Position numbers and translations under genes: made by a program
DNA from: Candidatus Liberimonas magnetica
Lineage (GTDB): Bacteria; Elusimicrobiota; Endomicrobiia; Endomicrobiales; JAFGIL01
DNA length: 64,000 bases
Reading direction: 5' to 3'
NCBI GenBank assembly: GCA_020523885.1
Contig: JAJAPY010000002.1
Span: 236,023-300,022 of the forward strand
Shown here: one piece after another, positions 1-64,000 of the stretch
How the letters are laid out: each line of letters starts with the position of its first letter
Position numbering within the stretch: position 1 is the stretch's first letter
Notes under the pieces: generated by a model
What the model was told of the DNA's origin: nothing
Seen by the model: only the letters and a program-made list of their open reading frames with translations
The model's database searches: none

Positions 1-1
1 A

Positions 2-694
2 ATGCTTTCCAGAGTAGCAAGAGATAGAAATGAAATAGCGGATAGTATCAGCAGAGAAACAACAAGGATGAAGCAAGTTTTGATATTTGCCGCTGTAATA
101 CTTCTTGTATTAGCAATATTTTCAGTAGTACTTGTCCTGTTTTTAGCCAGGTATATAATAAGCAGGTCAGCCCTTCTGAGGGATGGACACAGGCATATCT
201 GGGGGGGGACAACTGCACAAGGCCTCCCGGATTTCGGCAAAAGGCGACTCTCTGAACATAGCCAGGAGATAGAAGAGCTAAGAATTATTGAAGCTGAGGT
301 GGTTGGACGGCAAACAGACCCTCAGGCAGCGGAAGATGTCCTTCAGCCGTTTTTGCAAAGTAAGGATAGCAAAATAAATGCAGAGGCGGCAAGGGCTTTA
401 TTCAAGCATAATCCTACGAGGGCCTTAAATATCTTAGAAGAAATGGAATCAAGCCCGGATAAGCAGACGCGTATTGATGCTATACATGCGCTTGGCGAGA
501 TAAATTCTCCTGAAGCAGTTAAGGTCTTGTTAGATAACTTAAATGAAAATGAAATGGATGTAAAAAAAGAGTTAATCCGTTCTTTGCGAAAGATCAATGA
601 ACTTAAGAAAGCAGAAATACCTGAATACCTTCAGGATAAAATAGAAAAAGCACTGAACGGATTGAAAGATAATGGAAACTGGGTAATAGAATAG
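2..694 (+). CDS. Membrane-anchored HEAT-repeat protein
   Basis: 230-aa ORF. One hydrophobic helix near the N-terminus (VLIFAAVILLVLAIFSVVLVLFLA), then PBS-lyase/HEAT-like repeats (AARALFKHNP, RIDAIHALGEINSPEAVKVLLDNL, VKKELIRSLRKI). The ATG is at nt 2, so the true start could lie outside the window. Confidence 0.55.
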   Translation: MLSRVARDRNEIADSISRETTRMKQVLIFAAVILLVLAIFSVVLVLFLARYIISRSALLRDGHRHIWGGTTAQGLPDFGKRRLSEHSQEIEELRIIEAEVVGRQTDPQAAEDVLQPFLQSKDSKINAEAARALFKHNPTRALNILEEMESSPDKQTRIDAIHALGEINSPEAVKVLLDNLNENEMDVKKELIRSLRKINELKKAEIPEYLQDKIEKALNGLKDNGNWVIE

Positions 695-702
695 AGGATA
701 AA

Positions 703-2844
703 ATGCCTGATATTGACGATGATTTAATACTCGACCGAAAAACCAAAGAGCTAAAATACCTCCAAGAGATTCTTCAGTCGGAAATGAAGAAATGGACGGA
801 GCGTGAATTTGAACTGAAGGATACAATTAAATTATTGGAAGATAAAGTGCCTAAACTTGAAGCGGAACTGAAGTTATCATACGAAAAAAGGCTTGAGCAG
901 CTCAGTGTCCCTGAAAAGGAGTTTCTCAAGATCAGGGTAGAATTGGAAGAAAAAATAAAACAACAGGAGCTGGAAATCGGAGCTTTAAAAGAAATATTTA
1001 AAAAAAAGGAAGCCGAATTTATAAGTCTACAAAAAGACAAAGATGAACAGCAAAAAGATCAGGAGAAACATCTTATCGAACAGATAAAATGGCTTACAGA
1101 AAAATTAAATAATGAAAGAGAATCCCACGCTCAAATGCTTAAGTCTGAACATGAAGGATACGAATCGGCAAAAGCTGTGCTGGAACAAGAGAGCCTGCGG
1201 GTTAAGCAAGAGATCCATAGCAAAGAAGAAGAGTTAAATAAAATGCAAAGATTAATCTATGAAAAAGAAAATCAAAGAGCAAAAATAGAATTTGAACTAA
1301 GAAACAACATTGATGTTTTAAACGAAGAATTGAAACGTATAAGAACTTCGTTTGGTTCAGAAAAGAGTAACTTAATAAAAGGCCTTGAAACAAAACAGGA
1401 GGAAATCACAAGGCTTAATGATGCTTTAAAAAACCAGCAAAGCGATTTAGTCAAGCAATCTGAAGAACTTATGAAACAGCTTAAGCTTCTTAAGTCTGAG
1501 TCGGAAAAAGAAGTGGATAGGCTGAAGGCAACAATAAATGAACAGGCGTTTAAAATTACGGAAATATCCCAAAAAGTTAAGCATGAAGGTGCGCTGGAAG
1601 AAGGACAGAAAACAAGAGAACAAGAATATGAAAGCAAATTGAAACAACTTCAGATACTTAAATCTGAATCTGATGAAGAAGTAAATAAACTAAAAATATT
1701 TATAAATGAACAGGCATTTAAAATCGATGAAATGTCCCATAAACTTATAAATAAAAGTGCTCTTGAAGAAGGGCATAAAGCAAAAGAACAGGAGTATGAA
1801 GGCAAATTGAAACAGCTTGAAACGCTTAACCAGAGTTCAGATGAAGAAACTAAACTTATGAAAAAATTGATCGATCAAAAAGACAAAGATCTTTTTGGCG
1901 AAAGGTATAAAAATTCCGAGCTAGAGAAAAAAATGTTAGCGCATCAGCAGGTGCTGTCACAGAAAGCAAACCAATTCGAAGACGCAGAAAGGAATATCCT
2001 TGAGTTAAAAGCAATACTCGGACAGCGAGATGACAAAATAAAAGGATTTGAGAAAAGAGTGGATGATCAGGAGTTAAAAATATCTGAATTATCCAAAGAG
2101 ACAATGCGAAGAGAAGAAATGGAAGAAGCAGTCAGGATAAAAGAAAAACAGATAGAAGGCCAGAAAAATCAAATAGATATAATTGAAAAGAAATACAAAA
2201 TGGAGTTGGCTCAAAAAGATACGGGCTTGGAAAGGTTGCAGGGTCTGATTGAAACTCAAAAAACGAATTTTGAAGAAAAAATCCGTCAGAACGAAGATCT
2301 TACGAAAATTATTAAAAAAGAAAAACAAAAAAATATAGAAAATGAAGCAAAAATAAGGGCAGAGTATGAAGAAAAAGTTAACCAGCGGAATATGGATTAC
2401 AAGAAAGAGCAGGAAACATGGAACTTAGAAAGAAGTTCTTTGGAGCAGGAAAAAAGAGCCTTAAAAGATGAATTAAAAGCAAGTAAGATAAAGTTTGATG
2501 CAGAGAAAGCAGATTTATCAAAAATAGAAAATGCCGAGTGGCATAAAAAGTTAAAGGATAAAGATATCGAGATGGACCAAATAAAAGCAGAGATAACGAA
2601 GAAAGAACATGAATTGAAAAATAAATATTTGGCAGGAGATAGAGATGTAGATATGTTGAAACTTCAGCACTTAAAATGGGAAAAAACAGAGTTGCAGAAG
2701 AAATTTGAGCAGGAAAAGAACAAGTGGCTCGGAAAAGATACGGTAATGCATGCCAAACTGATGAAATGGAAATATGCTGTTTTGCTCTTGGGACTAATAA
2801 GCCTTATAACAATAATGATTCTTATATTAAAATTGAATTCATAG
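703..2844 (+). CDS. Tail-anchored K/E/Q-rich coiled-coil protein (713 aa)
   Basis: Charged heptad-like sequence over about 680 aa with no signal peptide. A single C-terminal hydrophobic helix (YAVLLLGLISLITIMILILKL) ends a few residues before the stop. GAGGA lies just upstream of the ATG, and the gene starts 9 nt after the HEAT gene. Confidence 0.6.
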   Translation: MPDIDDDLILDRKTKELKYLQEILQSEMKKWTEREFELKDTIKLLEDKVPKLEAELKLSYEKRLEQLSVPEKEFLKIRVELEEKIKQQELEIGALKEIFKKKEAEFISLQKDKDEQQKDQEKHLIEQIKWLTEKLNNERESHAQMLKSEHEGYESAKAVLEQESLRVKQEIHSKEEELNKMQRLIYEKENQRAKIEFELRNNIDVLNEELKRIRTSFGSEKSNLIKGLETKQEEITRLNDALKNQQSDLVKQSEELMKQLKLLKSESEKEVDRLKATINEQAFKITEISQKVKHEGALEEGQKTREQEYESKLKQLQILKSESDEEVNKLKIFINEQAFKIDEMSHKLINKSALEEGHKAKEQEYEGKLKQLETLNQSSDEETKLMKKLIDQKDKDLFGERYKNSELEKKMLAHQQVLSQKANQFEDAERNILELKAILGQRDDKIKGFEKRVDDQELKISELSKETMRREEMEEAVRIKEKQIEGQKNQIDIIEKKYKMELAQKDTGLERLQGLIETQKTNFEEKIRQNEDLTKIIKKEKQKNIENEAKIRAEYEEKVNQRNMDYKKEQETWNLERSSLEQEKRALKDELKASKIKFDAEKADLSKIENAEWHKKLKDKDIEMDQIKAEITKKEHELKNKYLAGDRDVDMLKLQHLKWEKTELQKKFEQEKNKWLGKDTVMHAKLMKWKYAVLLLGLISLITIMILILKLNS
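1489..1824 (+). repeat. Two tandem 168-nt (56-aa) in-frame repeats inside the coiled-coil gene
   Basis: LKSESEKEVDRLKATINEQAFKITEISQKVKHEGALEEGQKTREQEYESKLKQLQI is followed directly by LKSESDEEVNKLKIFINEQAFKIDEMSHKLINKSALEEGHKAKEQEYEGKLKQLET. A partial third unit follows. Confidence 0.75.
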
Positions 2845-3181
2845 ATATTTTTATTGATTCTAACCTATGTCAACCCTGAAATTCATTTTAATAATGCTTC
2901 CCATCCGTACAACCACCACTCTAAACCAGCTCTTATGGATTTAAGCCATAAAACCGTCAACAGTTGCTTTATATGAACAGAGTATGAAAATGTGCCCATA
3001 TAACTTAATACTTCATATATATATATATAATCCATCCTTTATCTACATCTTGAATCTATGTTGTTTATAGAGTATAGAATCTGGCTTATAGCCTGATGGT
3101 ACCAGAATGTAGTTCTATAAAAAGGTTATTATATGATAATATGCATAAGTAGCAGGTAAAAAGAAAGGAAAAGAGATTTAA

Positions 3182-4510
3182 TTATTTAGGAAGGGTATCC
3201 GACATATTCTTTAAGTCTTTTATATATTTATTGACTTCCGCATTGTTTTTATCAAAATCTAAGAATAATTGCCACGATTTCAGCGCTTCAGCATAGTTAT
3301 TATATATATACATAAGAAGCCCATGAGCATAATAGTAATTCTTGTCCGGAGATTTACTATTTTCATTTTCAAGCGATTTCATTCCGGTAACAATAATATT
3401 AATGTGTTTCAATGCATTATATTTTACTTTGGGATCAGGGTCTGATTGGGATACTTCTTTAAATAAGTCATAAGCTCTTATATATTCATTCTTATTAAAT
3501 GCTTTTACTCCATTTTTGAAACTATCTTTTCTTGTTACAGAAATCTTTCTCCTGGCTGCTTTTTTATCTTCTGCAGTCATTCCGAACGAAAAGATAATGC
3601 TAAACCTGTGAGAACCGTAGGTATCCGTAATCCCTTTAAACGGGAATGAAAAACCGTAATCAATACGTATTACGTTGCTGAGGTCATAAGATAGGCCAAA
3701 TGTTGAGTTTGAGAGGTCTCTGGTTCCTATCTGGAGCCCTGCCCTTAACGCTATTTGATTAGAGACCCATCTTTCAAACCCCGATGAATACATAACATCT
3801 CCCTTACTGGACTCTATTTCAAAAGGAACTGTAAGCCTGCTGTCTCTGTAACTTATCCCCAGTTTTGTAATTAAAGGAACTTTAGCTGAGGTCAGCATTC
3901 CCATATCAGGTTCGTTGATGTTCTTAAAGACTGTACCTATTGAGATCCTGTCATTAATCTTTGAAAGAAACCCTAAATCATATGCCGTTCCTGATTTAGC
4001 ATAACCACTTGCAAAAACAGGGTCACGGCCATATGTGTTTCCTAACGTATCTATAGCATTTTCAGTATATATTGTTTGAGCATATTGTTTTGTAAGCATT
4101 TTCATGTTTGCGCCTAAGAAGACTGTGCGGCCGAAAATAGTGAAGAAAGATTTGCCGTAAGAAATGAAAGTTGTGTCTTCCTCGTACAATTGTGCTGCTT
4201 TAAACCATCTTAAGCCGAACCCGAAAGTGCCGTATTTAGGCGTGTTATAGAGGCATCCTGCAAAAGATTCGCTTATGGCATCCGATAATCCGGCATAAAG
4301 TATATTCGTGTTTGTAGCGATCTCCTTATGCCGAACATTGCCAAGGCCTGCAGGGTTGTAAATAATAGCATAAGTATCGTCGCATACTGCAACAAAGTTG
4401 TCGCCCATACCGACAGCTCTTGCGCTGGTGCCAAGCTCGTCAAATTCACCGAAACCAGGCTGGTTAAAAAAAGTTATCAAAATGGTAAGTAAGACTATTT
4501 TTTTGATCAT
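3182..4510 (-). CDS. Outer-membrane beta-barrel, PorV/PorQ/UPF0164-like, with a C-terminal TPR-like tail
   Basis: Signal peptide MIKKIVLLTILITFFNQPGFG. N-terminal motif ARAVGMGDNFVAVCDDTYAIIYNPAGLG is typical of this barrel family, followed by alternating beta-strand-like sequence. The last ~110 aa are helical and TPR-like (YIRAYDLFKEV, YYYAHGLLMYIYNNYAEALKSW). Confidence 0.5.
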   Translation of the reverse strand: MIKKIVLLTILITFFNQPGFGEFDELGTSARAVGMGDNFVAVCDDTYAIIYNPAGLGNVRHKEIATNTNILYAGLSDAISESFAGCLYNTPKYGTFGFGLRWFKAAQLYEEDTTFISYGKSFFTIFGRTVFLGANMKMLTKQYAQTIYTENAIDTLGNTYGRDPVFASGYAKSGTAYDLGFLSKINDRISIGTVFKNINEPDMGMLTSAKVPLITKLGISYRDSRLTVPFEIESSKGDVMYSSGFERWVSNQIALRAGLQIGTRDLSNSTFGLSYDLSNVIRIDYGFSFPFKGITDTYGSHRFSIIFSFGMTAEDKKAARRKISVTRKDSFKNGVKAFNKNEYIRAYDLFKEVSQSDPDPKVKYNALKHINIIVTGMKSLENENSKSPDKNYYYAHGLLMYIYNNYAEALKSWQLFLDFDKNNAEVNKYIKDLKNMSDTLPK

Positions 4511-4689
4511 TTCATTTCCTGCAGAAGTCTCCGGTTCTTTTTCGTAATGTTGTGCCCTCTATTGGTATGTATGGATTATGGCTAAACGATATCCCAGCAC
4601 TCGGTATGGGTTTTTCTGTAGAGTGGGGGGTAAATTGAATCTGTTTTTATAGATTCCCTCCATAATCGTACCCGCGAAAGGCCTTCAAT

Positions 4690-6366
4690 TTATTGTGCCA
4701 GTATAATTACGCCGTTCACTACTTTTGAATCACTGCCTTTAGCTTCGATTTGATAAATGTATGTTCCCGGAGTTGCCAGTGAACCGGAATCCATCAGTCC
4801 GTCCCATCTTAAGGAATTCTTGTTGAATCCGCTTTTTAGTTTTGCGACGAATCTGCCCCTGAGGTCATAAATACTGCCGCTTACAGGGCTGTCCTTCGGG
4901 TTTTCGAACTGGAATTCCACGCAATCGTTCCTGTTATCTCCGTTAGGAGTAAAGATGGTAGGATATACTTTGTTAAGAGTAAAAGATTGAGCTTTCAATG
5001 CCTGTTTTACCATGTACTTGCCGAGGCGCGCAGTCCTGAAAGATAAAGCTCCGTTAAATGAATCTTTTCCGAGTTTTATCCATTCATTACCGTTATTCCA
5101 GTACAGAGAGAACTGGTTGTCATATAAAGACGCCAAGTTGCTGCTAATGTTGTTTTTAATAACATGGGATAAGACACTAGAAGAAGTAACGGAGGAAGAA
5201 TCGCCGAACTGCCAGACGACACGTACTAAAGCCTCGTTGAAGCTCATGTAAGGCAATCTTTTCAGGTTTGATGCTTTAGCAGGATATATATCATAACTCT
5301 TTAAAATATTATAGTCGTCTAAATCGTTTGGTATTTCCTGCGACAATATAATTATATTGTCTTTTATAGGGTTATTTTCTTTATAAAGATCTTTGCTCAC
5401 GCTTGACGGTATAGCAACTATCATCCGAGTATCGGTTGATACCGAGATGAGATTAAAATCATTGCTTGAGTCTTGTATCATGGAATCTGCGCTTTCGTTT
5501 CCGTCCTTATCTACACACGTGACCTTATAATAATATACGTTTGTATTCGGTATAGCCGGTGAAGATTCAACTGTGTTTGTCGGCAGAGTCAGCGAAGTGT
5601 CTGTCCAATTGTAGAGATGTAAGCCTGTATAGGAGACCGTGCCTACCATTTTCCAGTCCGTAAATATTTCGGTAGACCTGTATACCCTGAATGTACTTTG
5701 ATCGTCGCAGATCGTATTATTTACATTGTTAACCGGTACATCCCAGGATATTGTCGGTTTATTATTTGCTACTGTTAAAAATATGCCCGAAGGCTGTAAT
5801 GACTTGATCGTATCGAGTAATTTGGTTATAACAATAACTTTATTTGTTGCGCCTCTCAGGCTCCACTCGTCCCATGGATCATCCTTAACTTTGACTCTCC
5901 AGTAATAGGTTGCTGCATCTATCATCGAGATTTGCCAGAATTTATTTGCAGAGTTGGTTTCGCCGGATGTATAGTTTACTATTGAAAAATTTACATCGGT
6001 AGACAGCTCGACTAAAAAGCCTCTTTGAGTATGGGAGTCAGCGTCTGAGTAATCCCATTGAAAAGTCGGCTGAGCAGTTACTGTAGTAGAATTATTTAGA
6101 GGGAATGTTAGGATTGACAGTGGGAGGTTGTTGACGTTTGGCAAAAATCCGCTGTTGAGGTCATACGTAGAAACCACAGATGCGGATACAAATGAACCAA
6201 AAGACCCGTCATTTTCATAAACCCCGCTTGCAGTGGATGCATTTCCACCGGAATTAAGCATTCCAATCAAATCGTTATTCCCGTTTACTTGCCAGGTAAA
6301 GGAAATAGAAACGAAAAGAAAAAGTAAAGCTGTTAGAATAATTAATTCTTTAAAAAATTTGTTCAT
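4690..6366 (-). CDS. Secreted Ig/FN3-like surface protein with a T9SS type-B-like (CHU_C / FlgD-Ig-like) C-terminal domain
   Basis: Signal peptide MNKFFKELIILTALLFLFVSISF. Internal PTFQWDYSDADSH...YYWRVKVKDD-type domains. The C-terminal ~90 aa, FTPNGDNRNDCVEF...RWDGLMDSGSLATPGTYIYQIEAKG...NGVIILAQ, matches the pattern of gliding-motility/T9SS sorting domains. Confidence 0.5.
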   Translation of the reverse strand: MNKFFKELIILTALLFLFVSISFTWQVNGNNDLIGMLNSGGNASTASGVYENDGSFGSFVSASVVSTYDLNSGFLPNVNNLPLSILTFPLNNSTTVTAQPTFQWDYSDADSHTQRGFLVELSTDVNFSIVNYTSGETNSANKFWQISMIDAATYYWRVKVKDDPWDEWSLRGATNKVIVITKLLDTIKSLQPSGIFLTVANNKPTISWDVPVNNVNNTICDDQSTFRVYRSTEIFTDWKMVGTVSYTGLHLYNWTDTSLTLPTNTVESSPAIPNTNVYYYKVTCVDKDGNESADSMIQDSSNDFNLISVSTDTRMIVAIPSSVSKDLYKENNPIKDNIIILSQEIPNDLDDYNILKSYDIYPAKASNLKRLPYMSFNEALVRVVWQFGDSSSVTSSSVLSHVIKNNISSNLASLYDNQFSLYWNNGNEWIKLGKDSFNGALSFRTARLGKYMVKQALKAQSFTLNKVYPTIFTPNGDNRNDCVEFQFENPKDSPVSGSIYDLRGRFVAKLKSGFNKNSLRWDGLMDSGSLATPGTYIYQIEAKGSDSKVVNGVIILAQ

Positions 6367-6760
6367 TTGCTCAACCTTTTCAAATGATACTTAAACTAAG
6401 CTTTTTACTTCAACTTCCAATAATATTATAATTAATAATTGTTTAGATTGCAATGCTTTTATATAATATATATTATTTTAATTAACAATATTCAATATAC
6501 TATAATTATATTATTGAAAATTCAATATATTTTCTATAAATCTACAAGTAACATTATATTTTTAGTTCTAAAAATTATGTTAAATTATTGATAATTCCCT
6601 ATAATTATATTTCTAATATTATAATATAGCTTATGCTTTCTAAGAACAAAAAAATCAAGCAAAAACATGAAAAAAATTGAAAAAGTTGCATAATTCAATT
6701 TTTTTTTGTATAATCAATTTTCATGCTTATTAAATTTTACTAAAAAATAAGGCTGGTGGA
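6367..6760. promoter_or_regulatory. 394-nt extremely AT-rich divergent intergenic region (surface-protein gene on -, bamA on +)
   Basis: Many TATAAT-like hexamers and repeated ATTCAATATA and ATAATTATA(T)T words. No ORF. Confidence 0.35.
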
Positions 6761-9061
6761 ATGACAAAAAACATTATACTAATCTTCGGTTTGGTTCTGG
6801 TTTTGGTGAATGTTGTGTTTGCAGATAACTACAAGGTAAACAAGATTTCCGGGATCTATATTGAAGGCTTAATCAACATAAAAGAAAAGACAGTACTTAA
6901 AAAAATCAAATCAAAGACAGGCAAGCCCTATTCTGAAAGTAAAATAAAGGCTGATTTTCAAACTATGCTGGAGATGGAATATTTTGACAACGTAAGTGTT
7001 CTTGTAGATACTTCGACATGGAAAATAACTTTTAAAGTGAAAGAAAAGCCGTACATAAAGAGAATTAATTTTAAGGGTAATAAAAAAATATCACGCGGTT
7101 CATTGATGTCTGAAATAACTCTAAAGGAAAAAACCTACTACGAACTATTGAAATTACAGGAATCTAAAGATAAAATAATGGTGCTTTACGGCGATAAAGG
7201 CTATGCCGACTGCAAGATGGAGGTCTATCCGACCATTAATGAGAAAACTAATGAAATGACCCTCTCTTTTTTGATAAGTGAAGGGAACAGGATATTGATA
7301 GGCGGAGTTGAGATAACGGGGACCAAAGTTTATAAGGCAAAGAAGATCAAAGGGAAGATGGATAAAGTCAAGAAGAAAAAGGTTTTTAAAGAAGAAAATC
7401 TGAAAAATGACATTGATGCGATAAAAGAGTTTTACAAAAATAACGGTTATATACAGATTCAGGTTGATGAGCCGAAAATCACGTACAATAAAGAAAGAAC
7501 TCAAATGTTCATTTCAATGAATATCAGCGAGGGGAAAAAATATAAAGTCGGAAATATTTCTTTTTCAGGCAATATCGTTTTTACCGATTCTCAAATTAAA
7601 AAAGATGTTACCTTGAAGCCTGGAAGCCTTTACCAGGAAGAAAAATTTAAAGAATCTCAGCAGGCTATCCTGGAGCTTTATTCAGATAAAGGTTATTTAA
7701 ATTGCCAGGTTGTGCCGAAATTCACTCCGGATCAAGAAAAAGGCATAATGGACATACTCTTTGACATAAAGGAAAACAGTGTAATTTATGTAGGCAGGAT
7801 TTATGTAGATGGATTAACAAATACAAAAGAATTTGTTATAAAAAGAGAGTTGGTTATAAGGGAAGGTGACGTATTCTCAGCTTCAAAGGTAAGAAGAAGT
7901 ATAGAAAAGATCCATAATTTAGGTTTTATTGATGCTGTTGATCCTCAAATACTTCCGACCGATAAAAGAGATGTGATGGACCTGAGTTTAAATATTTCAG
8001 AAGGAAAACCCGGAATGCTTTCGGCAGGAGCGGGTTATTCTTCGGTCGATCAATTGGTCGGTACACTGCAGGTCCAGCATATAAATCTATTCGGAAGGGC
8101 AGAGAGGCTTAATTTAACCTGGGAATTTGGCGCCAGAAGGCAGAATTATGAGATAAATTGGACAGAGCCCTGGTTTTTGAACAAGCCCGTCAGCCTTGGT
8201 TTGGGTTTGTTTGATACAGAAGTAACAAGGGATTATGGTTCAATATTCAGTGCTTATAAAGAAGGACGAAAAGGCGGAACAATAAGTGTCGGGCCGCGTT
8301 TAAATGAATACTTAAGCTTGTTTTTTACATATACCTACGCGCATGTGAGCGTTTTTGATATAAACCTTGATACCCCTACACAAGCCTCAAGCAATGTTGT
8401 TCCTACTAGTGATGTAACATCCAGCATAGCCACTCAAATCGCCTGGGATACAAGGGACAATATTTTTGACCCTTCAAAAGGAGGGCGACAATCATTCTCT
8501 TTGCAGATAGCCGGAGGGCCCTTAGGGGGGAACATTAATTTTATAAAACCAGTTTTAAGAAATTCAGTATTTATACCGACATTCTGGAAATTCGTTTTAT
8601 CGATAAATTCCACCCTTGGCATGATACAGAATTACGGGTCTTCATCCGACATACCTGTCTATGAAAGATTTTACATCGGAGGGGCAGATACGGTCAGGGG
8701 CTATGAATACAGGTCCGAGATCGGGCCTATACAGGGCGGAAAAATCGAGTATGTCTATAATGTAGAGTATAAGTTCCCTATAGTACAAGAAAAAAAACAT
8801 TCTGTGATAGTCGGTGCAATATTTTTTGATGTCGGAGGCACCTGGAATAATCCAGGAGACCTTAACCTTGAGATAGGGAGCAATGAAAGGGATTCGGCAA
8901 CAAATACAATTACGAAATTCAGGATGAAATCTGGTGCTGGCTTTGGGATAAGGTTTACGACTCCAGTATTTCCTTTAAGGCTTGACTGGGGATACGGGTT
9001 TAACCATGAACCCGGGGAGAGTATGAGCCAGTTTTATTTCTCGATAGGTAATATATTTTAG
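6761..9061 (+). CDS. bamA: Outer membrane protein assembly factor BamA
   Basis: 766 aa with a signal peptide, repeated POTRA-like modules, and a C-terminal Omp85 barrel ending in an aromatic residue (FYFSIGNIF). Sits in the conserved bamA-skp-lpxD context. Confidence 0.9.
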   Translation: MTKNIILIFGLVLVLVNVVFADNYKVNKISGIYIEGLINIKEKTVLKKIKSKTGKPYSESKIKADFQTMLEMEYFDNVSVLVDTSTWKITFKVKEKPYIKRINFKGNKKISRGSLMSEITLKEKTYYELLKLQESKDKIMVLYGDKGYADCKMEVYPTINEKTNEMTLSFLISEGNRILIGGVEITGTKVYKAKKIKGKMDKVKKKKVFKEENLKNDIDAIKEFYKNNGYIQIQVDEPKITYNKERTQMFISMNISEGKKYKVGNISFSGNIVFTDSQIKKDVTLKPGSLYQEEKFKESQQAILELYSDKGYLNCQVVPKFTPDQEKGIMDILFDIKENSVIYVGRIYVDGLTNTKEFVIKRELVIREGDVFSASKVRRSIEKIHNLGFIDAVDPQILPTDKRDVMDLSLNISEGKPGMLSAGAGYSSVDQLVGTLQVQHINLFGRAERLNLTWEFGARRQNYEINWTEPWFLNKPVSLGLGLFDTEVTRDYGSIFSAYKEGRKGGTISVGPRLNEYLSLFFTYTYAHVSVFDINLDTPTQASSNVVPTSDVTSSIATQIAWDTRDNIFDPSKGGRQSFSLQIAGGPLGGNINFIKPVLRNSVFIPTFWKFVLSINSTLGMIQNYGSSSDIPVYERFYIGGADTVRGYEYRSEIGPIQGGKIEYVYNVEYKFPIVQEKKHSVIVGAIFFDVGGTWNNPGDLNLEIGSNERDSATNTITKFRMKSGAGFGIRFTTPVFPLRLDWGYGFNHEPGESMSQFYFSIGNIF

Positions 9062-9184
9062 TTAAGGCAAAAGACAAAATCAGCAATTAACAAGGCAAAT
9101 TAACAGCTTACTTATTTTAGCTTTTGATTTTATTTTGAAATGCTAACTGATAATTGCTAATTTTATAATGAAGAAGAGGTTAAT

Positions 9185-9913
9185 ATGTATAACATCCTAG
9201 TTATGTTAATTTTAACTTTTTACTTACCTGTGGCATCAAATGCGGTCGAAATCTCTCTTGATAAACAGCCAAGTACCATTTCTCAAGGAAAGGGCCAGGA
9301 AACAAGCATAGGATACGTAGATATCGATAAGGTTTTTTCAGAACACCCTATGACAAAACGCCTTAAAGATGAATTCTGTGTAACAGCTGATTCAAAGAAA
9401 AAAGAAATAAATACTCTGCAACTTGAAATCGGCAGGCTTGAGCAGATGATCATATCAAGTACCACCATACTAAACAGGACTAAAGATGAAATTGCGGTCT
9501 TAAAAAATGTATCCTCTAAAATCGACCAGAATGCTTTGCAACCGGCACAGACCTCCCAAATGAACCTGCAAGTATCGCAATCAACGCCCACATCAAAACC
9601 GGCTGTTAATCCGGCAGTAATAAGTGAAAAAGAAAAAGCGGTTTCCGACATTGAAAAAGGCCTTGAAATAATCAAGAAAACTGCCGAAACAAAAAAACTG
9701 GACATTGTAAAACTGGTCAATACTCAGAAAGAGTGCCTTACAAAACTTGAAGAAGACCAGACGAATAACGTTTTAGCTGACATCTACACTGTTCTTGGCA
9801 AAATCGCAGATGAAGAAGGGGTAACAATTATAGTTGATAAAAGCCAGATCTTATTTGGAAAAACGGCTAAGGATCTTACCGACAAAGTACTGGATAGGTT
9901 GAGAGGAAGATGA
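9185..9913 (+). CDS. skp: OmpH/Skp-like periplasmic chaperone
   Basis: 242 aa with a signal peptide and a coiled-coil-rich body, including a low-complexity Q/S/T/P insert. Position between bamA and lpxD. Confidence 0.65.
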
Positions 9914-9914
9914 C

Positions 9915-10925
9915 ATGAAATTGACCGCAAAAGAAATAGCGGAAATTGTAGAAGGGGAACTTTTTGCACAACCTGAAATAGTAATTACAGGAGCTGCCAG
10001 TCTCTCAGAAGCCGGTAAAGACGATGTTTCATTTCTTGGAAATGAGAAATATTCCAAGCAGGTGGCATCCTCAAGAGCCGGGCTTATATTGTTGCCGAAG
10101 AAATATGATGTTTCTGATAAACCTGCGGTCAAAGTAAAAAATCCGCAGCTTGCGTTTGCAAAGATACTGGAGATAATAGAAAAAGAAAGAATAAAGCTGG
10201 GAAGAGTAGGGGTCCATCCCTCCTGCGTGGTCTCAAGAAGTGCAAAAATAGGTTTGGCTGCGCATATCGGCCCTTATTCTGTAATTGAAGATAATGCTGT
10301 AATAGGTGATAGGACGATAATTTACGCTCAATGCTATGTGGGTGAAAATACAAAGATAGGAGAGGAGTGCCTGATTTATCCTGGGGTAATCATAAGAGAA
10401 AACGTAGTAATCGGGAATAAGGTGATACTTAACCCAGGAGTGATAATTGGGGGCGACGGGTTCGGTTTTGTACCTGACGGAAATAGCCTTCATAAAATAC
10501 CTCAGATAGGAACTGTTGATATCGGAGATAATGTAGAGATAGGAGCAAATACCACTGTTGACAGGGCTACTATCGGAAAAACATTCATTGGCAGAGGAAC
10601 TAAAATCGACAACCAGATACAGATAGCTCACAATGTCCAAATTGGCGAGAACTGTATAATCGTTTCTTCCGCTTCGATAGCAGGTTCAGCCAGGATCGGG
10701 AACAATGTGACGATCGCAGGCCAGGCAGGCGTTGCCGGGCATATCAGTATCGGAGACGGAGCGATCATCGGCGGGCAATCCGGAGTAATAAGTGATATAA
10801 AATCCGGCGAGATAGTTTCAGGGCTTCCTGCCAGGGACCATAAGAAAAATCTGAAGATCCAGGCCTTAATACAAAAACTGCCCGAAATATATGAAAAAAT
10901 AAAAAAGATGGAGAAGAAAGGATAG
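9915..10925 (+). CDS. lpxD: UDP-3-O-acylglucosamine N-acyltransferase
   Basis: 336 aa. N-terminal LpxD domain ([16 protein letters not shown]), then a long run of hexapeptide/left-handed beta-helix repeats. Confidence 0.9.
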
Positions 10926-10931
10926 CAATCT

Positions 10932-12278
10932 ATGGAAAAACAGAAAACTATCAGTAAAGAAATAACAATGGAAGGTATAGGCCTTCATACGGGGAATATC
11001 GCAAAAGCTGAATTTAAACCTTCGCCTCCCAATACCGGGATAAGGTTCAAACGCATTGATTTACCCGGCAGTCCCGAGATACATGCGACCTATCACCAAG
11101 TTCTTGGGGCTATAAGAGGTTCAACGATAGGCACCGAGACAGTGCGTGTGCATACAGTAGAACATATTCTGGCAGTGTGTTCAGGGCTTGGCATAGATAA
11201 TATGGAGATATGCCTGACTAATAATGAGCCCCCTGTAATGGACGGAAGCGCAAAACCTTTTGTAGATATCATCGTTAAAGCGGGGCTCGTAGAACAGGAT
11301 GCTCCAAGACAGTATTTTACTTTAACTGAACCTTATACCTACGAAGTCGATAAAGTCAAGATTACGGCATTTCCTTCGGATGAATTCAAGATAGATTGTA
11401 CCGTAGTTTATAACCACCCTTATTTATCAGAACAGAAAGCTTCTGTTGTAGTCACTCCTGATTCTTTTATTAATATGATTGCGCCTGCCAGGACTTTTTG
11501 CTTTGATTATGAGATAGAAGCCTTAAAAAAGAAAGGCCTTGGAAAAGGCGGGGACCTGACCAACGCTATCGTAATAGGTTTAAATGATATTCATAACCCG
11601 GATAAAACCCTGCGTTTTAAAGATGAATTCGTCAGGCATAAGATATTGGACCTTATCGGAGACCTGTATTTGCTCGGCAAGCCTATAAAAGCTCATATAG
11701 TAGCCGTACGGCCCGGTCATAACCATAATATTAATTTCGCAAAAAAACTAGCCGAGCTGGAAGGCAAAAACGGCCTGGTACAAAAAGAAGATAAGGAGCC
11801 AAAAACTATGAGCAATGTTTCAGCACCTATAGGGACTATGATGGATATTAATATGATTCAGCAATTGATTCCCCATAGATATCCTTTCTTGATGATAGAT
11901 AAGGTCATAATAAATGAGGAACTAAAACGGGCGACCGGATTTAAGTGTGTCAGCGGAAACGAAAGCTTTTTTCAAGGCCACTTTCCCGGTCAGCCTATAA
12001 TGCCCGGTGTGTTGATAGTGGAATCTCTGGCGCAAACTGCATGCATTTTATTCATGTCCCGCCCGGACCTTAAAAATAAACTGGCGTTTTTTATGTCGAT
12101 TGAAAACGCAAAGTTCAGAAAGCCCGTTTACCCGGGCGATGTTTTGGAACTGAGGATAGAGGTCTTAAGGGCCAGGGAACGCGGCGGGAAAATTCGCGGA
12201 GAAGCATTTGTAAATAATGGCCTTGTAGCCGAAGCGGAGTTCATGTTTGCAATCGTAGATAAAGAGGGCGTGAAATGA
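10932..12278 (+). CDS. lpxC-fabZ: Bifunctional UDP-3-O-acyl-GlcNAc deacetylase / 3-hydroxyacyl-ACP dehydratase (LpxC-FabZ fusion)
   Basis: 448 aa. The N-terminal half has LpxC motifs (GIGLHTG, HTVEHILA, GHNHNINF). The C-terminal half has the FabZ hotdog motifs (IPHRYPFLMIDKV, FFQGHFPGQPIMPGVL). Confidence 0.9.
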   Translation: MEKQKTISKEITMEGIGLHTGNIAKAEFKPSPPNTGIRFKRIDLPGSPEIHATYHQVLGAIRGSTIGTETVRVHTVEHILAVCSGLGIDNMEICLTNNEPPVMDGSAKPFVDIIVKAGLVEQDAPRQYFTLTEPYTYEVDKVKITAFPSDEFKIDCTVVYNHPYLSEQKASVVVTPDSFINMIAPARTFCFDYEIEALKKKGLGKGGDLTNAIVIGLNDIHNPDKTLRFKDEFVRHKILDLIGDLYLLGKPIKAHIVAVRPGHNHNINFAKKLAELEGKNGLVQKEDKEPKTMSNVSAPIGTMMDINMIQQLIPHRYPFLMIDKVIINEELKRATGFKCVSGNESFFQGHFPGQPIMPGVLIVESLAQTACILFMSRPDLKNKLAFFMSIENAKFRKPVYPGDVLELRIEVLRARERGGKIRGEAFVNNGLVAEAEFMFAIVDKEGVK

Positions 12279-13066
12279 TTCATAAAACAGCAATAATAGA
12301 TTCAAATGCAAAGCTAGCAGATGATGTGGAAGTCGGGCCCTACGCTATAATAGGGGAAGGGACTGAGATTAAAGCTAAAAGCAAAATAGGTTCTCACGCA
12401 ATAATAGAGTTTGCCGAAATCGGGGAAAACTGCATAATTCACAGCCATGCAGCAGTAGGTACGGCTCCCCAGGACCTTAAATATAAAGGCGAACCTACAA
12501 AACTTATTCTGGGAAATAATTGTACAGTCAGGGAATTTTGTACGCTTAATCGCGGTACTACCGCAAGCGGTAAAACCGTTATAGGAGAAAATTGCCTTTT
12601 CATGGCCTATACTCATATAGCACACGATTGTATCATCGGAAACGGCGTAATTACGGTAAATGCGGCAACGATCGGGGGACATGTAGAAATAGGCGACTTT
12701 GCTGTTATCAGTGCCCTGGTCGGCTTTCATCAATTCACCAGGGTCGGCAAGCTTGCCATGGTTGGCGGCGGGGCAAAAGTTTCCTTAGATATACTGCCAT
12801 TTACCCAGGCACAGGGCGACAGGGCGAAATTAGTGGGCTTAAACCTGGTCGGCATGAAAAGACGCGGATTTACGGCTGAAATGATAGAAGAAATTAAAAA
12901 TGCTTACAAGACCCTTTTTCTTTCTGGCCTTCCGATGGAAGAAGCTTTAGACCAGCTTGAAGCAAGTGACCCTAAAAAAGAAGTAAGGGAAATGATAGAT
13001 TTTATACATAAATCCAAACGAGGCATTTGCCGTCCCGGAAGAAAAGAAAATACTGAGGAGATGTAA
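12275..13066 (+). CDS. lpxA: Acyl-ACP--UDP-GlcNAc O-acyltransferase
   Basis: 263 aa. Hexapeptide repeats plus a C-terminal helical domain. ATGA start/stop overlap with lpxC-fabZ. Confidence 0.9.
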   Translation: MIHKTAIIDSNAKLADDVEVGPYAIIGEGTEIKAKSKIGSHAIIEFAEIGENCIIHSHAAVGTAPQDLKYKGEPTKLILGNNCTVREFCTLNRGTTASGKTVIGENCLFMAYTHIAHDCIIGNGVITVNAATIGGHVEIGDFAVISALVGFHQFTRVGKLAMVGGGAKVSLDILPFTQAQGDRAKLVGLNLVGMKRRGFTAEMIEEIKNAYKTLFLSGLPMEEALDQLEASDPKKEVREMIDFIHKSKRGICRPGRKENTEEM

Positions 13067-13165
13067 AGACCGTTGAAAAAGTCATCAACGGTCTTGATTA
13101 CACAGATTAAAGGCAAAATCTCACACATGAAATCGGTGTAATCTGAAGTTTAATCTGTGTAATCA
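13067..13165 (+). repeat. Hairpin + GATTACA element, copy A
   Basis: AGACCGTTGA-aaaagtca-TCAACGGTCT hairpin right after the lpxA stop. It is followed by TGATTACACAGATTAAA ... TTTAATCTGTGTAATCA, a 17-bp perfect inverted repeat around a ~37-nt loop. Confidence 0.7.
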
Positions 13166-13193
13166 GTTAGCGGAACGAAATGGAGTCTAACTT

Positions 13194-13325
13194 ATGAAAA
13201 AGTATATTTTATTGACCATTGTACTAATATTTATTGGCTGTACGGCAAGAAAGCCGGCAGACAATAAGCAGATAAAAAACAATGCTTACAAGTCTTTTAA
13301 CAGCTTAGAGACCCAACAGAAATAA
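13194..13325 (+). CDS. Possible 43-aa mini-lipoprotein
   Basis: ATG preceded by GGAG at 8-nt spacing. MKKYILLTIVLIFIGC has a signal peptide plus a lipobox-like FIGC. Too short for the ORF track. Sits between lpxA and lpxI. Confidence 0.35.
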   Translation: MKKYILLTIVLIFIGCTARKPADNKQIKNNAYKSFNSLETQQK

Positions 13326-13343
13326 AAATTTAAGGGACTAAAA

Positions 13344-14144
13344 TTGAAAAGAGTTGGCCTAATTGCAGGCAATGGACGTTTCCCATTTTTAGCAGCTGAA
13401 GAGATAAAAAAAGAAGGTAACGAAGTATTTGCGATAGCCTTGAAAGAAGAGACAGACCCTTCTTTGGAAAAGACCGTTGATAAAATAGTATGGCTACCTC
13501 TCGGAAAGCTGCAGGCAATGATAGATTTTTTTAAAAAAGAAAATATTGCCGAAGCATTGATGGCAGGTCAGGTAAAGCATGCCAAACTGTTCGATGCTTT
13601 AAAACTAGATCTGCGTGCAGTAAAACTTTTATCCGGCCTTAAAGATAAAAAGGCAGATACGATACTCGGCGCAGTATCGTATGAGTTTGAAAAAGAAGGC
13701 GTAAAGCTGCTTCCTTCCCATCAATTCCTGAAACATATGCTCCCCAAAAAAGGCCTTATTACCGGTAAAAAACCAAACAAAGAAGATCAAAGAGATATCG
13801 AGTTCGGGCATAACATCGCCAAACATATCGCCGGCCTGGATATAGGGCAAAGCGTTGTGGTAAAAGACCGCTGTGTCCTGGCAGTCGAATCTATTGAAGG
13901 CACGGATGAATGCATAAGGCGGGGAGCATCACTAGGAAAAGAAGATGTCGTAGTTGTGAAGGTAGCAAAACCTAACCAGGATTTTCGTTTTGACATACCT
14001 GTTATCGGCCCAAAAACGATAGAAGTTATGTCCGAGGTCAAAGCAAAAATAATTGCAATAGATTCAGAGATGACTCTTTTGATCGAAAAAGAAAAACTGA
14101 TGAAACTGGCAAATGAAAATAATATAACTATCGTTGCGTTATAA
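13344..14144 (+). CDS. lpxI: UDP-2,3-diacylglucosamine hydrolase LpxI (DUF1009 family)
   Basis: 266 aa with a TTG start. GLIAGNGRFP N-terminus, DIGQSVVV, ESIEGTDECIRRG, and a C-terminal IAIDSE pattern. Position between lpxA and lpxB. Confidence 0.8.
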   Translation: MKRVGLIAGNGRFPFLAAEEIKKEGNEVFAIALKEETDPSLEKTVDKIVWLPLGKLQAMIDFFKKENIAEALMAGQVKHAKLFDALKLDLRAVKLLSGLKDKKADTILGAVSYEFEKEGVKLLPSHQFLKHMLPKKGLITGKKPNKEDQRDIEFGHNIAKHIAGLDIGQSVVVKDRCVLAVESIEGTDECIRRGASLGKEDVVVVKVAKPNQDFRFDIPVIGPKTIEVMSEVKAKIIAIDSEMTLLIEKEKLMKLANENNITIVAL

Positions 14145-14171
14145 GGAAAATCACTGTTGTTCGACGCATTT

Positions 14172-14251
14172 TGTCATTCCTGCGAAAGCAGGAACCCAGT
14201 TTTTAATATCGAAGATAAAACTTCTGGATACCAGCTTTCGCGGGTATGACA
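14172..14251. repeat. Inverted pair of 28-nt GC-rich hairpin repeats (TGTCATWCCYGCGAAAGCWGGWAYCCAG)
   Basis: TGTCATTCCTGCGAAAGCAGGAACCCAG at 14172-14199. Its near reverse complement CTGGATACCAGCTTTCGCGGGTATGACA is at 14224-14251. Each unit is itself a hairpin. Confidence 0.75.
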
Positions 14252-14280
14252 CATAATTTCGATAATAATAAGGGAAAATT

Positions 14281-15210
14281 ATGAACATAAAAACAGCTGT
14301 TCTAGGAGTTGGTTCACTGGGACAGCACCATGCAAGGGTCCTTGCCAACCATCCCAATTCCTTATTGACAGCTATCGTTGATGTCGATACAAAAAGAGGC
14401 GAAAAAATAGCAAAGCTATATAACGCACAAAGTCACTCCGATTATAAAAGCGTTATAGGCAAGATACAGGCGGCAGTTATTTCGGTACCTACTCCTTTTC
14501 ATTTTAAAATAGCAAAAGAATTGATGGAAGCCGGGATTCATTGCCTTGTCGAAAAACCTTTTACTTCGACAGTAGAAGAAGCACAGGAGCTTATCTCCAT
14601 ATCGATTGAAAAAAAGCTTCTGCTTCAGGTAGGGCTTATTGAAAGGTTTAATCCTGCCGTGATAGCAGCCAGACCGTTCATCCACTCGCCAAAATTCATT
14701 GAAGTTAACAGGCTTGGGCCTTATGATCCTAGGACGAGTCATATAGGTGTTGTGCTGGATCTTATGATCCATGACCTGGATATATTGCTTGCTTTAATGA
14801 ACGACAAAGTGGTTTCACTGGAAGCTTTCGGTGCAAAGGTCTTATCTGACCATGAAGATATCGTAAAGGCCCGTTTAAAATTTTCAAACGGCTGCATAGC
14901 CGACCTGTCTGCCAGCAGGGTATCTCTTGAAAAATACAGAAAAATAAGGGTTTTTCAGAACGACAGCTACATATCCGTCGATTATGCGAATAAAAGCCTG
15001 AAAGTATACCGCAAAAAGTCCGATGTGATAAAGAGTTTTAACGATATTGAAATAATTAAGCCGAAATTAAAGGATGAGGAAATGCTTTATAAGGAACTTG
15101 ACCATTTCCTGACCTGTGTTATTGAAGGGAAAAAAACAATGGTGTCAGGTGAACACGGCAGGGATGCTCTGGAACTTGCCCATGAAATCTTAAAGAACAT
15201 GAAGTTATAG
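14281..15210 (+). CDS. Gfo/Idh/MocA-family NAD(P) oxidoreductase (possible UDP-GlcNAc 3-dehydrogenase GnnA-like)
   Basis: 309 aa. Rossmann N-terminus AVLGVGSLGQHHARV and the EKP motif (CLVEKPF). The family call is solid. The GnnA-like role is inferred only from its position between lpxI and lpxB. Confidence 0.7.
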   Translation: MNIKTAVLGVGSLGQHHARVLANHPNSLLTAIVDVDTKRGEKIAKLYNAQSHSDYKSVIGKIQAAVISVPTPFHFKIAKELMEAGIHCLVEKPFTSTVEEAQELISISIEKKLLLQVGLIERFNPAVIAARPFIHSPKFIEVNRLGPYDPRTSHIGVVLDLMIHDLDILLALMNDKVVSLEAFGAKVLSDHEDIVKARLKFSNGCIADLSASRVSLEKYRKIRVFQNDSYISVDYANKSLKVYRKKSDVIKSFNDIEIIKPKLKDEEMLYKELDHFLTCVIEGKKTMVSGEHGRDALELAHEILKNMKL

Positions 15211-15217
15211 TCAACCA

Positions 15218-16300
15218 ATGAATAAAAACATATTTATTGTTTCCGGAGACGCCTCCGGTGACAAACATGCCGCAAACCTTGTGCGTTCGATAAAATCTCT
15301 GTCAAAGGATACTTATGTATCTTCTGTCGGCGGAGAAAACCTTAAAATTGTATCTGATCATTTCCTTGATGATATAGTCAGTTTCAGCGCTTTTGGTTTT
15401 TTACCGATAAGACAGTATTTTAAATTAAGAAAAATATTCAAAAAGATTACCCTGTACTGGAAAGAAAGAAAACCGGATAAAGTGATACTTGTCGATTATT
15501 ACGGTTTTAATATACATATAGCTCGTGAGGCTTACAGGCAGCAAATTCCTGTTTATTATTACATCAGCCCACAGGTATGGGCTTCAAGGCCGGGAAGGGT
15601 GAAGAAACTCTCAAAGTTTGTAAATAAAATGCTTGTAATTCTTCCTTTTGAAGTAGATATCTACAAGAAAGCAGGCATGGATACGGCTTTTGTCGGGCAT
15701 CCTCTCATAGATATGGTACCTGCCGTAGACTCTAACTCGTTTAAATCAGGGTATGAAAGACCGGTGATAGGGCTTTTCCCAGGCTCAAGGCAGCACATAG
15801 TCGACCGTCATTTAAAATTGCTTAAAGAAGTTAAAGATATTATTAATAAAGAGATACCTTCGGATTTTAAGATCTTCGGGTTGAGATCACTGGATTATAA
15901 AAATACTGATATACCGGTATTTTATGAAGATACCTATGATGAAAGAAAAAAACTTACTCTAGCTCTTAGCGTTTCGGGTACGGTAAGTTTGGAAAACGCT
16001 CTTTTAGGTGTGCCTATGATAGTTTTTTATAAACTTTCGCAATTGAATTATCTGATCGCCCGGATGGTCGCGAACGTAAAGTATATAACCATGGTAAATA
16101 TCCTGGAAGAAAAAGAAGTAGTGCCTGAGTTCATTCAAAATGAAGCGACGCCTCAAAATATCGCAGGAGCTGCAATAAACCTGTTAAGGAACACAGAAAA
16201 ATTGGACTATCTTAAGAAAAAATTGATATCTTTCAGGAGCCGCCTGGGCCAGAATTATGTAAGCATAAGGGCGGCAAAAATAATATTGGGGATCGTATGA
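15218..16300 (+). CDS. lpxB: Lipid-A-disaccharide synthase
   Basis: 360 aa. N-terminal IFIVSGDASGDKHAANL is typical of GT19 LpxB. Confidence 0.85.
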   Translation: MNKNIFIVSGDASGDKHAANLVRSIKSLSKDTYVSSVGGENLKIVSDHFLDDIVSFSAFGFLPIRQYFKLRKIFKKITLYWKERKPDKVILVDYYGFNIHIAREAYRQQIPVYYYISPQVWASRPGRVKKLSKFVNKMLVILPFEVDIYKKAGMDTAFVGHPLIDMVPAVDSNSFKSGYERPVIGLFPGSRQHIVDRHLKLLKEVKDIINKEIPSDFKIFGLRSLDYKNTDIPVFYEDTYDERKKLTLALSVSGTVSLENALLGVPMIVFYKLSQLNYLIARMVANVKYITMVNILEEKEVVPEFIQNEATPQNIAGAAINLLRNTEKLDYLKKKLISFRSRLGQNYVSIRAAKIILGIV

Positions 16301-18018
16301 TACTAAAAAGGCTTATTGATTATTTAAAGCCTCACATGAACCGGTTCTTGTTATCTCTTTTTTGTATGGCTATTTTCTCGGCTATAACCGGCGCTACCAT
16401 GTGGATAGTAAAAAACATGGTAGACAAGATATTTATAGCACGCGACACAAAGATGCTTTATATTTTAACGGCTATGATACCTGTAGCATTTTTCCTAAAA
16501 GGGATCGCAGGTTACGGACAGAACTACCTCATGTATTACATAACTCAAAACATAATCAAGACCTTGAGGAACGAGCTCTATGAAAAATTAATTACGCTGT
16601 CGCACAGTTTTTACGTAAAGAACTCTACTTCAAAACTGATGGCCCGCGTTACGAACGACGTACAGGTTTTATCGAATGCCTTGTTCCGGGTCCCGCCCAG
16701 CATAATAAGGGACGGCCTTACCGTGATCTTTATGATAGGCATTATATTTTATTTGAACTGGAGGTTTGCAACCCTGTCGCTCATAATATTTCCCGTGGCA
16801 AGCATACCTCTGTCGGGTTTTGCCCGAAAAATGAGGAACGCTTCAAGAGAAGGGCAGAAACAGATGGCTGAAGTATACGAATCCCTCCAGGAAACCCTTT
16901 CAGGAATAAATGTTATAAAAGCTTTTATAAAAGAAGATGATGAAATAAAACGCTTTCATAAAGAAAACGAGGATTTTTATCAGACCCAGCAGAAGTTTAT
17001 TCGGGTAGACGCCCGTTCAAGCCCGATAATGGAATTTATAGGAGCGGTTGCCGTAGCCTTTGTCCTGTGGTTCGGCGGAATGGACGTCATAAACGGAGTT
17101 TGGACTCCGGGCTCGTTTTTCGCGTTCCTTACAGCTGCTTTTTCTATTTACCAGCCTTTAAAGAATTTTGCAAGCACTAATTCGCTGATACAACAGGCGA
17201 TCGCAGGAGCGGAACGCATATTTGAGATACTGGACGAAAAACCGACTATAGTCGACAATGATGGAGCAGTAACCTTGCAGCCTTTTAAAGCTTCTATTGT
17301 ATATGATAACGTGACTTTTCATTATCCTGAAAAAGAAAATGTGCTTTCAAAAATAAATCTTAGTATAAACCAGGGAGATATAATCGCAGTGGTCGGCCCG
17401 TCCGGGTCCGGAAAGACGACGCTTGCAAACCTTCTGCTTCGTTTTTATGATGTGGATGAGGGCAGGGTTTTAATTGACGATAAAGATATAAGGGATGTGA
17501 CATTGCAGTCTTTGCGTACTCAAATCGGCATAGTGACCCAGGAAGTAATATTGTTTAATGAGACAGTAAATTTTAATATAGCTTACGGCAAGAAAGAGGC
17601 AGCTTTCGAAGAGATAGTTTCAGCAGCAAAAGCGGCAAACGCGCATAAATTTATAGAACAATTATCCCAGGGCTATAATTCTATGATAGGAGAACGGGGG
17701 GTAAGGCTTTCAGGAGGGGAAAAGCAGAGGCTTTCAATAGCAAGAGCCATATTAAAGAACCCGCCGATATTGATACTGGATGAAGCGACGAGTTCGCTCG
17801 ATGCCGAATCCGAAAAACTCGTTCAGGAAGCGATCGAACGTTTGATGCAGCACCGGACGGTTTTTCTCATCGCGCACAGGCTTGCTACGGTAAAAAAGGC
17901 AAACAGGATCATTGTCCTGGATAAAGGAAAAATAGTCGAACAGGGAACGCACGAACAATTATTAGGCAACGAGGAGGGCATATACAAACGTTTACATTAC
18001 CTGCAAATCTTGGATTAA
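16297..18018 (+). CDS. msbA: Lipid A export ABC transporter (permease + ATPase), MsbA-like
   Basis: 573 aa. Six-TM exporter domain plus an NBD with Walker A GPSGSGKTT, signature LSGGEKQR and Walker B ILILDEATS. 4-nt overlap with lpxB. Confidence 0.85.
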   Translation: MILKRLIDYLKPHMNRFLLSLFCMAIFSAITGATMWIVKNMVDKIFIARDTKMLYILTAMIPVAFFLKGIAGYGQNYLMYYITQNIIKTLRNELYEKLITLSHSFYVKNSTSKLMARVTNDVQVLSNALFRVPPSIIRDGLTVIFMIGIIFYLNWRFATLSLIIFPVASIPLSGFARKMRNASREGQKQMAEVYESLQETLSGINVIKAFIKEDDEIKRFHKENEDFYQTQQKFIRVDARSSPIMEFIGAVAVAFVLWFGGMDVINGVWTPGSFFAFLTAAFSIYQPLKNFASTNSLIQQAIAGAERIFEILDEKPTIVDNDGAVTLQPFKASIVYDNVTFHYPEKENVLSKINLSINQGDIIAVVGPSGSGKTTLANLLLRFYDVDEGRVLIDDKDIRDVTLQSLRTQIGIVTQEVILFNETVNFNIAYGKKEAAFEEIVSAAKAANAHKFIEQLSQGYNSMIGERGVRLSGGEKQRLSIARAILKNPPILILDEATSSLDAESEKLVQEAIERLMQHRTVFLIAHRLATVKKANRIIVLDKGKIVEQGTHEQLLGNEEGIYKRLHYLQILD

Positions 18019-18032
18019 TTACTGTCATCTTA

Positions 18033-18998
18033 TTGTCGCTATTTTCATTTTGTACTTCAGTTTTTGCTAAACCTGAAGCTCCGACACAATATAATACCTT
18101 TGACGGCCTTCCTCCAGGAGGCAGGTCTCTGGGCCTGGGCTATGCTTACAGCACTGTAGGAGGAGACCCTTCCATTATCTATTTTAATCCTGCGGGCCTT
18201 GGCTTATCGGAAGACAGTTTATTGTCTTTCAGCTACGAAATAACCAGGCAGAGCGCTTTGACCTCAGATGAAATAGTACAGGGTGAAGCATTGCAGATCA
18301 GGAACCTGGTTTTTATCGGGCTCTCCAACCCGCAAGGAGCTTTATCCTGGCGGCCGCTGGCTAGCGACGCCATACATATTGTAAGCGGATTAGACAAGAT
18401 AGATACCCAGACTAAGATCAATGCTTACACTTTTTCAGTAAAAACAAAGGAAGATAAGGTCTATACAGGTCTTAACCTTACATATTTAAGCGGAAGGATA
18501 GGCCAGTCAAAGATCATAAACAATATCCCGTCGGCGGTAATTTCCGACGGTAACGGCGTTAGCCTGGACCTGGGCACAATTTGTAAAGTCTCTGATGAGC
18601 TGAACGTGGGTTTAAATCTGAAAAACCTGTGCGGCTTCATGTGGTGGGATGACTATGAAACTGATTTGCTGCCGTTTTCTATAGTAACCGGATTTTCATT
18701 TAATATTTCGAAATTTTCTATTTTTGCTTTTGACTGGGAAAAAAGATATTACAGGAAAGACGACAGTTCTCCGCAAGAACTGACGCATATAGGTTTAGAA
18801 CAGAGCCTGGGAAATATTTTAAGCTTTCAAATAGGTATGTACGGGCCGGACCTGAACAATAAGAACCTGTCAAGGTTTACCGGAGGAATATCTTACCAGA
18901 AAGGCAGTTACAAATTGTCATTGGCAGGGGAAAAATATATGGTTTCAAGCAATGATGTTTACAGGTATTTGTTCAGCTTGAATATCCCTGTTAAATAG
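18033..18998 (+). CDS. Outer-membrane beta-barrel, PorV/PorQ/UPF0164-like paralogue
   Basis: 321 aa. [29 protein letters not shown] is the same N-terminal motif as the 3182-4510 gene, followed by beta-strand-like alternation. TTG start with a short signal peptide, so the start is uncertain. Confidence 0.5.
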
Positions 18999-19182
18999 CT
19001 TTTATGACTTCGCCTGATTTGATGCAGTTAGTGCATACGTAAGCTTTTATCTTTTTACCTGCTAAAATTATTTTCTGATGTTGAAGGTTAGGCATAAAAG
19101 TCCTGTTCGAGGCTTTATGTGAATGGCTGACTTTATTACCGCTTTTTGGCCCTTTCCCGCAAATTACGCATTTAAAAGACAT
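18991..19182 (-). CDS. rpmB: 50S ribosomal protein bL28
   Basis: 63 aa. [18 protein letters not shown] signature. Confidence 0.9.
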
Positions 19183-19275
19183 TTTATTTGTTTACCTCCG
19201 TAGATTTTTCTTGTTTTATTGAAGTATATATATACCAAATTAATCACTAAATAGCAAGTGTCATCTGATTTTGGA

Positions 19276-19318
19276 CACTTCGGAGGTGGTCCGCCCTGGG
19301 CGGAACTCCTGCGAAGTG
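19276..19318. repeat. 43-nt GC-rich extended hairpin between divergent rpmB and recG
   Basis: CACTTCG-GAGG-tgg-TCCGCC-ctg-GGCGGA-a-CTCC-tg-CGAAGTG. Confidence 0.6.
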
Positions 19319-19354
19319 TAAAATGGTTAAGCTGAATTTGCTATACTAAAAATC

Positions 19355-21454
19355 ATGTTAAATCAATCTGTCCAGTATATTAAAGGAATCGGCCCTAAAA
19401 GAGCAGAAATGCTCTCCCGCCTTGGTATAAAAACCATTCATGATGCGTTGAGTTATTTTCCAAGAGAATACGAAGACCGCAAGGTACCCTTAAAGATAGC
19501 CCTTGCCTCTGCCGGCAAGAAAGCAATTATCCTGGCTAAAGTTGAGTTATCGGAACAAATACAGCTGGGCAAAAACCTTTCTGCATTCAAGGCGTGCTTA
19601 AGCGATGGAAGCGGAATAATTTTTGCTGTTTTTTTCAGGAAATCGAGCCCATACTACAAGCATGATATTTTTTCTTCGCTAAAAAGGGATTTTGTCAAAG
19701 GCAAAAAAGTGCTTGTTTACGGCCAAGTAGAAATTAATTTCGGAAAAAAAGAAATAAATGCCGAAGAATATGAGCCGGTGGCGGATGAAACAAAGCTGGG
19801 TGAGTTGATACATTTTAACAGGATAGTACCGGTATACCCATTGACAGAAGGCATCAGCCAAAAATGGTTCAGGGAATTCATGTACCATGCCGTAGACAGC
19901 AGCCGGCACGATTGGCCCGAACCTTGCCCGGAAAGCATAAAAAAGGCAATGAATTTTAAAAATGCAAAGGAAACTCTTATGTCCATTCATTTCCCGAAAG
20001 AGCTTTCTGATATCGAGCCGGCAAGAAAAAGGCTTGCTTTTGACGAGTTCCTGCTTCTTGAAACAGCCCTTGCTATAGTCAAGGAAAGGAACAACAAAAA
20101 CTTTAAGGAAAGAAAATATCCGGTTAAAAAGTCCCTTTTAACGCCGTTCAGGGAAAAGCTGGGGTTTGAGTTTACAGCTTCCCAGAAGAAGGTGATAAAT
20201 GAGATATTCTCTGACATGCAGAAAACAACTCCCATGAACCGCCTCTTAATGGGCGATGTCGGCTCAGGGAAAACGGTTGTTGCGCTTAGCGCTGTCCTGT
20301 TAGCTATAGAAAACGGATACCAGGCAGTTTTCCTAGCGCCTACTGAGATACTTGCTGAACAGCATTTCCTGACAGTAAATAATATGCTTAAAGGTTTAAA
20401 CATCAACACAGCTCTTTTGACAGGCAGGGCTAACAGAGCCAAAAAGGAAAAACGCTCAATAAAAGAAGACTTGTCCCTGGGCAGGACAAATTTAATAATA
20501 GGGACTCACGCACTTATAGAAGAAGATGTTAAATTTAAAGACCTTGGCCTGATAGTTATAGATGAGCAGCACAGGTTCGGGGTAATGCAGAGGGCGGAGA
20601 TACATATAAAATCAAAAAATCCCGATGTGCTCGTTATGACGGCAACTCCTATCCCAAGGACTCTTGCGCTTACTTTGTACGGCGACCTGGATATTTCTGT
20701 AATTGATGAACTGCCTCCCGGCAGGCAGCCGGTCAAAACCATGCACCTGAAAGATTTTCAAAGCTATAATCTTGTTAAAGACGAAATAAAAAAGGGCCAT
20801 CAGGCATACATAGTTTATCCGTTGATAGAGGAATCGGACAAAATTGAACTTAAAGCTGCGGTAAAAGAAGCGGATTACCTGTCAAAAACGGTATTTCAGG
20901 ATTATAAGGTGGGGCTGCTGCACGGGCAGATGCCGGCCGGTATAAAAGACAAAATAATGCTTGATTTCAGGGACAAGAAATACGATATACTTATTTCAAC
21001 AACAGTAATTGAGGTTGGAATAGACGTAGCCAATGCCACTGTAATGGTCATTGAACACGCAGAAAGGTTCGGCCTTGCAACGCTCCATCAATTAAGAGGA
21101 AGAGTAGGAAGGGGGAAAGATAAATCTTTTTGCTTTTTGATAGGAGAGCCAAAAAGCGAAGATTCGATAAGAAGGATAAACGTGCTTGTCAATAACGCAA
21201 GCGGTTTTGCCATAGCAGAAGAAGACCTCTCCTTAAGGGGCCCAGGCGAGTTCTTTGGCACAATGCAGCACGGCTTGCCTCCTTTTAAAGCCGGAAAGAT
21301 AGTCTATGACGCTCCTGTAATAGAACAGGCAAAAGATGCAGCGCAAAAAATAATTAAGGAAGACCCCGGTCTTATAAACCACGAAAACCTCGTTTTAAGG
21401 ATAGAAATGCTCTCCCTCTACAAAGACAAGTTCGCCCTGTCTAATATCGGATAA
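19355..21454 (+). CDS. recG: ATP-dependent DNA helicase RecG
   Basis: 699 aa. Wedge domain N-terminus plus helicase motifs GDVGSGKT, DEQHRFG and QLRGRVGRG. Confidence 0.9.
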   Translation: MLNQSVQYIKGIGPKRAEMLSRLGIKTIHDALSYFPREYEDRKVPLKIALASAGKKAIILAKVELSEQIQLGKNLSAFKACLSDGSGIIFAVFFRKSSPYYKHDIFSSLKRDFVKGKKVLVYGQVEINFGKKEINAEEYEPVADETKLGELIHFNRIVPVYPLTEGISQKWFREFMYHAVDSSRHDWPEPCPESIKKAMNFKNAKETLMSIHFPKELSDIEPARKRLAFDEFLLLETALAIVKERNNKNFKERKYPVKKSLLTPFREKLGFEFTASQKKVINEIFSDMQKTTPMNRLLMGDVGSGKTVVALSAVLLAIENGYQAVFLAPTEILAEQHFLTVNNMLKGLNINTALLTGRANRAKKEKRSIKEDLSLGRTNLIIGTHALIEEDVKFKDLGLIVIDEQHRFGVMQRAEIHIKSKNPDVLVMTATPIPRTLALTLYGDLDISVIDELPPGRQPVKTMHLKDFQSYNLVKDEIKKGHQAYIVYPLIEESDKIELKAAVKEADYLSKTVFQDYKVGLLHGQMPAGIKDKIMLDFRDKKYDILISTTVIEVGIDVANATVMVIEHAERFGLATLHQLRGRVGRGKDKSFCFLIGEPKSEDSIRRINVLVNNASGFAIAEEDLSLRGPGEFFGTMQHGLPPFKAGKIVYDAPVIEQAKDAAQKIIKEDPGLINHENLVLRIEMLSLYKDKFALSNIG

Positions 21455-21652
21455 AACCAAGTAGAGCCTCTTCCGATGCAACTTGCCTTACGAAGCTTTA
21501 GCGAAGGGAGGGGTTTGGACGCGGAACCTCTCTTAGACTTACCCAAATAAATTGCAATACAAGTATAAAAAATATAAAATTGACATGTATGTTAGGCTCA
21601 TTTTCTAATAAAATTTGACAAAAGATACAAATAAACGCAATCGCAGGTATTA

Positions 21653-22231
21653 ATGAACACATACAAATCAAGAAAACAAACCAGATTAAAAGGGTATGAT
21701 TATTCTTTGGAGGGGCATTATTTTGTAACCATTTGTTCAAAAGATAGAAAGAATATTTTTGGTGAAATAGAAGTTGTAGGGGCGGGCCTTGCGTCCGCCC
21801 GCTATAAAAATGAAATCAGATTATCAAAATTGGGCCAACTAATTGATAGTCAATGGCAAAACATCAAAAAACAATATTATAATGTCGAATTGGATCAATA
21901 TATTATCATGCCAAATCATATTCACGGTATTATAATTGTTGACAATTCGGTATCTTTACGGGCGGACGCAAGGCCCGCCCCTACGGTGTCTGATATTGTT
22001 TGTTCATTCAAATCGAAATGTTCGGTTGAATATGTTAAATATATTCAACAAAATAATTTAAACATTCCCGGTAAAATATGGCAGCGTTCTTTCAATGACC
22101 ATATAATTCGTACAGCAAATTCATTAGAGAACATCCGGGAATATATTATGAATAATCCTGTGAAATGGGATGAGGATGAAAATAATAATCAAAAGGGTCA
22201 GGCATGCCTGACCCCTACAAGCAACAAATAA
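21653..22231 (+). CDS. IS200-like / REP-associated tyrosine (Y1) transposase homologue (RAYT-like)
   Basis: 192 aa. RLKGYDYS...YFVTICSKDR N-terminus, the HUH motif in IIMPNHIHGIIIV, and the WQRSFNDHIIR...YIMNNPVKW C-terminal block carrying the catalytic-Tyr region. Confidence 0.75.
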   Translation: MNTYKSRKQTRLKGYDYSLEGHYFVTICSKDRKNIFGEIEVVGAGLASARYKNEIRLSKLGQLIDSQWQNIKKQYYNVELDQYIIMPNHIHGIIIVDNSVSLRADARPAPTVSDIVCSFKSKCSVEYVKYIQQNNLNIPGKIWQRSFNDHIIRTANSLENIREYIMNNPVKWDEDENNNQKGQACLTPTSNK

Positions 22232-22279
22232 TTAAAATGTCAATAAATTTTAATATTTCTATAAATAGACAAAAAGCTT

Positions 22280-22540
22280 TTGGAAACCGTGTTAAAATTT
22301 AAGAATGTTAAAGCATTATATTGGGACCAATACAGTGAAGATGAAGCTGACTTCGATAATGAGGTGCGGAAAGGGATATGGTTCCGTTCAGATGATGTTA
22401 CCACCCTTCCGGAACCCCCGGAGGGGTATATTTGGAATCGTGATAATAACAGCCTTCAATTAGGCGGTCTTCAGATAGGGAGAAAGATTAGATATCGATT
22501 ATGGCATAATAAATTGGGATATATGCCAGGTTCAGAATAA
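22280..22540 (+). CDS. Hypothetical protein (86 aa)
   Basis: ORF only, with a TTG start and no recognisable motif. Confidence 0.25.
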   Translation: METVLKFKNVKALYWDQYSEDEADFDNEVRKGIWFRSDDVTTLPEPPEGYIWNRDNNSLQLGGLQIGRKIRYRLWHNKLGYMPGSE

Positions 22541-22568
22541 AGAATAGTATTGGGAAAAAATGATAACA

Positions 22569-22597
22569 TTGAAAACAAAATTCTTTTTTGCTATAAT
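22569..22597 (+). promoter_or_regulatory. Near-consensus sigma70-type promoter (TTGAAA-17 nt-TGcTATAAT)
   Basis: -35 TTGAAA at 22569-74, a 17-nt spacer ending in an extended -10 TG, and TATAAT at 22592-97. It lies ~155 nt upstream of the coaD start. Confidence 0.45.
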
Positions 22598-22753
22598 TTC
22601 ATCAAATTATAATGTCATGTTCTTCACTAAAATTGCCATCCTACGTAAGACATTCGCCACAGAATCATTGGCGGTTGCTTAGAATAGTCAAAAGAGCAAG
22701 TCGTTTAGCTCTTGTCATAGAGTGAGTAAAATTTGTTGAGAAATCAATAATAA

Positions 22754-23260
22754 GTGGAGGAATTTTTGATAAAAACAGCTATCTACCCAGGAAGTTTTGA
22801 CCCTCCAACAAACGGGCATTTAGACATTATTCTGCGAGCTACGCATCTTTTCCCGAAAGTAATAGTAGCGGTAACTGATAATTCCGATAAAAAACCCACT
22901 TTTAAATTAAAAGACAGGATTACTATGCTTAAAGAAACCACAAAAGGTTTAAATGGGGTCAGGGTGGAGTTTTTTTCGGGGTTATTGGTTAATTATGCTA
23001 AAAAAAGAAAAGCAAGTGTGATAATAAGGGGCCTGCGCGCAATCTCAGATTTTGAATTTGAATTTCAAATGGCTTTAATGAACAGAAGGCTCAGTAAGAA
23101 AATTGAGACTGTATTTTTAATGCCGGATGAAAAATATACTTATATTTCCTCAAGCCTGATAAAACAGATTTCACGGCTAGGCGGTTCTTTAAAAGGGCTG
23201 ATTCCTGTTTCGGTGAATAAATATTTAAGTAAAAGGCAAGTTAGCCCCTTGGGGGACTAA
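22754..23260 (+). CDS. coaD: Phosphopantetheine adenylyltransferase
   Basis: 168 aa with a GTG start. YPGSFDPPTNGHLDII nucleotidyltransferase motif. The last ~8 codons run into hairpin + GATTACA copy B. Confidence 0.9.
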   Translation: MEEFLIKTAIYPGSFDPPTNGHLDIILRATHLFPKVIVAVTDNSDKKPTFKLKDRITMLKETTKGLNGVRVEFFSGLLVNYAKKRKASVIIRGLRAISDFEFEFQMALMNRRLSKKIETVFLMPDEKYTYISSSLIKQISRLGGSLKGLIPVSVNKYLSKRQVSPLGD

Positions 23261-23297
23261 CTGATTACAGTGATCAAAAACAAAGATTACGGTGATT
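23239..23297 (+). repeat. Hairpin + GATTACA element, copy B
   Basis: AGTTAGCCCC-ttgg-GGGACTAACT, then GATTACAGTGATCAAAAACAAAGATTACGGTGATTTC. Confidence 0.65.
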
Positions 23298-23354
23298 TCT
23301 AGTATAGAGTTTTAAAATTCTTATACTACAACATAAATCTAAAGGAGCACACCT

Positions 23355-25019
23355 TTGCGTTTGACTTCCTTAAAGAAAAGACTCGGCGATATCCTGGTGG
23401 ATGTAGGTATTATCACCAAAGAGCAATTGGATAAAGCCCTTGAAACGCAGCGAATGACCGGAGAAAAACTAGGGGCCATACTTGCGCAGATGGGCGTAAT
23501 AAATGAAGAGGTCATGCTGGCATTTTTAGGCAAGCAGTGCGGTGTTTCCTATGTATCGATAAATGAGTACGGAGAAATTCCTGCGGACGTTGTGCGCTCG
23601 ATCCCTGAAAGTGTGGCAAGGCAACAGATACTTATCCCGCTGGCAAAAGAAGCAAATACAATAACGATTGCAATGGCTGACCCTTTTAATGTGTTTGCGA
23701 TCGACGATATTAAAGTAATGACAGGGCTGGATGTCAATATTGTAATTGCCTCAGAATCCGAAATCAAGGAAGCCATAGAAAAGTACTACAGCCATACTCT
23801 TGAATTTAAACATACGGTAGCAGACCTGATAAAATCCGCAAAAGATATCTCAGATGAAGAACTGGTTAGCTCGATTTTGTCCGAAGCCGTTAAAAGTAAA
23901 GCTTCGGACATACACATGCAGCCTCAGGCGGATTCCCTGCACATACGTTTCAGGATCGACGGAATTCTGCATGATTACTCTACGTTAGGCCTGAATGAAT
24001 ACAAGAATATTTTGAACAGGCTGAAGAAAATGGCAAACCTTAATATAGACATAAATCAATACCTGCCCAGGGGCTCAAAAATTAAAATAAGGGTAGATGG
24101 GAATGACATAGATCTAAGAATATCCATAATCCCAACGGTTACCGGACAAAAGCTCACTCTGCAGATATTGAGCAATGAAACGCTCTGCAGGGACCTGGCA
24201 AAACTTGGTTTTGAAACCGAAACTTTGGCAGCTTATAAAAAAAATATAGAATCAAAAAGCGGCCTTATAATAATATCAAGCCCTATATATTCAGGAAAAA
24301 CTACGACTCTTTATTCAACCGTAGGCCACCTAAATCATCCGGACAGGAACATATTGACGATCGAAGACCCAGTTAAGTATATAATCCCTGGGATCACTCA
24401 GGTCCAGGTGGACACAGATAACGGAATGACGGCTTCAAGGGTATTAAGGTCCTTTGAAATGCAAAACCCGGATATAATCGTTGTTGACGAGGTCCGGGAT
24501 CCTGAGACCGCAAGGCAATGTATCAACGCGGCATTGACCGGGCATTTGGTTTTTGCAACATTCCCGATAAACGATTCGGCCGGAGTCCTTGTACATTTAA
24601 AAAATATGGGGATCGAACCGTTCATGATAGCGACCTCATTAAGGATGGTCCTTGCACAAAGGCTTATGCGCGCTATATGCCCCGATTGCAGGGAGAGTTA
24701 TGATATCCCGACGAACAATGTGCGTAATATCGGCATTGACCCCAAGTTCGCTAATGACCAGTCAAAAATAGAATTATGGCGGGGCAAGGGATGTAGTTCC
24801 TGTAATTTCTCCGGATACAGGGGCAGGGTAGCCATTTATGAGATATTAGAATTAAACAGCAAACTGCGGGAACTAATATTAGACGATGTACAGGAATCGC
24901 TCCTAAGGCAATTAGTCACAGATATGGGTGTGATTACCTTGCGTGAAGCTGCCTGGAGAAAAGTCCGGACAGGAGTTTCTACTGCAGAAGAAATGTTAAG
25001 GCTTACAAAGTATACATAA
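23355..25019 (+). CDS. pilB: Type IV pilus assembly ATPase PilB (GspE family) with an MshEN-type N-terminal domain
   Basis: 554 aa with a TTG start. N-terminal RLGDILVDVGIITKEQLDKALETQ motif, Walker A region SPIYSGKTTTL, and the tetracysteine motif CPDC...CSSC. Confidence 0.85.
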   Translation: MRLTSLKKRLGDILVDVGIITKEQLDKALETQRMTGEKLGAILAQMGVINEEVMLAFLGKQCGVSYVSINEYGEIPADVVRSIPESVARQQILIPLAKEANTITIAMADPFNVFAIDDIKVMTGLDVNIVIASESEIKEAIEKYYSHTLEFKHTVADLIKSAKDISDEELVSSILSEAVKSKASDIHMQPQADSLHIRFRIDGILHDYSTLGLNEYKNILNRLKKMANLNIDINQYLPRGSKIKIRVDGNDIDLRISIIPTVTGQKLTLQILSNETLCRDLAKLGFETETLAAYKKNIESKSGLIIISSPIYSGKTTTLYSTVGHLNHPDRNILTIEDPVKYIIPGITQVQVDTDNGMTASRVLRSFEMQNPDIIVVDEVRDPETARQCINAALTGHLVFATFPINDSAGVLVHLKNMGIEPFMIATSLRMVLAQRLMRAICPDCRESYDIPTNNVRNIGIDPKFANDQSKIELWRGKGCSSCNFSGYRGRVAIYEILELNSKLRELILDDVQESLLRQLVTDMGVITLREAAWRKVRTGVSTAEEMLRLTKYT

Positions 25020-25215
25020 AATATCAACTTAGAAGGGTTCAGTGAAGAAAGACTCACGCTGCGAGACTTTCTGAACGCGGAAGGGAAACTTAGTTTCTCT
25101 CCGGGAGTGTTGAGGCGAGCAATTTCCGACCAAGCCGAAACAATCCTTCTCCTGCAAAGCGGGAGAAGGTAAGTCCCCGCCCAAAGGCGGGGGCGCGACA
25201 TTAAGGAGATGATAA

Positions 25216-26289
25216 ATGTTAAATATGGAAGAATTACTTAAGCTTCTGGTTGAGAAAAAAGCATCTGACCTGCATTTAACTCCCGGAGTCTCTCCTATGC
25301 TGAGAATAGACGGAGAGATGGTTTCCACTGATTTTGACAAACTTACTCCGGATGTATGCCAGAAACTGGTATACTCGCTTCTTACGGACACTCAAAAGGA
25401 AAAATTCGAGGCCAACAACGAACTTGACCTGTCATTCGGTATTAAAGGTGTCGGCAGGGTAAGGATGAATGTATTTCGGCAGCGCGGCTCGGTCTCGGCG
25501 GCACTCCGCTCGATCCCTACTAAAATCCTAACTTTTGACGACTTGAATTTGCCGCCTGTAGTTTATACCCTGATGAAATTAAAAAAAGGATTGGTGCTGA
25601 TCACCGGAGCAACGGGTTCAGGAAAATCTACGACCCTGGCCTCTATGATAGATTATTTGAATGAAAACCGCCAGGGGCATATCATAACCATCGAAGACCC
25701 GATAGAATACATTCATTATCATAAAAAATGCATAGTCAATCAAAGGGAAGTGGGGGCAGACACAGGGTCATTCCCGAGTGCCTTGAAATATGTCCTGAGG
25801 CAAGACCCGGATGTTATTCTAATAGGGGAAATGAGGGACCTTGAAACGATTTCAGCTGCTTTAACTATAGCTGAAACCGGGCATCTTGTTTTTGCAACGC
25901 TTCACACTACCGATGCAGCCTCTACGATAAACAGGATAATAGATGTATTTCCGCCGCATCAGCAATTTCAGATACGCTCACAGCTTTCTCTGACCCTTCA
26001 GGCGGTTTTTGCCCAGCAGCTTATCCAACTCACTTCAGGCCAGGGACGTACCTTAGCCTGTGAAGTTTTGATAGCAACTCCTGCGGTAAAAAGTTTGATC
26101 AGGGATATGAAGATAGAACAACTTTATCTCGCGATGCAAACAGGGGGAAAGTTCGGGATGCTGACCATGAACCAGGCTTTATTTGAATTATATTCAAAAA
26201 GAAAGATATCTTATCAGACAGCGCTCGATTATAGCACTGATAAGGATGACTTAAAGCGTTTGTTAGAAAAAGTCACGGTCAAGTCGTAA
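25216..26289 (+). CDS. pilT: Twitching-motility (retraction) ATPase PilT
   Basis: 357 aa. ASDLHL, Walker A GATGSGKSTT, GHLVFATLHT. Confidence 0.9.
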   Translation: MLNMEELLKLLVEKKASDLHLTPGVSPMLRIDGEMVSTDFDKLTPDVCQKLVYSLLTDTQKEKFEANNELDLSFGIKGVGRVRMNVFRQRGSVSAALRSIPTKILTFDDLNLPPVVYTLMKLKKGLVLITGATGSGKSTTLASMIDYLNENRQGHIITIEDPIEYIHYHKKCIVNQREVGADTGSFPSALKYVLRQDPDVILIGEMRDLETISAALTIAETGHLVFATLHTTDAASTINRIIDVFPPHQQFQIRSQLSLTLQAVFAQQLIQLTSGQGRTLACEVLIATPAVKSLIRDMKIEQLYLAMQTGGKFGMLTMNQALFELYSKRKISYQTALDYSTDKDDLKRLLEKVTVKS

Positions 26290-26292
26290 GTA

Positions 26293-26414
26293 AATTAAAA
26301 ATGCAAAATGAAAAAATCAAAATTAAGGTATCCCGCTTTGCGGGATTAATTTAAATAAGTCCGCTATAGCGGACACCTTAATTTTACATTTTTCACTTTT
26401 CATTTTGCAATTAA
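26293..26414. repeat. ~122-nt compound palindrome (long AT-rich arms enclosing two GC hairpins)
   Basis: Left arm TGCAAAATGAAAAAATCAAAATTAAGGT and right arm ACCTTAATTTTACATTTTTCACTTTTCATTTTGCA. The inner hairpins are ATCCCGC-ttt-GCGGGAT and GTCCGC-tata-GCGGAC. Confidence 0.7.
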
Positions 26415-26430
26415 GTTTGTTGGAGTTATA

Positions 26431-27654
26431 ATGCCTAAGTTTAGCTACAAAGCAAGAAATGCTTCCGGCAGTGAGTCCACAGCTGTAATTGAAGCTCCTG
26501 ACCAGAGAACTGCGATGGAACGCCTCAAGAATCAGAAGCTTATCGTAGTCGAGATATCCGAAAACAAACCCGGATTTATTAAAAAAATATTTGATAAGAT
26601 TAATCCAATGAAGCCCAGTGTAGGTTCTAAAGAACTGGTGCTTTTTTCAAGGCAGCTCTCTACTCTGGTTTCTGCTGGTGTGCCAATTGTTCAGGGCCTT
26701 TCGATCCTTGTTGACCAGGCTGAAAGCCCGCTATTCAAAAATGTCCTGCTTAGTGTCAGGGAAGATATTGAGCAGGGTATATCCATTAATGATGCTATGA
26801 GAAAACATCCTGTCGCATTTACAGAACTTTACGTTGCTATGATAAAAGCCGGAGAAGTCGGTGGCATTTTAGACGCTATCTTAGACAGGCTTTCTTCATA
26901 TCTTGAAGCATCGGAAGAGTTAAAGGGAAAAGTAAAAGGGGCCATGGTGTACCCGGCAGTTATCGGATGTATCGCAGGAGCTGTAACATTATTCCTTATG
27001 ATCTTTATAATACCGACATTTCAGAATATTTTTTCTCAATTTGGAGGAGAATTGCCTCTTCCGACAAAAGTAATGATATGGATATCAGAGTTTTTAAGGA
27101 ATTTCATATTGCTGGTGCTGGCAACTCCTGTCGGGATATTCTTTGGTTTTAAGAAGTATGGAGAAACTGAGAAAGGCAGGGTAGTTCTTGACAGAATTTT
27201 CTTGAAACTCCCCGTGTTCGGAATTCTTATAAAAAAAGTATCTGTGGCAAAATTTTCCAGGACGCTTGGTACGCTTATAAAATCTGGTGTACCGATCCTT
27301 CAGGCGCTTGATACGGTGGGGAAAACAAGCGGCAATAAAATAATTGAGCAGTCGATAGAAACCGCAAGACAGGCTATAAAGGAAGGGGAAAGAATGGCGG
27401 AGCCGCTGCGTAAAACAGGTGTTTTTCCTGAAATGGTTGTTCAGATGATAGCAATTGGTGAAGAAACCGGTAACCTTGACATAATGTTAAATAAAATAGC
27501 TGATTTCTATGACCAGGAAGTTGATGTAGCGGTAAAGGGGCTCACAAGCATGATAGAGCCTCTGGTAATGGTAGTAATGGGTATCGTTGTTGGTGCGATC
27601 GTAATGTCCATGTTTATGCCTATGTTCGAGATGGGCCAGATGGCAAGTAAATAG
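26431..27654 (+). CDS. pilC: Type IV pilus platform protein PilC (GspF family)
   Basis: 407 aa. Duplicated GspF domains and three hydrophobic segments. Confidence 0.9.
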   Translation: MPKFSYKARNASGSESTAVIEAPDQRTAMERLKNQKLIVVEISENKPGFIKKIFDKINPMKPSVGSKELVLFSRQLSTLVSAGVPIVQGLSILVDQAESPLFKNVLLSVREDIEQGISINDAMRKHPVAFTELYVAMIKAGEVGGILDAILDRLSSYLEASEELKGKVKGAMVYPAVIGCIAGAVTLFLMIFIIPTFQNIFSQFGGELPLPTKVMIWISEFLRNFILLVLATPVGIFFGFKKYGETEKGRVVLDRIFLKLPVFGILIKKVSVAKFSRTLGTLIKSGVPILQALDTVGKTSGNKIIEQSIETARQAIKEGERMAEPLRKTGVFPEMVVQMIAIGEETGNLDIMLNKIADFYDQEVDVAVKGLTSMIEPLVMVVMGIVVGAIVMSMFMPMFEMGQMASK

Positions 27655-27756
27655 TCCCGCCGTAATATAGGCACGGATTGTTGTCTTGGGATTTGTTAAT
27701 AATGGCGGGATGTCGTGTTATCAAAAAGCCTCCGGCTTCAACTGGAGGAACTTCAC

Positions 27757-27785
27757 TTGACAAATACAAGGCTATTTGTTATATT
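27757..27785 (+). promoter_or_regulatory. Sigma70-type promoter candidate for the pilin gene (TTGACA-17 nt-TATATT)
   Basis: TTGACA at 27757-62, TATATT at 27780-85, and a strong RBS AAGGAGGTG before the ATG at 27825. Confidence 0.4.
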
Positions 27786-27824
27786 TAGGTTGTAGGATTC
27801 TGTAAAAAAAGGAGGTGAAACAAA

Positions 27825-28307
27825 ATGAAAAAGTCAAAAGGTTTTACGCTAATTGAGCTTATGATCGTTGTAGCAATCATTGGAATACTTTCAGCTATTG
27901 CTATTCCAAAATTTGCCGACCTTATTCGTAAATCTAATGAAGGTGCAACAAAAGGAAACCTTGGAGCTATCCGCAGCGCTGTTTCTATTTACTACGGAGA
28001 ATTGGAAGGCTGGTTCCCGGTGCCGACGGCATCAGGAGGTTCGGCAACAGCAGGGACGTTAGGTGCTATTTTAACCATGGAAAATGGTAAATACCTGAAG
28101 GAAGTTACTTCAAGTTATGCACCGCCGCACCATGCAAAATCAGCGAACGTTACAATTGCAGTGGCAAGCGGAAATGAAACTGCAAGCCCGGGTGCATGGG
28201 GATATCAGGATGCCCGTTCCCCTGGAACCGGAGAAAAACAATGGGGCGATGTATGGGTAAATTGTACTCATACCGACTCAAAGGGCCAGGTTTGGTCTTC
28301 TTACTAA
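27825..28307 (+). CDS. pilA: Type IVa major pilin
   Basis: 160 aa. Short leader MKKSKG followed by the class III signal FTLIELMIVVAIIGILSAIAIPKF. Confidence 0.85.
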   Translation: MKKSKGFTLIELMIVVAIIGILSAIAIPKFADLIRKSNEGATKGNLGAIRSAVSIYYGELEGWFPVPTASGGSATAGTLGAILTMENGKYLKEVTSSYAPPHHAKSANVTIAVASGNETASPGAWGYQDARSPGTGEKQWGDVWVNCTHTDSKGQVWSSY

Positions 28308-28330
28308 AATCTGAGTGTTACTTGAATGGT

Positions 28331-28368
28331 AACCCCGCGCGTTCTTTGACGAGCGGGGTTATTTTTTT
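28331..28368 (+). terminator. Rho-independent terminator after pilA
   Basis: AACCCCGC-(14 nt)-GCGGGGTT followed by ATTTTTTT. Confidence 0.65.
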
Positions 28369-28393
28369 GTATAATGTACATAACAGAGGGAAA

Positions 28394-29164
28394 ATGATAA
28401 CTTATCTATTCATTTGCTTTATATTCGGATTAATAGCAGGTAGTTTCGCTAATGTTTGCATATACAGAATACCGAATAACCTATCAGTTGTAAAACCAAG
28501 GTCTTTTTGTAAAAACTGCAAAAACCGTATCGCGTGGTATGACAATATACCCGTTTTAAGCTTTCTTGTTTTGTCCGGAAAATGTAGGCACTGCAAAGAA
28601 AAGATATCTTTAATTTATCCGTTCATTGAAATACTTACTGGCATTCTTTTTATTTTATTAGGATGGAGATTCATGTACCAGCCTGCTTCTTTATTCGTTT
28701 ATTCATTATTTACAGTGCTGCTTGTAATAATAGCGGTTATCGATTATCAGTATCAGATAATTCCGGATATCTTATCTTTATGTATATTAATCTTAGGCAT
28801 ATCTTTTTGTTTTTTTAACCGTGAGCTCGGAACAAACTGGCAAATGAGGTTCTTAAACTCAATACTTGGGGGAGTCGTAAGCGCAGGGTGTTTATTCGTG
28901 GTAGGTTATCTGGGGACTATGGTTTTAAAAAAGGATGCTATGGGAGGAGGGGACATAAAATTTATCCTTGCGGCCGGGACTTTAGTAGGCTTAAAAAAAG
29001 CATTCCTCACTATTTTTTTTGCTTCAATAATCGGAAGTATCATAGGCCTTATGCTCATAGTTTTGAAAAAAAATAAAAGAAATGAATATATTCCGTTTGG
29101 CCCGTTCCTAAGCCTTGCAGCTTATTTCATTTTATTCATACCTTCTAATTGGCTATTTTGGTAA
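28394..29164 (+). CDS. pilD: Prepilin peptidase / N-methyltransferase PilD (A24 family)
   Basis: Taken from the internal ATG at 28394 (MITYLFICFIFGLIAGSFANVCIYRIP). Cys box CKNCKNRI...CRHCKEKI and the aspartyl-protease motif GGGDIKF. The track ORF start at 28196 overlaps pilA and its terminator. Confidence 0.85.
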   Translation: MITYLFICFIFGLIAGSFANVCIYRIPNNLSVVKPRSFCKNCKNRIAWYDNIPVLSFLVLSGKCRHCKEKISLIYPFIEILTGILFILLGWRFMYQPASLFVYSLFTVLLVIIAVIDYQYQIIPDILSLCILILGISFCFFNRELGTNWQMRFLNSILGGVVSAGCLFVVGYLGTMVLKKDAMGGGDIKFILAAGTLVGLKKAFLTIFFASIIGSIIGLMLIVLKKNKRNEYIPFGPFLSLAAYFILFIPSNWLFW

Positions 29165-29230
29165 AAGCTGCTTTATTTTCAATAATTATTTCAAAAACGT
29201 ATTTACTAATACAAAAAAATGCAAATATGC

Positions 29231-29259
29231 TTGACAAATTAATTAAAATCTGTTATAAA
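29231..29259 (+). promoter_or_regulatory. Sigma70-type promoter candidate for pilMNOPQ (TTGACA-17 nt-TATAAA), overlapping an AT-rich imperfect palindrome
   Basis: TTGACA at 29231-36 and TATAAA at 29254-59. The imperfect palindrome TTATAAATTTATATAAATATGTTTATATTTATAAATTATAA follows. Confidence 0.35.
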
Positions 29260-29310
29260 TTTATATAAATATGTTTATATTTATAAATTATAATATTATC
29301 ATTACATAAT

Positions 29311-30438
29311 ATGCCGAAATTAATACCATCGATAAATATACCAAAATTATCTTTCCTAAAACCAAAAGATGCAATCGCTGTCGATATTGGAACCTCTTCT
29401 GTAAAAATAGTATTCCTGAAAGCTTCTGGCAATAAATATACTCTTGTCAAATGGGGTATTCTTCCCATCAATGAAAACCTGTCTGAATTACCCCCTCAGG
29501 AAAGGAAGTTAAATATTATTGCCCGGATAGGTGAGTTTTTTGCCAAGGAAAAAATACTTATAAAAAACGTTATAACCTCGATTTCTGGGCATCAGGTAAT
29601 AGTACGCTATGTGAATTTCCCCAAGTTATCAAGGGAAGAATTGAATAAAACAATAGTTTTTGAAGCTGAACCGTACATACCGTTCGACATAAAAGAGGTT
29701 GATTTAAGTTATCATATACTCGGAGATATAGTTGAAGAAGGACATAAGAAAATGGAAGCGATCCTTGTTGCGTGCAAGAAAGATGTTATTGCGTCAAGGC
29801 TGGAAATATTTAACGAGCTTAACCTGCGCCTCATTGTAGTTGATATAGACGCTTTCGCTCTTGAGAATGCTTACGAGGTCAATATCGACCCGTCTCTTCA
29901 GGAAACGGTAATGCTTATCAATATCGGTTCCGCTGTCACGAACATAGCAATAGTTGAGAACAATAAATCGAAAGTCGTAAGGGATATCTTTATCGCAGGA
30001 GATTCGTTCACTAAGATTATTCAAAGGAATTTGGGTTGTGAAATAAAAAAAGCCGAAGAGTTAAAATTCGCCCATAGTATATTGGTAACTGCCGAAGAAA
30101 AAGAAAAGACCTTGTCTGAGAACCAAAAAGAAGCTCTCCAGGTATCACAGGCGCTTTCATCTATGGCTAAAGATTTTTTAACGGAAATTCACAGGTCGAT
30201 CGATTTTTATATTTCCCAAAACCCTGATAGAACTATTAATAAGATACTATTAAGCGGTGGCTCCGCTAACCTGAAGAACTTGGACAGGTTGTTAAATAAC
30301 GATCTTAAAATAGCTGTAGAGGTTTTTAACCCCTTAAAAAACATAACTTCCGGGGAAGCTGTTCCACCGGAAATTGCAGCTCAATTGGCTGTGGCAACTG
30401 GGCTTGCAGTACGTCATGAAAATGACATGAATGAATAA
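29311..30438 (+). CDS. pilM: Type IV pilus assembly protein PilM (actin-like ATPase fold)
   Basis: 375 aa. AVDIGTSSVKIV phosphate-1-like motif. Directly followed by pilN/O/P/Q. Confidence 0.85.
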   Translation: MPKLIPSINIPKLSFLKPKDAIAVDIGTSSVKIVFLKASGNKYTLVKWGILPINENLSELPPQERKLNIIARIGEFFAKEKILIKNVITSISGHQVIVRYVNFPKLSREELNKTIVFEAEPYIPFDIKEVDLSYHILGDIVEEGHKKMEAILVACKKDVIASRLEIFNELNLRLIVVDIDAFALENAYEVNIDPSLQETVMLINIGSAVTNIAIVENNKSKVVRDIFIAGDSFTKIIQRNLGCEIKKAEELKFAHSILVTAEEKEKTLSENQKEALQVSQALSSMAKDFLTEIHRSIDFYISQNPDRTINKILLSGGSANLKNLDRLLNNDLKIAVEVFNPLKNITSGEAVPPEIAAQLAVATGLAVRHENDMNE

Positions 30439-30500
30439 ACAAGTTAGCCCCCTCGGGAACTTGTTGATTACATAAATTTTACACAAAGATTACAGCACTT
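30438..30500 (+). repeat. Hairpin + GATTACA element, copy C
   Basis: AACAAGTT-agccccctcggg-AACTTGTT, then GATTACATAAATTTTACACAAAGATTACAGCACTTACAG. Confidence 0.65.
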
Positions 30501-30539
30501 ACAGAAGTATAGAACTTTCAATTTTACTAGAAAATAATT

Positions 30540-31103
30540 ATGATCAAAGTCAATCTTCTAGCGGCAAACTTAATAAAAAAGGAAGAAAGAAACGAATTAT
30601 TTGTCCTTGCCTGTATCCTGGCTGCGATAATCGTTCTTTTAGGTGGTGCAGGGTATGGCTCAAAATTGTATTCAAATATGAAGTTAGAAAAGAGAATAGA
30701 GGTAGCAAACCGGGAATTGACTAAATATGAAAGTATAGTGCGCCAGGTTGAAGCTTTGCAGTCCACAAAAACGGTCCTGGAAACAAAGAAAAACCTTATT
30801 AATACTTTATCAGCAACAGGCCTTACCTATCCTGTATTTATGGAAAAATTAATGTCCGTATTGCCTGACAACATCTGGTTTAAATCCGTTAATACAAAGA
30901 CTTTAAATGATACTGATTTAAGCATCAGCATGGATGCGGAGGCTCTGGATAATTATGCTATAGCGGATTTCATAAGCTTTTTAAGTACCGATAAATCTTT
31001 CTCCAATATAGAATTAGGTCAAATTACTACCGCAGGCACGGATAAAATGCCGACTTATTCTTTCAAGATGACGGCTAATTATAGAAAAGAGATAAAAAAA
31101 TGA
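30540..31103 (+). CDS. pilN: PilN
   Basis: 187 aa. MIKVNLL N-terminus, one TM helix, then a coiled coil. Gene order supports the call. Confidence 0.75.
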   Translation: MIKVNLLAANLIKKEERNELFVLACILAAIIVLLGGAGYGSKLYSNMKLEKRIEVANRELTKYESIVRQVEALQSTKTVLETKKNLINTLSATGLTYPVFMEKLMSVLPDNIWFKSVNTKTLNDTDLSISMDAEALDNYAIADFISFLSTDKSFSNIELGQITTAGTDKMPTYSFKMTANYRKEIKK

Positions 31104-31639
31104 CGAAACAATTGATACAAAAATTAGTTGGCGTAGGGATATTCATTGTTTTTTTTGTTATTGTATATTTTAAATACCTGGCGGCACCGCTAGACCAAAA
31201 ATATCGGGAGTCATCCGAACAGCTGAATAATATCGAGACAAAAGTTGCATCTATGAAACAAAAGGCAAAAGAATTGCCGAAGCTGCAAAAGGAAATGAAA
31301 CTGCTCGAAGAAGAAGTAGCTGAACTGGGGAAAAGGCTTCCTAAAGAAAAGGGTATCCAGGAACTTTTGAGGATAATAACAAAAGATTCACAGAACTACC
31401 ATCTTAATGTCTTAAGCTTCAGCCCGAACCCTGTAGCTGAAAAATCAAATTATTTTGAAATACCATTCAGGGTCTCGGTCAAAGGGACGTATCATTCTCT
31501 GGCACAATTCTTGAGCGACTTAGGGCAGGAATCAAGGATAATCAGTGCAAAGAATTTAGAAATGTCTGCGGATACCAGTTCTAAGAACAATAGTATTACC
31601 GCCAGTTTTTCGATAATCGCATATACTTTTAAAGGATAG
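31100..31639 (+). CDS. pilO: PilO
   Basis: 179 aa. TM helix plus coiled coil plus a ferredoxin-like C-terminus. 4-nt overlap with pilN. Confidence 0.75.
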   Translation: MTKQLIQKLVGVGIFIVFFVIVYFKYLAAPLDQKYRESSEQLNNIETKVASMKQKAKELPKLQKEMKLLEEEVAELGKRLPKEKGIQELLRIITKDSQNYHLNVLSFSPNPVAEKSNYFEIPFRVSVKGTYHSLAQFLSDLGQESRIISAKNLEMSADTSSKNNSITASFSIIAYTFKG

Positions 31640-31652
31640 TTAGCAGAACGAA

Positions 31653-32135
31653 GTGGAGCCTAACTTGAGAATAGCACTGATAAATTCATTGTACCTTATT
31701 ATAATTTTCTTAACTGCCTGCGGGAGCAAGGAAAGCCCGGAACTCAGGCCTAATCTTCCTAAGATAGCACCGAAACAGCCTGAGGCGGCAGCTTTAAAAA
31801 AAGTAGCCCCACCGAGATATGCATATACAGGGTATAAATACAGGGATCCGTTTATAGCTTTAAATGCCAAGGGAGCTATGTTAAAGGGCTTAAATGACGT
31901 ACCTATACCTAATATTGACTCGTTGTCTTTAAAAGGCATACTGGACGACGGCAAACAAAAGATAGCTATTTTAGTAGGAGGCGGTTATTCTTTCATGCTG
32001 ATGGACGGCAATCTTTTTGACAGCAGGCGCAGGTTAGTGAACGGAATTACCGGGAGTATAAAAAAGGATTCAGTCGTTATTATAGATGCCATAAAAAAAA
32101 GCAAGGAAATAAAGCTTAAGGAAGAAAGTAAGTAA
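31653..32135 (+). CDS. pilP: PilP-like lipoprotein
   Basis: Lipobox LTAC, YRDPF motif, and a beta-rich C-terminus (LKGILDDGKQKIAILV). The start is uncertain: GTG at 31653 or TTG at about 31665. Confidence 0.6.
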   Translation: MEPNLRIALINSLYLIIIFLTACGSKESPELRPNLPKIAPKQPEAAALKKVAPPRYAYTGYKYRDPFIALNAKGAMLKGLNDVPIPNIDSLSLKGILDDGKQKIAILVGGGYSFMLMDGNLFDSRRRLVNGITGSIKKDSVVIIDAIKKSKEIKLKEESK

Positions 32136-32168
32136 GTTCCGAAGGGATTAACTTATCTGGAGGAAGAA

Positions 32169-34289
32169 ATGAAAAAAATAGCAATAGAATTGGGCATAAT
32201 AGGATCATTTTTGATGCTTTTTACCGGACTATCCCCTGCACAAGAAGGTTTTAAAACTTTGAATAATATAAGGGTTGACGGAAATTCGGTAATAATCAGC
32301 CTTTCAGGCAAGACAAAATACAATGCGTTTAAAATGACGAACCCTCCCAAGCTGATCGTTGAATTTTCAAATACAGAACACAATTTTAAAGAGAAGGACC
32401 TTGCTGTTAACAAATCTACTATAAAAAGAATAAGGAGCGGCCAGTTTAAGAATGCTCCGGTCAAGGTTGCCCGTGTAGTGATAGATTTGTCGGCAATGAT
32501 GGAATTTGAACTGAAGAGTGAAGGTAACGATGTGAAAATATCATTTAATCCGGATACAAAAGCAAGTGAGGTAAAAGAAGATCAAGCTAAAAAAACTCAA
32601 GTTGTGCCGGTACTTGCGCAGGCAGCACCGGTACCCTTAAAACCTGCAGCTGTTCCCGGTGTTCAAACACAGCAAAACCAAGCACCTGCACAGACAGCGC
32701 AGACTCCCATAACACCTGCAGCTGTTACTCCTTCTCAAACACAACAAAACCAGTCACCCGCTCAGGGATTAAATCAGCAAACTCAAAAAACTCCGGAACA
32801 ACAAAAAAAACCTGAAGAAACCAAACCTGCGCAGGCAAATCCAGAAACCCCGGTACCTAAGCCAAGTGAAGTAAAAGCCGTACCTGCAACAGCTGTTCCT
32901 AAAGAATTCCAAAAAATCCAGAAACAGAAAAATGACAACCAGTCCAAACAAATAAAACAGGTGAGGGCAAAAAGAGAAAAGCAAGCCGGTAAAGTAAATG
33001 ATCCGGTTAAAGCTTCGGAATCAAAATTAGTCCTTTTGCCGAAAATCCCTGTAACGCTCGATTTTGAGGACGCCGATATAAGGGATGTTTTAAGGGTTTT
33101 GTCCATGAAAAGCGGGATAAACATAATATTTTCAGATGATGTAAAGGGCAATGTTACCCTTCACCTTGAGAACGTGCCTTTCGACAAAGCGTTAGAAACC
33201 ATTCTTTCCTTGAACGGGCTGGTAAGCCAGGAACAGGGCCCGAATATTCTTCGTATTGCAACCCCTCAAAAGATAGCGGAAGAAAGGTCTCAGGCAGTGA
33301 CTTTTACAAAAATATTCCCTTTGAATTATGCAAAAGCTGAAGACGTAAAAGCTAACCTGGATTCTGTCCGCTCGGCCGAGGGAAGAAGAGGCAACGTTTC
33401 GGTTGATGCAAGAACAAACAGCCTGGTCGTAACAGACACTCCCGACGGGCTGGTTTCGGTAGAGAGGCTTATGAGCCAGCTTGATAAAAAGCCGCAGCAG
33501 GTTTTAATCGAAGCGAAAATAGTAGAAATAACCTTAACAGATTCTTATGACATGGGTATTCAGTGGCAGTATGCCGGGACCCCGGTAAATAATGACACTA
33601 CAAGGGTTGATGTAGGACAATCCGCCGCAGCCGCCGGGGCTGCAGGATTTGGCGCAGGTGCTGCCGGCCTTGCTCAAAGAAATGTAAGCGGAATTACAGC
33701 TGGCGGGACTGGTGTAAATTTCCCTGCAGCGCCTGCTGCAGGCCAGGCCGGTTCAATTGCTTTTGGGATAGTGGCAAATAATAACTATTTAACCGGTGCG
33801 CTCACTGCTTTAGCTCAAAAAGGGCTTTCAAAAACCTTATCAACACCCAGAGTAACTACGATCAATAATCAGGAAGCAAAGATACTTGTGGGCCAGAAAG
33901 TGCCGTACACTTCAGCACAGACACAATCTTCCATAGGGCAGACAACCAGCACTGAATTCCTGGATGTCGGAATAAAGCTGACGGTTGTACCTACCGTGAA
34001 TATCGATAATAAGATAACTCTTTTCGTCCATCCTGAGGTAAGTTTGTTTGTACGGGCTGATCCAGCCGGGCCGGTTCTAGGGACAAGAGAAGCTAAAACA
34101 ACGGTTTTAGTCGAAAATGGGGAAACTGTAGTTATCGGCGGCCTTATAACCGAAGAAGACCGGAAACTCGGCACTCAAGTACCGCTATTAGGCGACCTGC
34201 CTATAATAGGGCATCTGTTCAGGAGAGATTTTAAATCTAAAGACCGGACAGAACTATTGGTTTTCATTACCCCAAAAATACTTGATTAA
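32169..34289 (+). CDS. pilQ: Type IV pilus secretin PilQ
   Basis: 706 aa. Signal peptide, AMIN-like N-domain, P/Q/A-rich linker, and a C-terminal secretin domain (VLVENGETVVIGGL...VPLLGDLPIIGHLFR...ELLVFITPKIL). Confidence 0.9.
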   Translation: MKKIAIELGIIGSFLMLFTGLSPAQEGFKTLNNIRVDGNSVIISLSGKTKYNAFKMTNPPKLIVEFSNTEHNFKEKDLAVNKSTIKRIRSGQFKNAPVKVARVVIDLSAMMEFELKSEGNDVKISFNPDTKASEVKEDQAKKTQVVPVLAQAAPVPLKPAAVPGVQTQQNQAPAQTAQTPITPAAVTPSQTQQNQSPAQGLNQQTQKTPEQQKKPEETKPAQANPETPVPKPSEVKAVPATAVPKEFQKIQKQKNDNQSKQIKQVRAKREKQAGKVNDPVKASESKLVLLPKIPVTLDFEDADIRDVLRVLSMKSGINIIFSDDVKGNVTLHLENVPFDKALETILSLNGLVSQEQGPNILRIATPQKIAEERSQAVTFTKIFPLNYAKAEDVKANLDSVRSAEGRRGNVSVDARTNSLVVTDTPDGLVSVERLMSQLDKKPQQVLIEAKIVEITLTDSYDMGIQWQYAGTPVNNDTTRVDVGQSAAAAGAAGFGAGAAGLAQRNVSGITAGGTGVNFPAAPAAGQAGSIAFGIVANNNYLTGALTALAQKGLSKTLSTPRVTTINNQEAKILVGQKVPYTSAQTQSSIGQTTSTEFLDVGIKLTVVPTVNIDNKITLFVHPEVSLFVRADPAGPVLGTREAKTTVLVENGETVVIGGLITEEDRKLGTQVPLLGDLPIIGHLFRRDFKSKDRTELLVFITPKILD

Positions 34290-35904
34290 TAATATAGTGG
34301 ATTCTCAAAGCATTCCTAATAAATGGCTAATATATCTATTCGGTTCTATTTTAGCTGTTTCACCCATCTTAAGATTTAGCTGGGACTACCAAACCCAAAC
34401 AATTCTTGGATTACTCATAATACTTTCGTTCGTCTACCTGTTGAACAACTATAAATTCTCTTTTGATCTTGTCAGGGATGGTTTGTTTATTTTGTTCTTT
34501 GTCGCTACGTTGATACCGTGCCATAAAGTAAAAGAATTGTCTTTATATAGGGATGAACTACTATTTTTGCTGGGTTGTTTTATCTTTTCATTTGTTTTTG
34601 GGCATTTGCCTTCGGAGAAAAAAAAAGGTCTTTTAAAAATACCTGTTTTCATAGGCGTCTGGTTCTGTGTTATATTATTGGCCCATTTCTTTAGGGACCC
34701 CGAAAAATATGTACTCGGCACAGCTGTCCCATCTGAAATAATCGTTAACCTCAACATTATTGCAGGGTATTTGACCCTTTGTTTCGGATTGTCTTTAATA
34801 TTCTGGAATGACGAAAATAAAAATTACAGGCTCCTCCCGGTAATAATCTTTATAAGCATTATCCTGTCTAAATCGAGGATAGCGATATTTAGCGCATCGG
34901 TCATAGTAGTTGTGTTCTCCTATAGTTTTTACAAGTCCTATTTCAGGCTTGTTAAACTGTTATTGGTCTTAATAATAGTTATATTGAGTTTTTTGACATT
35001 CCTTAAAATGCACCAGTACCGTCTTTCGGATAATTTATATTTATCTGACAGACTAATTTGGTGGCATACTGCAATAAATATAATAGCGCAGAATCTTATT
35101 GCAGGAGTGGGCTGGGGGGGGTTCGGCAATATATATTTGAATTACAGGGCCTTGCCGGGTTTAAATACCCTGTATGCGCATAATTTGGCCTTACAGCTGT
35201 TAGCTGAAACAGGGCTAATAGGGTTTTCGCTGTTTATCGTTCTTTTGTTCAAAGTCTTCAAAAAGTCGACGGAATACGTAAAAGGGCTTGACAATGAATT
35301 TTATTTGCCGATTTTATCCGGGATAACAGCGTTCTTGTTTATTAACCTTTTTGACTACAGTTTCTACGTGCATTCAACATTGATGCTGTTCTGGGTTTGT
35401 TTTGGAATATTGTATTTCAAAGAAAGCCGGATGACTAAAAGAGAGAAAAGCTTTTTGCCCGTTTCTCTTTTCATGGCGCTCAATTTTATTATAGCCGTTG
35501 TTTTTCTCAAACCTTTTGCAGGATATATGTTTTTTAGAAACGGCGTTAATGTTTTTAATGAACAAAAATATGAGCAGGCTGAAGGGAAGCTGTTACTTGC
35601 CGTAGAATTAGACCCGGAGGCTTCCAGGTATTATAATGAACTGGCAAAAATATGTTATTTTGAATTTACAAGGAATAAAAACAAAGTCTACCTGAATAAT
35701 GCAATTGAAGCGGAAAAGCAGGCTATAGAGCATAGCAAAACCAATGCCGCATACTGGTCGGACCTCGGATGGTTATACTGGACAGACAACCAAAATAAAT
35801 ATGCGTCAGATTCAATGCTCAAGGCTATTAAGTATGACAGGTTCAACCCAAAATATCAAAACAATTTAAGGAATTTCCTGAATTTCACAGGCCATGCAAA
35901 GTAA
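34282..35904 (+). CDS. O-antigen ligase-like (Wzy_C family) polytopic membrane protein with a C-terminal TPR domain
   Basis: 540 aa with ~10-12 hydrophobic segments. Wzy_C-like loop (ILSKSRIAIFSASV...GVGWGGFGNIY...AHNLALQLLAETGLIG). C-terminal TPR-like repeats. Overlaps the pilQ stop. Confidence 0.65.
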   Translation: MINNIVDSQSIPNKWLIYLFGSILAVSPILRFSWDYQTQTILGLLIILSFVYLLNNYKFSFDLVRDGLFILFFVATLIPCHKVKELSLYRDELLFLLGCFIFSFVFGHLPSEKKKGLLKIPVFIGVWFCVILLAHFFRDPEKYVLGTAVPSEIIVNLNIIAGYLTLCFGLSLIFWNDENKNYRLLPVIIFISIILSKSRIAIFSASVIVVVFSYSFYKSYFRLVKLLLVLIIVILSFLTFLKMHQYRLSDNLYLSDRLIWWHTAINIIAQNLIAGVGWGGFGNIYLNYRALPGLNTLYAHNLALQLLAETGLIGFSLFIVLLFKVFKKSTEYVKGLDNEFYLPILSGITAFLFINLFDYSFYVHSTLMLFWVCFGILYFKESRMTKREKSFLPVSLFMALNFIIAVVFLKPFAGYMFFRNGVNVFNEQKYEQAEGKLLLAVELDPEASRYYNELAKICYFEFTRNKNKVYLNNAIEAEKQAIEHSKTNAAYWSDLGWLYWTDNQNKYASDSMLKAIKYDRFNPKYQNNLRNFLNFTGHAK

Positions 35905-37930
35905 AAGAACATTATATGTTTATTTATTTTTATTTTCTATTGTAACCTTATTTTTCCTGCCTGTGTTATGTTCAGGGAAGACTTATTTCCTCCGCGACCT
36001 GACTTATATTTTCCATCCCTGGAGAGTATTTGCTGCTGAATCCATTCAGAAAGGTGAAATGCCTTTATGGAATTCTTACTCCTATTGCGGGATGCCGTTT
36101 TTGGCTAATTGGCAGTCAGCTCTATTTTATCCGTTCAATATATTGTTTTATTTATTGCCTTTTTATATCGCGCTAAAATTATACTGCTTTATCCATTTTG
36201 CAGTTGCAGGTATATTTACATATTTATTTGCTGTAAAAAATAAATTCAGAACATATTCGTCCCTGGGCATGATGATCTTATTTGTATTCAACGGATTTTT
36301 GATCACAAAACTTGAGTTTTTAAGCCATATAGGCGTGGATGTGTGGGTGTTCGCATTGTTCTTGTTTGTGCAAAACCCTGTTTTGGCTGCCCTAACTGCG
36401 TCGATTAGTTTTATGGCCGGGCATCAGGTATTTATATTTCAAATAGTAATATTCATTTTTTATCTGTTTACGAAAGCTGTTATAATAAAAGATTATAACA
36501 AAATCTCCGTGAATTTAATTTATACTCTTATCATAGTTACCGGCATTGTTGCTGTACAGTTAATGCCTCTGGCTGAGCTTACGGCATATTCTAACAGGTT
36601 TATATCCGGTATAGGTTCAGATATAGCGATGCTGCATTCGCTTAAGATTGATGATGTGGCCAGGTTCCTTTACCCTAAATATAAAGCAGGCCAGATTCTC
36701 CTTGTTACGGGCGAAAAATATCAATGGGACACGACCCTCTATGTAGGACTAATATCTTCCTTGATAGCTTTTTACGGTATTTTTAATAAAAGAAAAGGAG
36801 AATTAACAAAAATATTTTCCTTAGTTTTGATTTTATCGGGATTTATATTAGCCTTGGGAAACACGACTTCAATTTATCCTTTCTTGTTTAAAAATGTATT
36901 TTTGTTTAAAACTATGAGATACCCGGTGCAGCTTATTTATGCTTCTATAATAGGGCTTACGATTATGTTCGGTTACGGTTTTGACGGTTTGTACAAAACC
37001 TTAAATAAATGGGTGCTTTTATCCTTGGTTTTGCTGGTATCTTCGGAACTATTGGTTTACGGATATCATTTTCAGCCTTTGGCAGATAAAACCTATTATT
37101 ATAAAAAACATGAAATTGTGGCTTTTATTCAAAAAAATATAGGTGCTGCCAGGTTCCTTTTAAGCCCCGGTACTGAAAAGAACAGATATTTTAGAGGGAA
37201 AGATGTAGAGGATTCATGGCAGAAATCAAGAGGATACCTCTATAACCTTACTTCTCTTCCTTATCATATAAGTAATGCATACGGTTTTGGAGAACCTTTG
37301 ACGTTAAAGAGTGTCGAAGAGTTCATAGATAAAGCGTATAAACAAAAAACCCCTCAGGACTTGTTGCCTTTCTTAGATATCTTGGGTGTAAAATATCTGC
37401 TATGCAGGGATGAACTTAAAAATCATGAAGGCTATGAACTCAAGTATAACGACACTCTATTTCTTTATCAAAAAATTGCTGAAACCAGATTATACGAATG
37501 TGGAACCCCTCAGATAAAAGCCCTTCGACGCACTCAGGATGCTGAGTATAGTATAAACACCGAAAGCTCATTAAATAATGTGACATCCCGCCAAGGCGGG
37601 GCGGTTATAAAAATAGTCGAGAATAAACCAGGTAAAATAACTCTGAATTCCACAGCTCCGGCAGAGTCAACAATTGTCTGGAAAGAAGCATTTATGCCCG
37701 GCTGGAAAACTTATGTAATCCCTTCCAGAAAGAGTGATGGAATTAAAGAAATAAACCTTTCAGAATGGAATGATTTATTTAGGATGTTTAAAATTCCCTC
37801 AGGAGAAAACAGGATTATTCAATATTATCTGCCGTTTTCATACAGAGTCGGAATTTTAATTACTGTTTTTACATTGTTATTGATATTAATTTATGGGGCA
37901 ATAAAATCTACTTATTGGATTATTAAGTGA
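35894..37930 (+). CDS. YfhO-like polytopic membrane protein (putative GT-C-type glycosyltransferase)
   Basis: 678 aa. N-terminal pattern GEMPLWNSYSYCGMPFLANWQSALFYPFNILFY is typical of YfhO-family proteins. Many TM segments plus a large C-terminal soluble domain and a final TM. Confidence 0.55.
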   Translation: MQSKRTLYVYLFLFSIVTLFFLPVLCSGKTYFLRDLTYIFHPWRVFAAESIQKGEMPLWNSYSYCGMPFLANWQSALFYPFNILFYLLPFYIALKLYCFIHFAVAGIFTYLFAVKNKFRTYSSLGMMILFVFNGFLITKLEFLSHIGVDVWVFALFLFVQNPVLAALTASISFMAGHQVFIFQIVIFIFYLFTKAVIIKDYNKISVNLIYTLIIVTGIVAVQLMPLAELTAYSNRFISGIGSDIAMLHSLKIDDVARFLYPKYKAGQILLVTGEKYQWDTTLYVGLISSLIAFYGIFNKRKGELTKIFSLVLILSGFILALGNTTSIYPFLFKNVFLFKTMRYPVQLIYASIIGLTIMFGYGFDGLYKTLNKWVLLSLVLLVSSELLVYGYHFQPLADKTYYYKKHEIVAFIQKNIGAARFLLSPGTEKNRYFRGKDVEDSWQKSRGYLYNLTSLPYHISNAYGFGEPLTLKSVEEFIDKAYKQKTPQDLLPFLDILGVKYLLCRDELKNHEGYELKYNDTLFLYQKIAETRLYECGTPQIKALRRTQDAEYSINTESSLNNVTSRQGGAVIKIVENKPGKITLNSTAPAESTIVWKEAFMPGWKTYVIPSRKSDGIKEINLSEWNDLFRMFKIPSGENRIIQYYLPFSYRVGILITVFTLLLILIYGAIKSTYWIIK

Positions 37931-39978
37931 ATAAAATAATTCCTTATACCATCCTGCTCGCAGTCCTTATTGCGATATTTTTCTCGCCTATTATATTTAC
38001 AATAAGAGGGATCGCAGGTAATTACGGGGATATTTACCTGCACTACTATCCTTTAAAGCATCTTGTTGCTGAAAACATAATTTCAGGGAAAATACCTCTC
38101 TGGAATCCATATATCTTTGCCGGACAGCCGCTTCTTGCCAACCCGCAAAGCGCTGTTTTGTATCCTTTTTCTATAATTTTTTATATGCTTCCGATACATC
38201 TGGCTTTTAATTATTTTATAGTTTTGCATTTTTTTCTTGCCGGCATATTTATGTATCTTTTGCTTGCGTATTTAGGGTTTTCAGGCACATCTTCTATAGT
38301 TTGTTCCATAACTTATGTTTTTAGCGCTTTTCTTGTTTTTAAAGTCCCTGCAGGCCACCCCGCTGCACTTTCGGGGTATATCTGGTTCCCCAGCATAATT
38401 TATTTATTGGAGAGCATAAAAAGATCCGGTTCATACCTGCATATATTTGTTTTATCTTTTGCGATAGCATTCCAATATTTGTCCGGGCATATACAGCCTA
38501 TTTATACTTCAGTATTGTTTATCTTACTGCATTTTATTTTTAATAGGATCAACTACTGGAAAAGGCTCTTAATGGCTGTACCTGCGGCTGTCATATTAGT
38601 CAGTATACAGTTGATACCGTCTTTAGAATTGTCGCAAGTAGCGGAGACTTTGAACTGGCAAAAGCTTGCTTCAAGCTATTCTCTTCCTTTTAAAAACCTC
38701 GTTAACCTGGTCTTGCCTGATTTTTATGGGAATATAATCAACGGTAACTATATTTATCAAGCGAACCCCAGTTATTTCTTTGAGCTGCATTCATTATACA
38801 TAGGAATAATACCTTTTTTATTGGCGGCCGCCGGGTTTTATATCTCTATAAAAAATACAAAATATTTTTGGCCTATAATAGTGATAGCTGGAGGGTTTTT
38901 GTCTTTGGGAAATTATAACCCTGCTTACAAATTCATGTACTGGGTAGCCCCGGGCTTGCAGTTCGTACGTGCTCCGGCAAGGTTTTCATACTTATTTATA
39001 ACGGGTTTTATAATTCTTTTTGCCGCTGCCTGGGACAAATATCTTAAAAAGCAAAAAAATATTTTAAAACTACTTATATTGTTGATAATAATATTTGACC
39101 TGTTCAGGTACGGCAACGGGTTCATATATTCACAGGATATCTCAAATAGCCGAAGAAAAAGTGAAATAACTAACTATATTTATCCTATGTACAGGATGGT
39201 GACCGAACCAGGTGTTTTACCGGCAGATAAAGCGATGTTATACCATCATTATAATCTAAACGGCTATGAAACGATTTTTCTTCAGGATTTTACACGCTAT
39301 TTAGGGCTGCAGGAGAAAGAGATCATGAGCCCGACAGGGCTTGCAAGGATGGATTTTAATTCCGTTTTAATGAAGGGATTTTCTGTAAGATATAATGTTT
39401 CAACAAAAGACATCAAGAATAGGGACATATTTATGTGTTTTAAAAGCGGGCTAAAACTGTACAGGCAGAATATAGCGATACCCCTTGTCTATTTCCCAAA
39501 AACTACAAAACTTGTACGGGAGGAATCAGGCTATGACCAGATAGAGTACTTAAAAAACACAAAACTGCCGCCCGATGAAGAGATCGTGGTTTCCGATATC
39601 CCGGATAACTTTCCAAGGTTTACTGAAGGCGCTAAAGTCTTATCCTATAAACAATTTTACAACAAATCGGTAACTGAAGTGTCTTTGAATACACCGGGAA
39701 CTTTAGTATTCAGCGAGATATCATACCCCGGCTGGAAAGCCTATTACGATAAAAAGAGTACGAGGGTATACAGGGGAAACAAAATATTTAAAACAGTATT
39801 CCTGGAAACTGCTGGTAAAACTAAAATATACATGTTATTTAAGCCGGTTTCTTATATTTTAGGTTTATATCTGACATTGATAGCCCTGTTGTTTTTTGTA
39901 TTATTAGCAATCTATTTTTTACTTGAGCATTCTAGGCATATATTTAATATGCCCTCAAGGATAAGATCAATTGAATAA
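37927..39978 (+). CDS. YfhO-like polytopic membrane protein, paralogue
   Basis: 683 aa with a GTG start in a GTGA overlap. GKIPLWNPYIFAGQPLLANPQSAVLYPFSIIFY. Same architecture as the upstream gene. Confidence 0.55.
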   Translation: MNKIIPYTILLAVLIAIFFSPIIFTIRGIAGNYGDIYLHYYPLKHLVAENIISGKIPLWNPYIFAGQPLLANPQSAVLYPFSIIFYMLPIHLAFNYFIVLHFFLAGIFMYLLLAYLGFSGTSSIVCSITYVFSAFLVFKVPAGHPAALSGYIWFPSIIYLLESIKRSGSYLHIFVLSFAIAFQYLSGHIQPIYTSVLFILLHFIFNRINYWKRLLMAVPAAVILVSIQLIPSLELSQVAETLNWQKLASSYSLPFKNLVNLVLPDFYGNIINGNYIYQANPSYFFELHSLYIGIIPFLLAAAGFYISIKNTKYFWPIIVIAGGFLSLGNYNPAYKFMYWVAPGLQFVRAPARFSYLFITGFIILFAAAWDKYLKKQKNILKLLILLIIIFDLFRYGNGFIYSQDISNSRRKSEITNYIYPMYRMVTEPGVLPADKAMLYHHYNLNGYETIFLQDFTRYLGLQEKEIMSPTGLARMDFNSVLMKGFSVRYNVSTKDIKNRDIFMCFKSGLKLYRQNIAIPLVYFPKTTKLVREESGYDQIEYLKNTKLPPDEEIVVSDIPDNFPRFTEGAKVLSYKQFYNKSVTEVSLNTPGTLVFSEISYPGWKAYYDKKSTRVYRGNKIFKTVFLETAGKTKIYMLFKPVSYILGLYLTLIALLFFVLLAIYFLLEHSRHIFNMPSRIRSIE

Positions 39979-41263
39979 CTCTTTGTGGCATAAAATAATC
40001 AGTTTGTCATTTTCCCTGACCCTGCTTCTTACGCTAGAATTTGCAGTGCGTATATTCTTTCCCAGGGAAGAACGCATTGAACAGATATTAAGCATTCTTA
40101 ATGAGGATACGGCCCTTTTCTGGAGGCAGAAAAACAACCTGAATACGTTATTTCAAGGGGCTCCCATAACTACAAATTCTCTGGGATTTAGGAACGGAGA
40201 AATAAAAAAAGAAAAAGAGAAGAACTCTTTTAGGATAATATGCATGGGGGCATCTCCTACATTCGGCTGGGGGGTATTAAAAGATGATACATATCCCTGC
40301 AAGCTTGAAAAAAAGTTACAGGGCAGCATGCGCAAATATTCAAAAGTAGAAGTAATAAATGCAGGCGAAATAGGTTACACATCCTATCAGGGGCTTAAAT
40401 TGTTAAGGGATGAAATAATTCAGCTGGAACCCGATATGATCACAGTCTCTTATGTGCTTAATGACGTAGACAAATACCGTTTTTTTCGTAGTAATGGAAA
40501 AAGTGACAATGAATTACTGCCCAAAAACAAACTTCTTGTAAACTGCGGAAATTTACTCAGGAAGAGCAAGTTATACCGCCTCTTGAAGAGAATAATACTT
40601 AGTGAAAGTTCTATTAACAGCTTTTACTTAGAAAATCCGGAAATGGTTCCTCTTGACAAAAGAAGGGTGTCCGAAAAAGATTACGCAGAAAACTTGTCAC
40701 AATTTGTTGACTTTGCCCGCTCTAATTCATTAAAGCTTATATTTATAAAAATGCCTGTTAATCTTCAGTCTTCCAAAAATATTCCGTCGAATAAAGAAGC
40801 AGCAGAAGAAGCAGAAGCTTTGGTGAAACATGCTCTTTTAAACAACAAAGGAAAGAACAACAAAGCATCCTTTGCGGAACTGATAAAAGCAGCTGAGATA
40901 GACCCATCTTCAGGCAAAGCATTATATTTTCTTAGTCTGTATGCCAGGGGAAATGGCAATAAGTTATTATCTGAAAAATATTTAAAGCTTGCCCGGGAAA
41001 AGGAACGTTCCCACTGTGAGTACTTCGGGGGCATTTACAACAGCATTATGGAAAAAATAGCTAAAGAAAAGAACATTCCAATGGTAGATATTGTAGAGGC
41101 TTTTAAAAACTATAATAAGAACGACCCATCATATTTATTTCTTGACCCCAAACAAGACACTATTCATCCAAATGCTTTAGGACACAGGATTATAAGTGAC
41201 GAGATTTTTCGCGCAGTCTTGGAACTAGAAGAAAGACTTGAAACTTTAAATAAAAAATCTTAA
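39971..41263 (+). CDS. SGNH/GDSL-like hydrolase with TPR-like insert
   Basis: 430 aa with a TTG start and an N-terminal TM. Block I-like RIICMGASPTFGWG, block II NAGEIGYTS, block III YVLNDV, block V DTIHPN. Confidence 0.55.
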   Translation: MNNSLWHKIISLSFSLTLLLTLEFAVRIFFPREERIEQILSILNEDTALFWRQKNNLNTLFQGAPITTNSLGFRNGEIKKEKEKNSFRIICMGASPTFGWGVLKDDTYPCKLEKKLQGSMRKYSKVEVINAGEIGYTSYQGLKLLRDEIIQLEPDMITVSYVLNDVDKYRFFRSNGKSDNELLPKNKLLVNCGNLLRKSKLYRLLKRIILSESSINSFYLENPEMVPLDKRRVSEKDYAENLSQFVDFARSNSLKLIFIKMPVNLQSSKNIPSNKEAAEEAEALVKHALLNNKGKNNKASFAELIKAAEIDPSSGKALYFLSLYARGNGNKLLSEKYLKLAREKERSHCEYFGGIYNSIMEKIAKEKNIPMVDIVEAFKNYNKNDPSYLFLDPKQDTIHPNALGHRIISDEIFRAVLELEERLETLNKKS

Positions 41264-41272
41264 TATATTTAT

Positions 41273-41455
41273 ATGGCAAATATACTTGATTACCAAAAAA
41301 TCATATCTAAACCTTTTGCAATCCTAATTGGGCTGTTCATTGTTACATTTTTAGGAGTTACAGATTTTCTAACCGGCACTGAGTTGTCTTTTTCTATTTT
41401 TTATCTAATTCCAATTACATTAGTTACCATATTAGCAGGTTTTAATTGCACATAA
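41273..41455 (+). pseudogene. Truncated 5' fragment of an inner-membrane (sensor-like) protein gene
   Basis: 60 codons encoding two hydrophobic helices (FAILIGLFIVTFLGVTDFLTGTELSFSIFYLIPITLVTILAG), then an abrupt stop. This resembles the N-terminal membrane module of much longer proteins. Confidence 0.35.
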
Positions 41456-41907
41456 ACCAGAAAATAGACGACCAGACTGCTTCCGGGCTTGTCGCAGACA
41501 CAGGCTTGTTATTGAAAGGATCAGCTAAACTTGACCTGGGTTTTTCTGTTTTAAATGTCGGCAGCGGTATAAAGTTTATAAACGAAGCCGATCCGTTGCC
41601 CACGACAATTAAAGCCGGAGTCTGTAATAAACCTACTGAACACATTAAAATAGGTATTGATGCAAGCAAGTCGAACGATGCCGATGCAAATTTTGGAGCA
41701 GGGGCAGAGTATTGTATTAAGGCAGGAGAAAAACTGATGTTTCCGATAAGAGCAGGATATAGAACTGGATATGAAACAGAACAGTTATCCGGGCTTGCTG
41801 CAGGGGCAGGAGTAATGTACAACAGTGTTATGGGCTTTGATTTTGCCTGGGTACCCATGGGAATACTAGGCGACTCAATGAAATTCGGCCTTTCCTTAAA
41901 ATTCTAA
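41446..41907 (+). pseudogene. 3' fragment of a PorV/UPF0164-like beta-barrel gene
   Basis: 153-aa ORF with no signal peptide. Beta-barrel-like C-terminal sequence ending in ...MKFGLSLKF (terminal Phe). It lacks the N-terminal NPAGLG motif region present in the two full-length paralogues. Confidence 0.4.
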
Positions 41908-42098
41908 TGCAAAAAGAAGTTTGCAAATCCTTTACCTGCCTATTACTCAAAAGCGCAAAACACATATAATTTCAATCATATTTTATTAATGTTTATATTT
42001 ATACTGATTTGTACGCAATTTGTTACACAGACTGTTATTTTATTTTTGACAAAAGGCTTAATAATTGATAACATTATTAAAAATATACGGAGGAAATC

Positions 42099-43085
42099 AT
42101 AAAAAAATTAAACAAAAAATTCATTGCCGGCTTTCTTGTAGGCGGTATATTCCTGTTCTTAACGTTAAGGCAAATTGATTTTTCAAGCTGCTGGAAATAT
42201 ATATTGCAGGCTAATAAATACTGGATTCTACTAGGGATGTCTATTTATTTTATTGCTTTTCTCTTTAGAGGCTTCAGATGGAAATACCTTTTAATGCCTA
42301 TAAAGGAATTACCAGGTTTTAGATTAGCTTTTTTGGTTATAATCGGTTTTTTTATGAACAACCTGCTCCCGCTAAGGCTCGGCGAATTTGTAAGGGCAAA
42401 AGTAGCCGGCCAAAAACTTTCTATACCTATCGGGAGCACGTTTGCAACGATAGTCCTGGAACGTTTATTTGACGGTTTAACGTATGTTTTTCTTTTCCTG
42501 ACAATAATTATGTTTCTTCCTTTCCCTGAATGGGCTAAAAAATCAATGTTTTTTGGAGGTTTTTTATTCATCGGAAGCATAGCTTTTCTCTTCTTTTTGG
42601 CAACTCACCAGGACCTGGCTGTAAGGTTACTAAATAAAATTCCTATACATTCAAAATGGATAGAGCGATTGGAAAATGTCCTCATAAATTTCATTAAAGG
42701 TTTGAGTATTTTTAGCCATCTAAGGCTTATCCTAATAGTATCCTTATTATCCATTTGCGTATGGACGGTTGAGGGGACTGTTTTTCTCACATTTACCAAG
42801 GCTTTCGGGCTTAATCTTAATTTATTCCAATGTTTTTTTGTAATGATAATGATAGGTATGGGTGCGATACTTCCGCCCGCTCCAGGATATGTAGGTACTG
42901 TTGAATTCTTAGGTGTTACAGCCCTTTCATTTATTGGTGTTGACAAAAATCAGGGTTTTGGCATGATAGTTACCCTTCATTTTGTACAGATCTCTCTGTT
43001 AATTTGTTTTGGAATCATCTCTTTGATAAAAGAAAAAATAACCTTCCACGATTTAATCCGCTTTGAAAAAAGTACACAAATTTGA
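42099..43085 (+). CDS. UPF0104 / lysyl-PG-synthase-TM-like (flippase-like) membrane protein
   Basis: FRGFRWKYLL and NNLLPLRLGEFVRAKV motifs, with ~8 TM segments. The family-typical N-terminus (KKLNKKFIAGFLVGGIFLFLTLRQIDF) lies upstream of the track TTG at 42204. It is in frame behind GGAGG at 42089 with only ATC/ATA as possible starts. Confidence 0.6.
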   Translation: MKKLNKKFIAGFLVGGIFLFLTLRQIDFSSCWKYILQANKYWILLGMSIYFIAFLFRGFRWKYLLMPIKELPGFRLAFLVIIGFFMNNLLPLRLGEFVRAKVAGQKLSIPIGSTFATIVLERLFDGLTYVFLFLTIIMFLPFPEWAKKSMFFGGFLFIGSIAFLFFLATHQDLAVRLLNKIPIHSKWIERLENVLINFIKGLSIFSHLRLILIVSLLSICVWTVEGTVFLTFTKAFGLNLNLFQCFFVMIMIGMGAILPPAPGYVGTVEFLGVTALSFIGVDKNQGFGMIVTLHFVQISLLICFGIISLIKEKITFHDLIRFEKSTQI

Positions 43086-43158
43086 TATACTTTTATAAGT
43101 TAATCCCTTCGGAACTTGTATAGGGTTTTTAGATTCCTTATAAAAATAATAGGCGTTT

Positions 43159-44148
43159 ATGATATTAACCAAAACACCTCACAGAATATCATTTTTTGGC
43201 GGCGGGACAGACTACCCTTCCTGGTACCTAAAACACGGGGGGAAGGTGCTTGGAGTTGCCATAAACAAATATTGTTATTTAAGTGTCAGAGAATTACCTC
43301 CTTTTTTTCCGCATAAACACTTCATATCCTATTCCGCAATAGAAACGGTAAGCAAGTTAAATGAAATAAATCACCCTGCCGTAAGAGAAGTCCTGAAATA
43401 TCTTAATTATCGTCACGGAATATCTATCCACCATGACGGCGATATACCTGCCAGGTCCGGCATGGGCTCGAGCTCCGCATTTACCGTAGGCCTTCTAAAA
43501 GCCATGTATGCTTTGCTGGGAAAGGTCATATCTAAGAAGGAGTTGTTTGAAAAAGCGATACATATCGAACAAAACCTGATAAAAGAAAACGTCGGGTCCC
43601 AGGACCAGGTCTTTGCCGCAAACGGCGGGTTTAACAAAATCGAGTTCATGCCTAACGGAGAGATCATAACAACCCCTGTCATTATGTCAAAGAAAGGTAT
43701 TTCTACATTTAAAAGCAAGCTCATGTTATTCTACACAGGATTGTCCAGGAATGCGTCCGAGATCGCAGAAGACCAGATAAAGAATATAAAAAGAAATTCT
43801 AAGGAACTTTCACAGATAAAAGAATTAGTAGATGAAGCTTACAAAATAGTCACTTCCGGAAAAGATTCTTTTAAAAGTTTTGGAAGCCTGCTCAATGAGA
43901 CATGGAAATTAAAGAAATCTCTATCGCACAAGATAAGCAATGATTTCATTGATGACATTTATAAAAAAGCATTGAAAAATGGTGCAATTGGCGGGAAATT
44001 GCTCGGCGCAGGCGGGGGCGGATTCATGCTTTTCTACGTAGAACCTGATGACCAGAACAGGCTGAAAAGAGCATTGAATAATTATCTTAATATACCTTTT
44101 GATTTTGATTTCGTAGGTTCGGATATTATATTTTATAAACAGTTTTAA
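43159..44148 (+). CDS. GHMP-family sugar kinase (HddA / heptose-7-phosphate-kinase-like)
   Basis: 329 aa. TKTPHRISFFGGGTDYPSWY N-terminus, GHMP motif PARSGMGSSSAF, and a C-terminal GAGGGGF motif. Confidence 0.75.
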   Translation: MILTKTPHRISFFGGGTDYPSWYLKHGGKVLGVAINKYCYLSVRELPPFFPHKHFISYSAIETVSKLNEINHPAVREVLKYLNYRHGISIHHDGDIPARSGMGSSSAFTVGLLKAMYALLGKVISKKELFEKAIHIEQNLIKENVGSQDQVFAANGGFNKIEFMPNGEIITTPVIMSKKGISTFKSKLMLFYTGLSRNASEIAEDQIKNIKRNSKELSQIKELVDEAYKIVTSGKDSFKSFGSLLNETWKLKKSLSHKISNDFIDDIYKKALKNGAIGGKLLGAGGGGFMLFYVEPDDQNRLKRALNNYLNIPFDFDFVGSDIIFYKQF

Positions 44149-44205
44149 GACATCCTAACTAAGAATCAGGATGTCTTGATTACAGATTAAAAGAGATTAC
44201 ACAGA
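44148..44205 (+). repeat. Hairpin + GATTACA element, copy D
   Basis: AAGACATCCT-aactaagaatc-AGGATGTCTT, then GATTACAGATTAAAAGAGATTACACAGATAAGAC. Confidence 0.7.
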
Positions 44206-44235
44206 TAAGACAAATATTAAACCAGGAGCTATATT

Positions 44236-45174
44236 ATGAGCTATAAAATACTCGTGACCGGCGGAGCAGGTTATCTTGGTTCTGTTCTTGTGCCTTATTT
44301 GCTTAATAAAGGGCATAAAGTTACGGTAGTTGATAATTTTTTATACGCTCAAAGTACTCTTGTCGAGAACTGTTACCTTGAAAATTTCAGTGTTGTAAGA
44401 GGCGATGTCAGAGATGAAGCCACAATGAAACGGTTGTTGAAAGATAAGGATGTTATAATACCTTTAGCCGCGATAGTAGGCGCTCCTGCATGCAACATGG
44501 ATAAGGTAGCCGCACGGTCAATTAACACTGAAGCGATACGGTTCATTTCGGAAAATATAAGCAAAGAACAGAGAATAATAATGCCTATAACGAACAGCGG
44601 GTACGGGATCGGGCAGAAAGATAAGTATTGTACTGAAGAAACCCCGCTAAACCCTATATCGTTTTATGGAATTACTAAAGTAGATGCTGAAAAGGCTATC
44701 CTTGAAAGAGAAAATTCTATAAGTTACAGGCTTGCAACGGTGTTTGGGATGTCGCCTAGAATGAGGATAGACCTTTTAGTAAATGATTTTGTTTACAGGG
44801 CGGTGAACGACCGTTTTGTCGTTATTTTTGAAGGGCATTTCAAGCGGAACTACATACATATCCGCGACATAGCAAAGGTTTTTATGCACGGCATAGATAA
44901 TTTTGAAAAGATGAAAGGCCAGGCATATAACGTCGGTTTGTCGGATGCAAATATTTCGAAGCTTGAATTATGCGCAAAGATCAAAAAATACATACCCGAT
45001 TTTGTATACCTTGAATCGCCTATCGGTGAAGATACTGATAAGCGCGATTACGTAGTCTCCAACGAAAAGATAGAAAAGACCGGGTTTAGACCGGATTTTT
45101 CGCTTGATATGGGGATAAAAGAACTTATGAAAGGTTTTGTTATATTGAAAAACAGCAGATATGGGAATATATAA
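44236..45174 (+). CDS. Extended-SDR NAD-dependent sugar epimerase/dehydratase/reductase
   Basis: 312 aa. ILVTGGAGYLGS Rossmann motif and YxxxK (YGITK). Confidence 0.8.
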   Translation: MSYKILVTGGAGYLGSVLVPYLLNKGHKVTVVDNFLYAQSTLVENCYLENFSVVRGDVRDEATMKRLLKDKDVIIPLAAIVGAPACNMDKVAARSINTEAIRFISENISKEQRIIMPITNSGYGIGQKDKYCTEETPLNPISFYGITKVDAEKAILERENSISYRLATVFGMSPRMRIDLLVNDFVYRAVNDRFVVIFEGHFKRNYIHIRDIAKVFMHGIDNFEKMKGQAYNVGLSDANISKLELCAKIKKYIPDFVYLESPIGEDTDKRDYVVSNEKIEKTGFRPDFSLDMGIKELMKGFVILKNSRYGNI

Positions 45175-46123
45175 AAAATCAAAAATATACGTAGCAGGCC
45201 ACCGGGGATTGTTGGGGTCTGCTTTAATGAAAAGGCTGAACTTAGAAGGGTATAAAAATATAATAACCAGATCTCATAAGGAACTTGACCTGACAAAGGC
45301 GGAAGCAGTTCGTAGATTTATCGGCAAAGAACGTCCCGAAATAATATTCTTGGCCGCAGGGCTTACCGGCGGCATATTAGCAAACAAAACACATCCTGCC
45401 ACATTTTATCAGGTAAATATATCCATTCAAAATAACGTATTTCAGGCTGTTAATGAATATAAGGTAAAACATCTCGTATTTTACGGCTCTTCATGTATGT
45501 ATCCCAGTAAATATAAAAAGCCTTTGAAAGAAGAGTATCTCTTGACCGGCAAAATAGAAGAAACCAATGAAGCCTATGCAGTAGCTAAGATCGCCGGAGT
45601 TCTCGCCTGTAAAGCCTATAATCAAGAATATAAAACAAACAGGTTTATTGCCCTGGTACCGAATTCGTTATACGGGCCTAACGATGATTTTAGTTACGGC
45701 TGTTCTCATGTAGTTGCTGCGTTAATAAGAAAAATACATGAGGCAAAAATAAAGAATAAGAATAAGATCGTACTTTGGGGCAGCGGTAAACCGAGGCGGG
45801 AGTTTGTTTTTGTTGATGATATAGCCCTTGCATCGGTATTTGCTCTAAATAACGCCGGTAGGCTTGAAAATACACATTACAATATCGGAACCGGCCACGA
45901 TTACACGATAAAAAAATATGCGGAAATGATCGCTGATATCGTGGGGTATAAAGGCAGTATAAAATGGGACAGAACAAAACCCGGCGGCACTGCAAGGAAA
46001 CTGCTGGACAGCGGTAAATTCAGGGCATTGGGATGGGAACCTAAGGTCGGCATAAAAGAAGGATTGATAAGGACCTACGAGTGGTTCAGGGAAAATTACG
46101 GTTCAATAGGAAAGGGTATTTAA
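45161..46123 (+). CDS. fcl: GDP-L-fucose synthase-like 3,5-epimerase/4-reductase (Fcl/ColC family), catalytically intact
   Basis: 320 aa. IYVAGHRGLLGSA, GSSCMYP, NEAYAVAKIAG and CSHVV retain the Ser/Cys/Tyr/Lys/His positions known from E. coli Fcl. Confidence 0.8.
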   Translation: MGIYKKSKIYVAGHRGLLGSALMKRLNLEGYKNIITRSHKELDLTKAEAVRRFIGKERPEIIFLAAGLTGGILANKTHPATFYQVNISIQNNVFQAVNEYKVKHLVFYGSSCMYPSKYKKPLKEEYLLTGKIEETNEAYAVAKIAGVLACKAYNQEYKTNRFIALVPNSLYGPNDDFSYGCSHVVAALIRKIHEAKIKNKNKIVLWGSGKPRREFVFVDDIALASVFALNNAGRLENTHYNIGTGHDYTIKKYAEMIADIVGYKGSIKWDRTKPGGTARKLLDSGKFRALGWEPKVGIKEGLIRTYEWFRENYGSIGKGI

Positions 46124-47029
46124 GTGAGATCAGCGGATATCGGCGTTATTAAAGGCCTATCGAAAAAAATTGATAAAGCGGTTTTGCTTGAAATATTTAA
46201 AAGGATATGCAAAATAAAATATTTTGAGCAGGGAGTGATAGATGCCGGCAAGGACAGTTTCCTTACTTACCAGGTGTATCTTTCATCCGGACAGGAATCC
46301 ATACCTGCAGCGGTTTCAATGGCTATCCCTGAGTTCATGATATTTGCGCAGCACAGGTGCCATGGCACTTATCTTGCCTGGGGAGGGTATCCGGAAAAAC
46401 TCAGGGACGAACTTTTAGGCCTACCTACGGGCGTAAGCGGGGGCAAGGCAGGGTCAAATTGCCTTCAATGTTTTGATAACGGCATAAAGATGTTCGGCCA
46501 TCACGGCTTGATCGGCGAAAACGTGCCTCTTGGCGTAGGCGCGGCTCTTGGCAGCGGAAAACCAGTAGTTTGTTTTTTCGGCGACGGAGCTGCAGAAGAA
46601 GATTATGTTTTTTCTGCCATGGGGTTTGCGGTAACACATAAACTCCCGGTGTTGTTTATCTGTGAAGACAATAACTTATCTATACTTACCAAAGTAAAAG
46701 AAAGGCGTTCCTGGAGCGTAGCAAAAGTAGCCGGCGCCCTTGGCATGCCGGCCTTCGAGTTCTCGGATGACCCCTGGACTATATATTCAAAAACCAGAGA
46801 GCTTAAAACTTCTCTGCCTGCTTATCTAAATATCTTTACATGCAGGCAGTACTGGCATGTAGGCTGCGGAGTAGACGGCCCGCCGGAATGGGACAGGTTT
46901 TCCATAGTTAAGGATGAACTTTCTAAACTCGGCTATAAAAAAGAAATTGAAGAGACAGAAAATAACATGAAAAAAGCTATGGGGCGAGTATGGGATCAAA
47001 AACAGTTGCAGAAACTATTAAAGAAATAA
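46124..47029 (+). CDS. Thiamine-diphosphate-dependent dehydrogenase/decarboxylase E1 alpha-like subunit
   Basis: 301 aa with a GTG start. TPP motif GDGAAEEDYVF...LFICEDNN. Confidence 0.75.
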   Translation: MRSADIGVIKGLSKKIDKAVLLEIFKRICKIKYFEQGVIDAGKDSFLTYQVYLSSGQESIPAAVSMAIPEFMIFAQHRCHGTYLAWGGYPEKLRDELLGLPTGVSGGKAGSNCLQCFDNGIKMFGHHGLIGENVPLGVGAALGSGKPVVCFFGDGAAEEDYVFSAMGFAVTHKLPVLFICEDNNLSILTKVKERRSWSVAKVAGALGMPAFEFSDDPWTIYSKTRELKTSLPAYLNIFTCRQYWHVGCGVDGPPEWDRFSIVKDELSKLGYKKEIEETENNMKKAMGRVWDQKQLQKLLKK

Positions 47030-47889
47030 CACGAAAACACCTGGTAGAAAATAACGGCATTTTGCTCGGAGAATCCATCTGCGCGGTAGGCTGGGTCAAC
47101 AACACCGTCCCTAACGTTAAAGGTGTAGTTGAACTGCCCATGACGGATGTTGCCGGCTCAGGGATCGCCGTGGGTATTTCGCTTGTGGGAAGGCGGCCGA
47201 TATTTGTCATACGGTTCCAGGATTTTTTGATACTTAACGGAAGCTCTCTTATTTTTTATGCGGCGAAAATAAAAGAACTCCATAAAGCCTCAGCTCCGGT
47301 TTTTGTGCGGGCCATAGCCTCGGATTGCCTCGGGCCTGTTCATTCCGGTGTTTTGCACAGCATCTTCATGCATTTCCCGGGATTCCGGGTTTGTTCTCCT
47401 ATGACGCCAAAAGAATACAGAGCTATATGGAAAGATTATATGGCTCATGACGAACCTTTCATGTGCAGCGAGCACAGGGCGAGCTACGCTAATACCGAAG
47501 AGCTTGATGATATTATTTATAAAAATGCGGATATAACTATTTATCCTGTCTCTTCATGCAGGTTTGAAGCTGTAAAAGCGTCAAAGAGGCTCCATGAAGA
47601 CGGTATAAAATGCAATGTTGTGCACCTCGTCTGGCTAAAACCTTTTGTTATAGATAAACGCATACTCGGGCCCTTAAAACAGACACGGAAAGCGCTTGTT
47701 GTTGACCCTGGCCATGAAATCGCCGGCGCCTCAAGGTCAATAGCCTACGAATTATCTTTAGCAGGCGGGTATGCAGTAAACGCCCTGGGGCTTTTAGACA
47801 AAACAAAATGCCTGTGCCCTCCCCTGCAGAACAAGTCCCCGGATGCGGATAAAATATGTAAGAGAGTAAAAGAAATACTAAAACAGTGA
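46990..47889 (+). CDS. E1 beta-like / transketolase pyrimidine-binding + C-terminal domain subunit
   Basis: 299 aa. Overlaps the alpha gene by 40 nt. GESICAVGWV...ELPMTDVAGSGIAVG pattern typical of E1 beta. Confidence 0.7.
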   Translation: MGSKTVAETIKEITRKHLVENNGILLGESICAVGWVNNTVPNVKGVVELPMTDVAGSGIAVGISLVGRRPIFVIRFQDFLILNGSSLIFYAAKIKELHKASAPVFVRAIASDCLGPVHSGVLHSIFMHFPGFRVCSPMTPKEYRAIWKDYMAHDEPFMCSEHRASYANTEELDDIIYKNADITIYPVSSCRFEAVKASKRLHEDGIKCNVVHLVWLKPFVIDKRILGPLKQTRKALVVDPGHEIAGASRSIAYELSLAGGYAVNALGLLDKTKCLCPPLQNKSPDADKICKRVKEILKQ

Positions 47890-47975
47890 AAAACAATAGA
47901 ATAAATGAAGTTTATAAAAACAAATGGTTTTCTATAGAAGCAGTCCGTCTAAAGTATGATGACGGCCCTTATTAA
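47886..47975 (+). pseudogene. Possible 29-codon remnant of a Nudix-hydrolase-like gene
   Basis: GTG in a GTGA overlap with the E1 beta stop. MKNNRINEVYKNKWFSIEAVRLKYDDGPY resembles the N-terminal strand region of ADP-sugar/GDP-sugar Nudix hydrolases, then stops directly before hairpin + GATTACA copy E. Confidence 0.25.
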
Positions 47976-47985
47976 GGTTATTTAT

Positions 47986-48045
47986 AGACATCCTATATGA
48001 CAAGGACGTCTTGATTCCACAGATTGAAAGAGATTACAAAGATAA
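47986..48045 (+). repeat. Hairpin + GATTACA element, copy E
   Basis: AGACATCCT-atatgaca-AGGACGTCT, then TGATTCCACAGATTGAAAGAGATTACAAAGATAAAAAC. Confidence 0.7.
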
Positions 48046-48096
48046 AAACAAACAAATCTATTCAGGTATAAAGAATAGTATCCCGGGAGGAAACTC

Positions 48097-48606
48097 ATGA
48101 AAAGAGCGGTAATAATAACTGGCCCGAATTTTCAGGATGAGGAGTTCATTTATCCTTACTATCGTCTTCAGGAAGCAGGATTCAAAGTCGATGTGGCCAT
48201 AAAAGACAAGGCTGTTACAAAAGGCAAGTACGGCCTGCCGGTAAAACCTACCATGGACGTCACGGAACTTAAGGAGAAAGATTTTGACCTTGTGGTTTTG
48301 CCCGGAGGGCACGAAGCTCCGGACAGGGTCCGCCAGATAAAAGAAGTGCTTGATTTTGTAAAAGCCATGCACGATAAAGGGAAAGTCGTTTCAACTATAT
48401 GCCACGGCCCCTGGATACTAATATCAGCGGGCATAGTAAAAGGAAGGAAGATAACCGGATACGTGGGTATAAAAGATGATATTATAAATGCGGGGGCGCA
48501 GTATGTAGATTTACCGGTAGTAGTTGACGGGAACATAGTTTCAAGCCCGCACTATAAGTATAACGGCGAGTGGATGAGAGAAACATTAAAAAAATTCGGC
48601 CTATGA
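48097..48606 (+). CDS. DJ-1/PfpI-family protein
   Basis: 169 aa. Nucleophile elbow STICHGPWILISAG and LPGGHEAPD. Confidence 0.85.
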   Translation: MKRAVIITGPNFQDEEFIYPYYRLQEAGFKVDVAIKDKAVTKGKYGLPVKPTMDVTELKEKDFDLVVLPGGHEAPDRVRQIKEVLDFVKAMHDKGKVVSTICHGPWILISAGIVKGRKITGYVGIKDDIINAGAQYVDLPVVVDGNIVSSPHYKYNGEWMRETLKKFGL

Positions 48607-48641
48607 ATCTGCGTAATCGGTTTTGTTAATCTGTGTAATCA
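48607..48641 (-). repeat. GATTACA element, copy F (inverted orientation)
   Basis: AATCTGCGTAATCGGTTTTGTTAATCTGTGTAATCA is the reverse complement of TGATTACACAGATTAACAAAACCGATTACGCAGATT. Confidence 0.6.
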
Positions 48642-48662
48642 AAAATTCCGAAGGGACATTTT

Positions 48663-50378
48663 ATGGAAAAGAAATCTAAGATATATGTTGCCGGGCATAA
48701 CGGGATGCTGGGGTCTGCGATCTTGGGGAAACTTTATTCTGAAGGGTACAGGAATATCCTGGTGCGTACGCACTCTCAACTTGACCTTTCGGATCAATCC
48801 CAGGTAAAGCTCTTTTTTGAAAAAGAAAAACCGGAGTACGTGTTTTTTGCCGCGGCAAAAGTCGGTGGGATATTTGCGAATAATACGTACAGGGCTGATT
48901 TTATCTACGAAAACACGATGATGCAGTGCAATGTACTGCATCAGGCATTTTTAAATGAAGTAAAAAAGCTGATATTTTATTCCTGTGCCGATATATATCC
49001 GAAAAACTGCCCCCAGCCTGCAAAAGAAGAATATCTGCTGACCGGCCCTGTTGAGTCTACTTGTGAACCTTTCGCTGTATCGAAGATATCAGGAGTAAAA
49101 ATCTGCGAATCTTATAACAGGCAGTACGGGACCCAGTTCCTGGTCGTTGTACCTCCGAATATATACGGGCCGAACGAAAATTACGATATCATGAATTCCC
49201 AGGTTCTCCCTTCACTGCTCAGGAATTTTCACGAGGCAAAGGTCTCAAATCAGGACAAAGTGATAATCTGGGGTACGGGGCGACCTGTAAGGGATTTTAT
49301 TTTTGTAAATGATGTAGTAGATGCTTCTCTCTATTTAATGAACAATAAAACCGGGGACTTTCTATACAACGTCGGAACAGGAAAGGGGTCTTCCATTAAA
49401 GAGCTGGCAAAGGTTATCAAGAAAGCCGTAGGTTTTACAGGTGACATAGTTTATGATACAGCAAAACCTGACGGCGTCGCAAAAAAACTTCTAGATAGTT
49501 CAAGGATAAATAAATTAGGCTGGGAATGCCGCACAGAGCTTTCCAGAGGAGTTGAGCTTACTTACGGTTCATTTTTAGAGCAGGTTAAGAAAAAGGAAAT
49601 AAGGACTACCGGCGTTTCACGGGTCAAAAGCTGCCAAAAAGACAAAAAAGTTATAAATGCACGTTCAAAGAAAAGTACAGCTTCGTTAACCCAGCCCGAT
49701 TCATACTCAAATAAAGTGGTCTTAAAACCCTGGGGCTATGAATTTCTCGTTTTTGAAAACGAGTCTATAGCGGTTTGGTTCCTGCATCTAGGCCAGGACC
49801 ATTCTACCTCGATGCATTGTCATCGAAACAAAAAAACCTCGCTGGTCCTTCTTTCCGGAAAAGCCATGAATAATACATTGGACCACAGGAGGTATTTGAA
49901 AGGCGGGGATGCTGTAATTCTTGAAAAAGGGGTATTCCATTCCACCAAAGCGTTGTCGAAAGAAGGGATAGACCTCCTTGAAATAGAATCGCCTCCTATC
50001 AAAACAGACCTCCTAAGGCTGCAGGACAAGTACGGCAGGGAGTACTACGGCTACGAAGGTATAGGGGAAATGGAAACAATAAATATAAACGGGTATAACT
50101 ATTTCAATTTCACGGAATTAGAAAAGCATGTATCCTGCCCGGTAGAAACAGACAGCTATACCATAATCTTCGAGGTCTTTACAAATAACAGAGAATTTAA
50201 AAAGGGTTTTAAAACCAAAAGCGGCGAGATATGTGTTTCTTTAAGAGGCAGTATCTATGACGGCAAAGGCAATGTGGTTTTGAGTTTAGGCGACGCACAA
50301 AAGTCTGAAACATTTATTAACGACGTTTTAAGCATTAAAGAAAAATTGGTTCTCTTAAGGATAAAGTCCCAGGTATAG
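48663..50378 (+). CDS. Fusion protein: degenerate Fcl-like SDR domain + C-terminal cupin domain(s)
   Basis: 571 aa. Residues 1-~310 align by eye to Fcl ([23 protein letters not shown]), but the catalytic positions are changed. Residues ~345-460 carry a cupin pattern ([48 protein letters not shown]). Confidence 0.7.
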   Translation: [571 protein letters not shown]

Positions 50379-50382
50379 ATTT

Positions 50383-51948
50383 ATGAAAAGTAGGGTTTAT
50401 AAGATTGAGAATATAGCTGTCATTATGAACGGCCTGGATAATATAGCCGTAGCAAAGGCTTTCATAAATAAAGGCGTTTTGATCCAGTGGTCAAATAATA
50501 TAATTAAAATAAAATCTAACATACCGGCCGGGCATAGGTTTGCTTTGCATAATATTAAAAAGGGCTGGAAGGTTATCCAATACGGCAGCCCTTTTGGCAT
50601 ATCAAAAGGTATTTTTTCAGGGCAGCTAGTCCATGATAAATTGATCAGGGAGTTTAGGCATACACAGCGCCAGCTGGAGTTATTGGCCAGGAATAATAGG
50701 GTATTTGCAAAAATTGACAAGCCCGGTCATATTCCGGACAAATACTTTTATGGGATCAGGCGGAAAGGCGGCAGCATAGGAACCAGAAACTATTATATCT
50801 TGGTCCCCACTTCCTTATGTTCAAGCGACATGGCCCGGCGCATAGCTCTTTCGTTTGACGTTGACCCTGTAATCAAGAAAAAATATAAAAATATTGACGG
50901 GATCGTAGCAGCCGGCCATACTGAAGGCTGTGGATGTAATGACGGTGATATCATAGACCGGTTAGTCCTTACTTTGAAAAACACTATTTCTCATCCGAAT
51001 GTCGGCGGTGCATTGATCATTGACCTCGGATGCGAAAAAACAAATAAAAGTTATATTTCAAAGTTTTTCGATGGTTTGTCAAAAACTGGAAAACCGGTTG
51101 ATTATTTATCGATCATCGAATCAGGAGGTGATCAAGCAGCTTATAAAAAGGGGAAAGTTATAGTTTTGAAAAGGCTTAAATCTGTAAATAATATAAAAAG
51201 AGAAAAGTTCCCGTTAGAAAAACTGATAATAGGGACTGAATGCGGCGCTTCCGATACATTCTCAGGAATTACCGCAAACCCGCTGATAGGCGCAACCGTA
51301 GACATGGTCATTGGTTCAGGCGGCTCTGCTATACTTTCAGAGATGCCTGAAATGATAGGTGCAGAAGATATCCTTATAAAAAGAATGGTTTCAAAAGAAG
51401 TAATAGAAAAATATTTTAACGGCTTGAAATATTATACAGGCTTGGCCAAGAAATTAGATATTTCTATGAACGGAAACTTTGTACCCGGAAACAAAAAAGG
51501 CGGTTTGGTAAACCTGACCCTTAAAAGCCTCGGTGCTATACAGAAAGGAGGGCATTCGCCCATAGTTGATTTTGTAGATTATGCCCAGAAAATAAGTAAG
51601 AAGGGGCTGACTATTATGAACGGCCCGGGCAATGATCTTGAATCAATGACAGGGCTGACGGCTTCAGGGGCTAATGTCATATTGTTTTCTACAGGCATGG
51701 GAACACCTGAAGGAAGTTTAATAGTCCCAGTAATAAAGATACCTTCGACAACAAAAGTATTTAAGTCCCTTAAGGACGATATGGATTTCGATTCAGGTGT
51801 TCTTATCAAAGATATGAGTTTATTGAATAAGCTCGGTGAAAAACTTCTGGCTATGGTAATAAAGGTTGCTTCGGGAGAAAAAACACGGTCTGAAATCCAT
51901 AATAAAAGGTCTTTCCAGATATGGACAGCAGGCAAGTTGTCTTTATGA
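50383..51948 (+). CDS. UxaA-family (altronate/galactarate-type) sugar-acid dehydratase
   Basis: 521 aa. N-terminal SAF-like domain (IPAGHRFALHNIKKG) plus UxaA body (GTRNYYILVPTSLCS, HTEGCG, GTECGASDTFSG). Confidence 0.75.
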   Translation: MKSRVYKIENIAVIMNGLDNIAVAKAFINKGVLIQWSNNIIKIKSNIPAGHRFALHNIKKGWKVIQYGSPFGISKGIFSGQLVHDKLIREFRHTQRQLELLARNNRVFAKIDKPGHIPDKYFYGIRRKGGSIGTRNYYILVPTSLCSSDMARRIALSFDVDPVIKKKYKNIDGIVAAGHTEGCGCNDGDIIDRLVLTLKNTISHPNVGGALIIDLGCEKTNKSYISKFFDGLSKTGKPVDYLSIIESGGDQAAYKKGKVIVLKRLKSVNNIKREKFPLEKLIIGTECGASDTFSGITANPLIGATVDMVIGSGGSAILSEMPEMIGAEDILIKRMVSKEVIEKYFNGLKYYTGLAKKLDISMNGNFVPGNKKGGLVNLTLKSLGAIQKGGHSPIVDFVDYAQKISKKGLTIMNGPGNDLESMTGLTASGANVILFSTGMGTPEGSLIVPVIKIPSTTKVFKSLKDDMDFDSGVLIKDMSLLNKLGEKLLAMVIKVASGEKTRSEIHNKRSFQIWTAGKLSL

Positions 51949-52577
51949 ACAAATATAGAGCTGTCTTGTTTGACTTTGACGGTGTTATAGCCAGGACCAT
52001 GGAAGATAATTATAGAGCGTGGAAGGTTGCTCTTAAGGGACATAAGGTGTGCTTTTCCAAAAAGGAATATTTTCTCCTTGAAGGCATGAACGTTAAAAAT
52101 GTAGCACGGAAATTGCTTGGGAAAAAGAATAATAGATCCGGGTTGGTCGATAAAATATGCAAAGCTAAAGATGATTATTATTTAAACAATAATTCGTTCT
52201 CATTGTACAGCGGAGTCAAAACTCTAATATCGCGTCTAAGGAAGAAAGGCTATAAATTGGGGCTGGTCACAGGAGCAAGCAAGGTTCGCCTCGTAAAATC
52301 CGCCGGTGCAGATTTTCTTAAACGCTTTGAAGCAGTGATTACCGGAGATATGGTAAGAAAACCTAAACCGGACCCCCTGCCGTATCTTTTAGCTGCAAAA
52401 GCAATGTCGGTAAACCCTGCCCAATGCCTGGTGGTAGAGAATGCCCCTTTGGGCATTGAATCGGCAAAAAATGCAGGGATGTTCTGTGTAGCCGTGGCTT
52501 CGACTTTAAACAAGAAATATCTAAAGAAGGCGGATATTGTGATAGACAGAATACAAATGCTTGAAGGCCTACTATGA
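51945..52577 (+). CDS. HAD-IA hydrolase (beta-phosphoglucomutase/phosphatase-like)
   Basis: MNKYRAVLFDFDGVIA (DxDG motif), GLVTGAS, KPKPDP, ENAPLGIESAKNAGM. The ATG at 51945 forms an ATGA overlap with the uxaA-like stop. The track start at 51921 is an alternative. Confidence 0.8.
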   Translation: MNKYRAVLFDFDGVIARTMEDNYRAWKVALKGHKVCFSKKEYFLLEGMNVKNVARKLLGKKNNRSGLVDKICKAKDDYYLNNNSFSLYSGVKTLISRLRKKGYKLGLVTGASKVRLVKSAGADFLKRFEAVITGDMVRKPKPDPLPYLLAAKAMSVNPAQCLVVENAPLGIESAKNAGMFCVAVASTLNKKYLKKADIVIDRIQMLEGLL

Positions 52578-52584
52578 AGCAGTT

Positions 52585-52790
52585 TTGTATTTCTCAGTCT
52601 CCGCTATGTTCTTATGATGCCTCACTTTGCGGTAAGACCGCGAGGTATCAAGAGGTATTGTCATCGCGAGGTCGCTTTGGCGACCGTGGCGATCTCGACG
52701 TTGCAACATCATTTTTAGATTGCTTCTCCCGCTTTGCGGTATCGCAATGACAGATAGGGAACCCTGCGGAAGCCACAGAAAATTGCAAGT
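52585..52790. repeat. Cluster of GC-rich hairpin repeats in an AT-rich spacer
   Basis: Contains ATCGC-ga-GGTCGC-tttg-GCGACC-gtg-GCGAT, GATTGCTTCTCCCGCTTTGCGGTATCGCAATGACA and CACTTTGCGGTAAGACCGCGAGGT. Confidence 0.6.
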
Positions 52791-52814
52791 TAAAAATTGT
52801 GATAGGACCTATTA

Positions 52815-54284
52815 ATGCAGCAAAAAATCGACATTGTCTTGATCAATCCGGGTGACAGAAAATATAACTACCAGGCGCTCGGCCTAGACCTGGCTGCCAT
52901 CGAACCTCCTTTCTTGATAGCAGTGACCGCCTCATACCTCAGGAATAAAGGGTTCAACGTTGCAGTAATAGATTCGAATGCTGAAAATATAACACCTGAA
53001 GAGACGGCAATGAAAGTGAAGCGGTTAGACCCGTTTCTTGCAGCAGTCATAGTTTACGGTTCAAACCCTCAGGCATCGACTCAGAACATGACGGTTGCAG
53101 GAAGGATATGTAAAGAAATAAAAAACGATACGCCGTCCAGGGTTATAATAGGCGGGCTGCACCCTTCCGCACTGCCAAAACAGACATTAGAAGAAGAAAC
53201 TGTGGATTTTGTAATTGAAGGCGAAGGGCCTTATACTCTTGAATCTTTGCTTGGAATTTTAAAAACAGGTAAAAGTGATTTCAAAAATATCCCAGGTCTT
53301 TGGTATAAGGAAAACGGTAAAACAAAAAATAACGGCAGGGCTACTCTCATCGGAGACCTTGATGAAGTATTGCCTATAGGGGCGTGGGACCTTCTGCCGA
53401 TGGATAAATATAAGGCGCATAACTGGCATTGTTTTGACGATATTGAGAACAGGAAGCCTTACGGAGCTATCTATACAAGCCTGGGGTGCCCGTTCTCATG
53501 CGTGTTTTGCTGCATTAATGCGCCGTTCGGAAAGCCGGGAATCCGTTACCGCAGCCCTAAATTGGTTGTTGACGAATTATCCCTGTTAAATGAAAAGTAT
53601 GGTGTAAAAAATGTTAAGATAGCGGATGAATTGTTCATTTTTAGTAAAGAGCATTATATGGCTATCGTAGACCTCATCATAAAAAGAGGGCTTAAGCTTA
53701 ACCTGTGGGCGTATGCAAGGATAGATACGATCGACTTTAATTTCTTGAAGAAAATGAAAGAAGCCGGCATAAACTGGCTGGGTATTGGCATAGAATCTGC
53801 CAACGAATCTGTCCGCGACGGGGTTCATAAACAAATGCGCAGAAAAGATATAGTAAACGTAGTAAGGAAAGTGCAGGAGGCAGGCATAAGGGTGGGAGCA
53901 AATTATATTTTTGGATTGCCGGATGACACGATGCAAACCATGCAGGAGACTCTGGACATGGCATTGGAAATAAATTCCGAGTGGGCGAACTTTTCATGTG
54001 CTATGGCATATCCGGGCTCGAAACTTTATGAAATAGCTATTAAAGAAAAATTGAAGCTTCCCAAAGGCTGGCACAACTACTCTCCTTATGCCAAGGATAT
54101 CTTGCCTCTTCCTACCAAGTATTTAAGCCCCGTAGAAGTTCTGCGGTTCAGGGACAATGCATTTAATAAATATTTTGGAAACCCTAATTATTTAAATATG
54201 ATTGAAACTAAATTCGGTACAAGAGTAAAAGAGCATATACTTGCTATGACTAAAACAAAACTCGAACGGATTTTATTGCAATGA
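52815..54284 (+). CDS. B12-binding-domain radical SAM enzyme (class B)
   Basis: 489 aa. N-terminal cobalamin-binding-like Rossmann region and the CxxxCxxC motif in YTSLGCPFSCVFC. Confidence 0.85.
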   Translation: MQQKIDIVLINPGDRKYNYQALGLDLAAIEPPFLIAVTASYLRNKGFNVAVIDSNAENITPEETAMKVKRLDPFLAAVIVYGSNPQASTQNMTVAGRICKEIKNDTPSRVIIGGLHPSALPKQTLEEETVDFVIEGEGPYTLESLLGILKTGKSDFKNIPGLWYKENGKTKNNGRATLIGDLDEVLPIGAWDLLPMDKYKAHNWHCFDDIENRKPYGAIYTSLGCPFSCVFCCINAPFGKPGIRYRSPKLVVDELSLLNEKYGVKNVKIADELFIFSKEHYMAIVDLIIKRGLKLNLWAYARIDTIDFNFLKKMKEAGINWLGIGIESANESVRDGVHKQMRRKDIVNVVRKVQEAGIRVGANYIFGLPDDTMQTMQETLDMALEINSEWANFSCAMAYPGSKLYEIAIKEKLKLPKGWHNYSPYAKDILPLPTKYLSPVEVLRFRDNAFNKYFGNPNYLNMIETKFGTRVKEHILAMTKTKLERILLQ

Positions 54285-55501
54285 ACGATAAAAAGATGTT
54301 GTTAATTTATTACAGGAATAAAGAGACCTTGAGCGAGGTTGGGAATATTTTGATAGACCTGTCTGCAAGCTTAGGCGGTTTTTTTATTGATTATAAAGAC
54401 CTGTATTTTCAAAAAGGCAACAAAGGGACGGAAGGGTATATAGAAAGCTTCGTACAGGACAATAAAATAGACATCGTTATGTTCTGGAGTGAGGCAACCG
54501 GCTTTCATTTTAGCGTAGAATTCTTTGCGAAGTTAAGAAAAAACCTGTACACCGTGATGCTTGTCGGGGATACAGAATACTATTTTGAGGTAAGGGACAG
54601 GTACTATGCACAAGCCATGGACCTGGTAGTTGTTTTTAATAAACCATGCATAAGTTATTATAAATTGATAGGCATAGAAGCGATAGTCTGCTATAGTTTC
54701 TTTGACGGAAAATATTATAAGAAATATCCCGGTCTTAAAAAAGATATGGATGTTTCCTTTGTAGGCCTGCATTCCTGCCACAGCAGGCGCTTAGAGTATC
54801 TTGAATATTTAAAAGCCAACGCTATACCCGCCGTAAGTTATGGGCCGAACTCAGTTAACGGGCCGGTAAGTGCGGAACGTCTGGTAGAAATCATAAACAA
54901 AACTAAGATCAATCTGAATTTTACCGACGCTCTTGATTCAACGCGCCTGACAAGGAATTTAAAGGTACATAAATTGTTAAAGCAGCCAAAAGGACGTATT
55001 ACACAGGCCGCACTCTGCGGCGGGTTTGTGCTGTCCGAGTATGCTTACGGTATAGAAGATACTTTCGAGATCGGCAAAGAGATAGACGTGTTTTACAGCA
55101 AGGACGACCTTTTGGAAAAAGTAAGGCACTACCTGAAAAATTACGATAAAAGGGAAGCTATGGCCCTAAGCGCCTACAAAAAAGCCGTTGAGCTCTACGA
55201 CGGAAATAAAGGCATACCACAGCTTTTTAATAAAATAAAAGAGATGTCTATTAAAAAGCGGCAGGGGCAGAGAAAACTTTACCTGGATAAAGTCTTTATT
55301 GCGAATTATTCCACTTTCAGGGTTTTATTGATTATAAAATTCTTAAAAAGGCTGCAGCTGGGGTATGCCGTAGAAGAATTTTTATTGCTTTTAAAATGCA
55401 GGAAGTTAGACCTGTACCAGGTGCTGGTATTCATAAAAGAAGAAATAATCGACAACATAGCTCCGGTCAGACGATTCCTGAACTATTGTAAGCGGCCATG
55501 A
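54281..55501 (+). CDS. CgeB-like / Glyco_trans_1_2-like putative glycosyltransferase
   Basis: 406 aa. Central DVSFVG...RRLEYLEYL and C-terminal GRITQAALCGGFVLSEY...FEIGKEIDVFYSKDDLLEKVRHYL pattern seen in CgeB-type GT-B C-terminal domains. ATGA overlap with the upstream rSAM gene. Confidence 0.45.
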   Translation: MNDKKMLLIYYRNKETLSEVGNILIDLSASLGGFFIDYKDLYFQKGNKGTEGYIESFVQDNKIDIVMFWSEATGFHFSVEFFAKLRKNLYTVMLVGDTEYYFEVRDRYYAQAMDLVVVFNKPCISYYKLIGIEAIVCYSFFDGKYYKKYPGLKKDMDVSFVGLHSCHSRRLEYLEYLKANAIPAVSYGPNSVNGPVSAERLVEIINKTKINLNFTDALDSTRLTRNLKVHKLLKQPKGRITQAALCGGFVLSEYAYGIEDTFEIGKEIDVFYSKDDLLEKVRHYLKNYDKREAMALSAYKKAVELYDGNKGIPQLFNKIKEMSIKKRQGQRKLYLDKVFIANYSTFRVLLIIKFLKRLQLGYAVEEFLLLLKCRKLDLYQVLVFIKEEIIDNIAPVRRFLNYCKRP

Positions 55502-56940
55502 AGATACTTTTAATATTCCCGAAATGGACACAAGAATACGGAATGATAACTTACTTTGCCAGAAAAGCGTCTGTCTGGCCGCCTTTAAACCTTGCATATC
55601 TTGCAGCTATAGCCGAAGATCAGGGGCACACTGTAAAGATAATAGACGGCGAGGCCGAAGACCTACCGGTTGAAAAGATGGTCGTTGAAGCCGGAAAATT
55701 TGCGCCCGATATTATCGGTATGACCGCTACTACGCCGTTCTTCAGGTTTTCGCTTGAGCTTGCAAAGCGCCTTAAATCAAACTTTAGCAAAGTACCCATA
55801 GTTATCGGCGGGCCGCATATATCGGTCTTGAAAAAGGAAGCTTTTTATGATTGTTTCGATTATGGCTTCATAGGAGAATCCGACGGGTCCTGGCAGCTTT
55901 TTTTAAAATGCATAGAAAATAAAGGAGATATAAGCCAGATAAAGGGGATTCTATACAGGGAAAAAGAAGAAGTGAAGTTTACCGGCCAGCCTGACCTGAT
56001 AGCGGATGTAGATTCAATTCCTGTACCTGCGCGGCATTTGTTAAAACTTAACCGGTATAATATAGGCACGCTGCACGGCACTAAGAATTTTACTACGGTA
56101 ATGACTTCAAGAGGGTGCCCGTTCAAGTGTATCTTCTGCAGTACTGATGTCTTTGGCAAAAAGCTCAGGCAAAGGTCAATAGGCCTTGTAATTGACGAGA
56201 TAACTTCGATAATATCGAAGTTTAACATAAGGCATATTATATTCCTTGATGACACATTAACTATAGACAAAAAGTACATAATGGAGTTATGCGATAATAT
56301 AATAAGCCGAAAGTTGAACATAACGTTCGACTGCGGGACAAGGGCAAACCTTGTAGACGAAGAATTGATAAAAAAAATGGCAGAGGCAGGCCTTATCAGG
56401 ATATCCTTCGGCCTTGAGTCGGTAGATGAAAACATAAGAAGGATAATGAAAAAAGAGGTGCCGCTTGAAAGTTATAAAAAGGCCAATGAAATAACCAATA
56501 GGTACAATATCGAAACGTTAAATTCGTGCATGATAGGCCTCCCGGGAAAAACGAAGGAAACGGTGCGCAACACCCTTCATTTCCTTAGGAGTTCAAAAGA
56601 AATAAAACAGGCCAATATAAGCATTGCCGTGCCGTATCCGGGGACCGAACTTTATGAGATGGCAAAGAAAGGCGAGCACGCCTTGAAACTGGAAACAAAT
56701 GATTTTTCAAAGTTCATCCGGTACGGCGGCGCCGTTATGTCGGTCGGCAGCCTGTCACCGCAGGAGCTTATCAGGATACAGAACGATGCTTTTATAAGCA
56801 TATATCTGGCGCCCTGGAGATGGGTACCGGTCTTAAGGAAATCCGGCGTGATAGGTTTGTTCCTTACGTTTTTGAGGTTCATAAAAAGTTTTCAAAGGGT
56901 GATCTTAAACACGGACGGATTTTTTTGGTTCAAAGACTGA
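55498..56940 (+). CDS. B12-binding-domain radical SAM enzyme (class B), paralogue
   Basis: 480 aa. MTSRGCPFKCIFC cluster motif and an N-terminal B12-like domain. ATGA overlap with the upstream gene. Confidence 0.85.
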   Translation: MKILLIFPKWTQEYGMITYFARKASVWPPLNLAYLAAIAEDQGHTVKIIDGEAEDLPVEKMVVEAGKFAPDIIGMTATTPFFRFSLELAKRLKSNFSKVPIVIGGPHISVLKKEAFYDCFDYGFIGESDGSWQLFLKCIENKGDISQIKGILYREKEEVKFTGQPDLIADVDSIPVPARHLLKLNRYNIGTLHGTKNFTTVMTSRGCPFKCIFCSTDVFGKKLRQRSIGLVIDEITSIISKFNIRHIIFLDDTLTIDKKYIMELCDNIISRKLNITFDCGTRANLVDEELIKKMAEAGLIRISFGLESVDENIRRIMKKEVPLESYKKANEITNRYNIETLNSCMIGLPGKTKETVRNTLHFLRSSKEIKQANISIAVPYPGTELYEMAKKGEHALKLETNDFSKFIRYGGAVMSVGSLSPQELIRIQNDAFISIYLAPWRWVPVLRKSGVIGLFLTFLRFIKSFQRVILNTDGFFWFKD

Positions 56941-56956
56941 TATAGTTGATATTAAT

Positions 56957-57547
56957 TTGGAGGCGGAAATGGAAGAAGAGAAAATAATTAAGATGCTCAG
57001 CGACCTTAAGCACCGCGTATTTCCGAGGCCTTTTGAAAGGTTGGCTGTTTCCGGGAAGAACCTGACTGGTGTTGAAATAGGGGTATATAAAGCAGACCAT
57101 GCCGAGAGCCTTCTTGAGAATCTGGATATAAGACGGCTCTATTTAGTCGATCCCTATAACCTATACGGGGATTATGACGCGGGCAAAGCTCATTATGGTA
57201 TAGACCAGGACCCTCTTGAGCTGGCAAAAAAAGAAGCTGTAAAACGCTTAAGCAGGTTCTCAGATAAAATATCCTGGGTTTACAAGAAATCATCGGACTC
57301 GATGAACGATATACCGGACGGCCTTGATTTCGTTTACCTTGACGGTAATCACGGAGAAGCTTTTGTTAACGAGGAATTAATAAATTTTTACCCTAAAATC
57401 CGCAAAGGCGGTGTTATAGGCGGGCACGATTTTTATAACGGATTTTGCAGGGAACATGACGGAGTAGTCCAGGCAGTCACCAAGTATGCCGTAAAAAACG
57501 GGCTGGTTCTACAGGTTGAATTGCCTGACTGGTGGATAATAAAATAG
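56957..57547 (+). CDS. Class I SAM-dependent methyltransferase (Methyltransf_24-like)
   Basis: 196 aa. GVEIGVYKADHA (motif I-like), DFVYLDGNH, GGVIGGHDF. Start is TTG at 56957 or ATG at 56969. Confidence 0.6.
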   Translation: MEAEMEEEKIIKMLSDLKHRVFPRPFERLAVSGKNLTGVEIGVYKADHAESLLENLDIRRLYLVDPYNLYGDYDAGKAHYGIDQDPLELAKKEAVKRLSRFSDKISWVYKKSSDSMNDIPDGLDFVYLDGNHGEAFVNEELINFYPKIRKGGVIGGHDFYNGFCREHDGVVQAVTKYAVKNGLVLQVELPDWWIIK

Positions 57548-57559
57548 AGGTAAATAATT

Positions 57560-58777
57560 ATGCAGTCAATTTTTGGCGATAAAAATTTGTTATTGCTGTA
57601 TTGTGACGATAACAATCAGAATCATAAATTCCACCTGGATATATTATCCGAATACTTCAAGGAAAGCTTCAGGTTAAATATCGTCAAACAGGTTATTGAT
57701 AACGGGATAGGAAAAACTCAGGATCATATCAGGCACATAATCGATAATAAAGGTATTTCGGTAGTTATCGTATTCCCGTACGTGACCAATTTCGATATCC
57801 CTGTGGAATTTTATGCCTCGCTCAGAAATAAAGTGAACCTGGCCCTCTGGCTGTTCGATGACGACCAGTATTTCAATGCCTATAATAAATACTATGCCCA
57901 GGCTTTCGATACTCTGGCTACGATGGACTACTTAAGCGTATTTGCCTACAAGAACATCGGGATACCTGCAGTGCTTTATTTTGCATCGCATTTAAAAGAA
58001 CGTTACCATCCGGTAAACATAAAAAAGGATATAGATGTATGTTTCGTAGGTGACTGCAAAAAGAACGACCGTATGGAATACATTCAGTATCTCGCGGAAA
58101 ATAAAATAAAAATAAAGGCTTTTGGCAGAGGGTCAAATTACGGTTTCCTCGAATGGGATAAATTCTCGGAGACTTTTTCAAGAAGCAGGATAAACCTTAA
58201 TTTTACAAAGATAGATAAACTTAACTGGCTGAATAAAGATGACCCGCTGTTGAAAAATGCAAGGCAGGCAAAAGCAAGGCCGATAGAAATAGCGCTGACG
58301 GGCTCGTTCTGCCTGTCAGAATATTCTCCGCAATTAAACGCTATGTTTGAAATAGGAAAAGAAATAGACGTTTTCGGAAACAAAAAAGAACTTCTTGAGA
58401 AAGTGAACTATTACCTGTCCAACCCGGAAAAGCTGGATGAGCTAGCAAAAAATTCTTATCAAAGAGCCCTAAACAACTACGAAAGCAGGGTCTATATACC
58501 TCGCGTCTTAAATGAGTTCCAAAAAGCTTTTAAGAGGGATAATATAAATTATTTTGATAAAGATAAAATATATTTAAGCAACAGTTTTAAGTTAAAATCA
58601 ATAATCGGGTTGACTTTTACGGTTTTTGTCCAACTTTCCAGGCTTAAGCTGTTTAATGCTTTGGAAACATTTTTGGGGCTGTTTAAATACGGGCCCGTTT
58701 TATTTTTAAAAGGGTTTTATTTGGGCGCTATAAGGGTATTTGCTAACAGGTGGCACAAATATTTCGCAGCAAATTAA
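57560..58777 (+). CDS. CgeB-like putative glycosyltransferase, paralogue of 54281-55501
   Basis: 405 aa. Colinear with the first copy (DVCFVGDCKKNDRMEYIQYL; ARPIEIALTGSFCLSEY...FEIGKEIDVFGNKKELLEKVNYYL). Confidence 0.45.
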   Translation: MQSIFGDKNLLLLYCDDNNQNHKFHLDILSEYFKESFRLNIVKQVIDNGIGKTQDHIRHIIDNKGISVVIVFPYVTNFDIPVEFYASLRNKVNLALWLFDDDQYFNAYNKYYAQAFDTLATMDYLSVFAYKNIGIPAVLYFASHLKERYHPVNIKKDIDVCFVGDCKKNDRMEYIQYLAENKIKIKAFGRGSNYGFLEWDKFSETFSRSRINLNFTKIDKLNWLNKDDPLLKNARQAKARPIEIALTGSFCLSEYSPQLNAMFEIGKEIDVFGNKKELLEKVNYYLSNPEKLDELAKNSYQRALNNYESRVYIPRVLNEFQKAFKRDNINYFDKDKIYLSNSFKLKSIIGLTFTVFVQLSRLKLFNALETFLGLFKYGPVLFLKGFYLGAIRVFANRWHKYFAAN

Positions 58778-58810
58778 GGTTTAAAAAAATATTATTAAAG
58801 GGTGTAAAAC

Positions 58811-60010
58811 ATGAATAAAATAAGGTATCCGTTCGGAACGATAACGATTACCAAAAAAGCGAAAATACTGGCAAACAAAATACTTAACTCAGGAAGGCTA
58901 TCAGGCGGGAAATATGTAAGGGAATTTGAAAAAAGGTTCGCAGAGCTTGTCGGGACAAAAGAGGCTGTAGCCGTATCTTCCGGCACTGATGCCGACACAC
59001 TGGCTATGGCTGTGCTTTATGATTACGGCGCAAAAAGAGGAGATGAGGTAATAGTGCCTGCCTTGTCATTTGCCGCCACGGGGAATTCCGTGCTGCATGC
59101 GGGGTTTATCCCGAAATTCGTAGATATAAAAAGGCATACCCTTAATATAGATGAAACAAGAATAGAAAAAGCCGTAACCAAAAAAACAAAGGCTATACTG
59201 GCTGTCCACCTTATGGGCAAACCGGCTGAAATGGACACTATAAATAAGATAGCAAAAAAACACGGCCTTCTGGTTATTGAAGATGCCGCTGAAGCTCAAA
59301 GCGCTGTTTATAAAGGGAAAAATATCGGAACTATAGGCGACATGGCTGCTTTCAGCCTGTACATTGCACATATAATTTCAACAATAGAGGGGGGCATAGT
59401 AACCACCAATAATACACGGTATGCCGAAATCTTGAGGTCTCTAAGGGCGCACGGAAGGGCCTGCGACTGTAATATCTGTGTGCTTAACACAACCGGGGCA
59501 GAATGCAAAAAAAGGTTTAAATACAAAACCGATATCCGTTTCATTTTTGAGCGTATAGGTTATTCTGCAAAGATGAACGAGATAGAAGCAGCCGTAGGGC
59601 TTGGCTATCTTGAAATATATCCTGAGATATTCAAAAAAAGAATGGATAATTTTGTTTATTTAAACAAACAGTTTAAACAGTTCAATAATTATTTATTTAC
59701 AATCGTTCAAGAGCCTTACGAAAAAATGGCTCCCTACTGTTTTGCGGTTATACTTAAAGAGGGGGTAAAGTTCACCCGCGATGAGCTGGTCAGTTACCTT
59801 GAAATAAACGGCATAGATACACGGACGCTTTTCCAGTCTATGCCGACCCAGTGCAAAGGGTTTGAATTCTTAGGCTACAAAACCGGCGAATTTCCCGAAG
59901 CAGAATACATCGGTAATAACGGTTTTCATATAGGCACACACCAGGATATCGCAAAACCTCAGATAGATTATTTTATCGCATTGCTGGATAAGTTTTTGAA
60001 GAAAAAGTAA
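58811..60010 (+). CDS. DegT/DnrJ/EryC1-fold PLP/PMP enzyme of the ColD/E1 (sugar 3-dehydratase) type
   Basis: 399 aa. The fold-type I sugar aminotransferase pattern is present, but the Schiff-base Lys position is His (FSLYIAHIISTIEGG). LRSLRAHGRA and FHIGTHQ resemble the ColD blocks IRAHGW and FVGNHQ. Confidence 0.7.
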   Translation: MNKIRYPFGTITITKKAKILANKILNSGRLSGGKYVREFEKRFAELVGTKEAVAVSSGTDADTLAMAVLYDYGAKRGDEVIVPALSFAATGNSVLHAGFIPKFVDIKRHTLNIDETRIEKAVTKKTKAILAVHLMGKPAEMDTINKIAKKHGLLVIEDAAEAQSAVYKGKNIGTIGDMAAFSLYIAHIISTIEGGIVTTNNTRYAEILRSLRAHGRACDCNICVLNTTGAECKKRFKYKTDIRFIFERIGYSAKMNEIEAAVGLGYLEIYPEIFKKRMDNFVYLNKQFKQFNNYLFTIVQEPYEKMAPYCFAVILKEGVKFTRDELVSYLEINGIDTRTLFQSMPTQCKGFEFLGYKTGEFPEAEYIGNNGFHIGTHQDIAKPQIDYFIALLDKFLKKK

Positions 60011-60041
60011 AAAGAATGGAAGGAATGTTGAGTCAAAGAAA

Positions 60042-60073
60042 ATAAGCCAAGTTTGTCAAGTCTGACACGGAAA
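60042..60073 (+). repeat. 32-nt direct repeat, copy 1 (ATAAGCCAAGTTTGTCAAGTCTGACACGGAAA)
   Basis: Matches 62721-62752 at 31 of 32 positions. Confidence 0.8.
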
Positions 60074-60099
60074 TCCGGAAATTGATGTAAAAAAGGTGT

Positions 60100-62050
60100 C
60101 ATTCCCGAAATTTGTTATTGGAAATATGGGACATACTACAATAACAAGTCAAGAGCGTAGCGCACCTGTCCCAGAATTTGGGGCAAAAAATTAGTAATAT
60201 AGCTTTAAAGAACCGATGGTCTTTCACAACAGAAGGAACGAACCTTGAAATCGTTGTGTAAATCCTGCGTTAAAGATAAACTTTACGCTGATTATACTTT
60301 ACCCTAAGTGAAAAGTTCCGGTGAAAGCCCCAAATTGTCCCCTACAGGGTCAAACCCTAACGTTGTCTAAGACGGGGTCATCCACCGGAACATTAAATTG
60401 ATTTATATCAAACGGCGCATTATTTTTAAGCATAACGAAAGCAGTTCGAAGGAATTTTTCAACGAATTTGATTTTAAGTTTAGCTTTAGCAGTTTTTGAA
60501 TTACCCCGTTCTTTCAATTTGTCCTGAAACATTTGCCTGATAATCTTGTTTTTTGCTATGGCAATATTTGCGGCTTGGCATACGGCATAACGAAGCAGGG
60601 AATTCCCTTTTTTAGATATTTTCTCTTTACCCTGGAATTTACCGGATGACATGGTTTCTATATCCAGGCCTGCGAATTTAGTGATTTGCCTGTCACTGAT
60701 AAAGTTGTCAATGTTTATGTTTGATTTAAAAACCGAAGTGGTAAATATGCCATAACCGGGGATAGACAATAATTGACGGTAAACATCGTCTTGCATACAG
60801 AAGGCAAACAGGATTTTATCTATTTCAGCAATATCTTTTTTCGTTCTTTGAATATCACGGGCAATCAATTTGGATTCAAGTATTATTGCTGACGGCATAG
60901 GAAAGCCAATAGATGTTTTAGCGGCTTGCCAGGTTTGGGTCAATCGTAAATATCTTTTACTTTTTTGGCTAACTGACAATGAAAAGATGCTCATAAAATA
61001 CTGAAAATCCATTTTTTTAATGTTGTCACTGGAAGGGCAATGCTCAAGCAAAGTTAAAACATCAGGGTCTTCGGCGTTAGGGAATATATTTCCGAGTTCT
61101 GGAAAATGGCAAGTCCAGATATTATTTTGAATACGTGTTTTAAGCGATGTTTTTGTTTTCATTAACCGTTGCCTTAGAAGCAAATACTTGCGAATGTTTG
61201 AGGCTTGCGTGTTTTCATCACGGTAGAACATGATTTTGCCCTGGCGCATTAAATCTGCGACATTATAGGCATCGCGAGGGTCATTTTTACCCCAGCGGCC
61301 GCCGTCAATAGTTTTACGGTTGCTTTTAGCGGCAACAGAAGATACATAAACCACCAGATAGCCTTTGCTTTTCAGATATTCGGACAAAGGCTTATGATAA
61401 TTAGCTGTTGGTTCAACACCAATGATAACACTTTTAAGGTTATTCATTTCCATTGTTTGCTCGATTTTGTAAGTGAACTTTTGAAAATCTTCAAGATTAT
61501 GATTAACATAGTATTTTCTTAAAAGAATTTCCTTTTCTATGTTATAGAAACAGGCAACTGACGAATTTTTAGCTGCATCAATACCGATAAGCAGATAATC
61601 CTTGTTCTTTTGAATCTCTGGTCTTACTTGACGAAACTGTTCGACTTTGGATATACTTTGCATGAGCCGCCTCCTTGTTAGGTTTGTTCTTGCAAACTTA
61701 CTCTAACACAGGTGGCTCGCTTTTTTCAAGTTCTTAGCTCTTTCTTTTAAAGTTTAAAATGATTTTTCAAGGTCTTTTTAAAATCAATGTCGACTGCTCT
61801 AAGGGGAAATCCTTTCCCCTTAAACCCCTTGGATTACATCTTAAACTACAAAGAAAGACCTAAATTCATTATACAACGTTGTTCGGCATTACGGTATTGG
61901 AATGAATACCGAATTACCTAACTACGTCCCCAAGACCCAAATCTTTTCAGGTGCCAGTTTAATTAAAACAATTACCGATGCTGAATTGGTAACGAAATAA
62001 GGGACAAATAAGCAATTGTTAGCAACAAGGAACCATTACCGGCCCCGCGG
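60100..62050 (-). mobile_element. IS110-family insertion sequence (ends NOT determined; coordinates approximate)
   Basis: DEDD-type transposase gene flanked by 339 nt (3' side) and 417 nt (5' side) of ORF-free, hairpin-rich sequence. No terminal inverted repeats are evident, as expected for this family. Confidence 0.4.
60350..61663 (-). CDS. IS110-family (DEDD/RuvC-like + Transposase_20) transposase/recombinase
   Basis: 437 aa. LLIGIDAAKNSSVA N-terminal DEDD motif, IPGYGIFTTSVF helix-hairpin-helix region, SGKFQGKEKISKKGNSLLRYAVCQAA. Confidence 0.85.
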   Translation of the reverse strand: MQSISKVEQFRQVRPEIQKNKDYLLIGIDAAKNSSVACFYNIEKEILLRKYYVNHNLEDFQKFTYKIEQTMEMNNLKSVIIGVEPTANYHKPLSEYLKSKGYLVVYVSSVAAKSNRKTIDGGRWGKNDPRDAYNVADLMRQGKIMFYRDENTQASNIRKYLLLRQRLMKTKTSLKTRIQNNIWTCHFPELGNIFPNAEDPDVLTLLEHCPSSDNIKKMDFQYFMSIFSLSVSQKSKRYLRLTQTWQAAKTSIGFPMPSAIILESKLIARDIQRTKKDIAEIDKILFAFCMQDDVYRQLLSIPGYGIFTTSVFKSNINIDNFISDRQITKFAGLDIETMSSGKFQGKEKISKKGNSLLRYAVCQAANIAIAKNKIIRQMFQDKLKERGNSKTAKAKLKIKFVEKFLRTAFVMLKNNAPFDINQFNVPVDDPVLDNVRV

Positions 62051-62080
62051 CGGTAATGCAAAATATAAATAGGAGAGGTT

Positions 62081-62668
62081 ATGAAATTCGGATCATGTCT
62101 GGCGGCAGGGTTGTCTATGCTGGTTGTTTTATGCTGTGGAGTTTCTGCAGATACGCACCTGAATATTCAAAACAATTTTGGCTACACAATTGTAGACGTA
62201 GGTAAAGCCATGGATATACCCGCGCTTTCTGACATTACCGGGCAGGGGCTGAATGACTGGGATCAGTTTAACTATAGAATACTGGGACAGCTTATAATCG
62301 ACAAGTCCGATAAGCTTTCCTGGGGGCCTGAAATTGGTTTGCACAGGCTTTATTACTGGGAGGAGAAATACAAACCGTTATCGACATCCAGCCAGAGATG
62401 GCGCTCAGGCGCTGTATGGAGTTTTGAGGCAGGAGCTGTGATGCGTTATGAGCTCGGCCAGAACTACTATTTCTTGACCGGCATTGCGCTTCATAATTTC
62501 CTGAATGATTCAGGGACAACGCTTGGTGTACCGATTGCTCTCGGCCATGAAATAAAAATGTCCCGCTCGTTTGGCGTGCCCCTGGAGTTCCGTATGGACA
62601 TAATATTCGGCAACAGCACCCCGATAGGCATCGGCGGCGGCATAGGCCTTAAGTTTAAGGTAAAATGA
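62081..62668 (+). CDS. Small outer-membrane beta-barrel-like protein (195 aa)
   Basis: Signal peptide MKFGSCLAAGLSMLVVLCCGVSA, alternating aromatic/Gly beta-strand pattern, and a C-terminal GIGLKFKVK. RBS GGAGAGG. Confidence 0.45.
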   Translation: MKFGSCLAAGLSMLVVLCCGVSADTHLNIQNNFGYTIVDVGKAMDIPALSDITGQGLNDWDQFNYRILGQLIIDKSDKLSWGPEIGLHRLYYWEEKYKPLSTSSQRWRSGAVWSFEAGAVMRYELGQNYYFLTGIALHNFLNDSGTTLGVPIALGHEIKMSRSFGVPLEFRMDIIFGNSTPIGIGGGIGLKFKVK

Positions 62669-62720
62669 AATAAAACAGGGTAACCTGGCAAGACAGAAAA
62701 ATGCGGGAATTTCTGCCTGC

Positions 62721-62752
62721 ATAAGTCAAGTTTGTCAAGTCTGACACGGAAA
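62721..62752 (+). repeat. 32-nt direct repeat, copy 2 (ATAAGTCAAGTTTGTCAAGTCTGACACGGAAA)
   Basis: See copy 1. The two copies are 2679 bp apart and bracket the IS110 gene and the small barrel gene. Confidence 0.8.
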
Positions 62753-62760
62753 CACAAAAA

Positions 62761-62927
62761 GTTAGTGAAGTTAGAGAAGCCTGACACCGAAAGCGACAGT
62801 TAGAGAAGCCTGACACCGAAAGCGACACCGAAAGCTATGGGAATTCGGGGGACACAATACTTATTTACGTCTAAGAATGTGACTTATTCAAAAGAAAACG
62901 GTGTCGGAATTCTCTAACTACACTAAC
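62761..62927. repeat. MITE-like unit: 29-bp imperfect terminal inverted repeats enclosing a 29-nt tandem duplication
   Basis: GTTAGTGAAGTTAGAGAAGCCTGACACCG at 62761-89 matches the reverse complement of 62899-927 at 25 of 29 positions. GTTAGAGAAGCCTGACACCGAAAGCGACA is repeated at 62770-98 and 62799-827. Confidence 0.6.
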
Positions 62928-63054
62928 TTTAAAAGTATTTAAATAGAGGCATTCAGAAGAACATAACTAATTTTAGAGTAAAATATGGTAATAGTATTGC
63001 AATGTTAAGCCAAATATATTACAATAGTGTTGTAATGTATTTGGGAGGTTTAAA

Positions 63055-64000
63055 ATGGACACGAATTTGTTAAAAAGGTTAATCGTTGAACATAAAGAAA
63101 AGTTTTTGCTGAAAAGCGGTGAATTAATAGAAAGGGAAGTAAGTGTAGCCGCAAATAAACTGCTGTCTCAAAAAGAAATAATTGTTATTATGGGCGTCAG
63201 GCGCTGCGGGAAATCTTCCCTGATGAGAATGACCGCTCAAAAGCTTTTAGATACCGGAATAAAAAAAGAGAACATCCTGTATGTAAATTTTGAGGATGAA
63301 AGGTTTATTGACTTTGACTATAATGATTTTGACGCGTTGTATGAGTCGTTTCTGGAATTAAATAAACCGAAAGGTAAAAAGTATTTTTTCCTGGATGAAA
63401 TACAAAACATAAAGTCATGGGAGAAGTGGGTCAACAGGCTGTATGAGTTTGAGGATGTAAAGATATTTGTCACCGGTTCTAATACGTCTATGCTAAGTTC
63501 TCATGTTTCATCGGCATTAACCGGCAGAAACAGGCAGATCACGATGTATCCATTCTCTTTTACTGAATTTTTAACTTTGAAGAAAATAGATTTTAGTAAA
63601 AACGACCTTTACAGCAGAAATACAAGGTTAAGCTTAAAGAACAGTTTGAATGAATATATCCAATACGGCGGGTTCCCTGAGGTGGCAAAGAACGGGGATG
63701 CTTCCCTGCTTGAACAATATTTTAAGGACATACTTTACAGAGATGTAATCGCCGGCCACTCAATAAGAAATTCAAAAGAGATTAAAGAACTTACCCTCTA
63801 TCTTGCCTCAAATATCGGGTCAATATACAGTTATAAAAACCTGAAAGAAATGATAGAGGTTAAGAGTTTGAATACAGTGAAAAATTACATAGATATTCTC
63901 GAAGGGGTGTTTTTGTTTTTTAGGCTGGATATTTTTGATTATTCAATTAAACGGCAAATCTTTAACCCGTCAAAAACATATATGGTTGACCATGCGCTTA
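63055..64000 (+). CDS. AAA-family ATPase with DUF4143-type C-terminal region (3' end outside window)
   Basis: ATG after GGGAGG. Walker A GVRRCGKSS, Walker B YFFLDEIQ, FVTGSN, and GGFPE motifs. The frame is open to the end of the window. Confidence 0.7.
   Translation, partial: MDTNLLKRLIVEHKEKFLLKSGELIEREVSVAANKLLSQKEIIVIMGVRRCGKSSLMRMTAQKLLDTGIKKENILYVNFEDERFIDFDYNDFDALYESFLELNKPKGKKYFFLDEIQNIKSWEKWVNRLYEFEDVKIFVTGSNTSMLSSHVSSALTGRNRQITMYPFSFTEFLTLKKIDFSKNDLYSRNTRLSLKNSLNEYIQYGGFPEVAKNGDASLLEQYFKDILYRDVIAGHSIRNSKEIKELTLYLASNIGSIYSYKNLKEMIEVKSLNTVKNYIDILEGVFLFFRLDIFDYSIKRQIFNPSKTYMVDHAL

Follow-up and report, generated by a model that had tools for sequence, protein, structure and literature searches.

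Branched-chain sugars can be formed by TPP-dependent enzymes after 3-deoxygenation, as in the case of yersiniose, for which an E1 3-dehydrase acts before YerE, and in those of aldgarose and avilamycin, which involve pairs resembling the alpha and beta subunits of PDH-E1. The capsular GDP-heptose of C. jejuni is modified by another set of enzymes, namely HddA, HddC, GmhA and GmhB together with the C4-dehydrogenase Cj1427, a PLP-dependent C3-dehydratase, cupin epimerases and Fcl-like C4-reductases (PMC10680097); the word 'radical' occurs 0 times in the paper describing this pathway. A 2026 review of class B radical SAM enzymes makes no mention of envelope-glycan or nucleotide-heptose substrates (PMC12931638).

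Here we analyze 64,000 nucleotides of Candidatus Liberimonas magnetica, hereafter called the window. The host is a diderm Elusimicrobiota bacterium, and the window also contains other envelope-related genes (Lpx genes, MsbA, BamA, type IV pilus genes and Wzy_C). The genes between 43.1 and 60.0 kb lie on one strand with short gaps or overlaps and are best read as a single envelope-glycan operon, of which the region 52.8-58.8 kb is the distal part; an IS110 transposase is located downstream. The five co-directional genes of this distal part lie exactly where the initial annotation had placed them, and its order of radical SAM (rSAM), CgeB-like, rSAM, methyltransferase and CgeB-like proteins, with their sizes, is confirmed by open reading frames and Pfam matches, all of which exceed the gathering cut-offs. 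The features considered here are the following.

34282..35904, + strand: Wzy_C-family protein (O-antigen ligase or O-oligosaccharyltransferase type; PF04932, E 8.8e-16), directly after pilMNOPQ
43159..44148, + strand: GHMP sugar kinase, HddA-like (PF00288/PF08544; best NCBIfam match HddA, below cut-off)
44236..45174, + strand: SDR1, sugar-nucleotide dehydrogenase closely related to PDB 6vo6/6vo8 (E 1e-118, full length)
45161..46123, + strand: SDR2, GDP-fucose-synthase-like epimerase/C4-reductase (matching the GDP-fucose synthetase of E. coli at E 2.6e-88)
46124-47029 and 46990-47889, + strand: TPP-dependent E1 alpha/beta pair (PF00676/PF02775 and PF02779/PF02780)
48097-48606, + strand: DJ-1/PfpI, named from the Brocadia gene call
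48663-50378, + strand: Fcl-like SDR fused to cupin (Pfam/NCBIfam)
50383-51948, + strand: UxaA/galactarate-dehydratase-like protein (Pfam/NCBIfam)
51921-52577, + strand: HAD phosphatase (Pfam/NCBIfam)
52815..54284, + strand: rSAM_A, B12-domain radical SAM enzyme, 489 aa (PF02310 and PF04055)
54281..55501, + strand: GT-like A, predicted CgeB-like GT-B glycosyltransferase of the A clade, 406 aa (PF13524)
55498..56940, + strand: rSAM_B, B12-domain radical SAM enzyme, 480 aa (PF02310 and PF04055)
56969..57547 (alternative start 56957), + strand: MTase, class I SAM methyltransferase (PF13578, Methyltransf_24)
57560..58777, + strand: GT-like B, predicted GT-B glycosyltransferase of the B clade, 405 aa (PF13524)
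58811..60010, + strand: ColD/E1-type PLP/PMP-dependent sugar 3-dehydratase, annotated as DegT aminotransferase (PF01041; best NCBIfam match RfbH)

The five genes are thus flanked, upstream and downstream, by a GDP-heptose-style modification toolkit of GHMP kinase, 6vo6 relative, Fcl-like reductases, cupin and ColD-type 3-dehydratase, which is extended by the TPP-dependent E1 pair, DJ-1, the UxaA-like dehydratase and the HAD protein. The 3-dehydratase has full-length PDB matches to ColD (2gms, 3gr9) and to CDP-4-keto-6-deoxyglucose 3-dehydrase (3bcx), and carries His in place of the Schiff-base Lys (in ...YIAHIISTIEGG). SDR1, for which the reference structure 6vo6 is presumably C. jejuni Cj1427, is 58-69% identical to its counterparts in Brocadia, Methanoperedens and Paludibacterium. 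The E1 subunits share 63% and 70% identity with those of Brocadia, and in other loci a transketolase split into N and C genes takes their place; they probably create a C-C bond that adds two carbons to a keto- or aldehydo-sugar. The block from DJ-1 to HAD (48097..52577) is always found upstream of rSAM_A, its order being kept at 49-85% identity in loci L015, L021 and L042, while the GHMP kinase and SDR2 accompany the GT-like family in 13 and 14 of 50 loci, respectively. Pfam and NCBIfam recognised no GDP-heptose 4,6-dehydratase in the window. The window is also without the NTP-transferase, GmhA/GmhB and flippase that are all present in related loci; because these latter genes are missing and an IS110 transposase comes after the operon, the cluster may be rearranged or incomplete.

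The two radical SAM proteins have the common architecture previously attributed to them, with PF02310 and PF04055 in both and the motifs GCPFSCVFC and GCPFKCIFC confirmed by direct reading; CX3CX2C lies at residue 225 in rSAM_A and residue 207 in rSAM_B. rSAM_A shares 65-71% identity with its orthologues across many bacterial phyla; for rSAM_B the range is 60-70%, with orthologues from Kiritimatiellota, Omnitrophota, Methanoperedens and further archaea. Since each protein is 60-71% identical to its respective orthologues versus 28% to the other (over 436 aa, E 2e-51), the two belong to separate orthologous groups, spread over many bacterial phyla and archaea. rSAM_B is even a little more similar to a Nitrospirota rSAM of another group (32%, E 2e-55) than to rSAM_A.

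GT-like A and B are 34% identical over 330 aa (E 4e-53) and share the blocks FEIGKEIDVF (residues 262/263) and LLEKV (277/278), as read directly. Their family, the members of which are named 'spore maturation protein CgeB' in the sources, counts 824 representatives at E<=1e-30, some with three GT-like domains. Its tree splits into A and B clades, with one member of each in 13 distinct loci, and GT-like B shares 41-56% identity with proteins of the B clade from Methanoperedens, Nitrospirota and further Elusimicrobiota; the two form an ancient pair that is passed on as an independent unit. Both clades retain about 30 near-invariant residues, although the window copies deviate at Glu242 (Gln in GT-like A) and Arg291 (Leu in GT-like B).

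These relationships bear upon the tandem-duplicated rSAM plus GT module proposed by the initial annotation. The pairwise alignments that it suggested do reveal paralogy in both pairs, and the order rSAM-GT-rSAM-(MT)-GT is what a recent local duplication of two genes, followed by insertion of a methyltransferase, would produce. However, all four genes are much closer to orthologues in other phyla or archaea than to their paralogue in the window (for the GT-likes, 40-56% vs 34%), and among 50 distinct GT-like loci, the window is the only one where an rSAM_B orthologue adjoins a GT-like gene. Together with the two-clade tree and the closer Nitrospirota rSAM, the orthology data refute such a duplication, which we deem extremely improbable; the interleaving seems to be a matter of local gene order, not a duplicated functional unit. 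In this window alone, rSAM_B and a methyltransferase separate the A from the B GT-like.

Elsewhere, the orthologues of these rSAMs are surrounded by a precursor cassette of TPP-E1 or transketolase, ColD-type 3-dehydratase, Cj1427-like and Fcl-like SDRs and GHMP kinase, related loci adding GmhA (SIS), GmhB, GHMP kinase and NTP-transferase, whereas the neighbouring transferase families vary from locus to locus. In Brocadia (L015) the series SDR1-E1a-E1b-DJ1-Fcl/cupin-UxaA-HAD-rSAM_A is conserved at 51-79% identity and continues with HddA-HddC-ColD, without a small GT-like gene; Methanoperedens (L016) has SDR1-rSAM_A-HddA-HddC-DegT-rSAM_B-GmhA-GmhB. Loci L017, L098, L099 and L100 combine rSAM orthologues with TK/E1, DegT and SDR genes and with transferases of GT1, GT2, PMT_2 or PF13524 type, the archaeal L098 having DegT fused to an ALS-type TPP enzyme (998 aa). 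The rSAM orthologues are conserved like precursor enzymes, at 60-71%, versus only 38-47% for the GT-likes, and rSAM_A consistently follows HAD or TK-C. rSAM_A belongs to a widespread orthogroup accompanying the sugar-precursor cassette. The A and B GT-like genes mostly lie side by side or have a Wzx/MurJ flippase gene between them, other intervening genes occurring too. An rSAM_A orthologue abuts an A-type GT-like gene in 6 of 50 distinct loci, in both gene orders, and a 576-aa class of rSAM does so in 7 of 50, a situation compatible with a closer functional link between rSAM and GT than assumed here.

The reading that we consider fairly probable is that of an envelope-glycan operon in which the rSAMs tailor a GDP-heptose-type sugar and the GT-like pair transfers it. 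We infer substrates, products and order of the steps from gene context; the sugar is best read as a deoxygenated, probably branched and C-methylated compound of this type. The two rSAMs would be independent tailoring enzymes, most likely catalysing cobalamin-dependent C-methylation at unactivated carbons of a nucleotide-activated sugar before its transfer. GT-like A and B, as putative GT-B glycosyltransferases acting successively or as a heteromer, would then, at the cytoplasmic face, attach the finished sugar or sugars to a lipid-linked acceptor. The MTase, probably a sugar O-methyltransferase, may O-methylate the product; its match to PF13578 has an E of 1.5e-8, no solved relative was found by sequence, and a distant protein (P0501) fuses PF13524 with PF13578. 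It most likely starts at ATG 56969 rather than TTG 56957, because GGAGG lies 6 nt upstream. The glycan would subsequently be flipped, as suggested by the Wzx/MurJ gene between the two GT-likes of related loci, and passed to a Wzy_C-type ligase, the window's Wzy_C protein being a candidate end-user.

Within the same operon logic, one or both rSAMs may carry out other radical chemistry than methylation, a minority prospect that we nonetheless take seriously: an AprD4-like, cobalamin-independent dehydration, for which the C6-C7 diol in the side chain of the heptose is one conceivable target, or a BchE/HpnJ-like oxidation or rearrangement, either yielding a keto or aldehyde group which the TPP-E1/transketolase pair would extend to a branched or higher-carbon sugar. 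For both rSAMs, the best sequence match in the PDB is AprD4, which dehydrates a sugar 1,2-diol (E 2.4e-24 for rSAM_B and 7.7e-15 for rSAM_A); TokK comes next for rSAM_B. Since AprD4 binds no cobalamin, a Rossmann-like domain is no proof that the cofactor is bound. Moreover, the best NCBIfam scores are those of HpnJ and BchE, neither of which is a methylase; rSAM_A most consistently adjoins the TK-C/E1 or HAD/UxaA block; the operon already contains a conventional MTase; and the 4,6-dehydratase was not recognised. Yet all family scores fall far below their cut-offs, so that rSAM_A reaches no NCBIfam equivalog, and the above-threshold PF02310 match spans the entire N-domain. The rSAM_A model (pLDDT 85) matches TsrM, AprD4, MgmA, OxsB, CysS and TokK (TM 0.63-0.73 to solved members), with TsrM on top and AprD4 within the top three (TM 0.71), and the majority of class B enzymes characterised so far are methylases (PMC12931638).

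The initial annotation favoured a modify-then-transfer logic, which is possible at the level of the glycan. In its assembly-line form, by analogy with the alternating mannosylation and methylation of mycobacterial methylmannose polysaccharide, each rSAM, together with a GT-like partner and possibly in complex with it, would methylate by radical chemistry, or tailor in another way, the sugar newly added to the lipid-linked glycan, making it ready for the next transferase; moenomycin biosynthesis offers a second analogue in MoeK5, the substrate of which is a lipid-linked intermediate. The anticipated adjacency does recur in other genomes, a B12-rSAM gene adjoining a GT-like gene in 10 of 21 well-flanked loci and lying within 5 kb in 15 of 21. 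In the window, L019, L021 and L023, rSAM_A and the A-type GT-like lie on the same strand and overlap by 4-8 bp; in L049 and L053 they adjoin convergently. An rSAM separates A from B in the window, L003 and L022. We nevertheless regard this form as unlikely, and the general logic as less supported than the precursor pathway, given the rSAM orthologues in nucleotide-sugar cassettes with varying transferases. The adjoining rSAM is not fixed (groups 0, 1, 7 and others); GT-like pairs without rSAM within 10 kb occur in Paludibacterium, an Enterobacteriaceae MAG, a Deltaproteobacteria MAG, L056 and L066, and no PF13524 gene lies near the rSAM orthologues of L016, L017, L099 and L100. The 150 best representatives of the family include no rSAM-GT fusion; those long ones that were tested carry MTase, TPR or repeated GT-like domains. 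The ATGA overlaps linking the first three genes, read at 54281-54284 and 55498-55501 as reported, had been taken as signs of protein complexes, but they are ordinary operon compaction, because overlaps of -14, -40 and -28 bp occur elsewhere in the operon. Finally, GT-like A has its top structural match in 7qsg, a mannosyltransferase of methylmannose polysaccharide, but at 11% identity and TM 0.57 this reflects the generic GT4 fold. That the PF13524 proteins are not sugar transferases, being instead non-catalytic scaffolds or glycerol-/ribitol-phosphate or pyruvyl transferases with GT-B-like folds, is improbable. The clade is known from sequence and predicted structure, with no sequence relative found in the PDB; the classical EX7E is not intact, only its second Glu being conserved (Gln in the window A copy); and a conserved C-terminal helical domain of ~90 aa extends beyond the fold. 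Against this, the AF2 model of GT-like A (pLDDT 92) has the GT-B fold expected by the initial annotation, all its top matches are nucleotide-sugar GT4 enzymes (probability 1.0), conserved R170, K237 and E242 occupy C-domain positions typical of nucleotide-diphosphate binding, the loci provide nucleotide-sugar donors and flippases, and the PF13524 proteins of LOS outer-core loci are regarded as normal glycosyltransferases.

Compared with the C. jejuni pathway, the window has equivalent GHMP kinase, 6vo6-type SDR, Fcl-like reductases, cupin and His-type 3-dehydratase, with GmhA, GmhB and nucleotidyltransferase added in related loci, but differs by its radical SAM, TPP-E1/transketolase, DJ-1 and UxaA-like components and by its transferases and export, which are of Kps-type capsule in C. 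jejuni. The rSAMs resemble class B enzymes (TsrM, TokK/ThnK, CysS, Mmp10/QCMT, OxsB, GenK and Fom3), as well as their cobalamin-free look-alike AprD4, in combining an N-terminal Rossmann B12-type domain with a CX3CX2C barrel, whereas they are only 14-19% identical to solved members, lack a curated equivalog and are set in an envelope-glycan or nucleotide-heptose cassette across anaerobic bacteria and archaea. Similarly, the GT-likes share the two-Rossmann fold of retaining GT4-type GT-B enzymes (PimA/PimB', BshA, MshA, ManT, PglA) and of CgeB/YkvP, including the PF13524 match in the C-domain (residues 181-304 of GT-like A) and conserved Arg, Lys and Glu in the nucleotide-binding half, but are 9-16% identical to solved GT4 enzymes, without an intact EX7E and with the extra helical domain, and occur as an ancient A/B pair, often on either side of a flippase gene. 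A ColD/E1-type 3-dehydratase and a TPP-dependent enzyme occur together in one sugar operon, which recalls yersiniose, aldgarose and avilamycin; here, however, the apparent scaffold is GDP-heptose, and an E1 alpha/beta or split-transketolase pair serves as the TPP enzyme.

The five genes at the core of the region lie where the initial annotation had placed them, all on the forward strand:

52815-54284 (+), rSAM_A, B12-domain radical SAM protein of 489 aa
54281-55501 (+), GT-like A, CgeB-like protein of 406 aa
55498-56940 (+), rSAM_B, B12-domain radical SAM protein of 480 aa
probable start 56969 (+), MTase, small protein between rSAM_B and GT-like B
57560-58777 (+), GT-like B, CgeB-like protein of 405 aa

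Both rSAMs combine a B12-type domain (PF02310, 56 bits in rSAM_A and 71 bits in rSAM_B, cut-off 32) with a radical SAM domain (PF04055, E 1e-21 and 5e-25, respectively), each above the Pfam gathering threshold. The motifs GCPFSCVFC/GCPFKCIFC, the blocks FEIGKEIDVF and LLEKV shared by the two GT-likes and the ATGA overlaps at 54281 and 55498 all read as claimed, and the CX3CX2C ligands of the radical SAM [4Fe-4S] cluster start at C225 in rSAM_A and at C207 in rSAM_B. The two GT-likes match PF13524 (Glyco_trans_1_2, the CgeB/YkvP family) with 73.2 and 64.7 bits (cut-off 25), and the MTase matches PF13578 (Methyltransf_24) above the gathering threshold. Its start is probably the ATG at 56969 rather than the TTG at 56957, because a GGAGG lies 6 nt upstream of the former; no solved relative was found for this protein.

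The initial annotation had interpreted the alternating gene order as a tandem duplication of a two-gene module. Pairwise alignments bear out the paralogy on which this idea was built (GT-likes, 34% identity over 330 residues, E 4e-53; rSAMs, 28% identity over 436 residues, E 2e-51). The duplication itself fails, as the paralogues of the window are not each other's closest relatives (28% vs 60-71% for the rSAMs, 34% vs 40-56% for the GT-likes). Homologues of rSAM_A with 65-71% identity are found in Thermodesulfobacteriota, Nitrospirota, Ca. Brocadia and other Elusimicrobiota, and those of rSAM_B with 60-70% identity in Kiritimatiellota, Omnitrophota, Margulisiibacteriota, Methanoperedens and other archaea; rSAM_B is even slightly closer to a Nitrospirota rSAM of another group than to rSAM_A. 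By sequence, then, rSAM_A and rSAM_B are two separate orthogroups, and a recent duplication of the module is excluded, since the rSAMs are far closer to outside orthologues than to each other. An alternating gene order can mimic a duplicated module; here it is that of two independent ancient gene families in one operon.

The GT-likes of 50 distinct loci, gathered from a genome scan (a 14-sequence alignment, 9 loci), a metagenome scan and individual look-ups, were compared by tblastn and in a neighbour-joining tree, which resolves an A clade and a B clade. Thirteen distinct loci contain one GT-like of each clade, among them those of Ca. Methanoperedens, Nitrospirota, other Elusimicrobiota and many metagenome contigs. 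A-type proteins are 38-46% identical to GT-like A of the window and B-type proteins 41-56% identical to its GT-like B, vs 34% between A and B in the window; the A/B pair is, judged from these comparisons, ancient. The A and B genes adjoin each other in 4 loci and are separated by an 11-12-TM flippase in 5, by a 576-aa rSAM in 2, by precursor genes in 1 and by miscellaneous genes in 1. The combination of rSAM_B and the MTase takes this place in the window only. The intervening flippases belong to Wzx (PF01943, metagenome contig L042) and MurJ (PF03023, locus L007), while two more cluster with that of L042 and that of locus L022 has no Pfam match. Genes of ~485 aa lying between A and B GT-likes were considered as divergent rSAMs and rejected, being 9-14-TM Wzx/MurJ/Wzy_C proteins. 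Tandem pairs also occur in a second GT-like lineage (loci L048/50/51/53), and an Enterobacteriaceae MAG (L011, 7288-12333) has four GT-like genes in tandem. The single GT-like of Paludibacterium (L001/L002) is ATGA-overlapped by a 472-aa 9-TM Wzy-like protein. In these Proteobacteria (L011, L001/L002) the GT-like genes have no rSAM of any kind within 10 kb; Paludibacterium (CP069163.1, AP029060.1) is cultured and offers a possible experimental entry point.

The GT-B fold suggested for the CgeB-like proteins finds support in an AlphaFold model built from 45 homologues (pLDDT 92, pTM 0.89), which predicts a pair of Rossmann-like halves, followed by an additional helical domain of ~90 residues at the C terminus. 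Foldseek returned 202 PDB matches at E<=0.001, the top 50 nearly all of GT4 type with probability 1.0, including the retaining enzymes ManT, BshA, GlgM, PimB', MshA and PglA (TM-score ~0.55-0.6, 9-16% identity). GT4-type GT-B transferases are the closest enzyme class; no solved structure was detectable by sequence. Of the EX7E motif of GT4 enzymes, only the second Glu, E242, is kept family-wide (~89%), the position 8 residues upstream being non-Glu in the consensus. An exhaustive profile search gave 824 cluster representatives at E<=1e-30, nearly all stand-alone proteins of ~400 aa. Both copies look catalytically competent, because the ~30 near-invariant positions of the family are retained in the A and B clades alike. 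Each copy of the window deviates at one such position, GT-like A having Gln in place of Glu242, retained by 88% of the A clade, and GT-like B having Leu in place of Arg291, retained by 94% of the B clade; these deviations might hint at a functional interdependence of the two. No rSAM-GT fusion was seen among the 150 best GT-like representatives; the long GT-like proteins carry PF13578, TPR repeats, DUF3880 or three GT-like domains. One PF13524+PF13578 fusion (P0501) is only 25% and 30% identical to the window genes and lends weak support, given this distance.

Neither rSAM reached the curated cut-off of any NCBIfam equivalog (HpnJ, BchE, PhpK, HpnR, AprD4, ladderane-type rSAM etc.), the best being HpnJ and BchE at 160-183 bits vs cut-offs of 481-578, about a third. 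Among solved proteins, the sugar 1,2-diol dehydratase AprD4 is closest in sequence to both; TsrM, TokK and MgmA come next. The rSAM_A model (pLDDT 85) has TM-scores of 0.63-0.73 to TsrM, AprD4, MgmA, OxsB, CysS and TokK, and its full length can be aligned with TsrM, OxsB, TokK and CysS. On the strength of these sequence and fold matches, the architecture is that of class B, the closest enzyme class of the rSAMs, with cobalamin binding only putative: AprD4 and ArsL have this architecture without binding cobalamin (PMC12931638), and thus the architecture is no proof of binding.

The five genes belong to a longer operon in which, from 43.1 to 60.0 kb, all genes are on the forward strand and are separated by short gaps or overlap (-14, -40, -28, -4 and -4 bp). 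The features of this setting are as follows.

Upstream of the operon: BamA, Skp, LpxD, LpxC-FabZ, LpxA, LpxI, LpxB, MsbA; type IV pilus set PilB/T/C/D/M-Q, Wzy_C-family protein; two large membrane proteins, SGNH protein, LPG_synthase_TM protein
10932-12278 and 13344-14144 (+), lipid A genes with an LpxC-FabZ fusion protein and with LpxI instead of LpxH
21653-22231 (+), IS200/Y1-type transposase with recG on one side and pilus genes on the other
29311-34289 (+), pilMNOPQ
34282-35904 (+), Wzy_C-family protein with TPR-like C-terminal half, directly 3' of pilMNOPQ
35894-37930 and 37927-39978 (+), consecutive polytopic membrane proteins of ~680 aa, 4-bp overlap, no Pfam match
Operon start, in order (+): GHMP kinase, SDR1 (44236-45174), SDR2 (45161-46123), TPP-E1 alpha, TPP-E1 beta, DJ-1
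Operon, continued (+): Fcl-like SDR-cupin fusion, UxaA/galactarate-dehydratase-like, HAD, the five genes, 'DegT' (58811-60010)
52578-52814, GC-rich 237-bp spacer between HAD and rSAM_A, with short inverted segments
60350-61663 (-), IS110-family transposase, immediately 3' of the operon

The Wzy_C-family protein could be an O-antigen ligase or an O-oligosaccharyltransferase of PglL/TfpO type, glycosylating pilin with the glycan made downstream; the two ~680-aa membrane proteins are part of the glycan region by position and may be paralogues. The spacer is one of only two operon gaps exceeding 100 bp, and neither the window nor the loci compared contain a significant repeat of it; promoter and terminator scans matched shuffle expectation and were uninformative on sub-operons.

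Most of the operon is a recognisable toolkit for GDP-heptose. SDR1 matches PDB 6vo6/6vo8 over its full length (E 1e-118) and is 58-69% identical to genes of Ca. Brocadia, Methanoperedens and Paludibacterium; we take 6vo6 to be Cj1427 of C. jejuni, the GDP-heptose C4-dehydrogenase. SDR2 matches GDP-fucose synthetase (E 2.6e-88). The last gene, a DegT aminotransferase according to Pfam, matches ColD (2gms, 3gr9) and CDP-4-keto-6-deoxyglucose 3-dehydrase (3bcx) over its full length (residues 4-395). It has His at the position of the Schiff-base Lys (...YIAHIISTIEGG): the Lys of perosamine synthetase in '...fgnKiittgEGG' aligns with the His of '...yiaHiistiEGG'. This replacement, together with the similarity to ColD and the 3-dehydrase, indicates that the protein is probably a sugar 3-dehydratase of ColD/E1 type and not an aminotransferase. 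The GHMP kinase has HddA as its best NCBIfam, at 160 bits vs a cut-off of 600. Of the GmhA/HddA/GmhB/HddC set, the window contains this HddA-like kinase alone, and all four occur in loci L003, L016 and L001. NTP-transferase, SIS and GmhB genes are absent from the operon (43-60 kb) and from the other window ORFs scanned, which included all but a few smaller ones. The IS110 element next to the operon, together with the lack of the NTP-transferase, GmhA/GmhB and flippase genes that related loci have, suggests that the cluster may be rearranged or split here.

The same cassette recurs in distant genomes. The locus of Ca. Brocadia pituitae (L015, AP021856.1) reads SDR1-E1a-E1b-(rSAM)-DJ1-Fcl/cupin-UxaA-HAD-rSAM_A-HddA-HddC-ColD-like, and its segment 1228-14590 matches 44236-52577 of the window at 51-79% identity in nearly the same order. 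Nine genes are common to the two (SDR1, E1a, E1b, DJ-1, Fcl-cupin, HAD, rSAM_A, HddA and ColD-like), and the sugar cassette block is also present in the metagenome contigs L021 and L042. The presence of the cassette in both an Elusimicrobiota genome and that of an anammox planctomycete has the appearance of a lateral transfer that carried the entire pathway. In L015, PF13524 domains are found only downstream, within giant multi-domain transferases. The Methanoperedens contig (L016) carries TK, TAL, an E1-like pair, SDR1, rSAM_A, HddA, HddC, DegT, rSAM_B, GmhA, GmhB and an ABC exporter. In four more rSAM-anchored loci (Kiritimatiellota, an archaeon, Omnitrophota and Nitrospirota) the rSAM orthologues are surrounded by TK/E1, DegT and SDR genes; as a rule a GHMP kinase, an NTP-transferase or both are present too, and the transferases nearby are GT1, PF13524, PMT_2/GT2 or GT2. 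The archaeal contig L098 encodes, at 16325-17452, a 998-aa protein that joins a DegT-family domain to an entire ALS-type TPP enzyme (TPP_enzyme_N/M/C). Its locus also holds rSAM_B and E1-like genes, and the fusion connects the PLP chemistry of 4-keto sugars with TPP-dependent C-C bond formation.

The adjacency of rSAM and CgeB-like genes was searched in other genomes and does recur. A B12-rSAM directly adjoins a GT-like in 10 of the 21 distinct GT-like loci that are flanked by 3 kb or more on either side, and is no more than 5 kb away in 15. In five of the loci, those of Paludibacterium, Enterobacteriaceae and Deltaproteobacteria genomes and of two metagenome contigs, none is present within 10 kb. 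The recurrent order in GT-like-anchored loci is precursor block, rSAM_A, often a 576-aa rSAM, GT-like A, flippase and GT-like B. rSAM_A orthologues adjoin A-type GT-likes in 6 of the 50 distinct loci; either gene can come first, and in some cases the ends overlap. The two share a locus in 12 of the 50. The commonest immediate neighbour of A-type GT-likes is the ~576-aa B12-rSAM, which abuts them in 7 distinct loci. This rSAM, absent from the window, forms a third orthogroup (L037 6500-8224; L003, L004, L022, L024, L034 and L042). In none of the other distinct loci is rSAM_B next to a B-clade GT-like, and it abuts a GT-like in the window alone. The association is therefore real at the family level; the rSAM partner of the GT-like is not fixed, and each gene family is also found without the other. 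Unbiased clustering of all ORFs gave as companions of the GT-likes ColD/DegT-like proteins (15 loci), Fcl-like SDR (14), GHMP kinase (13), NTP-transferase (11), transketolase halves (7-8), MsbA-type ABC exporter (7), NUDIX (7) and AsnB (6). In Nitrospirae GWF2_44_13 (L004/L005, MHEE01000012.1), seven radical SAM genes, six of them B12-type, surround adjacent GT-like A and B genes within 21 kb, accompanied by MsbA-type ABC exporter, AsnB, GT4 and MTase genes; at the corresponding place, L024, a contig of related Nitrospirota, carries a HemN-like rSAM.

Gene content, folds, orthology and synteny are observed; beyond them, we propose that the operon would build a sugar of GDP-heptose type by oxidation at C4, 3-deoxygenation and epimerisation or reduction, and that the TPP enzyme would probably extend or branch it. 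The rSAMs would tailor the sugar further, and C-methylation of the nucleotide sugar is the favoured chemistry: the rSAMs are as highly conserved as the precursor enzymes, their positions in the precursor block are conserved too, and they co-occur with varying families of transferases. An improbable alternative moves the modify-then-transfer logic of the initial annotation to the glycan itself, the rSAMs then modifying a glycan that is subsequently extended. A non-methylating radical chemistry, for example diol dehydration as by AprD4 feeding the TPP step, is likewise an unlikely alternative, if a slightly more probable one; it accords with the nearest solved relative of both rSAMs. Following C-methylation of the nucleotide sugar, GT-likes A and B would transfer the finished sugar(s) onto a lipid-linked acceptor and the PF13578 enzyme would O-methylate; once flipped, the glycan would serve a Wzy_C-type ligase as substrate, either for LPS or in the glycosylation of protein or pilin.

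We tentatively suggest, as a possibility short of a firm expectation, that rSAM_A and rSAM_B, two deeply conserved families distributed over anaerobic bacterial phyla and archaea, are the first radical/cobalamin enzymes of primary envelope-glycan biosynthesis. They would C-methylate or radically remodel a GDP-heptose-derived sugar, or else this sugar when already lipid-bound, after one of the paired GT-likes has acted and before the other does. If this is true, the surfaces of uncultivated anaerobes would bear deoxyheptoses with branches or C-methyl groups that together form a new family. Action on nucleotide sugars or nascent glycans would extend class B chemistry beyond antibiotics, cofactors and RiPPs to cell-envelope biology, and would lead one to expect novel sugar structures on anaerobes of ecological importance. 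The S-layer O-glycan of Kuenenia contains an unidentified 174-Da residue of proposed composition C8H14O4, which by our own arithmetic is also that of a methyl-3,6-dideoxyheptose; it is speculative, if plausible, that this cassette, verified in Ca. Brocadia and not in Kuenenia, makes such a residue.

Surface-glycan operons are well known, and the type of the present one is ordinary. What is unusual within its toolkit are the two strongly conserved families of B12-type rSAMs, the TPP-dependent pair forming C-C bonds and the paired GT-B family, additions that recur in Elusimicrobiota, Nitrospirota, anammox Planctomycetota, Omnitrophota, Kiritimatiellota and Methanoperedens. It is this embedded radical and TPP chemistry, widely distributed and uncharacterised, that distinguishes the operon, and not a duplicated module. 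No characterised orthologue was found for the rSAM, GT-like, E1, DJ-1 or UxaA components of the cassette. The literature searched gave no account of B12-rSAMs in GDP-heptose, O-antigen-type or nucleotide-sugar pathways, nor anything on CgeB with radical SAM or on a pairing of radical SAM and glycosyltransferase in Elusimicrobia. The closest known system is the GDP-heptose pathway of C. jejuni, the toolkit of which comprises a C4-dehydrogenase, a C3-dehydratase, cupin epimerases and C4-reductases (PMC10680097). The enzyme set of the window mirrors these characterised steps, whereas the radical, TPP, DJ-1 and UxaA components, all present in its cassette, have no counterpart in the C. jejuni toolkit (PMC10680097).

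What the first reader, a model, noticed from the sequence alone, without database searches (positions are those of the whole stretch)
60011..62080. IS110-family element with 339-nt and 417-nt structured non-coding flanks: candidate bridge-RNA locus
IS110/IS1111 recombinases are guided by an element-encoded bispecific bridge RNA located in the non-coding end (5' of the gene in the IS110 group, 3' in the IS1111 group). Both flanks here are ORF-free and hairpin-rich. The 5' side (61664-62080, minus strand) has AAGGGGAAA-tcc-TTTCCCCTT (~61802-61822), GGTATT-ggaatga-AATACC and CATTACCG-gccccgcg-CGGTAATG. The 3' side (60076-60349) has GGGACA...TGTCCC and a 10-nt inverted pair GCCCCAAATT/AATTTGGGGC ~150 nt apart. 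The 437-aa recombinase is long for the family. The element boundaries and target are undetermined.
Basis: partly seen in the sequence, partly recalled or inferred. Interest (0 to 1): 0.6.

Follow-up and report, generated by a model that had tools for sequence, protein, structure and literature searches.

The report
IS110 element with 3' bridge RNA
This is a 1.74-kb IS110-family insertion sequence whose guide ("bridge") RNA is encoded downstream of the transposase gene and runs into its last codons, not in the upstream flank; it is a new member of a kind of system known since 2024.

Summary
The ORF at 60350-61663 (-) is an IS110-family DEDD/Ser transposase. Comparison with relatives puts the element at window 60133-61875 (1,743 bp), flanked by a GT core on each side. 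Only about half of each ORF-free flank belongs to it.

The 3' flank plus the last 39 nt of the ORF (60213-60388, -) encodes a structured RNA:
- It is conserved down to 33% protein identity.
- 20 of 39 base pairs show compensatory changes in the close clade, and 29 of 33 across 95 sequences.
- A covariance model built only from distant relatives hits window 60206-60341 (55.5 bits, E 1e-12).

Its loops match the DNA as in IS621:
- The left target guide equals the left flank. Over 86 pairs, identity is 5.3/7 against 3.7 when shuffled (0 of 5000 shuffles reach it).
- The right target guide GGGGAC pairs with GT-CCC(C).
- The donor guides track the element ends, with four states for the left donor and two for the right.

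Joining the ends creates TTGACT-18-TATAAT.

The 5' flank is not the bridge RNA. It holds the -10 box, a subgroup-specific long hairpin and a hairpin that sequesters the ribosome-binding site.

No RNA or transposition data exist. The window copy has two weakened donor-guide positions.

The parts
60133..61875 (-). Insertion sequence proper, 1,743 bp (LE 61875->61664, tnp, RE 60349->60133). One GT core copy lies on each side, at 61876-61877 and 60131-60132.
   Evidence: Nucleotide homology to L161/L163/L164 and others stops at these points. Three contigs end at or within a few nt of ...GTATGTCCC. Multi-copy relatives break at the equivalent points. Length.
60350..61663 (-). tnp: 437-aa IS110-family DEDD/Ser recombinase
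   Evidence: Pfam and NCBIfam NF033542. Invariant D29, E84, D128, D131, S340-G341 in 31 homologues. E84, D128, D131 and the SG motif align with IS621 (8wt6) E60, D102, D105, S241 region.
60213..60388 (-). Bridge RNA, from closing stem P1 to P1' (176 nt). The 5' 39 nt overlap the last 13 codons of tnp.
   Evidence: Structure counts on A5. Model R1 hit at 60206-60341, 55.5 bits, E 1.2e-12. P1 covariation. Coordinates.
60382..60388 (-). P1 5' strand CCGGUGG (codons P-V-D); pairs with CCAUCGG at 60213-60219
   Evidence: 98% of cells paired, 3 of 7 pairs with compensatory changes. Same closing stem in distant relatives, e.g. CGACGAG/TTCGTCG, CGGCGAG/CTCGCCG, CGGTGAG/CTCACCG.
60360..60367 (-). Left target guide plus core: GACAAC-GU (codons D-N-V), in loop A (60359-60381). 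Identical to the left-junction top strand ...GAACAAC-GT.
   Evidence: Permutation test on 86 pairs, z about 14, 0/5000.
60346..60358 (-). P2 hairpin AGGGU-uug-ACCCU; the tnp stop codon UGA spans the P2 loop and the first base of the 3' strand
60337..60342 (-). Right target guide GGGG-AC in loop B (60328-60345); complementary to top strand GT-CCC(C), i.e. core + right target
   Evidence: RTG/RT table: GGGAC/GTCCC in most, with variant pairs GGAGA-AC/GT-TCTCC, GTGGC-AC/GT-GCCAC, GAGAT-AC/GT-ATCT.
60221..60327 (-). Donor-binding domain nested inside the target-binding junction. P3 is CUUUCAC/GUGAAAG, P4 is GGAAC/GUUCC, P5 is CUUAGGGU/AUUUCAAG, and P6 is a hairpin at 60267-60288.
   Evidence: P6: 7 of 8 pairs compensatory in the close clade.
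60293..60300 (-). Left donor guide AAAGUAU(A); equals the RE end top strand (T)AGTAT-G. This copy has A where relatives have the core G.
   Evidence: LDG/LD matches GGAUG/GGATG 31, GAAUG/GAATG 6, GCAUG/GCATG 1, GUAUU/GTATG 4. Window clade GUAUG/GTATG.
60252..60257 (-). Right donor guide ACAACG; complementary to (C)GT-TGT, i.e. core + LE start. This copy has C where relatives have U one position further 5'.
   Evidence: CAAC/GTTGT 17 and UAAC/GTTAT 40, no exceptions.
60168..60184 (-). 3' GC-rich hairpin of the RE (GCCCC..GGGAC); degenerate in this copy, role unknown
   Evidence: Covarying stem in relatives, GCCCCG..CGGGGA versus GCGGGU..ACCCGA.
60147..60152 (-). -35 box TTGACT in the RE, half of the circle-junction promoter
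   Evidence: TTGAC invariant in all RE alignments. All 72 distinct reconstructed junctions give TTGACN-16..18-TATAAT/TATATA.
61868..61873 (-). -10 box TATAAT at the LE terminus, the other half of the junction promoter
61735..61863 (-). Long imperfect hairpin in the LE (apex AAGGGGAAAggaUUUCCCCUU at 61801-61821); present only in the window subgroup; function unknown; not part of the bridge RNA
   Evidence: LE z = -7.19; L163 z = -3.41. Other relatives have an LE of 92-123 nt without it.
61664..61730 (-). Conserved LE 3' module. It holds promoter-like TTGAAA-18-TAGAGT with TG (61729-61700), and a hairpin pairing GAGCCACCU (61710-61718) with AGGCGGCUC (61664-61672) that occludes the Shine-Dalgarno region.
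   Evidence: Conserved columns in A2. Promoter scan. The hairpin is recovered in WIN, L163 and L082, and variant pairs GGGCAACCU/AGGUUGCCC (L083) and GUGCC.../...GGCAC (L082) were read by eye from the alignment.
61878..61931 (-). Host target. Once GT-CCC (60128-60132) is rejoined, this is an imperfect palindrome of about 60 bp: GGGGACGTAGTTAGGTAATTCGGTATT-cattcc-AATACCGTAATGCCGAACAAC. The IS sits in its right arm.
   Evidence: The reconstructed empty site folds at -28.5 kcal/mol and the palindrome extends through GTCCC. L161 is inserted at ATACCTAATTACCTAACTAC-GT-CCCT, close to the reverse complement of the other arm (by-eye comparison, about 24 of 26).

Best explanation
The locus is one copy of an IS110-family insertion sequence (window 60133-61875, minus strand).

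**RNA.** It encodes a DEDD/Ser recombinase and, downstream of it, a bridge RNA of about 176 nt (60213-60388). The RNA is closed by stem P1.
- A three-way junction (P1, P2, P3) is the target-binding loop. Its 5' strand carries the left target guide, 8 nt plus core GU, identical to the top strand of the left target and so pairing with the bottom strand. Its 3' strand carries the right target guide GGGG-AC, pairing with top strand GT-CCC(C).
- Branch P3-P5 carries an internal loop that is the donor-binding loop. Its 5' strand (A)AGUAUG equals the RE end plus the core G. Its 3' strand (U)ACAAC(G) is complementary to GT-TGTA at the LE start.

**Reaction (inferred by analogy with IS621).** Excision joins RE-GT-LE into a circle. 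This creates the promoter TTGACT-18-TATAAT, which would drive tnp and the downstream RNA. The RNA-recombinase complex then pairs circle junction and target and exchanges strands at the GT core. The preferred site is N8-GT-CCC(C). In this window it is the arm of a host palindrome between a DegT aminotransferase gene and a 195-aa ORF.

**Shown here in silico:** element ends, RNA structure with covariation, guide-DNA covariation, junction promoter, catalytic residues.

**Inferred by analogy with IS621/ISEc21:** that the RNA is made, binds the recombinase, and directs recombination; the exact 5' and 3' ends of the RNA; cleavage at GT.

This particular copy may be weakened, because one position in each donor guide is mismatched and the 3' hairpin is degenerate.
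For: - **Protein:**
- **Ends:**
- **Structure:** 89.8% of cells paired against 33-52% for slid partners, 20/39 pairs compensatory. Across 95 distinct relatives, 92.1% paired and 29/33 pairs compensatory.
- **Independent covariance model:** built from relatives at 33-37% protein identity, it hits window 60206-60341 at 55.5 bits, E 1.2e-12, full length, and 98 of 100 sources have a hit on the tnp strand.
- **LTG = LT:** mean identity over 7 nt is 5.29 against 3.72 shuffled, 0/5000 shuffles; the signal is confined to positions -1 to -8.
- **RTG/RT:** four alternative matched pairs.
- **LDG/LD:** four matched states. **RDG/RD:** two states, no exception.
- **Junction promoter:** present in 72/72 distinct reconstructed junctions.
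- **Target:** the host palindrome continues through GT-CCC. In a Nitrospirota genome, copies that are 99.7-99.9% identical differ right after GTCC (T or C), as expected if that base is target DNA.
- **Guide order:** the bottom-strand match lies 5' of the top-strand match, the same as IS621 and ISEc21 (PMC11208160, PMC11187229).
Against: - There are no expression data, so RNA ends, processing and protein binding are unknown.
- No empty site and no second copy were found for this genome. The choice of GT as core, rather than ends at ...GTCCC, therefore rests on guide overlap, the palindrome and one variable flank base.
- Rfam has no matching family.
- Folding energy of the 3' non-coding part alone is unremarkable (z = -0.31).
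- In this copy the LTG matches only 5 nt + GT. The RTG has a G.A mismatch at the 4th RT base. The LDG has A at the core G position. The RDG loses its outer pair. The model score is the lowest among the relatives at 58% protein identity or more (55.5 against 60-83 bits; L172 and the 40% clade score lower).
- Some related insertions match their LTG poorly (L081, L083).
- Related sequences are not independent, so shuffle statistics overstate significance somewhat.
Confidence: 0.85

Rival explanations
1. The bridge RNA lies in the 5' flank (LE), as in IS621-type IS110 elements. On this view the strongly folding LE hairpins are its binding loops, and the 3' conservation is something else.
For: The LE folds far better than chance (z = -7.19). 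The LE hairpin 61801-61821 and its surroundings are identical in WIN/L161 and L163/L164, while neighbouring LE sequence diverges. Most IS110-group elements carry the RNA upstream (PMC11208160).
Against: The long hairpin exists only in the window subgroup. Relatives at 40-78% protein identity have an LE of 92-123 nt without it. The parts of the LE conserved across relatives are the terminal TATAAT and an SD-occluding hairpin next to a promoter-like site. No stretch of the LE was seen to track the flanks, whereas the 3' RNA does. The model search of the window finds nothing in the LE.
Confidence: 0.03
2. The conserved 3' region is a cis-acting element of another kind: a structured 3' UTR or stability element, an antisense or regulatory RNA, or DNA sites bound by the recombinase. 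On this view the matches to flanks and ends reflect shared ancestry or target preference set by the protein.
For: No expression data exist. The RT is nearly invariant (CCC), as a protein-read motif could be. The terminal 40 bp of the RE must in any case hold recombinase sites. The matched stretches are short (5-8 nt).
Against: Helices are kept by compensatory changes, which argues for function as RNA. Unpaired loop positions change in step with DNA outside the element (LT at 8 positions; RT in four variant groups) and with both element ends. The strand rule and the overlap at a 2-nt core reproduce those of IS621 (PMC11208160).
Confidence: 0.07
3. The element is a decaying, immobile relic. The RNA locus is recognisable but no longer functional in this genome.
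For: Only a single copy is present in the 64-kb window and on the source contig record. There is a cluster of substitutions in the donor loop relative to the 89%-identical L161 (GUAUAAUCAG against GUAUGCUGUG). It has lost the LDG core G and the outer RDG pair, its 3' hairpin is degenerate, and its model score is the lowest among its close relatives.
Against: The ORF is intact with all catalytic residues. Both ends, both promoter halves and helices P1-P6 are intact. An independent assembly of the same sample breaks inside the IS, as happens when several copies exist.
Confidence: 0.3

Closest known systems
IS621 bridge RNA system (IS110 group; Durrant et al. 2024, PMC11208160; structures 8wt6-8wt9)
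   Same: - DEDD + Ser recombinase; the C-terminal domain aligns at E 1e-13.
[quoted passage not shown]
- Both guides overlap a 2-nt core.
- Circular intermediate with a junction promoter.
- Insertion into a palindromic repeat.
   Different: - The RNA is downstream of tnp rather than upstream.
- The core is GT rather than CT.
- The donor loop is nested in a branch of the target-binding three-way junction, instead of the two loops lying in tandem.
- The RT is short and nearly fixed (CCC/CCCC).
- The recombinase is 437 aa against 326 aa.
- The RNA 5' part overlaps coding sequence.
ISEc21 seekRNA (IS110 family; Siddiquee et al. 2024, PMC11187229)
   Same: Order of matches: the segment matching the bottom strand lies 5' of the segment matching the top strand. 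There are no long subterminal inverted repeats.
   Different: ISEc21 has an upstream NCR, a 358-aa transposase and a 58-74-nt seekRNA that was defined experimentally. Here the NCR is downstream and nothing has been tested experimentally.
IS1111 group (ISEc11, ISPa11, ISKpn4; PMC11187229, PMC11208160)
   Same: The guide RNA is encoded in the RE, downstream of tnp. The LE is short in most relatives. Multi-loop placement of donor-binding nucleotides was noted for many IS1111 elements.
   Different: - IS1111 transposases are 330-350 aa.
- They have 7-17-bp subterminal inverted repeats. None above chance is found here.
- Their top-strand match is 5' of the bottom-strand match, the opposite of the order here.
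IS110-family members with a downstream NCR noted but not characterised in PMC11187229 (Fig. 1b 'green' group)
   Same: IS110-type transposase with the long NCR on the 3' side.
   Different: I could not establish whether the present clade is that group, because no ISfinder names or sequences are available here.

Membership tests
IS110 family (sensu lato) | Transposase with DEDD_Tnp_IS110 (PF01548) and Transposase_20 (PF02371) domains | tested here: met
   (4e-23, 4.6e-16); NF033542 at 174.9 bits against a cut-off of 140.
IS110 family (sensu lato) | Catalytic D-E-D-D and the Ser of the SG motif | tested here: met
   D29, E84, D128, D131, S340, G341 are invariant in 31 homologues. E84/D128/D131 and the SG region align with IS621. 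The first D was not in the printed alignment.
IS110 family (sensu lato) | Site-specific insertion without terminal inverted repeats, with a short core repeated at both junctions | tested here: met
   GT at both junctions. Left flanks follow the LTG. No terminal IR above chance.
IS110 family (sensu lato) | Circular intermediate whose RE-LE junction forms a promoter | tested here: inconclusive
   The promoter TTGACT-18-TATAAT forms in silico, and does so in 72/72 relatives. The circle itself was not observed.
Bridge RNA / seekRNA systems | Element-encoded structured ncRNA conserved among orthologues | tested here: met
Bridge RNA / seekRNA systems | Loop segments that pair with both strands of the target around a core | tested here: met
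   LTG and RTG, overlapping at GU/AC.
Bridge RNA / seekRNA systems | Loop segments that pair with both ends of the element (donor) | tested here: met
   LDG and RDG tables. In the window copy each guide has one mismatch.
Bridge RNA / seekRNA systems | The RNA is expressed, binds the recombinase and is required for recombination | not testable with these tools
   Needs RNA-seq/RIP and a recombination assay.
IS1111 group | Subterminal inverted repeats of 7-17 bp | tested here: not met
   The longest inverted match between the 60-nt ends is 6 nt, at unequal distances from the ends, which is common in shuffles.
IS1111 group | Transposase of 330-350 aa (PMC11187229) | tested here: not met
   437 aa.
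IS1111 group | Guide RNA downstream of tnp | tested here: met
IS1111 group | Top-strand-complementary segment lies 5' of the bottom-strand-complementary segment | tested here: not met
   The LTG (pairs with the bottom strand) is 5' and the RTG (pairs with the top strand) is 3'.
IS110 group sensu stricto (IS621/ISEc21 type) | Long LE carrying the guide RNA upstream of tnp | tested here: not met
   The LE of relatives is 92-123 nt and holds only a promoter half and an SD hairpin. The RNA model hits the RE.
Rfam families | Match to a curated covariance model | tested here: not met
   No hit below E = 1 in 59500-63500.

The most novel reading that the evidence does not exclude
The most novel reading not excluded is as follows. 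This clade uses a compact, nested bridge RNA in which the donor loop sits inside the target-binding three-way junction. The RNA's 5' third, including the programmable left target guide, is overprinted on the last 13 codons of the recombinase gene. Retargeting therefore changes two C-terminal residues (the 'xx' in ...DPVLxxVRA). Published surveys that searched only non-coding ends would have truncated or missed this RNA. The wider clade has hundreds of hits in metagenomes and MAGs. It targets N8-GT-CCC, so almost all specificity sits in one 8-nt guide.
Probability: 0.45. Interest if true: 0.55.

Novelty: new member of a known kind. Interest (0 to 1): 0.42.

Why it matters
It adds a well-delimited, apparently abundant clade to the RNA-guided IS110 recombinases. 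Its combination of features falls between the two textbook groups: IS110-type guide order, no long inverted repeats, a 437-aa enzyme, but a 3'-encoded RNA.

It gives concrete guide, core and end assignments that can be tested directly.

It also shows that a bridge RNA can run into the recombinase coding sequence. This matters for annotation pipelines that search only non-coding ends, and for anyone trimming such elements for engineering.

For this genome it is simply one IS copy, inserted in a palindrome at the edge of a polysaccharide-biosynthesis cluster.

Tried and rejected
- **Rfam scan** of 59500-63500 at E <= 10: only two chance-level hits.
- **Other copies in the window:** none.
- **First boundary model:** I initially placed the right end after ...GTCCC with core C/CC and the left end at (A/C)C|GTTG. 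I replaced this with core GT once the LTG and RTG were seen to overlap at GU/AC, the host palindrome was seen to run through GTCCC, and a flank base after GTCC was seen to vary among near-identical copies.
- **Intrinsic terminator for the RNA:** none by the scan. The 3' hairpin has no U tract.
- **RT guide in the conserved CUAUAUUACU stretch:** it resembles the right flank in some copies, but I saw no consistent relation across elements by eye.
- **Empty site:** exact look-up of the two neighbouring proteins returned only contigs of the same sample that break inside the IS.
- **ISPpu9/Ssr9** as a characterised 3' RNA: its bridge RNA is upstream and Ssr9 is a hitchhiker, so it is not a model for this element.
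- **Long subterminal inverted repeats:** none.
- **Separate promoter for the RNA inside the tnp 3' end:** only a weak match (TTCAAA-18-TAAAAT); left open.
- **A first P1 script** crashed on short loci and was rerun.
Full report
**Observation**

The window carries a 437-aa ORF at 60350-61663 on the minus strand. It has the two IS110-family Pfam domains and passes the NCBIfam model 'IS110 family RNA-guided transposase' (174.9 bits, cut-off 140). An identical protein is on record from an Elusimicrobia MAG contig of 368,698 bp.

In an alignment of 31 homologues, D29, E84, D128, D131 and S340-G341 are invariant. The E, the last two D and the SG region align with IS621 (8wt6). The window has no second copy, and Rfam gives nothing better than E = 1.5.

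**Ends of the element**

Nucleotide similarity to close relatives fetched from public assemblies runs only from about 61897/61882 to 60117-60128. All relatives share a left motif GTTGTATAAT and a right motif TAGTATGTCCC. Beyond these the flanks are unrelated, and three contigs end at or within a few nt of GTCCC.

Distant relatives (33-37% protein identity) keep TAG[G/T/A]ATGTCCC about 300-330 nt after the stop codon. Multi-copy genomes show identity breaking at the equivalent positions. Examples are Desulfosarcina variabilis with three copies and a Nitrospirota MAG with three copies.

Taking GT as the core (reasons below), the element is window 60133-61875, 1,743 bp. GT lies at 61876-61877 and at 60131-60132. 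So 212 nt of the 417-nt 5' flank and 217 nt of the 339-nt 3' flank belong to the IS.

**A conserved RNA on the 3' side**

The 3' region aligns well even at 59% protein identity, and helices change on both sides together. Extending the alignment 40 nt into the ORF revealed a closing stem P1. In the window, CCGGUGG at 60382-60388 pairs with CCAUCGG at 60213-60219.

On 17 sequences, my six-helix structure has 89.8% of cells paired, against 33-52% when the 3' partners are slid. Twenty of 39 pairs carry changes on both sides.

As an independent test I built a covariance model only from 38 distant relatives, none from the window's clade. It hits the window once with significance, at 60206-60341 on the minus strand, full length, 55.5 bits, E 1.2e-12. 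Ninety-eight of 100 sources have a hit on the tnp strand, downstream of tnp in nearly all. On the resulting 95 distinct sequences, 92.1% of cells pair and 29 of 33 pairs show compensatory change. P1 also covaries in the distant clade, for example CGACGAG/TTCGTCG, CGGCGAG/CTCGCCG and CGGTGAG/CTCACCG.

Folding energy alone is not informative. The z-score is -0.31 for the non-coding part and -2.26 for 60210-60390.

**Guides**

The RNA reads P1 - loop A - P2 hairpin - loop B - P3[P4, P5, loop, P6 hairpin, loop] - P1'.

- *Left target guide (LTG).* The last 8 nt of loop A, followed by GU, are the same as the 8 nt of host DNA that precede the left-junction GT. Examples:
  - window: GACAAC-GU against GAACAAC-GT
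  - L169: CAGAACC against CAGAACC
  - L110: GGACACUAC against GGACACTAC
  - L116: CAUAGAC against CATAGAC
  - L074: UUUACCAGC against TTTACCAGC

  Over 86 distinct pairs, mean identity in the last 7 nt is 5.29 against 3.72 for shuffled pairings (sd 0.11; 0 of 5000 shuffles reach it). The excess is confined to positions -1 to -8.
- *Right target guide (RTG).* Loop B carries GGGG-AC, complementary to GT-CCCC. Groups with a different guide have a matching different right flank: GGAGA-AC with GT-TCTCC, GTGGC-AC with GT-GCCAC, and GAGAT-AC with GT-ATCT.
- *Left donor guide (LDG).* In the inner loop, the 5' strand G[N]AUG equals the RE end G[N]AT-G in four states: G 31, A 6, C 1, plus U in the window clade and the Nitrospirota group.
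- *Right donor guide (RDG).* The 3' strand is CAAC where the LE starts GT-TGT (17 cases) and UAAC where it starts GT-TAT (40 cases), without exception.

[quoted passage not shown] The order, bottom-strand match 5' of top-strand match, is that of IS110-type ISEc21 and the reverse of IS1111 elements (PMC11187229).

**Why GT is the core**

- The LTG ends in GU and the RTG ends in AC, so the two target pairings overlap exactly there. The donor guides likewise meet at G/AC.
- With GT-CCC restored to the host, the window's insertion site becomes the right arm of an imperfect palindrome: GGGGACGT...cattcc...AACGTCCC (-28.5 kcal/mol).
- The 89%-identical element L161 sits at ATACCTAATTACCTAACTAC-GT-CCCT, which is close to the reverse complement of the other arm by eye (about 24 of 26).
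- In the Nitrospirota genome, the base after GTCC differs (T/C/C) among copies that are otherwise 99.7-99.9% identical.

This remains an inference until an empty site or a circle junction is seen.

**Junction promoter**

Joining RE-GT-LE gives TTGACT, 18 nt, TATAAT in the window. It gives TTGACN-16..18-TATAAT/TATATA in all 72 distinct reconstructed junctions. This supports both the ends and a circular intermediate that would transcribe tnp and the RNA behind it.

**Overlap with the ORF**

Proteins of the window's clade carry a 12-14-aa tail (VPVDDPVLxxVRA). The distant clade and IS621 lack it.

Those codons are P1 5' (P-V-D), loop A, the LTG (the two variable residues plus V) and the 5' strand of P2. 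The stop codon spans the P2 loop and the first base of the 3' strand. In the distant clade the same RNA starts about 30 nt after the stop. L172 and L083 stop earlier, inside loop A. The tail therefore looks like read-through into the RNA rather than a needed peptide.

The published survey searched non-coding ends only (PMC11208160, methods). I found no description of such an overlap in the papers read.

**The 5' flank**

The LE conserved among relatives consists of two parts. One is the terminal TATAAT. The other is a 3' module with a promoter-like TTGAAA-18-TAGAGT and a hairpin that pairs GAGCCACCU with the SD-proximal AGGCGGCUC. Variant pairs of this hairpin in L083 and L082 were read by eye from the alignment.

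This makes the LE fold at z = -7.19 (L163 z = -3.41). Its role is unknown, and nothing links it to guide function.

GGTATT..AATACC is the centre of the target palindrome. CATTACCG..CGGTAATG lies upstream of the 195-aa ORF.

**State of this copy**

The ORF, the ends, the promoter halves and all helices are intact. Several features are weaker than in close relatives:
- The LDG has A at the core-G position.
- The RDG has lost its outer pair.
- The 3' hairpin is degenerate.
- The LTG matches 5 nt + GT, and the RTG has one mismatch.
- The model score is the lowest among the relatives at 58% protein identity or more.

An independent assembly of the same sample breaks inside the IS. That is expected if related copies coexist.

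**Classification and novelty**

The element is a member of the IS110 family and of the bridge/seekRNA kind of system. It does not fit the IS1111 group: it has no subterminal inverted repeats, the enzyme is 437 aa rather than 330-350 aa, and the guide order is opposite. It does not fit the classical IS110 arrangement either, because the RNA is downstream.

PMC11187229 mentions IS110-type elements with a 3' NCR, and PMC11208160 mentions multi-loop donor binding. The separate features are therefore not unheard of. The nested topology combined with the CDS overlap is the only part I could not find described.

I rate it a new member of a known kind, of moderate interest.

Noticed in passing
window 60042-60073 and 62721-62752; also 62758-62930: A 32-nt direct repeat, ATAAGYCAAGTTTGTCAAGTCTGACACGGAAA (31/32), lies in two intergenic regions outside the IS. 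Degenerate ...GAAGCCTGACACCGAAA copies lie at 62761-62835. A 32-nt inverted pair (88%) at 62758-62789 / 62899-62930 looks MITE-like.
   Followed up: no
L094 4377-5348 (also L096, L028/L029, L142, L148, L100, L093, L050, L013): In several distant relatives the bridge-RNA model hit lies more than 1 kb downstream of the tnp stop. In L094 a 323-aa ORF with Toprim-like motifs, as read by eye (EAPIDALS, FDNDPAG), sits between tnp and the RNA. It is split in L028. It may be a passenger gene inside the IS.
   Followed up: partly
window 61735-61863: A long imperfect hairpin of about 128 nt is inserted in the LE of the window subgroup only (WIN, L161, L163, L164). The apex region is 100% conserved while neighbouring LE sequence diverges. 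LE z = -7.19. Function unknown.
   Followed up: partly
L116 1591-2533: Desulfosarcina variabilis carries a 943-bp 3' partial copy with its own RNA (model hit 2283-2426) about 330 bp upstream of a full copy.
   Followed up: no
window 60123-60152: In the integrated state the RE -35 TTGACT plus 18 nt plus host CATATT gives an outward-facing promoter-like match (9/12). It points antisense into the 3' end of the DegT gene.
   Followed up: no
L177 (ends at window 60157) and L178 (starts inside the tnp 3' end): A Logan assembly of run SRR16235686 is 100% identical to the window over L177 (L178 was not aligned). It breaks on both sides of the conserved RNA region, which suggests several related IS copies in that sample.
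   Followed up: partly
window 62081-62668 (+): A 195-aa ORF with a hydrophobic, signal-peptide-like N-terminus (by eye) has no Pfam or NCBIfam match. Upstream genes (about 42000-60010) look like a polysaccharide-biosynthesis cluster: glycosyltransferases, radical SAM, methyltransferase, DegT. An AAA_14/DUF4143 ATPase gene starts near 63053.
   Followed up: no
L163 2344-2448: An inverted partial copy of the RE end (79% identical to window 60117-60219) lies at the end of this contig, downstream of a full element.
   Followed up: no
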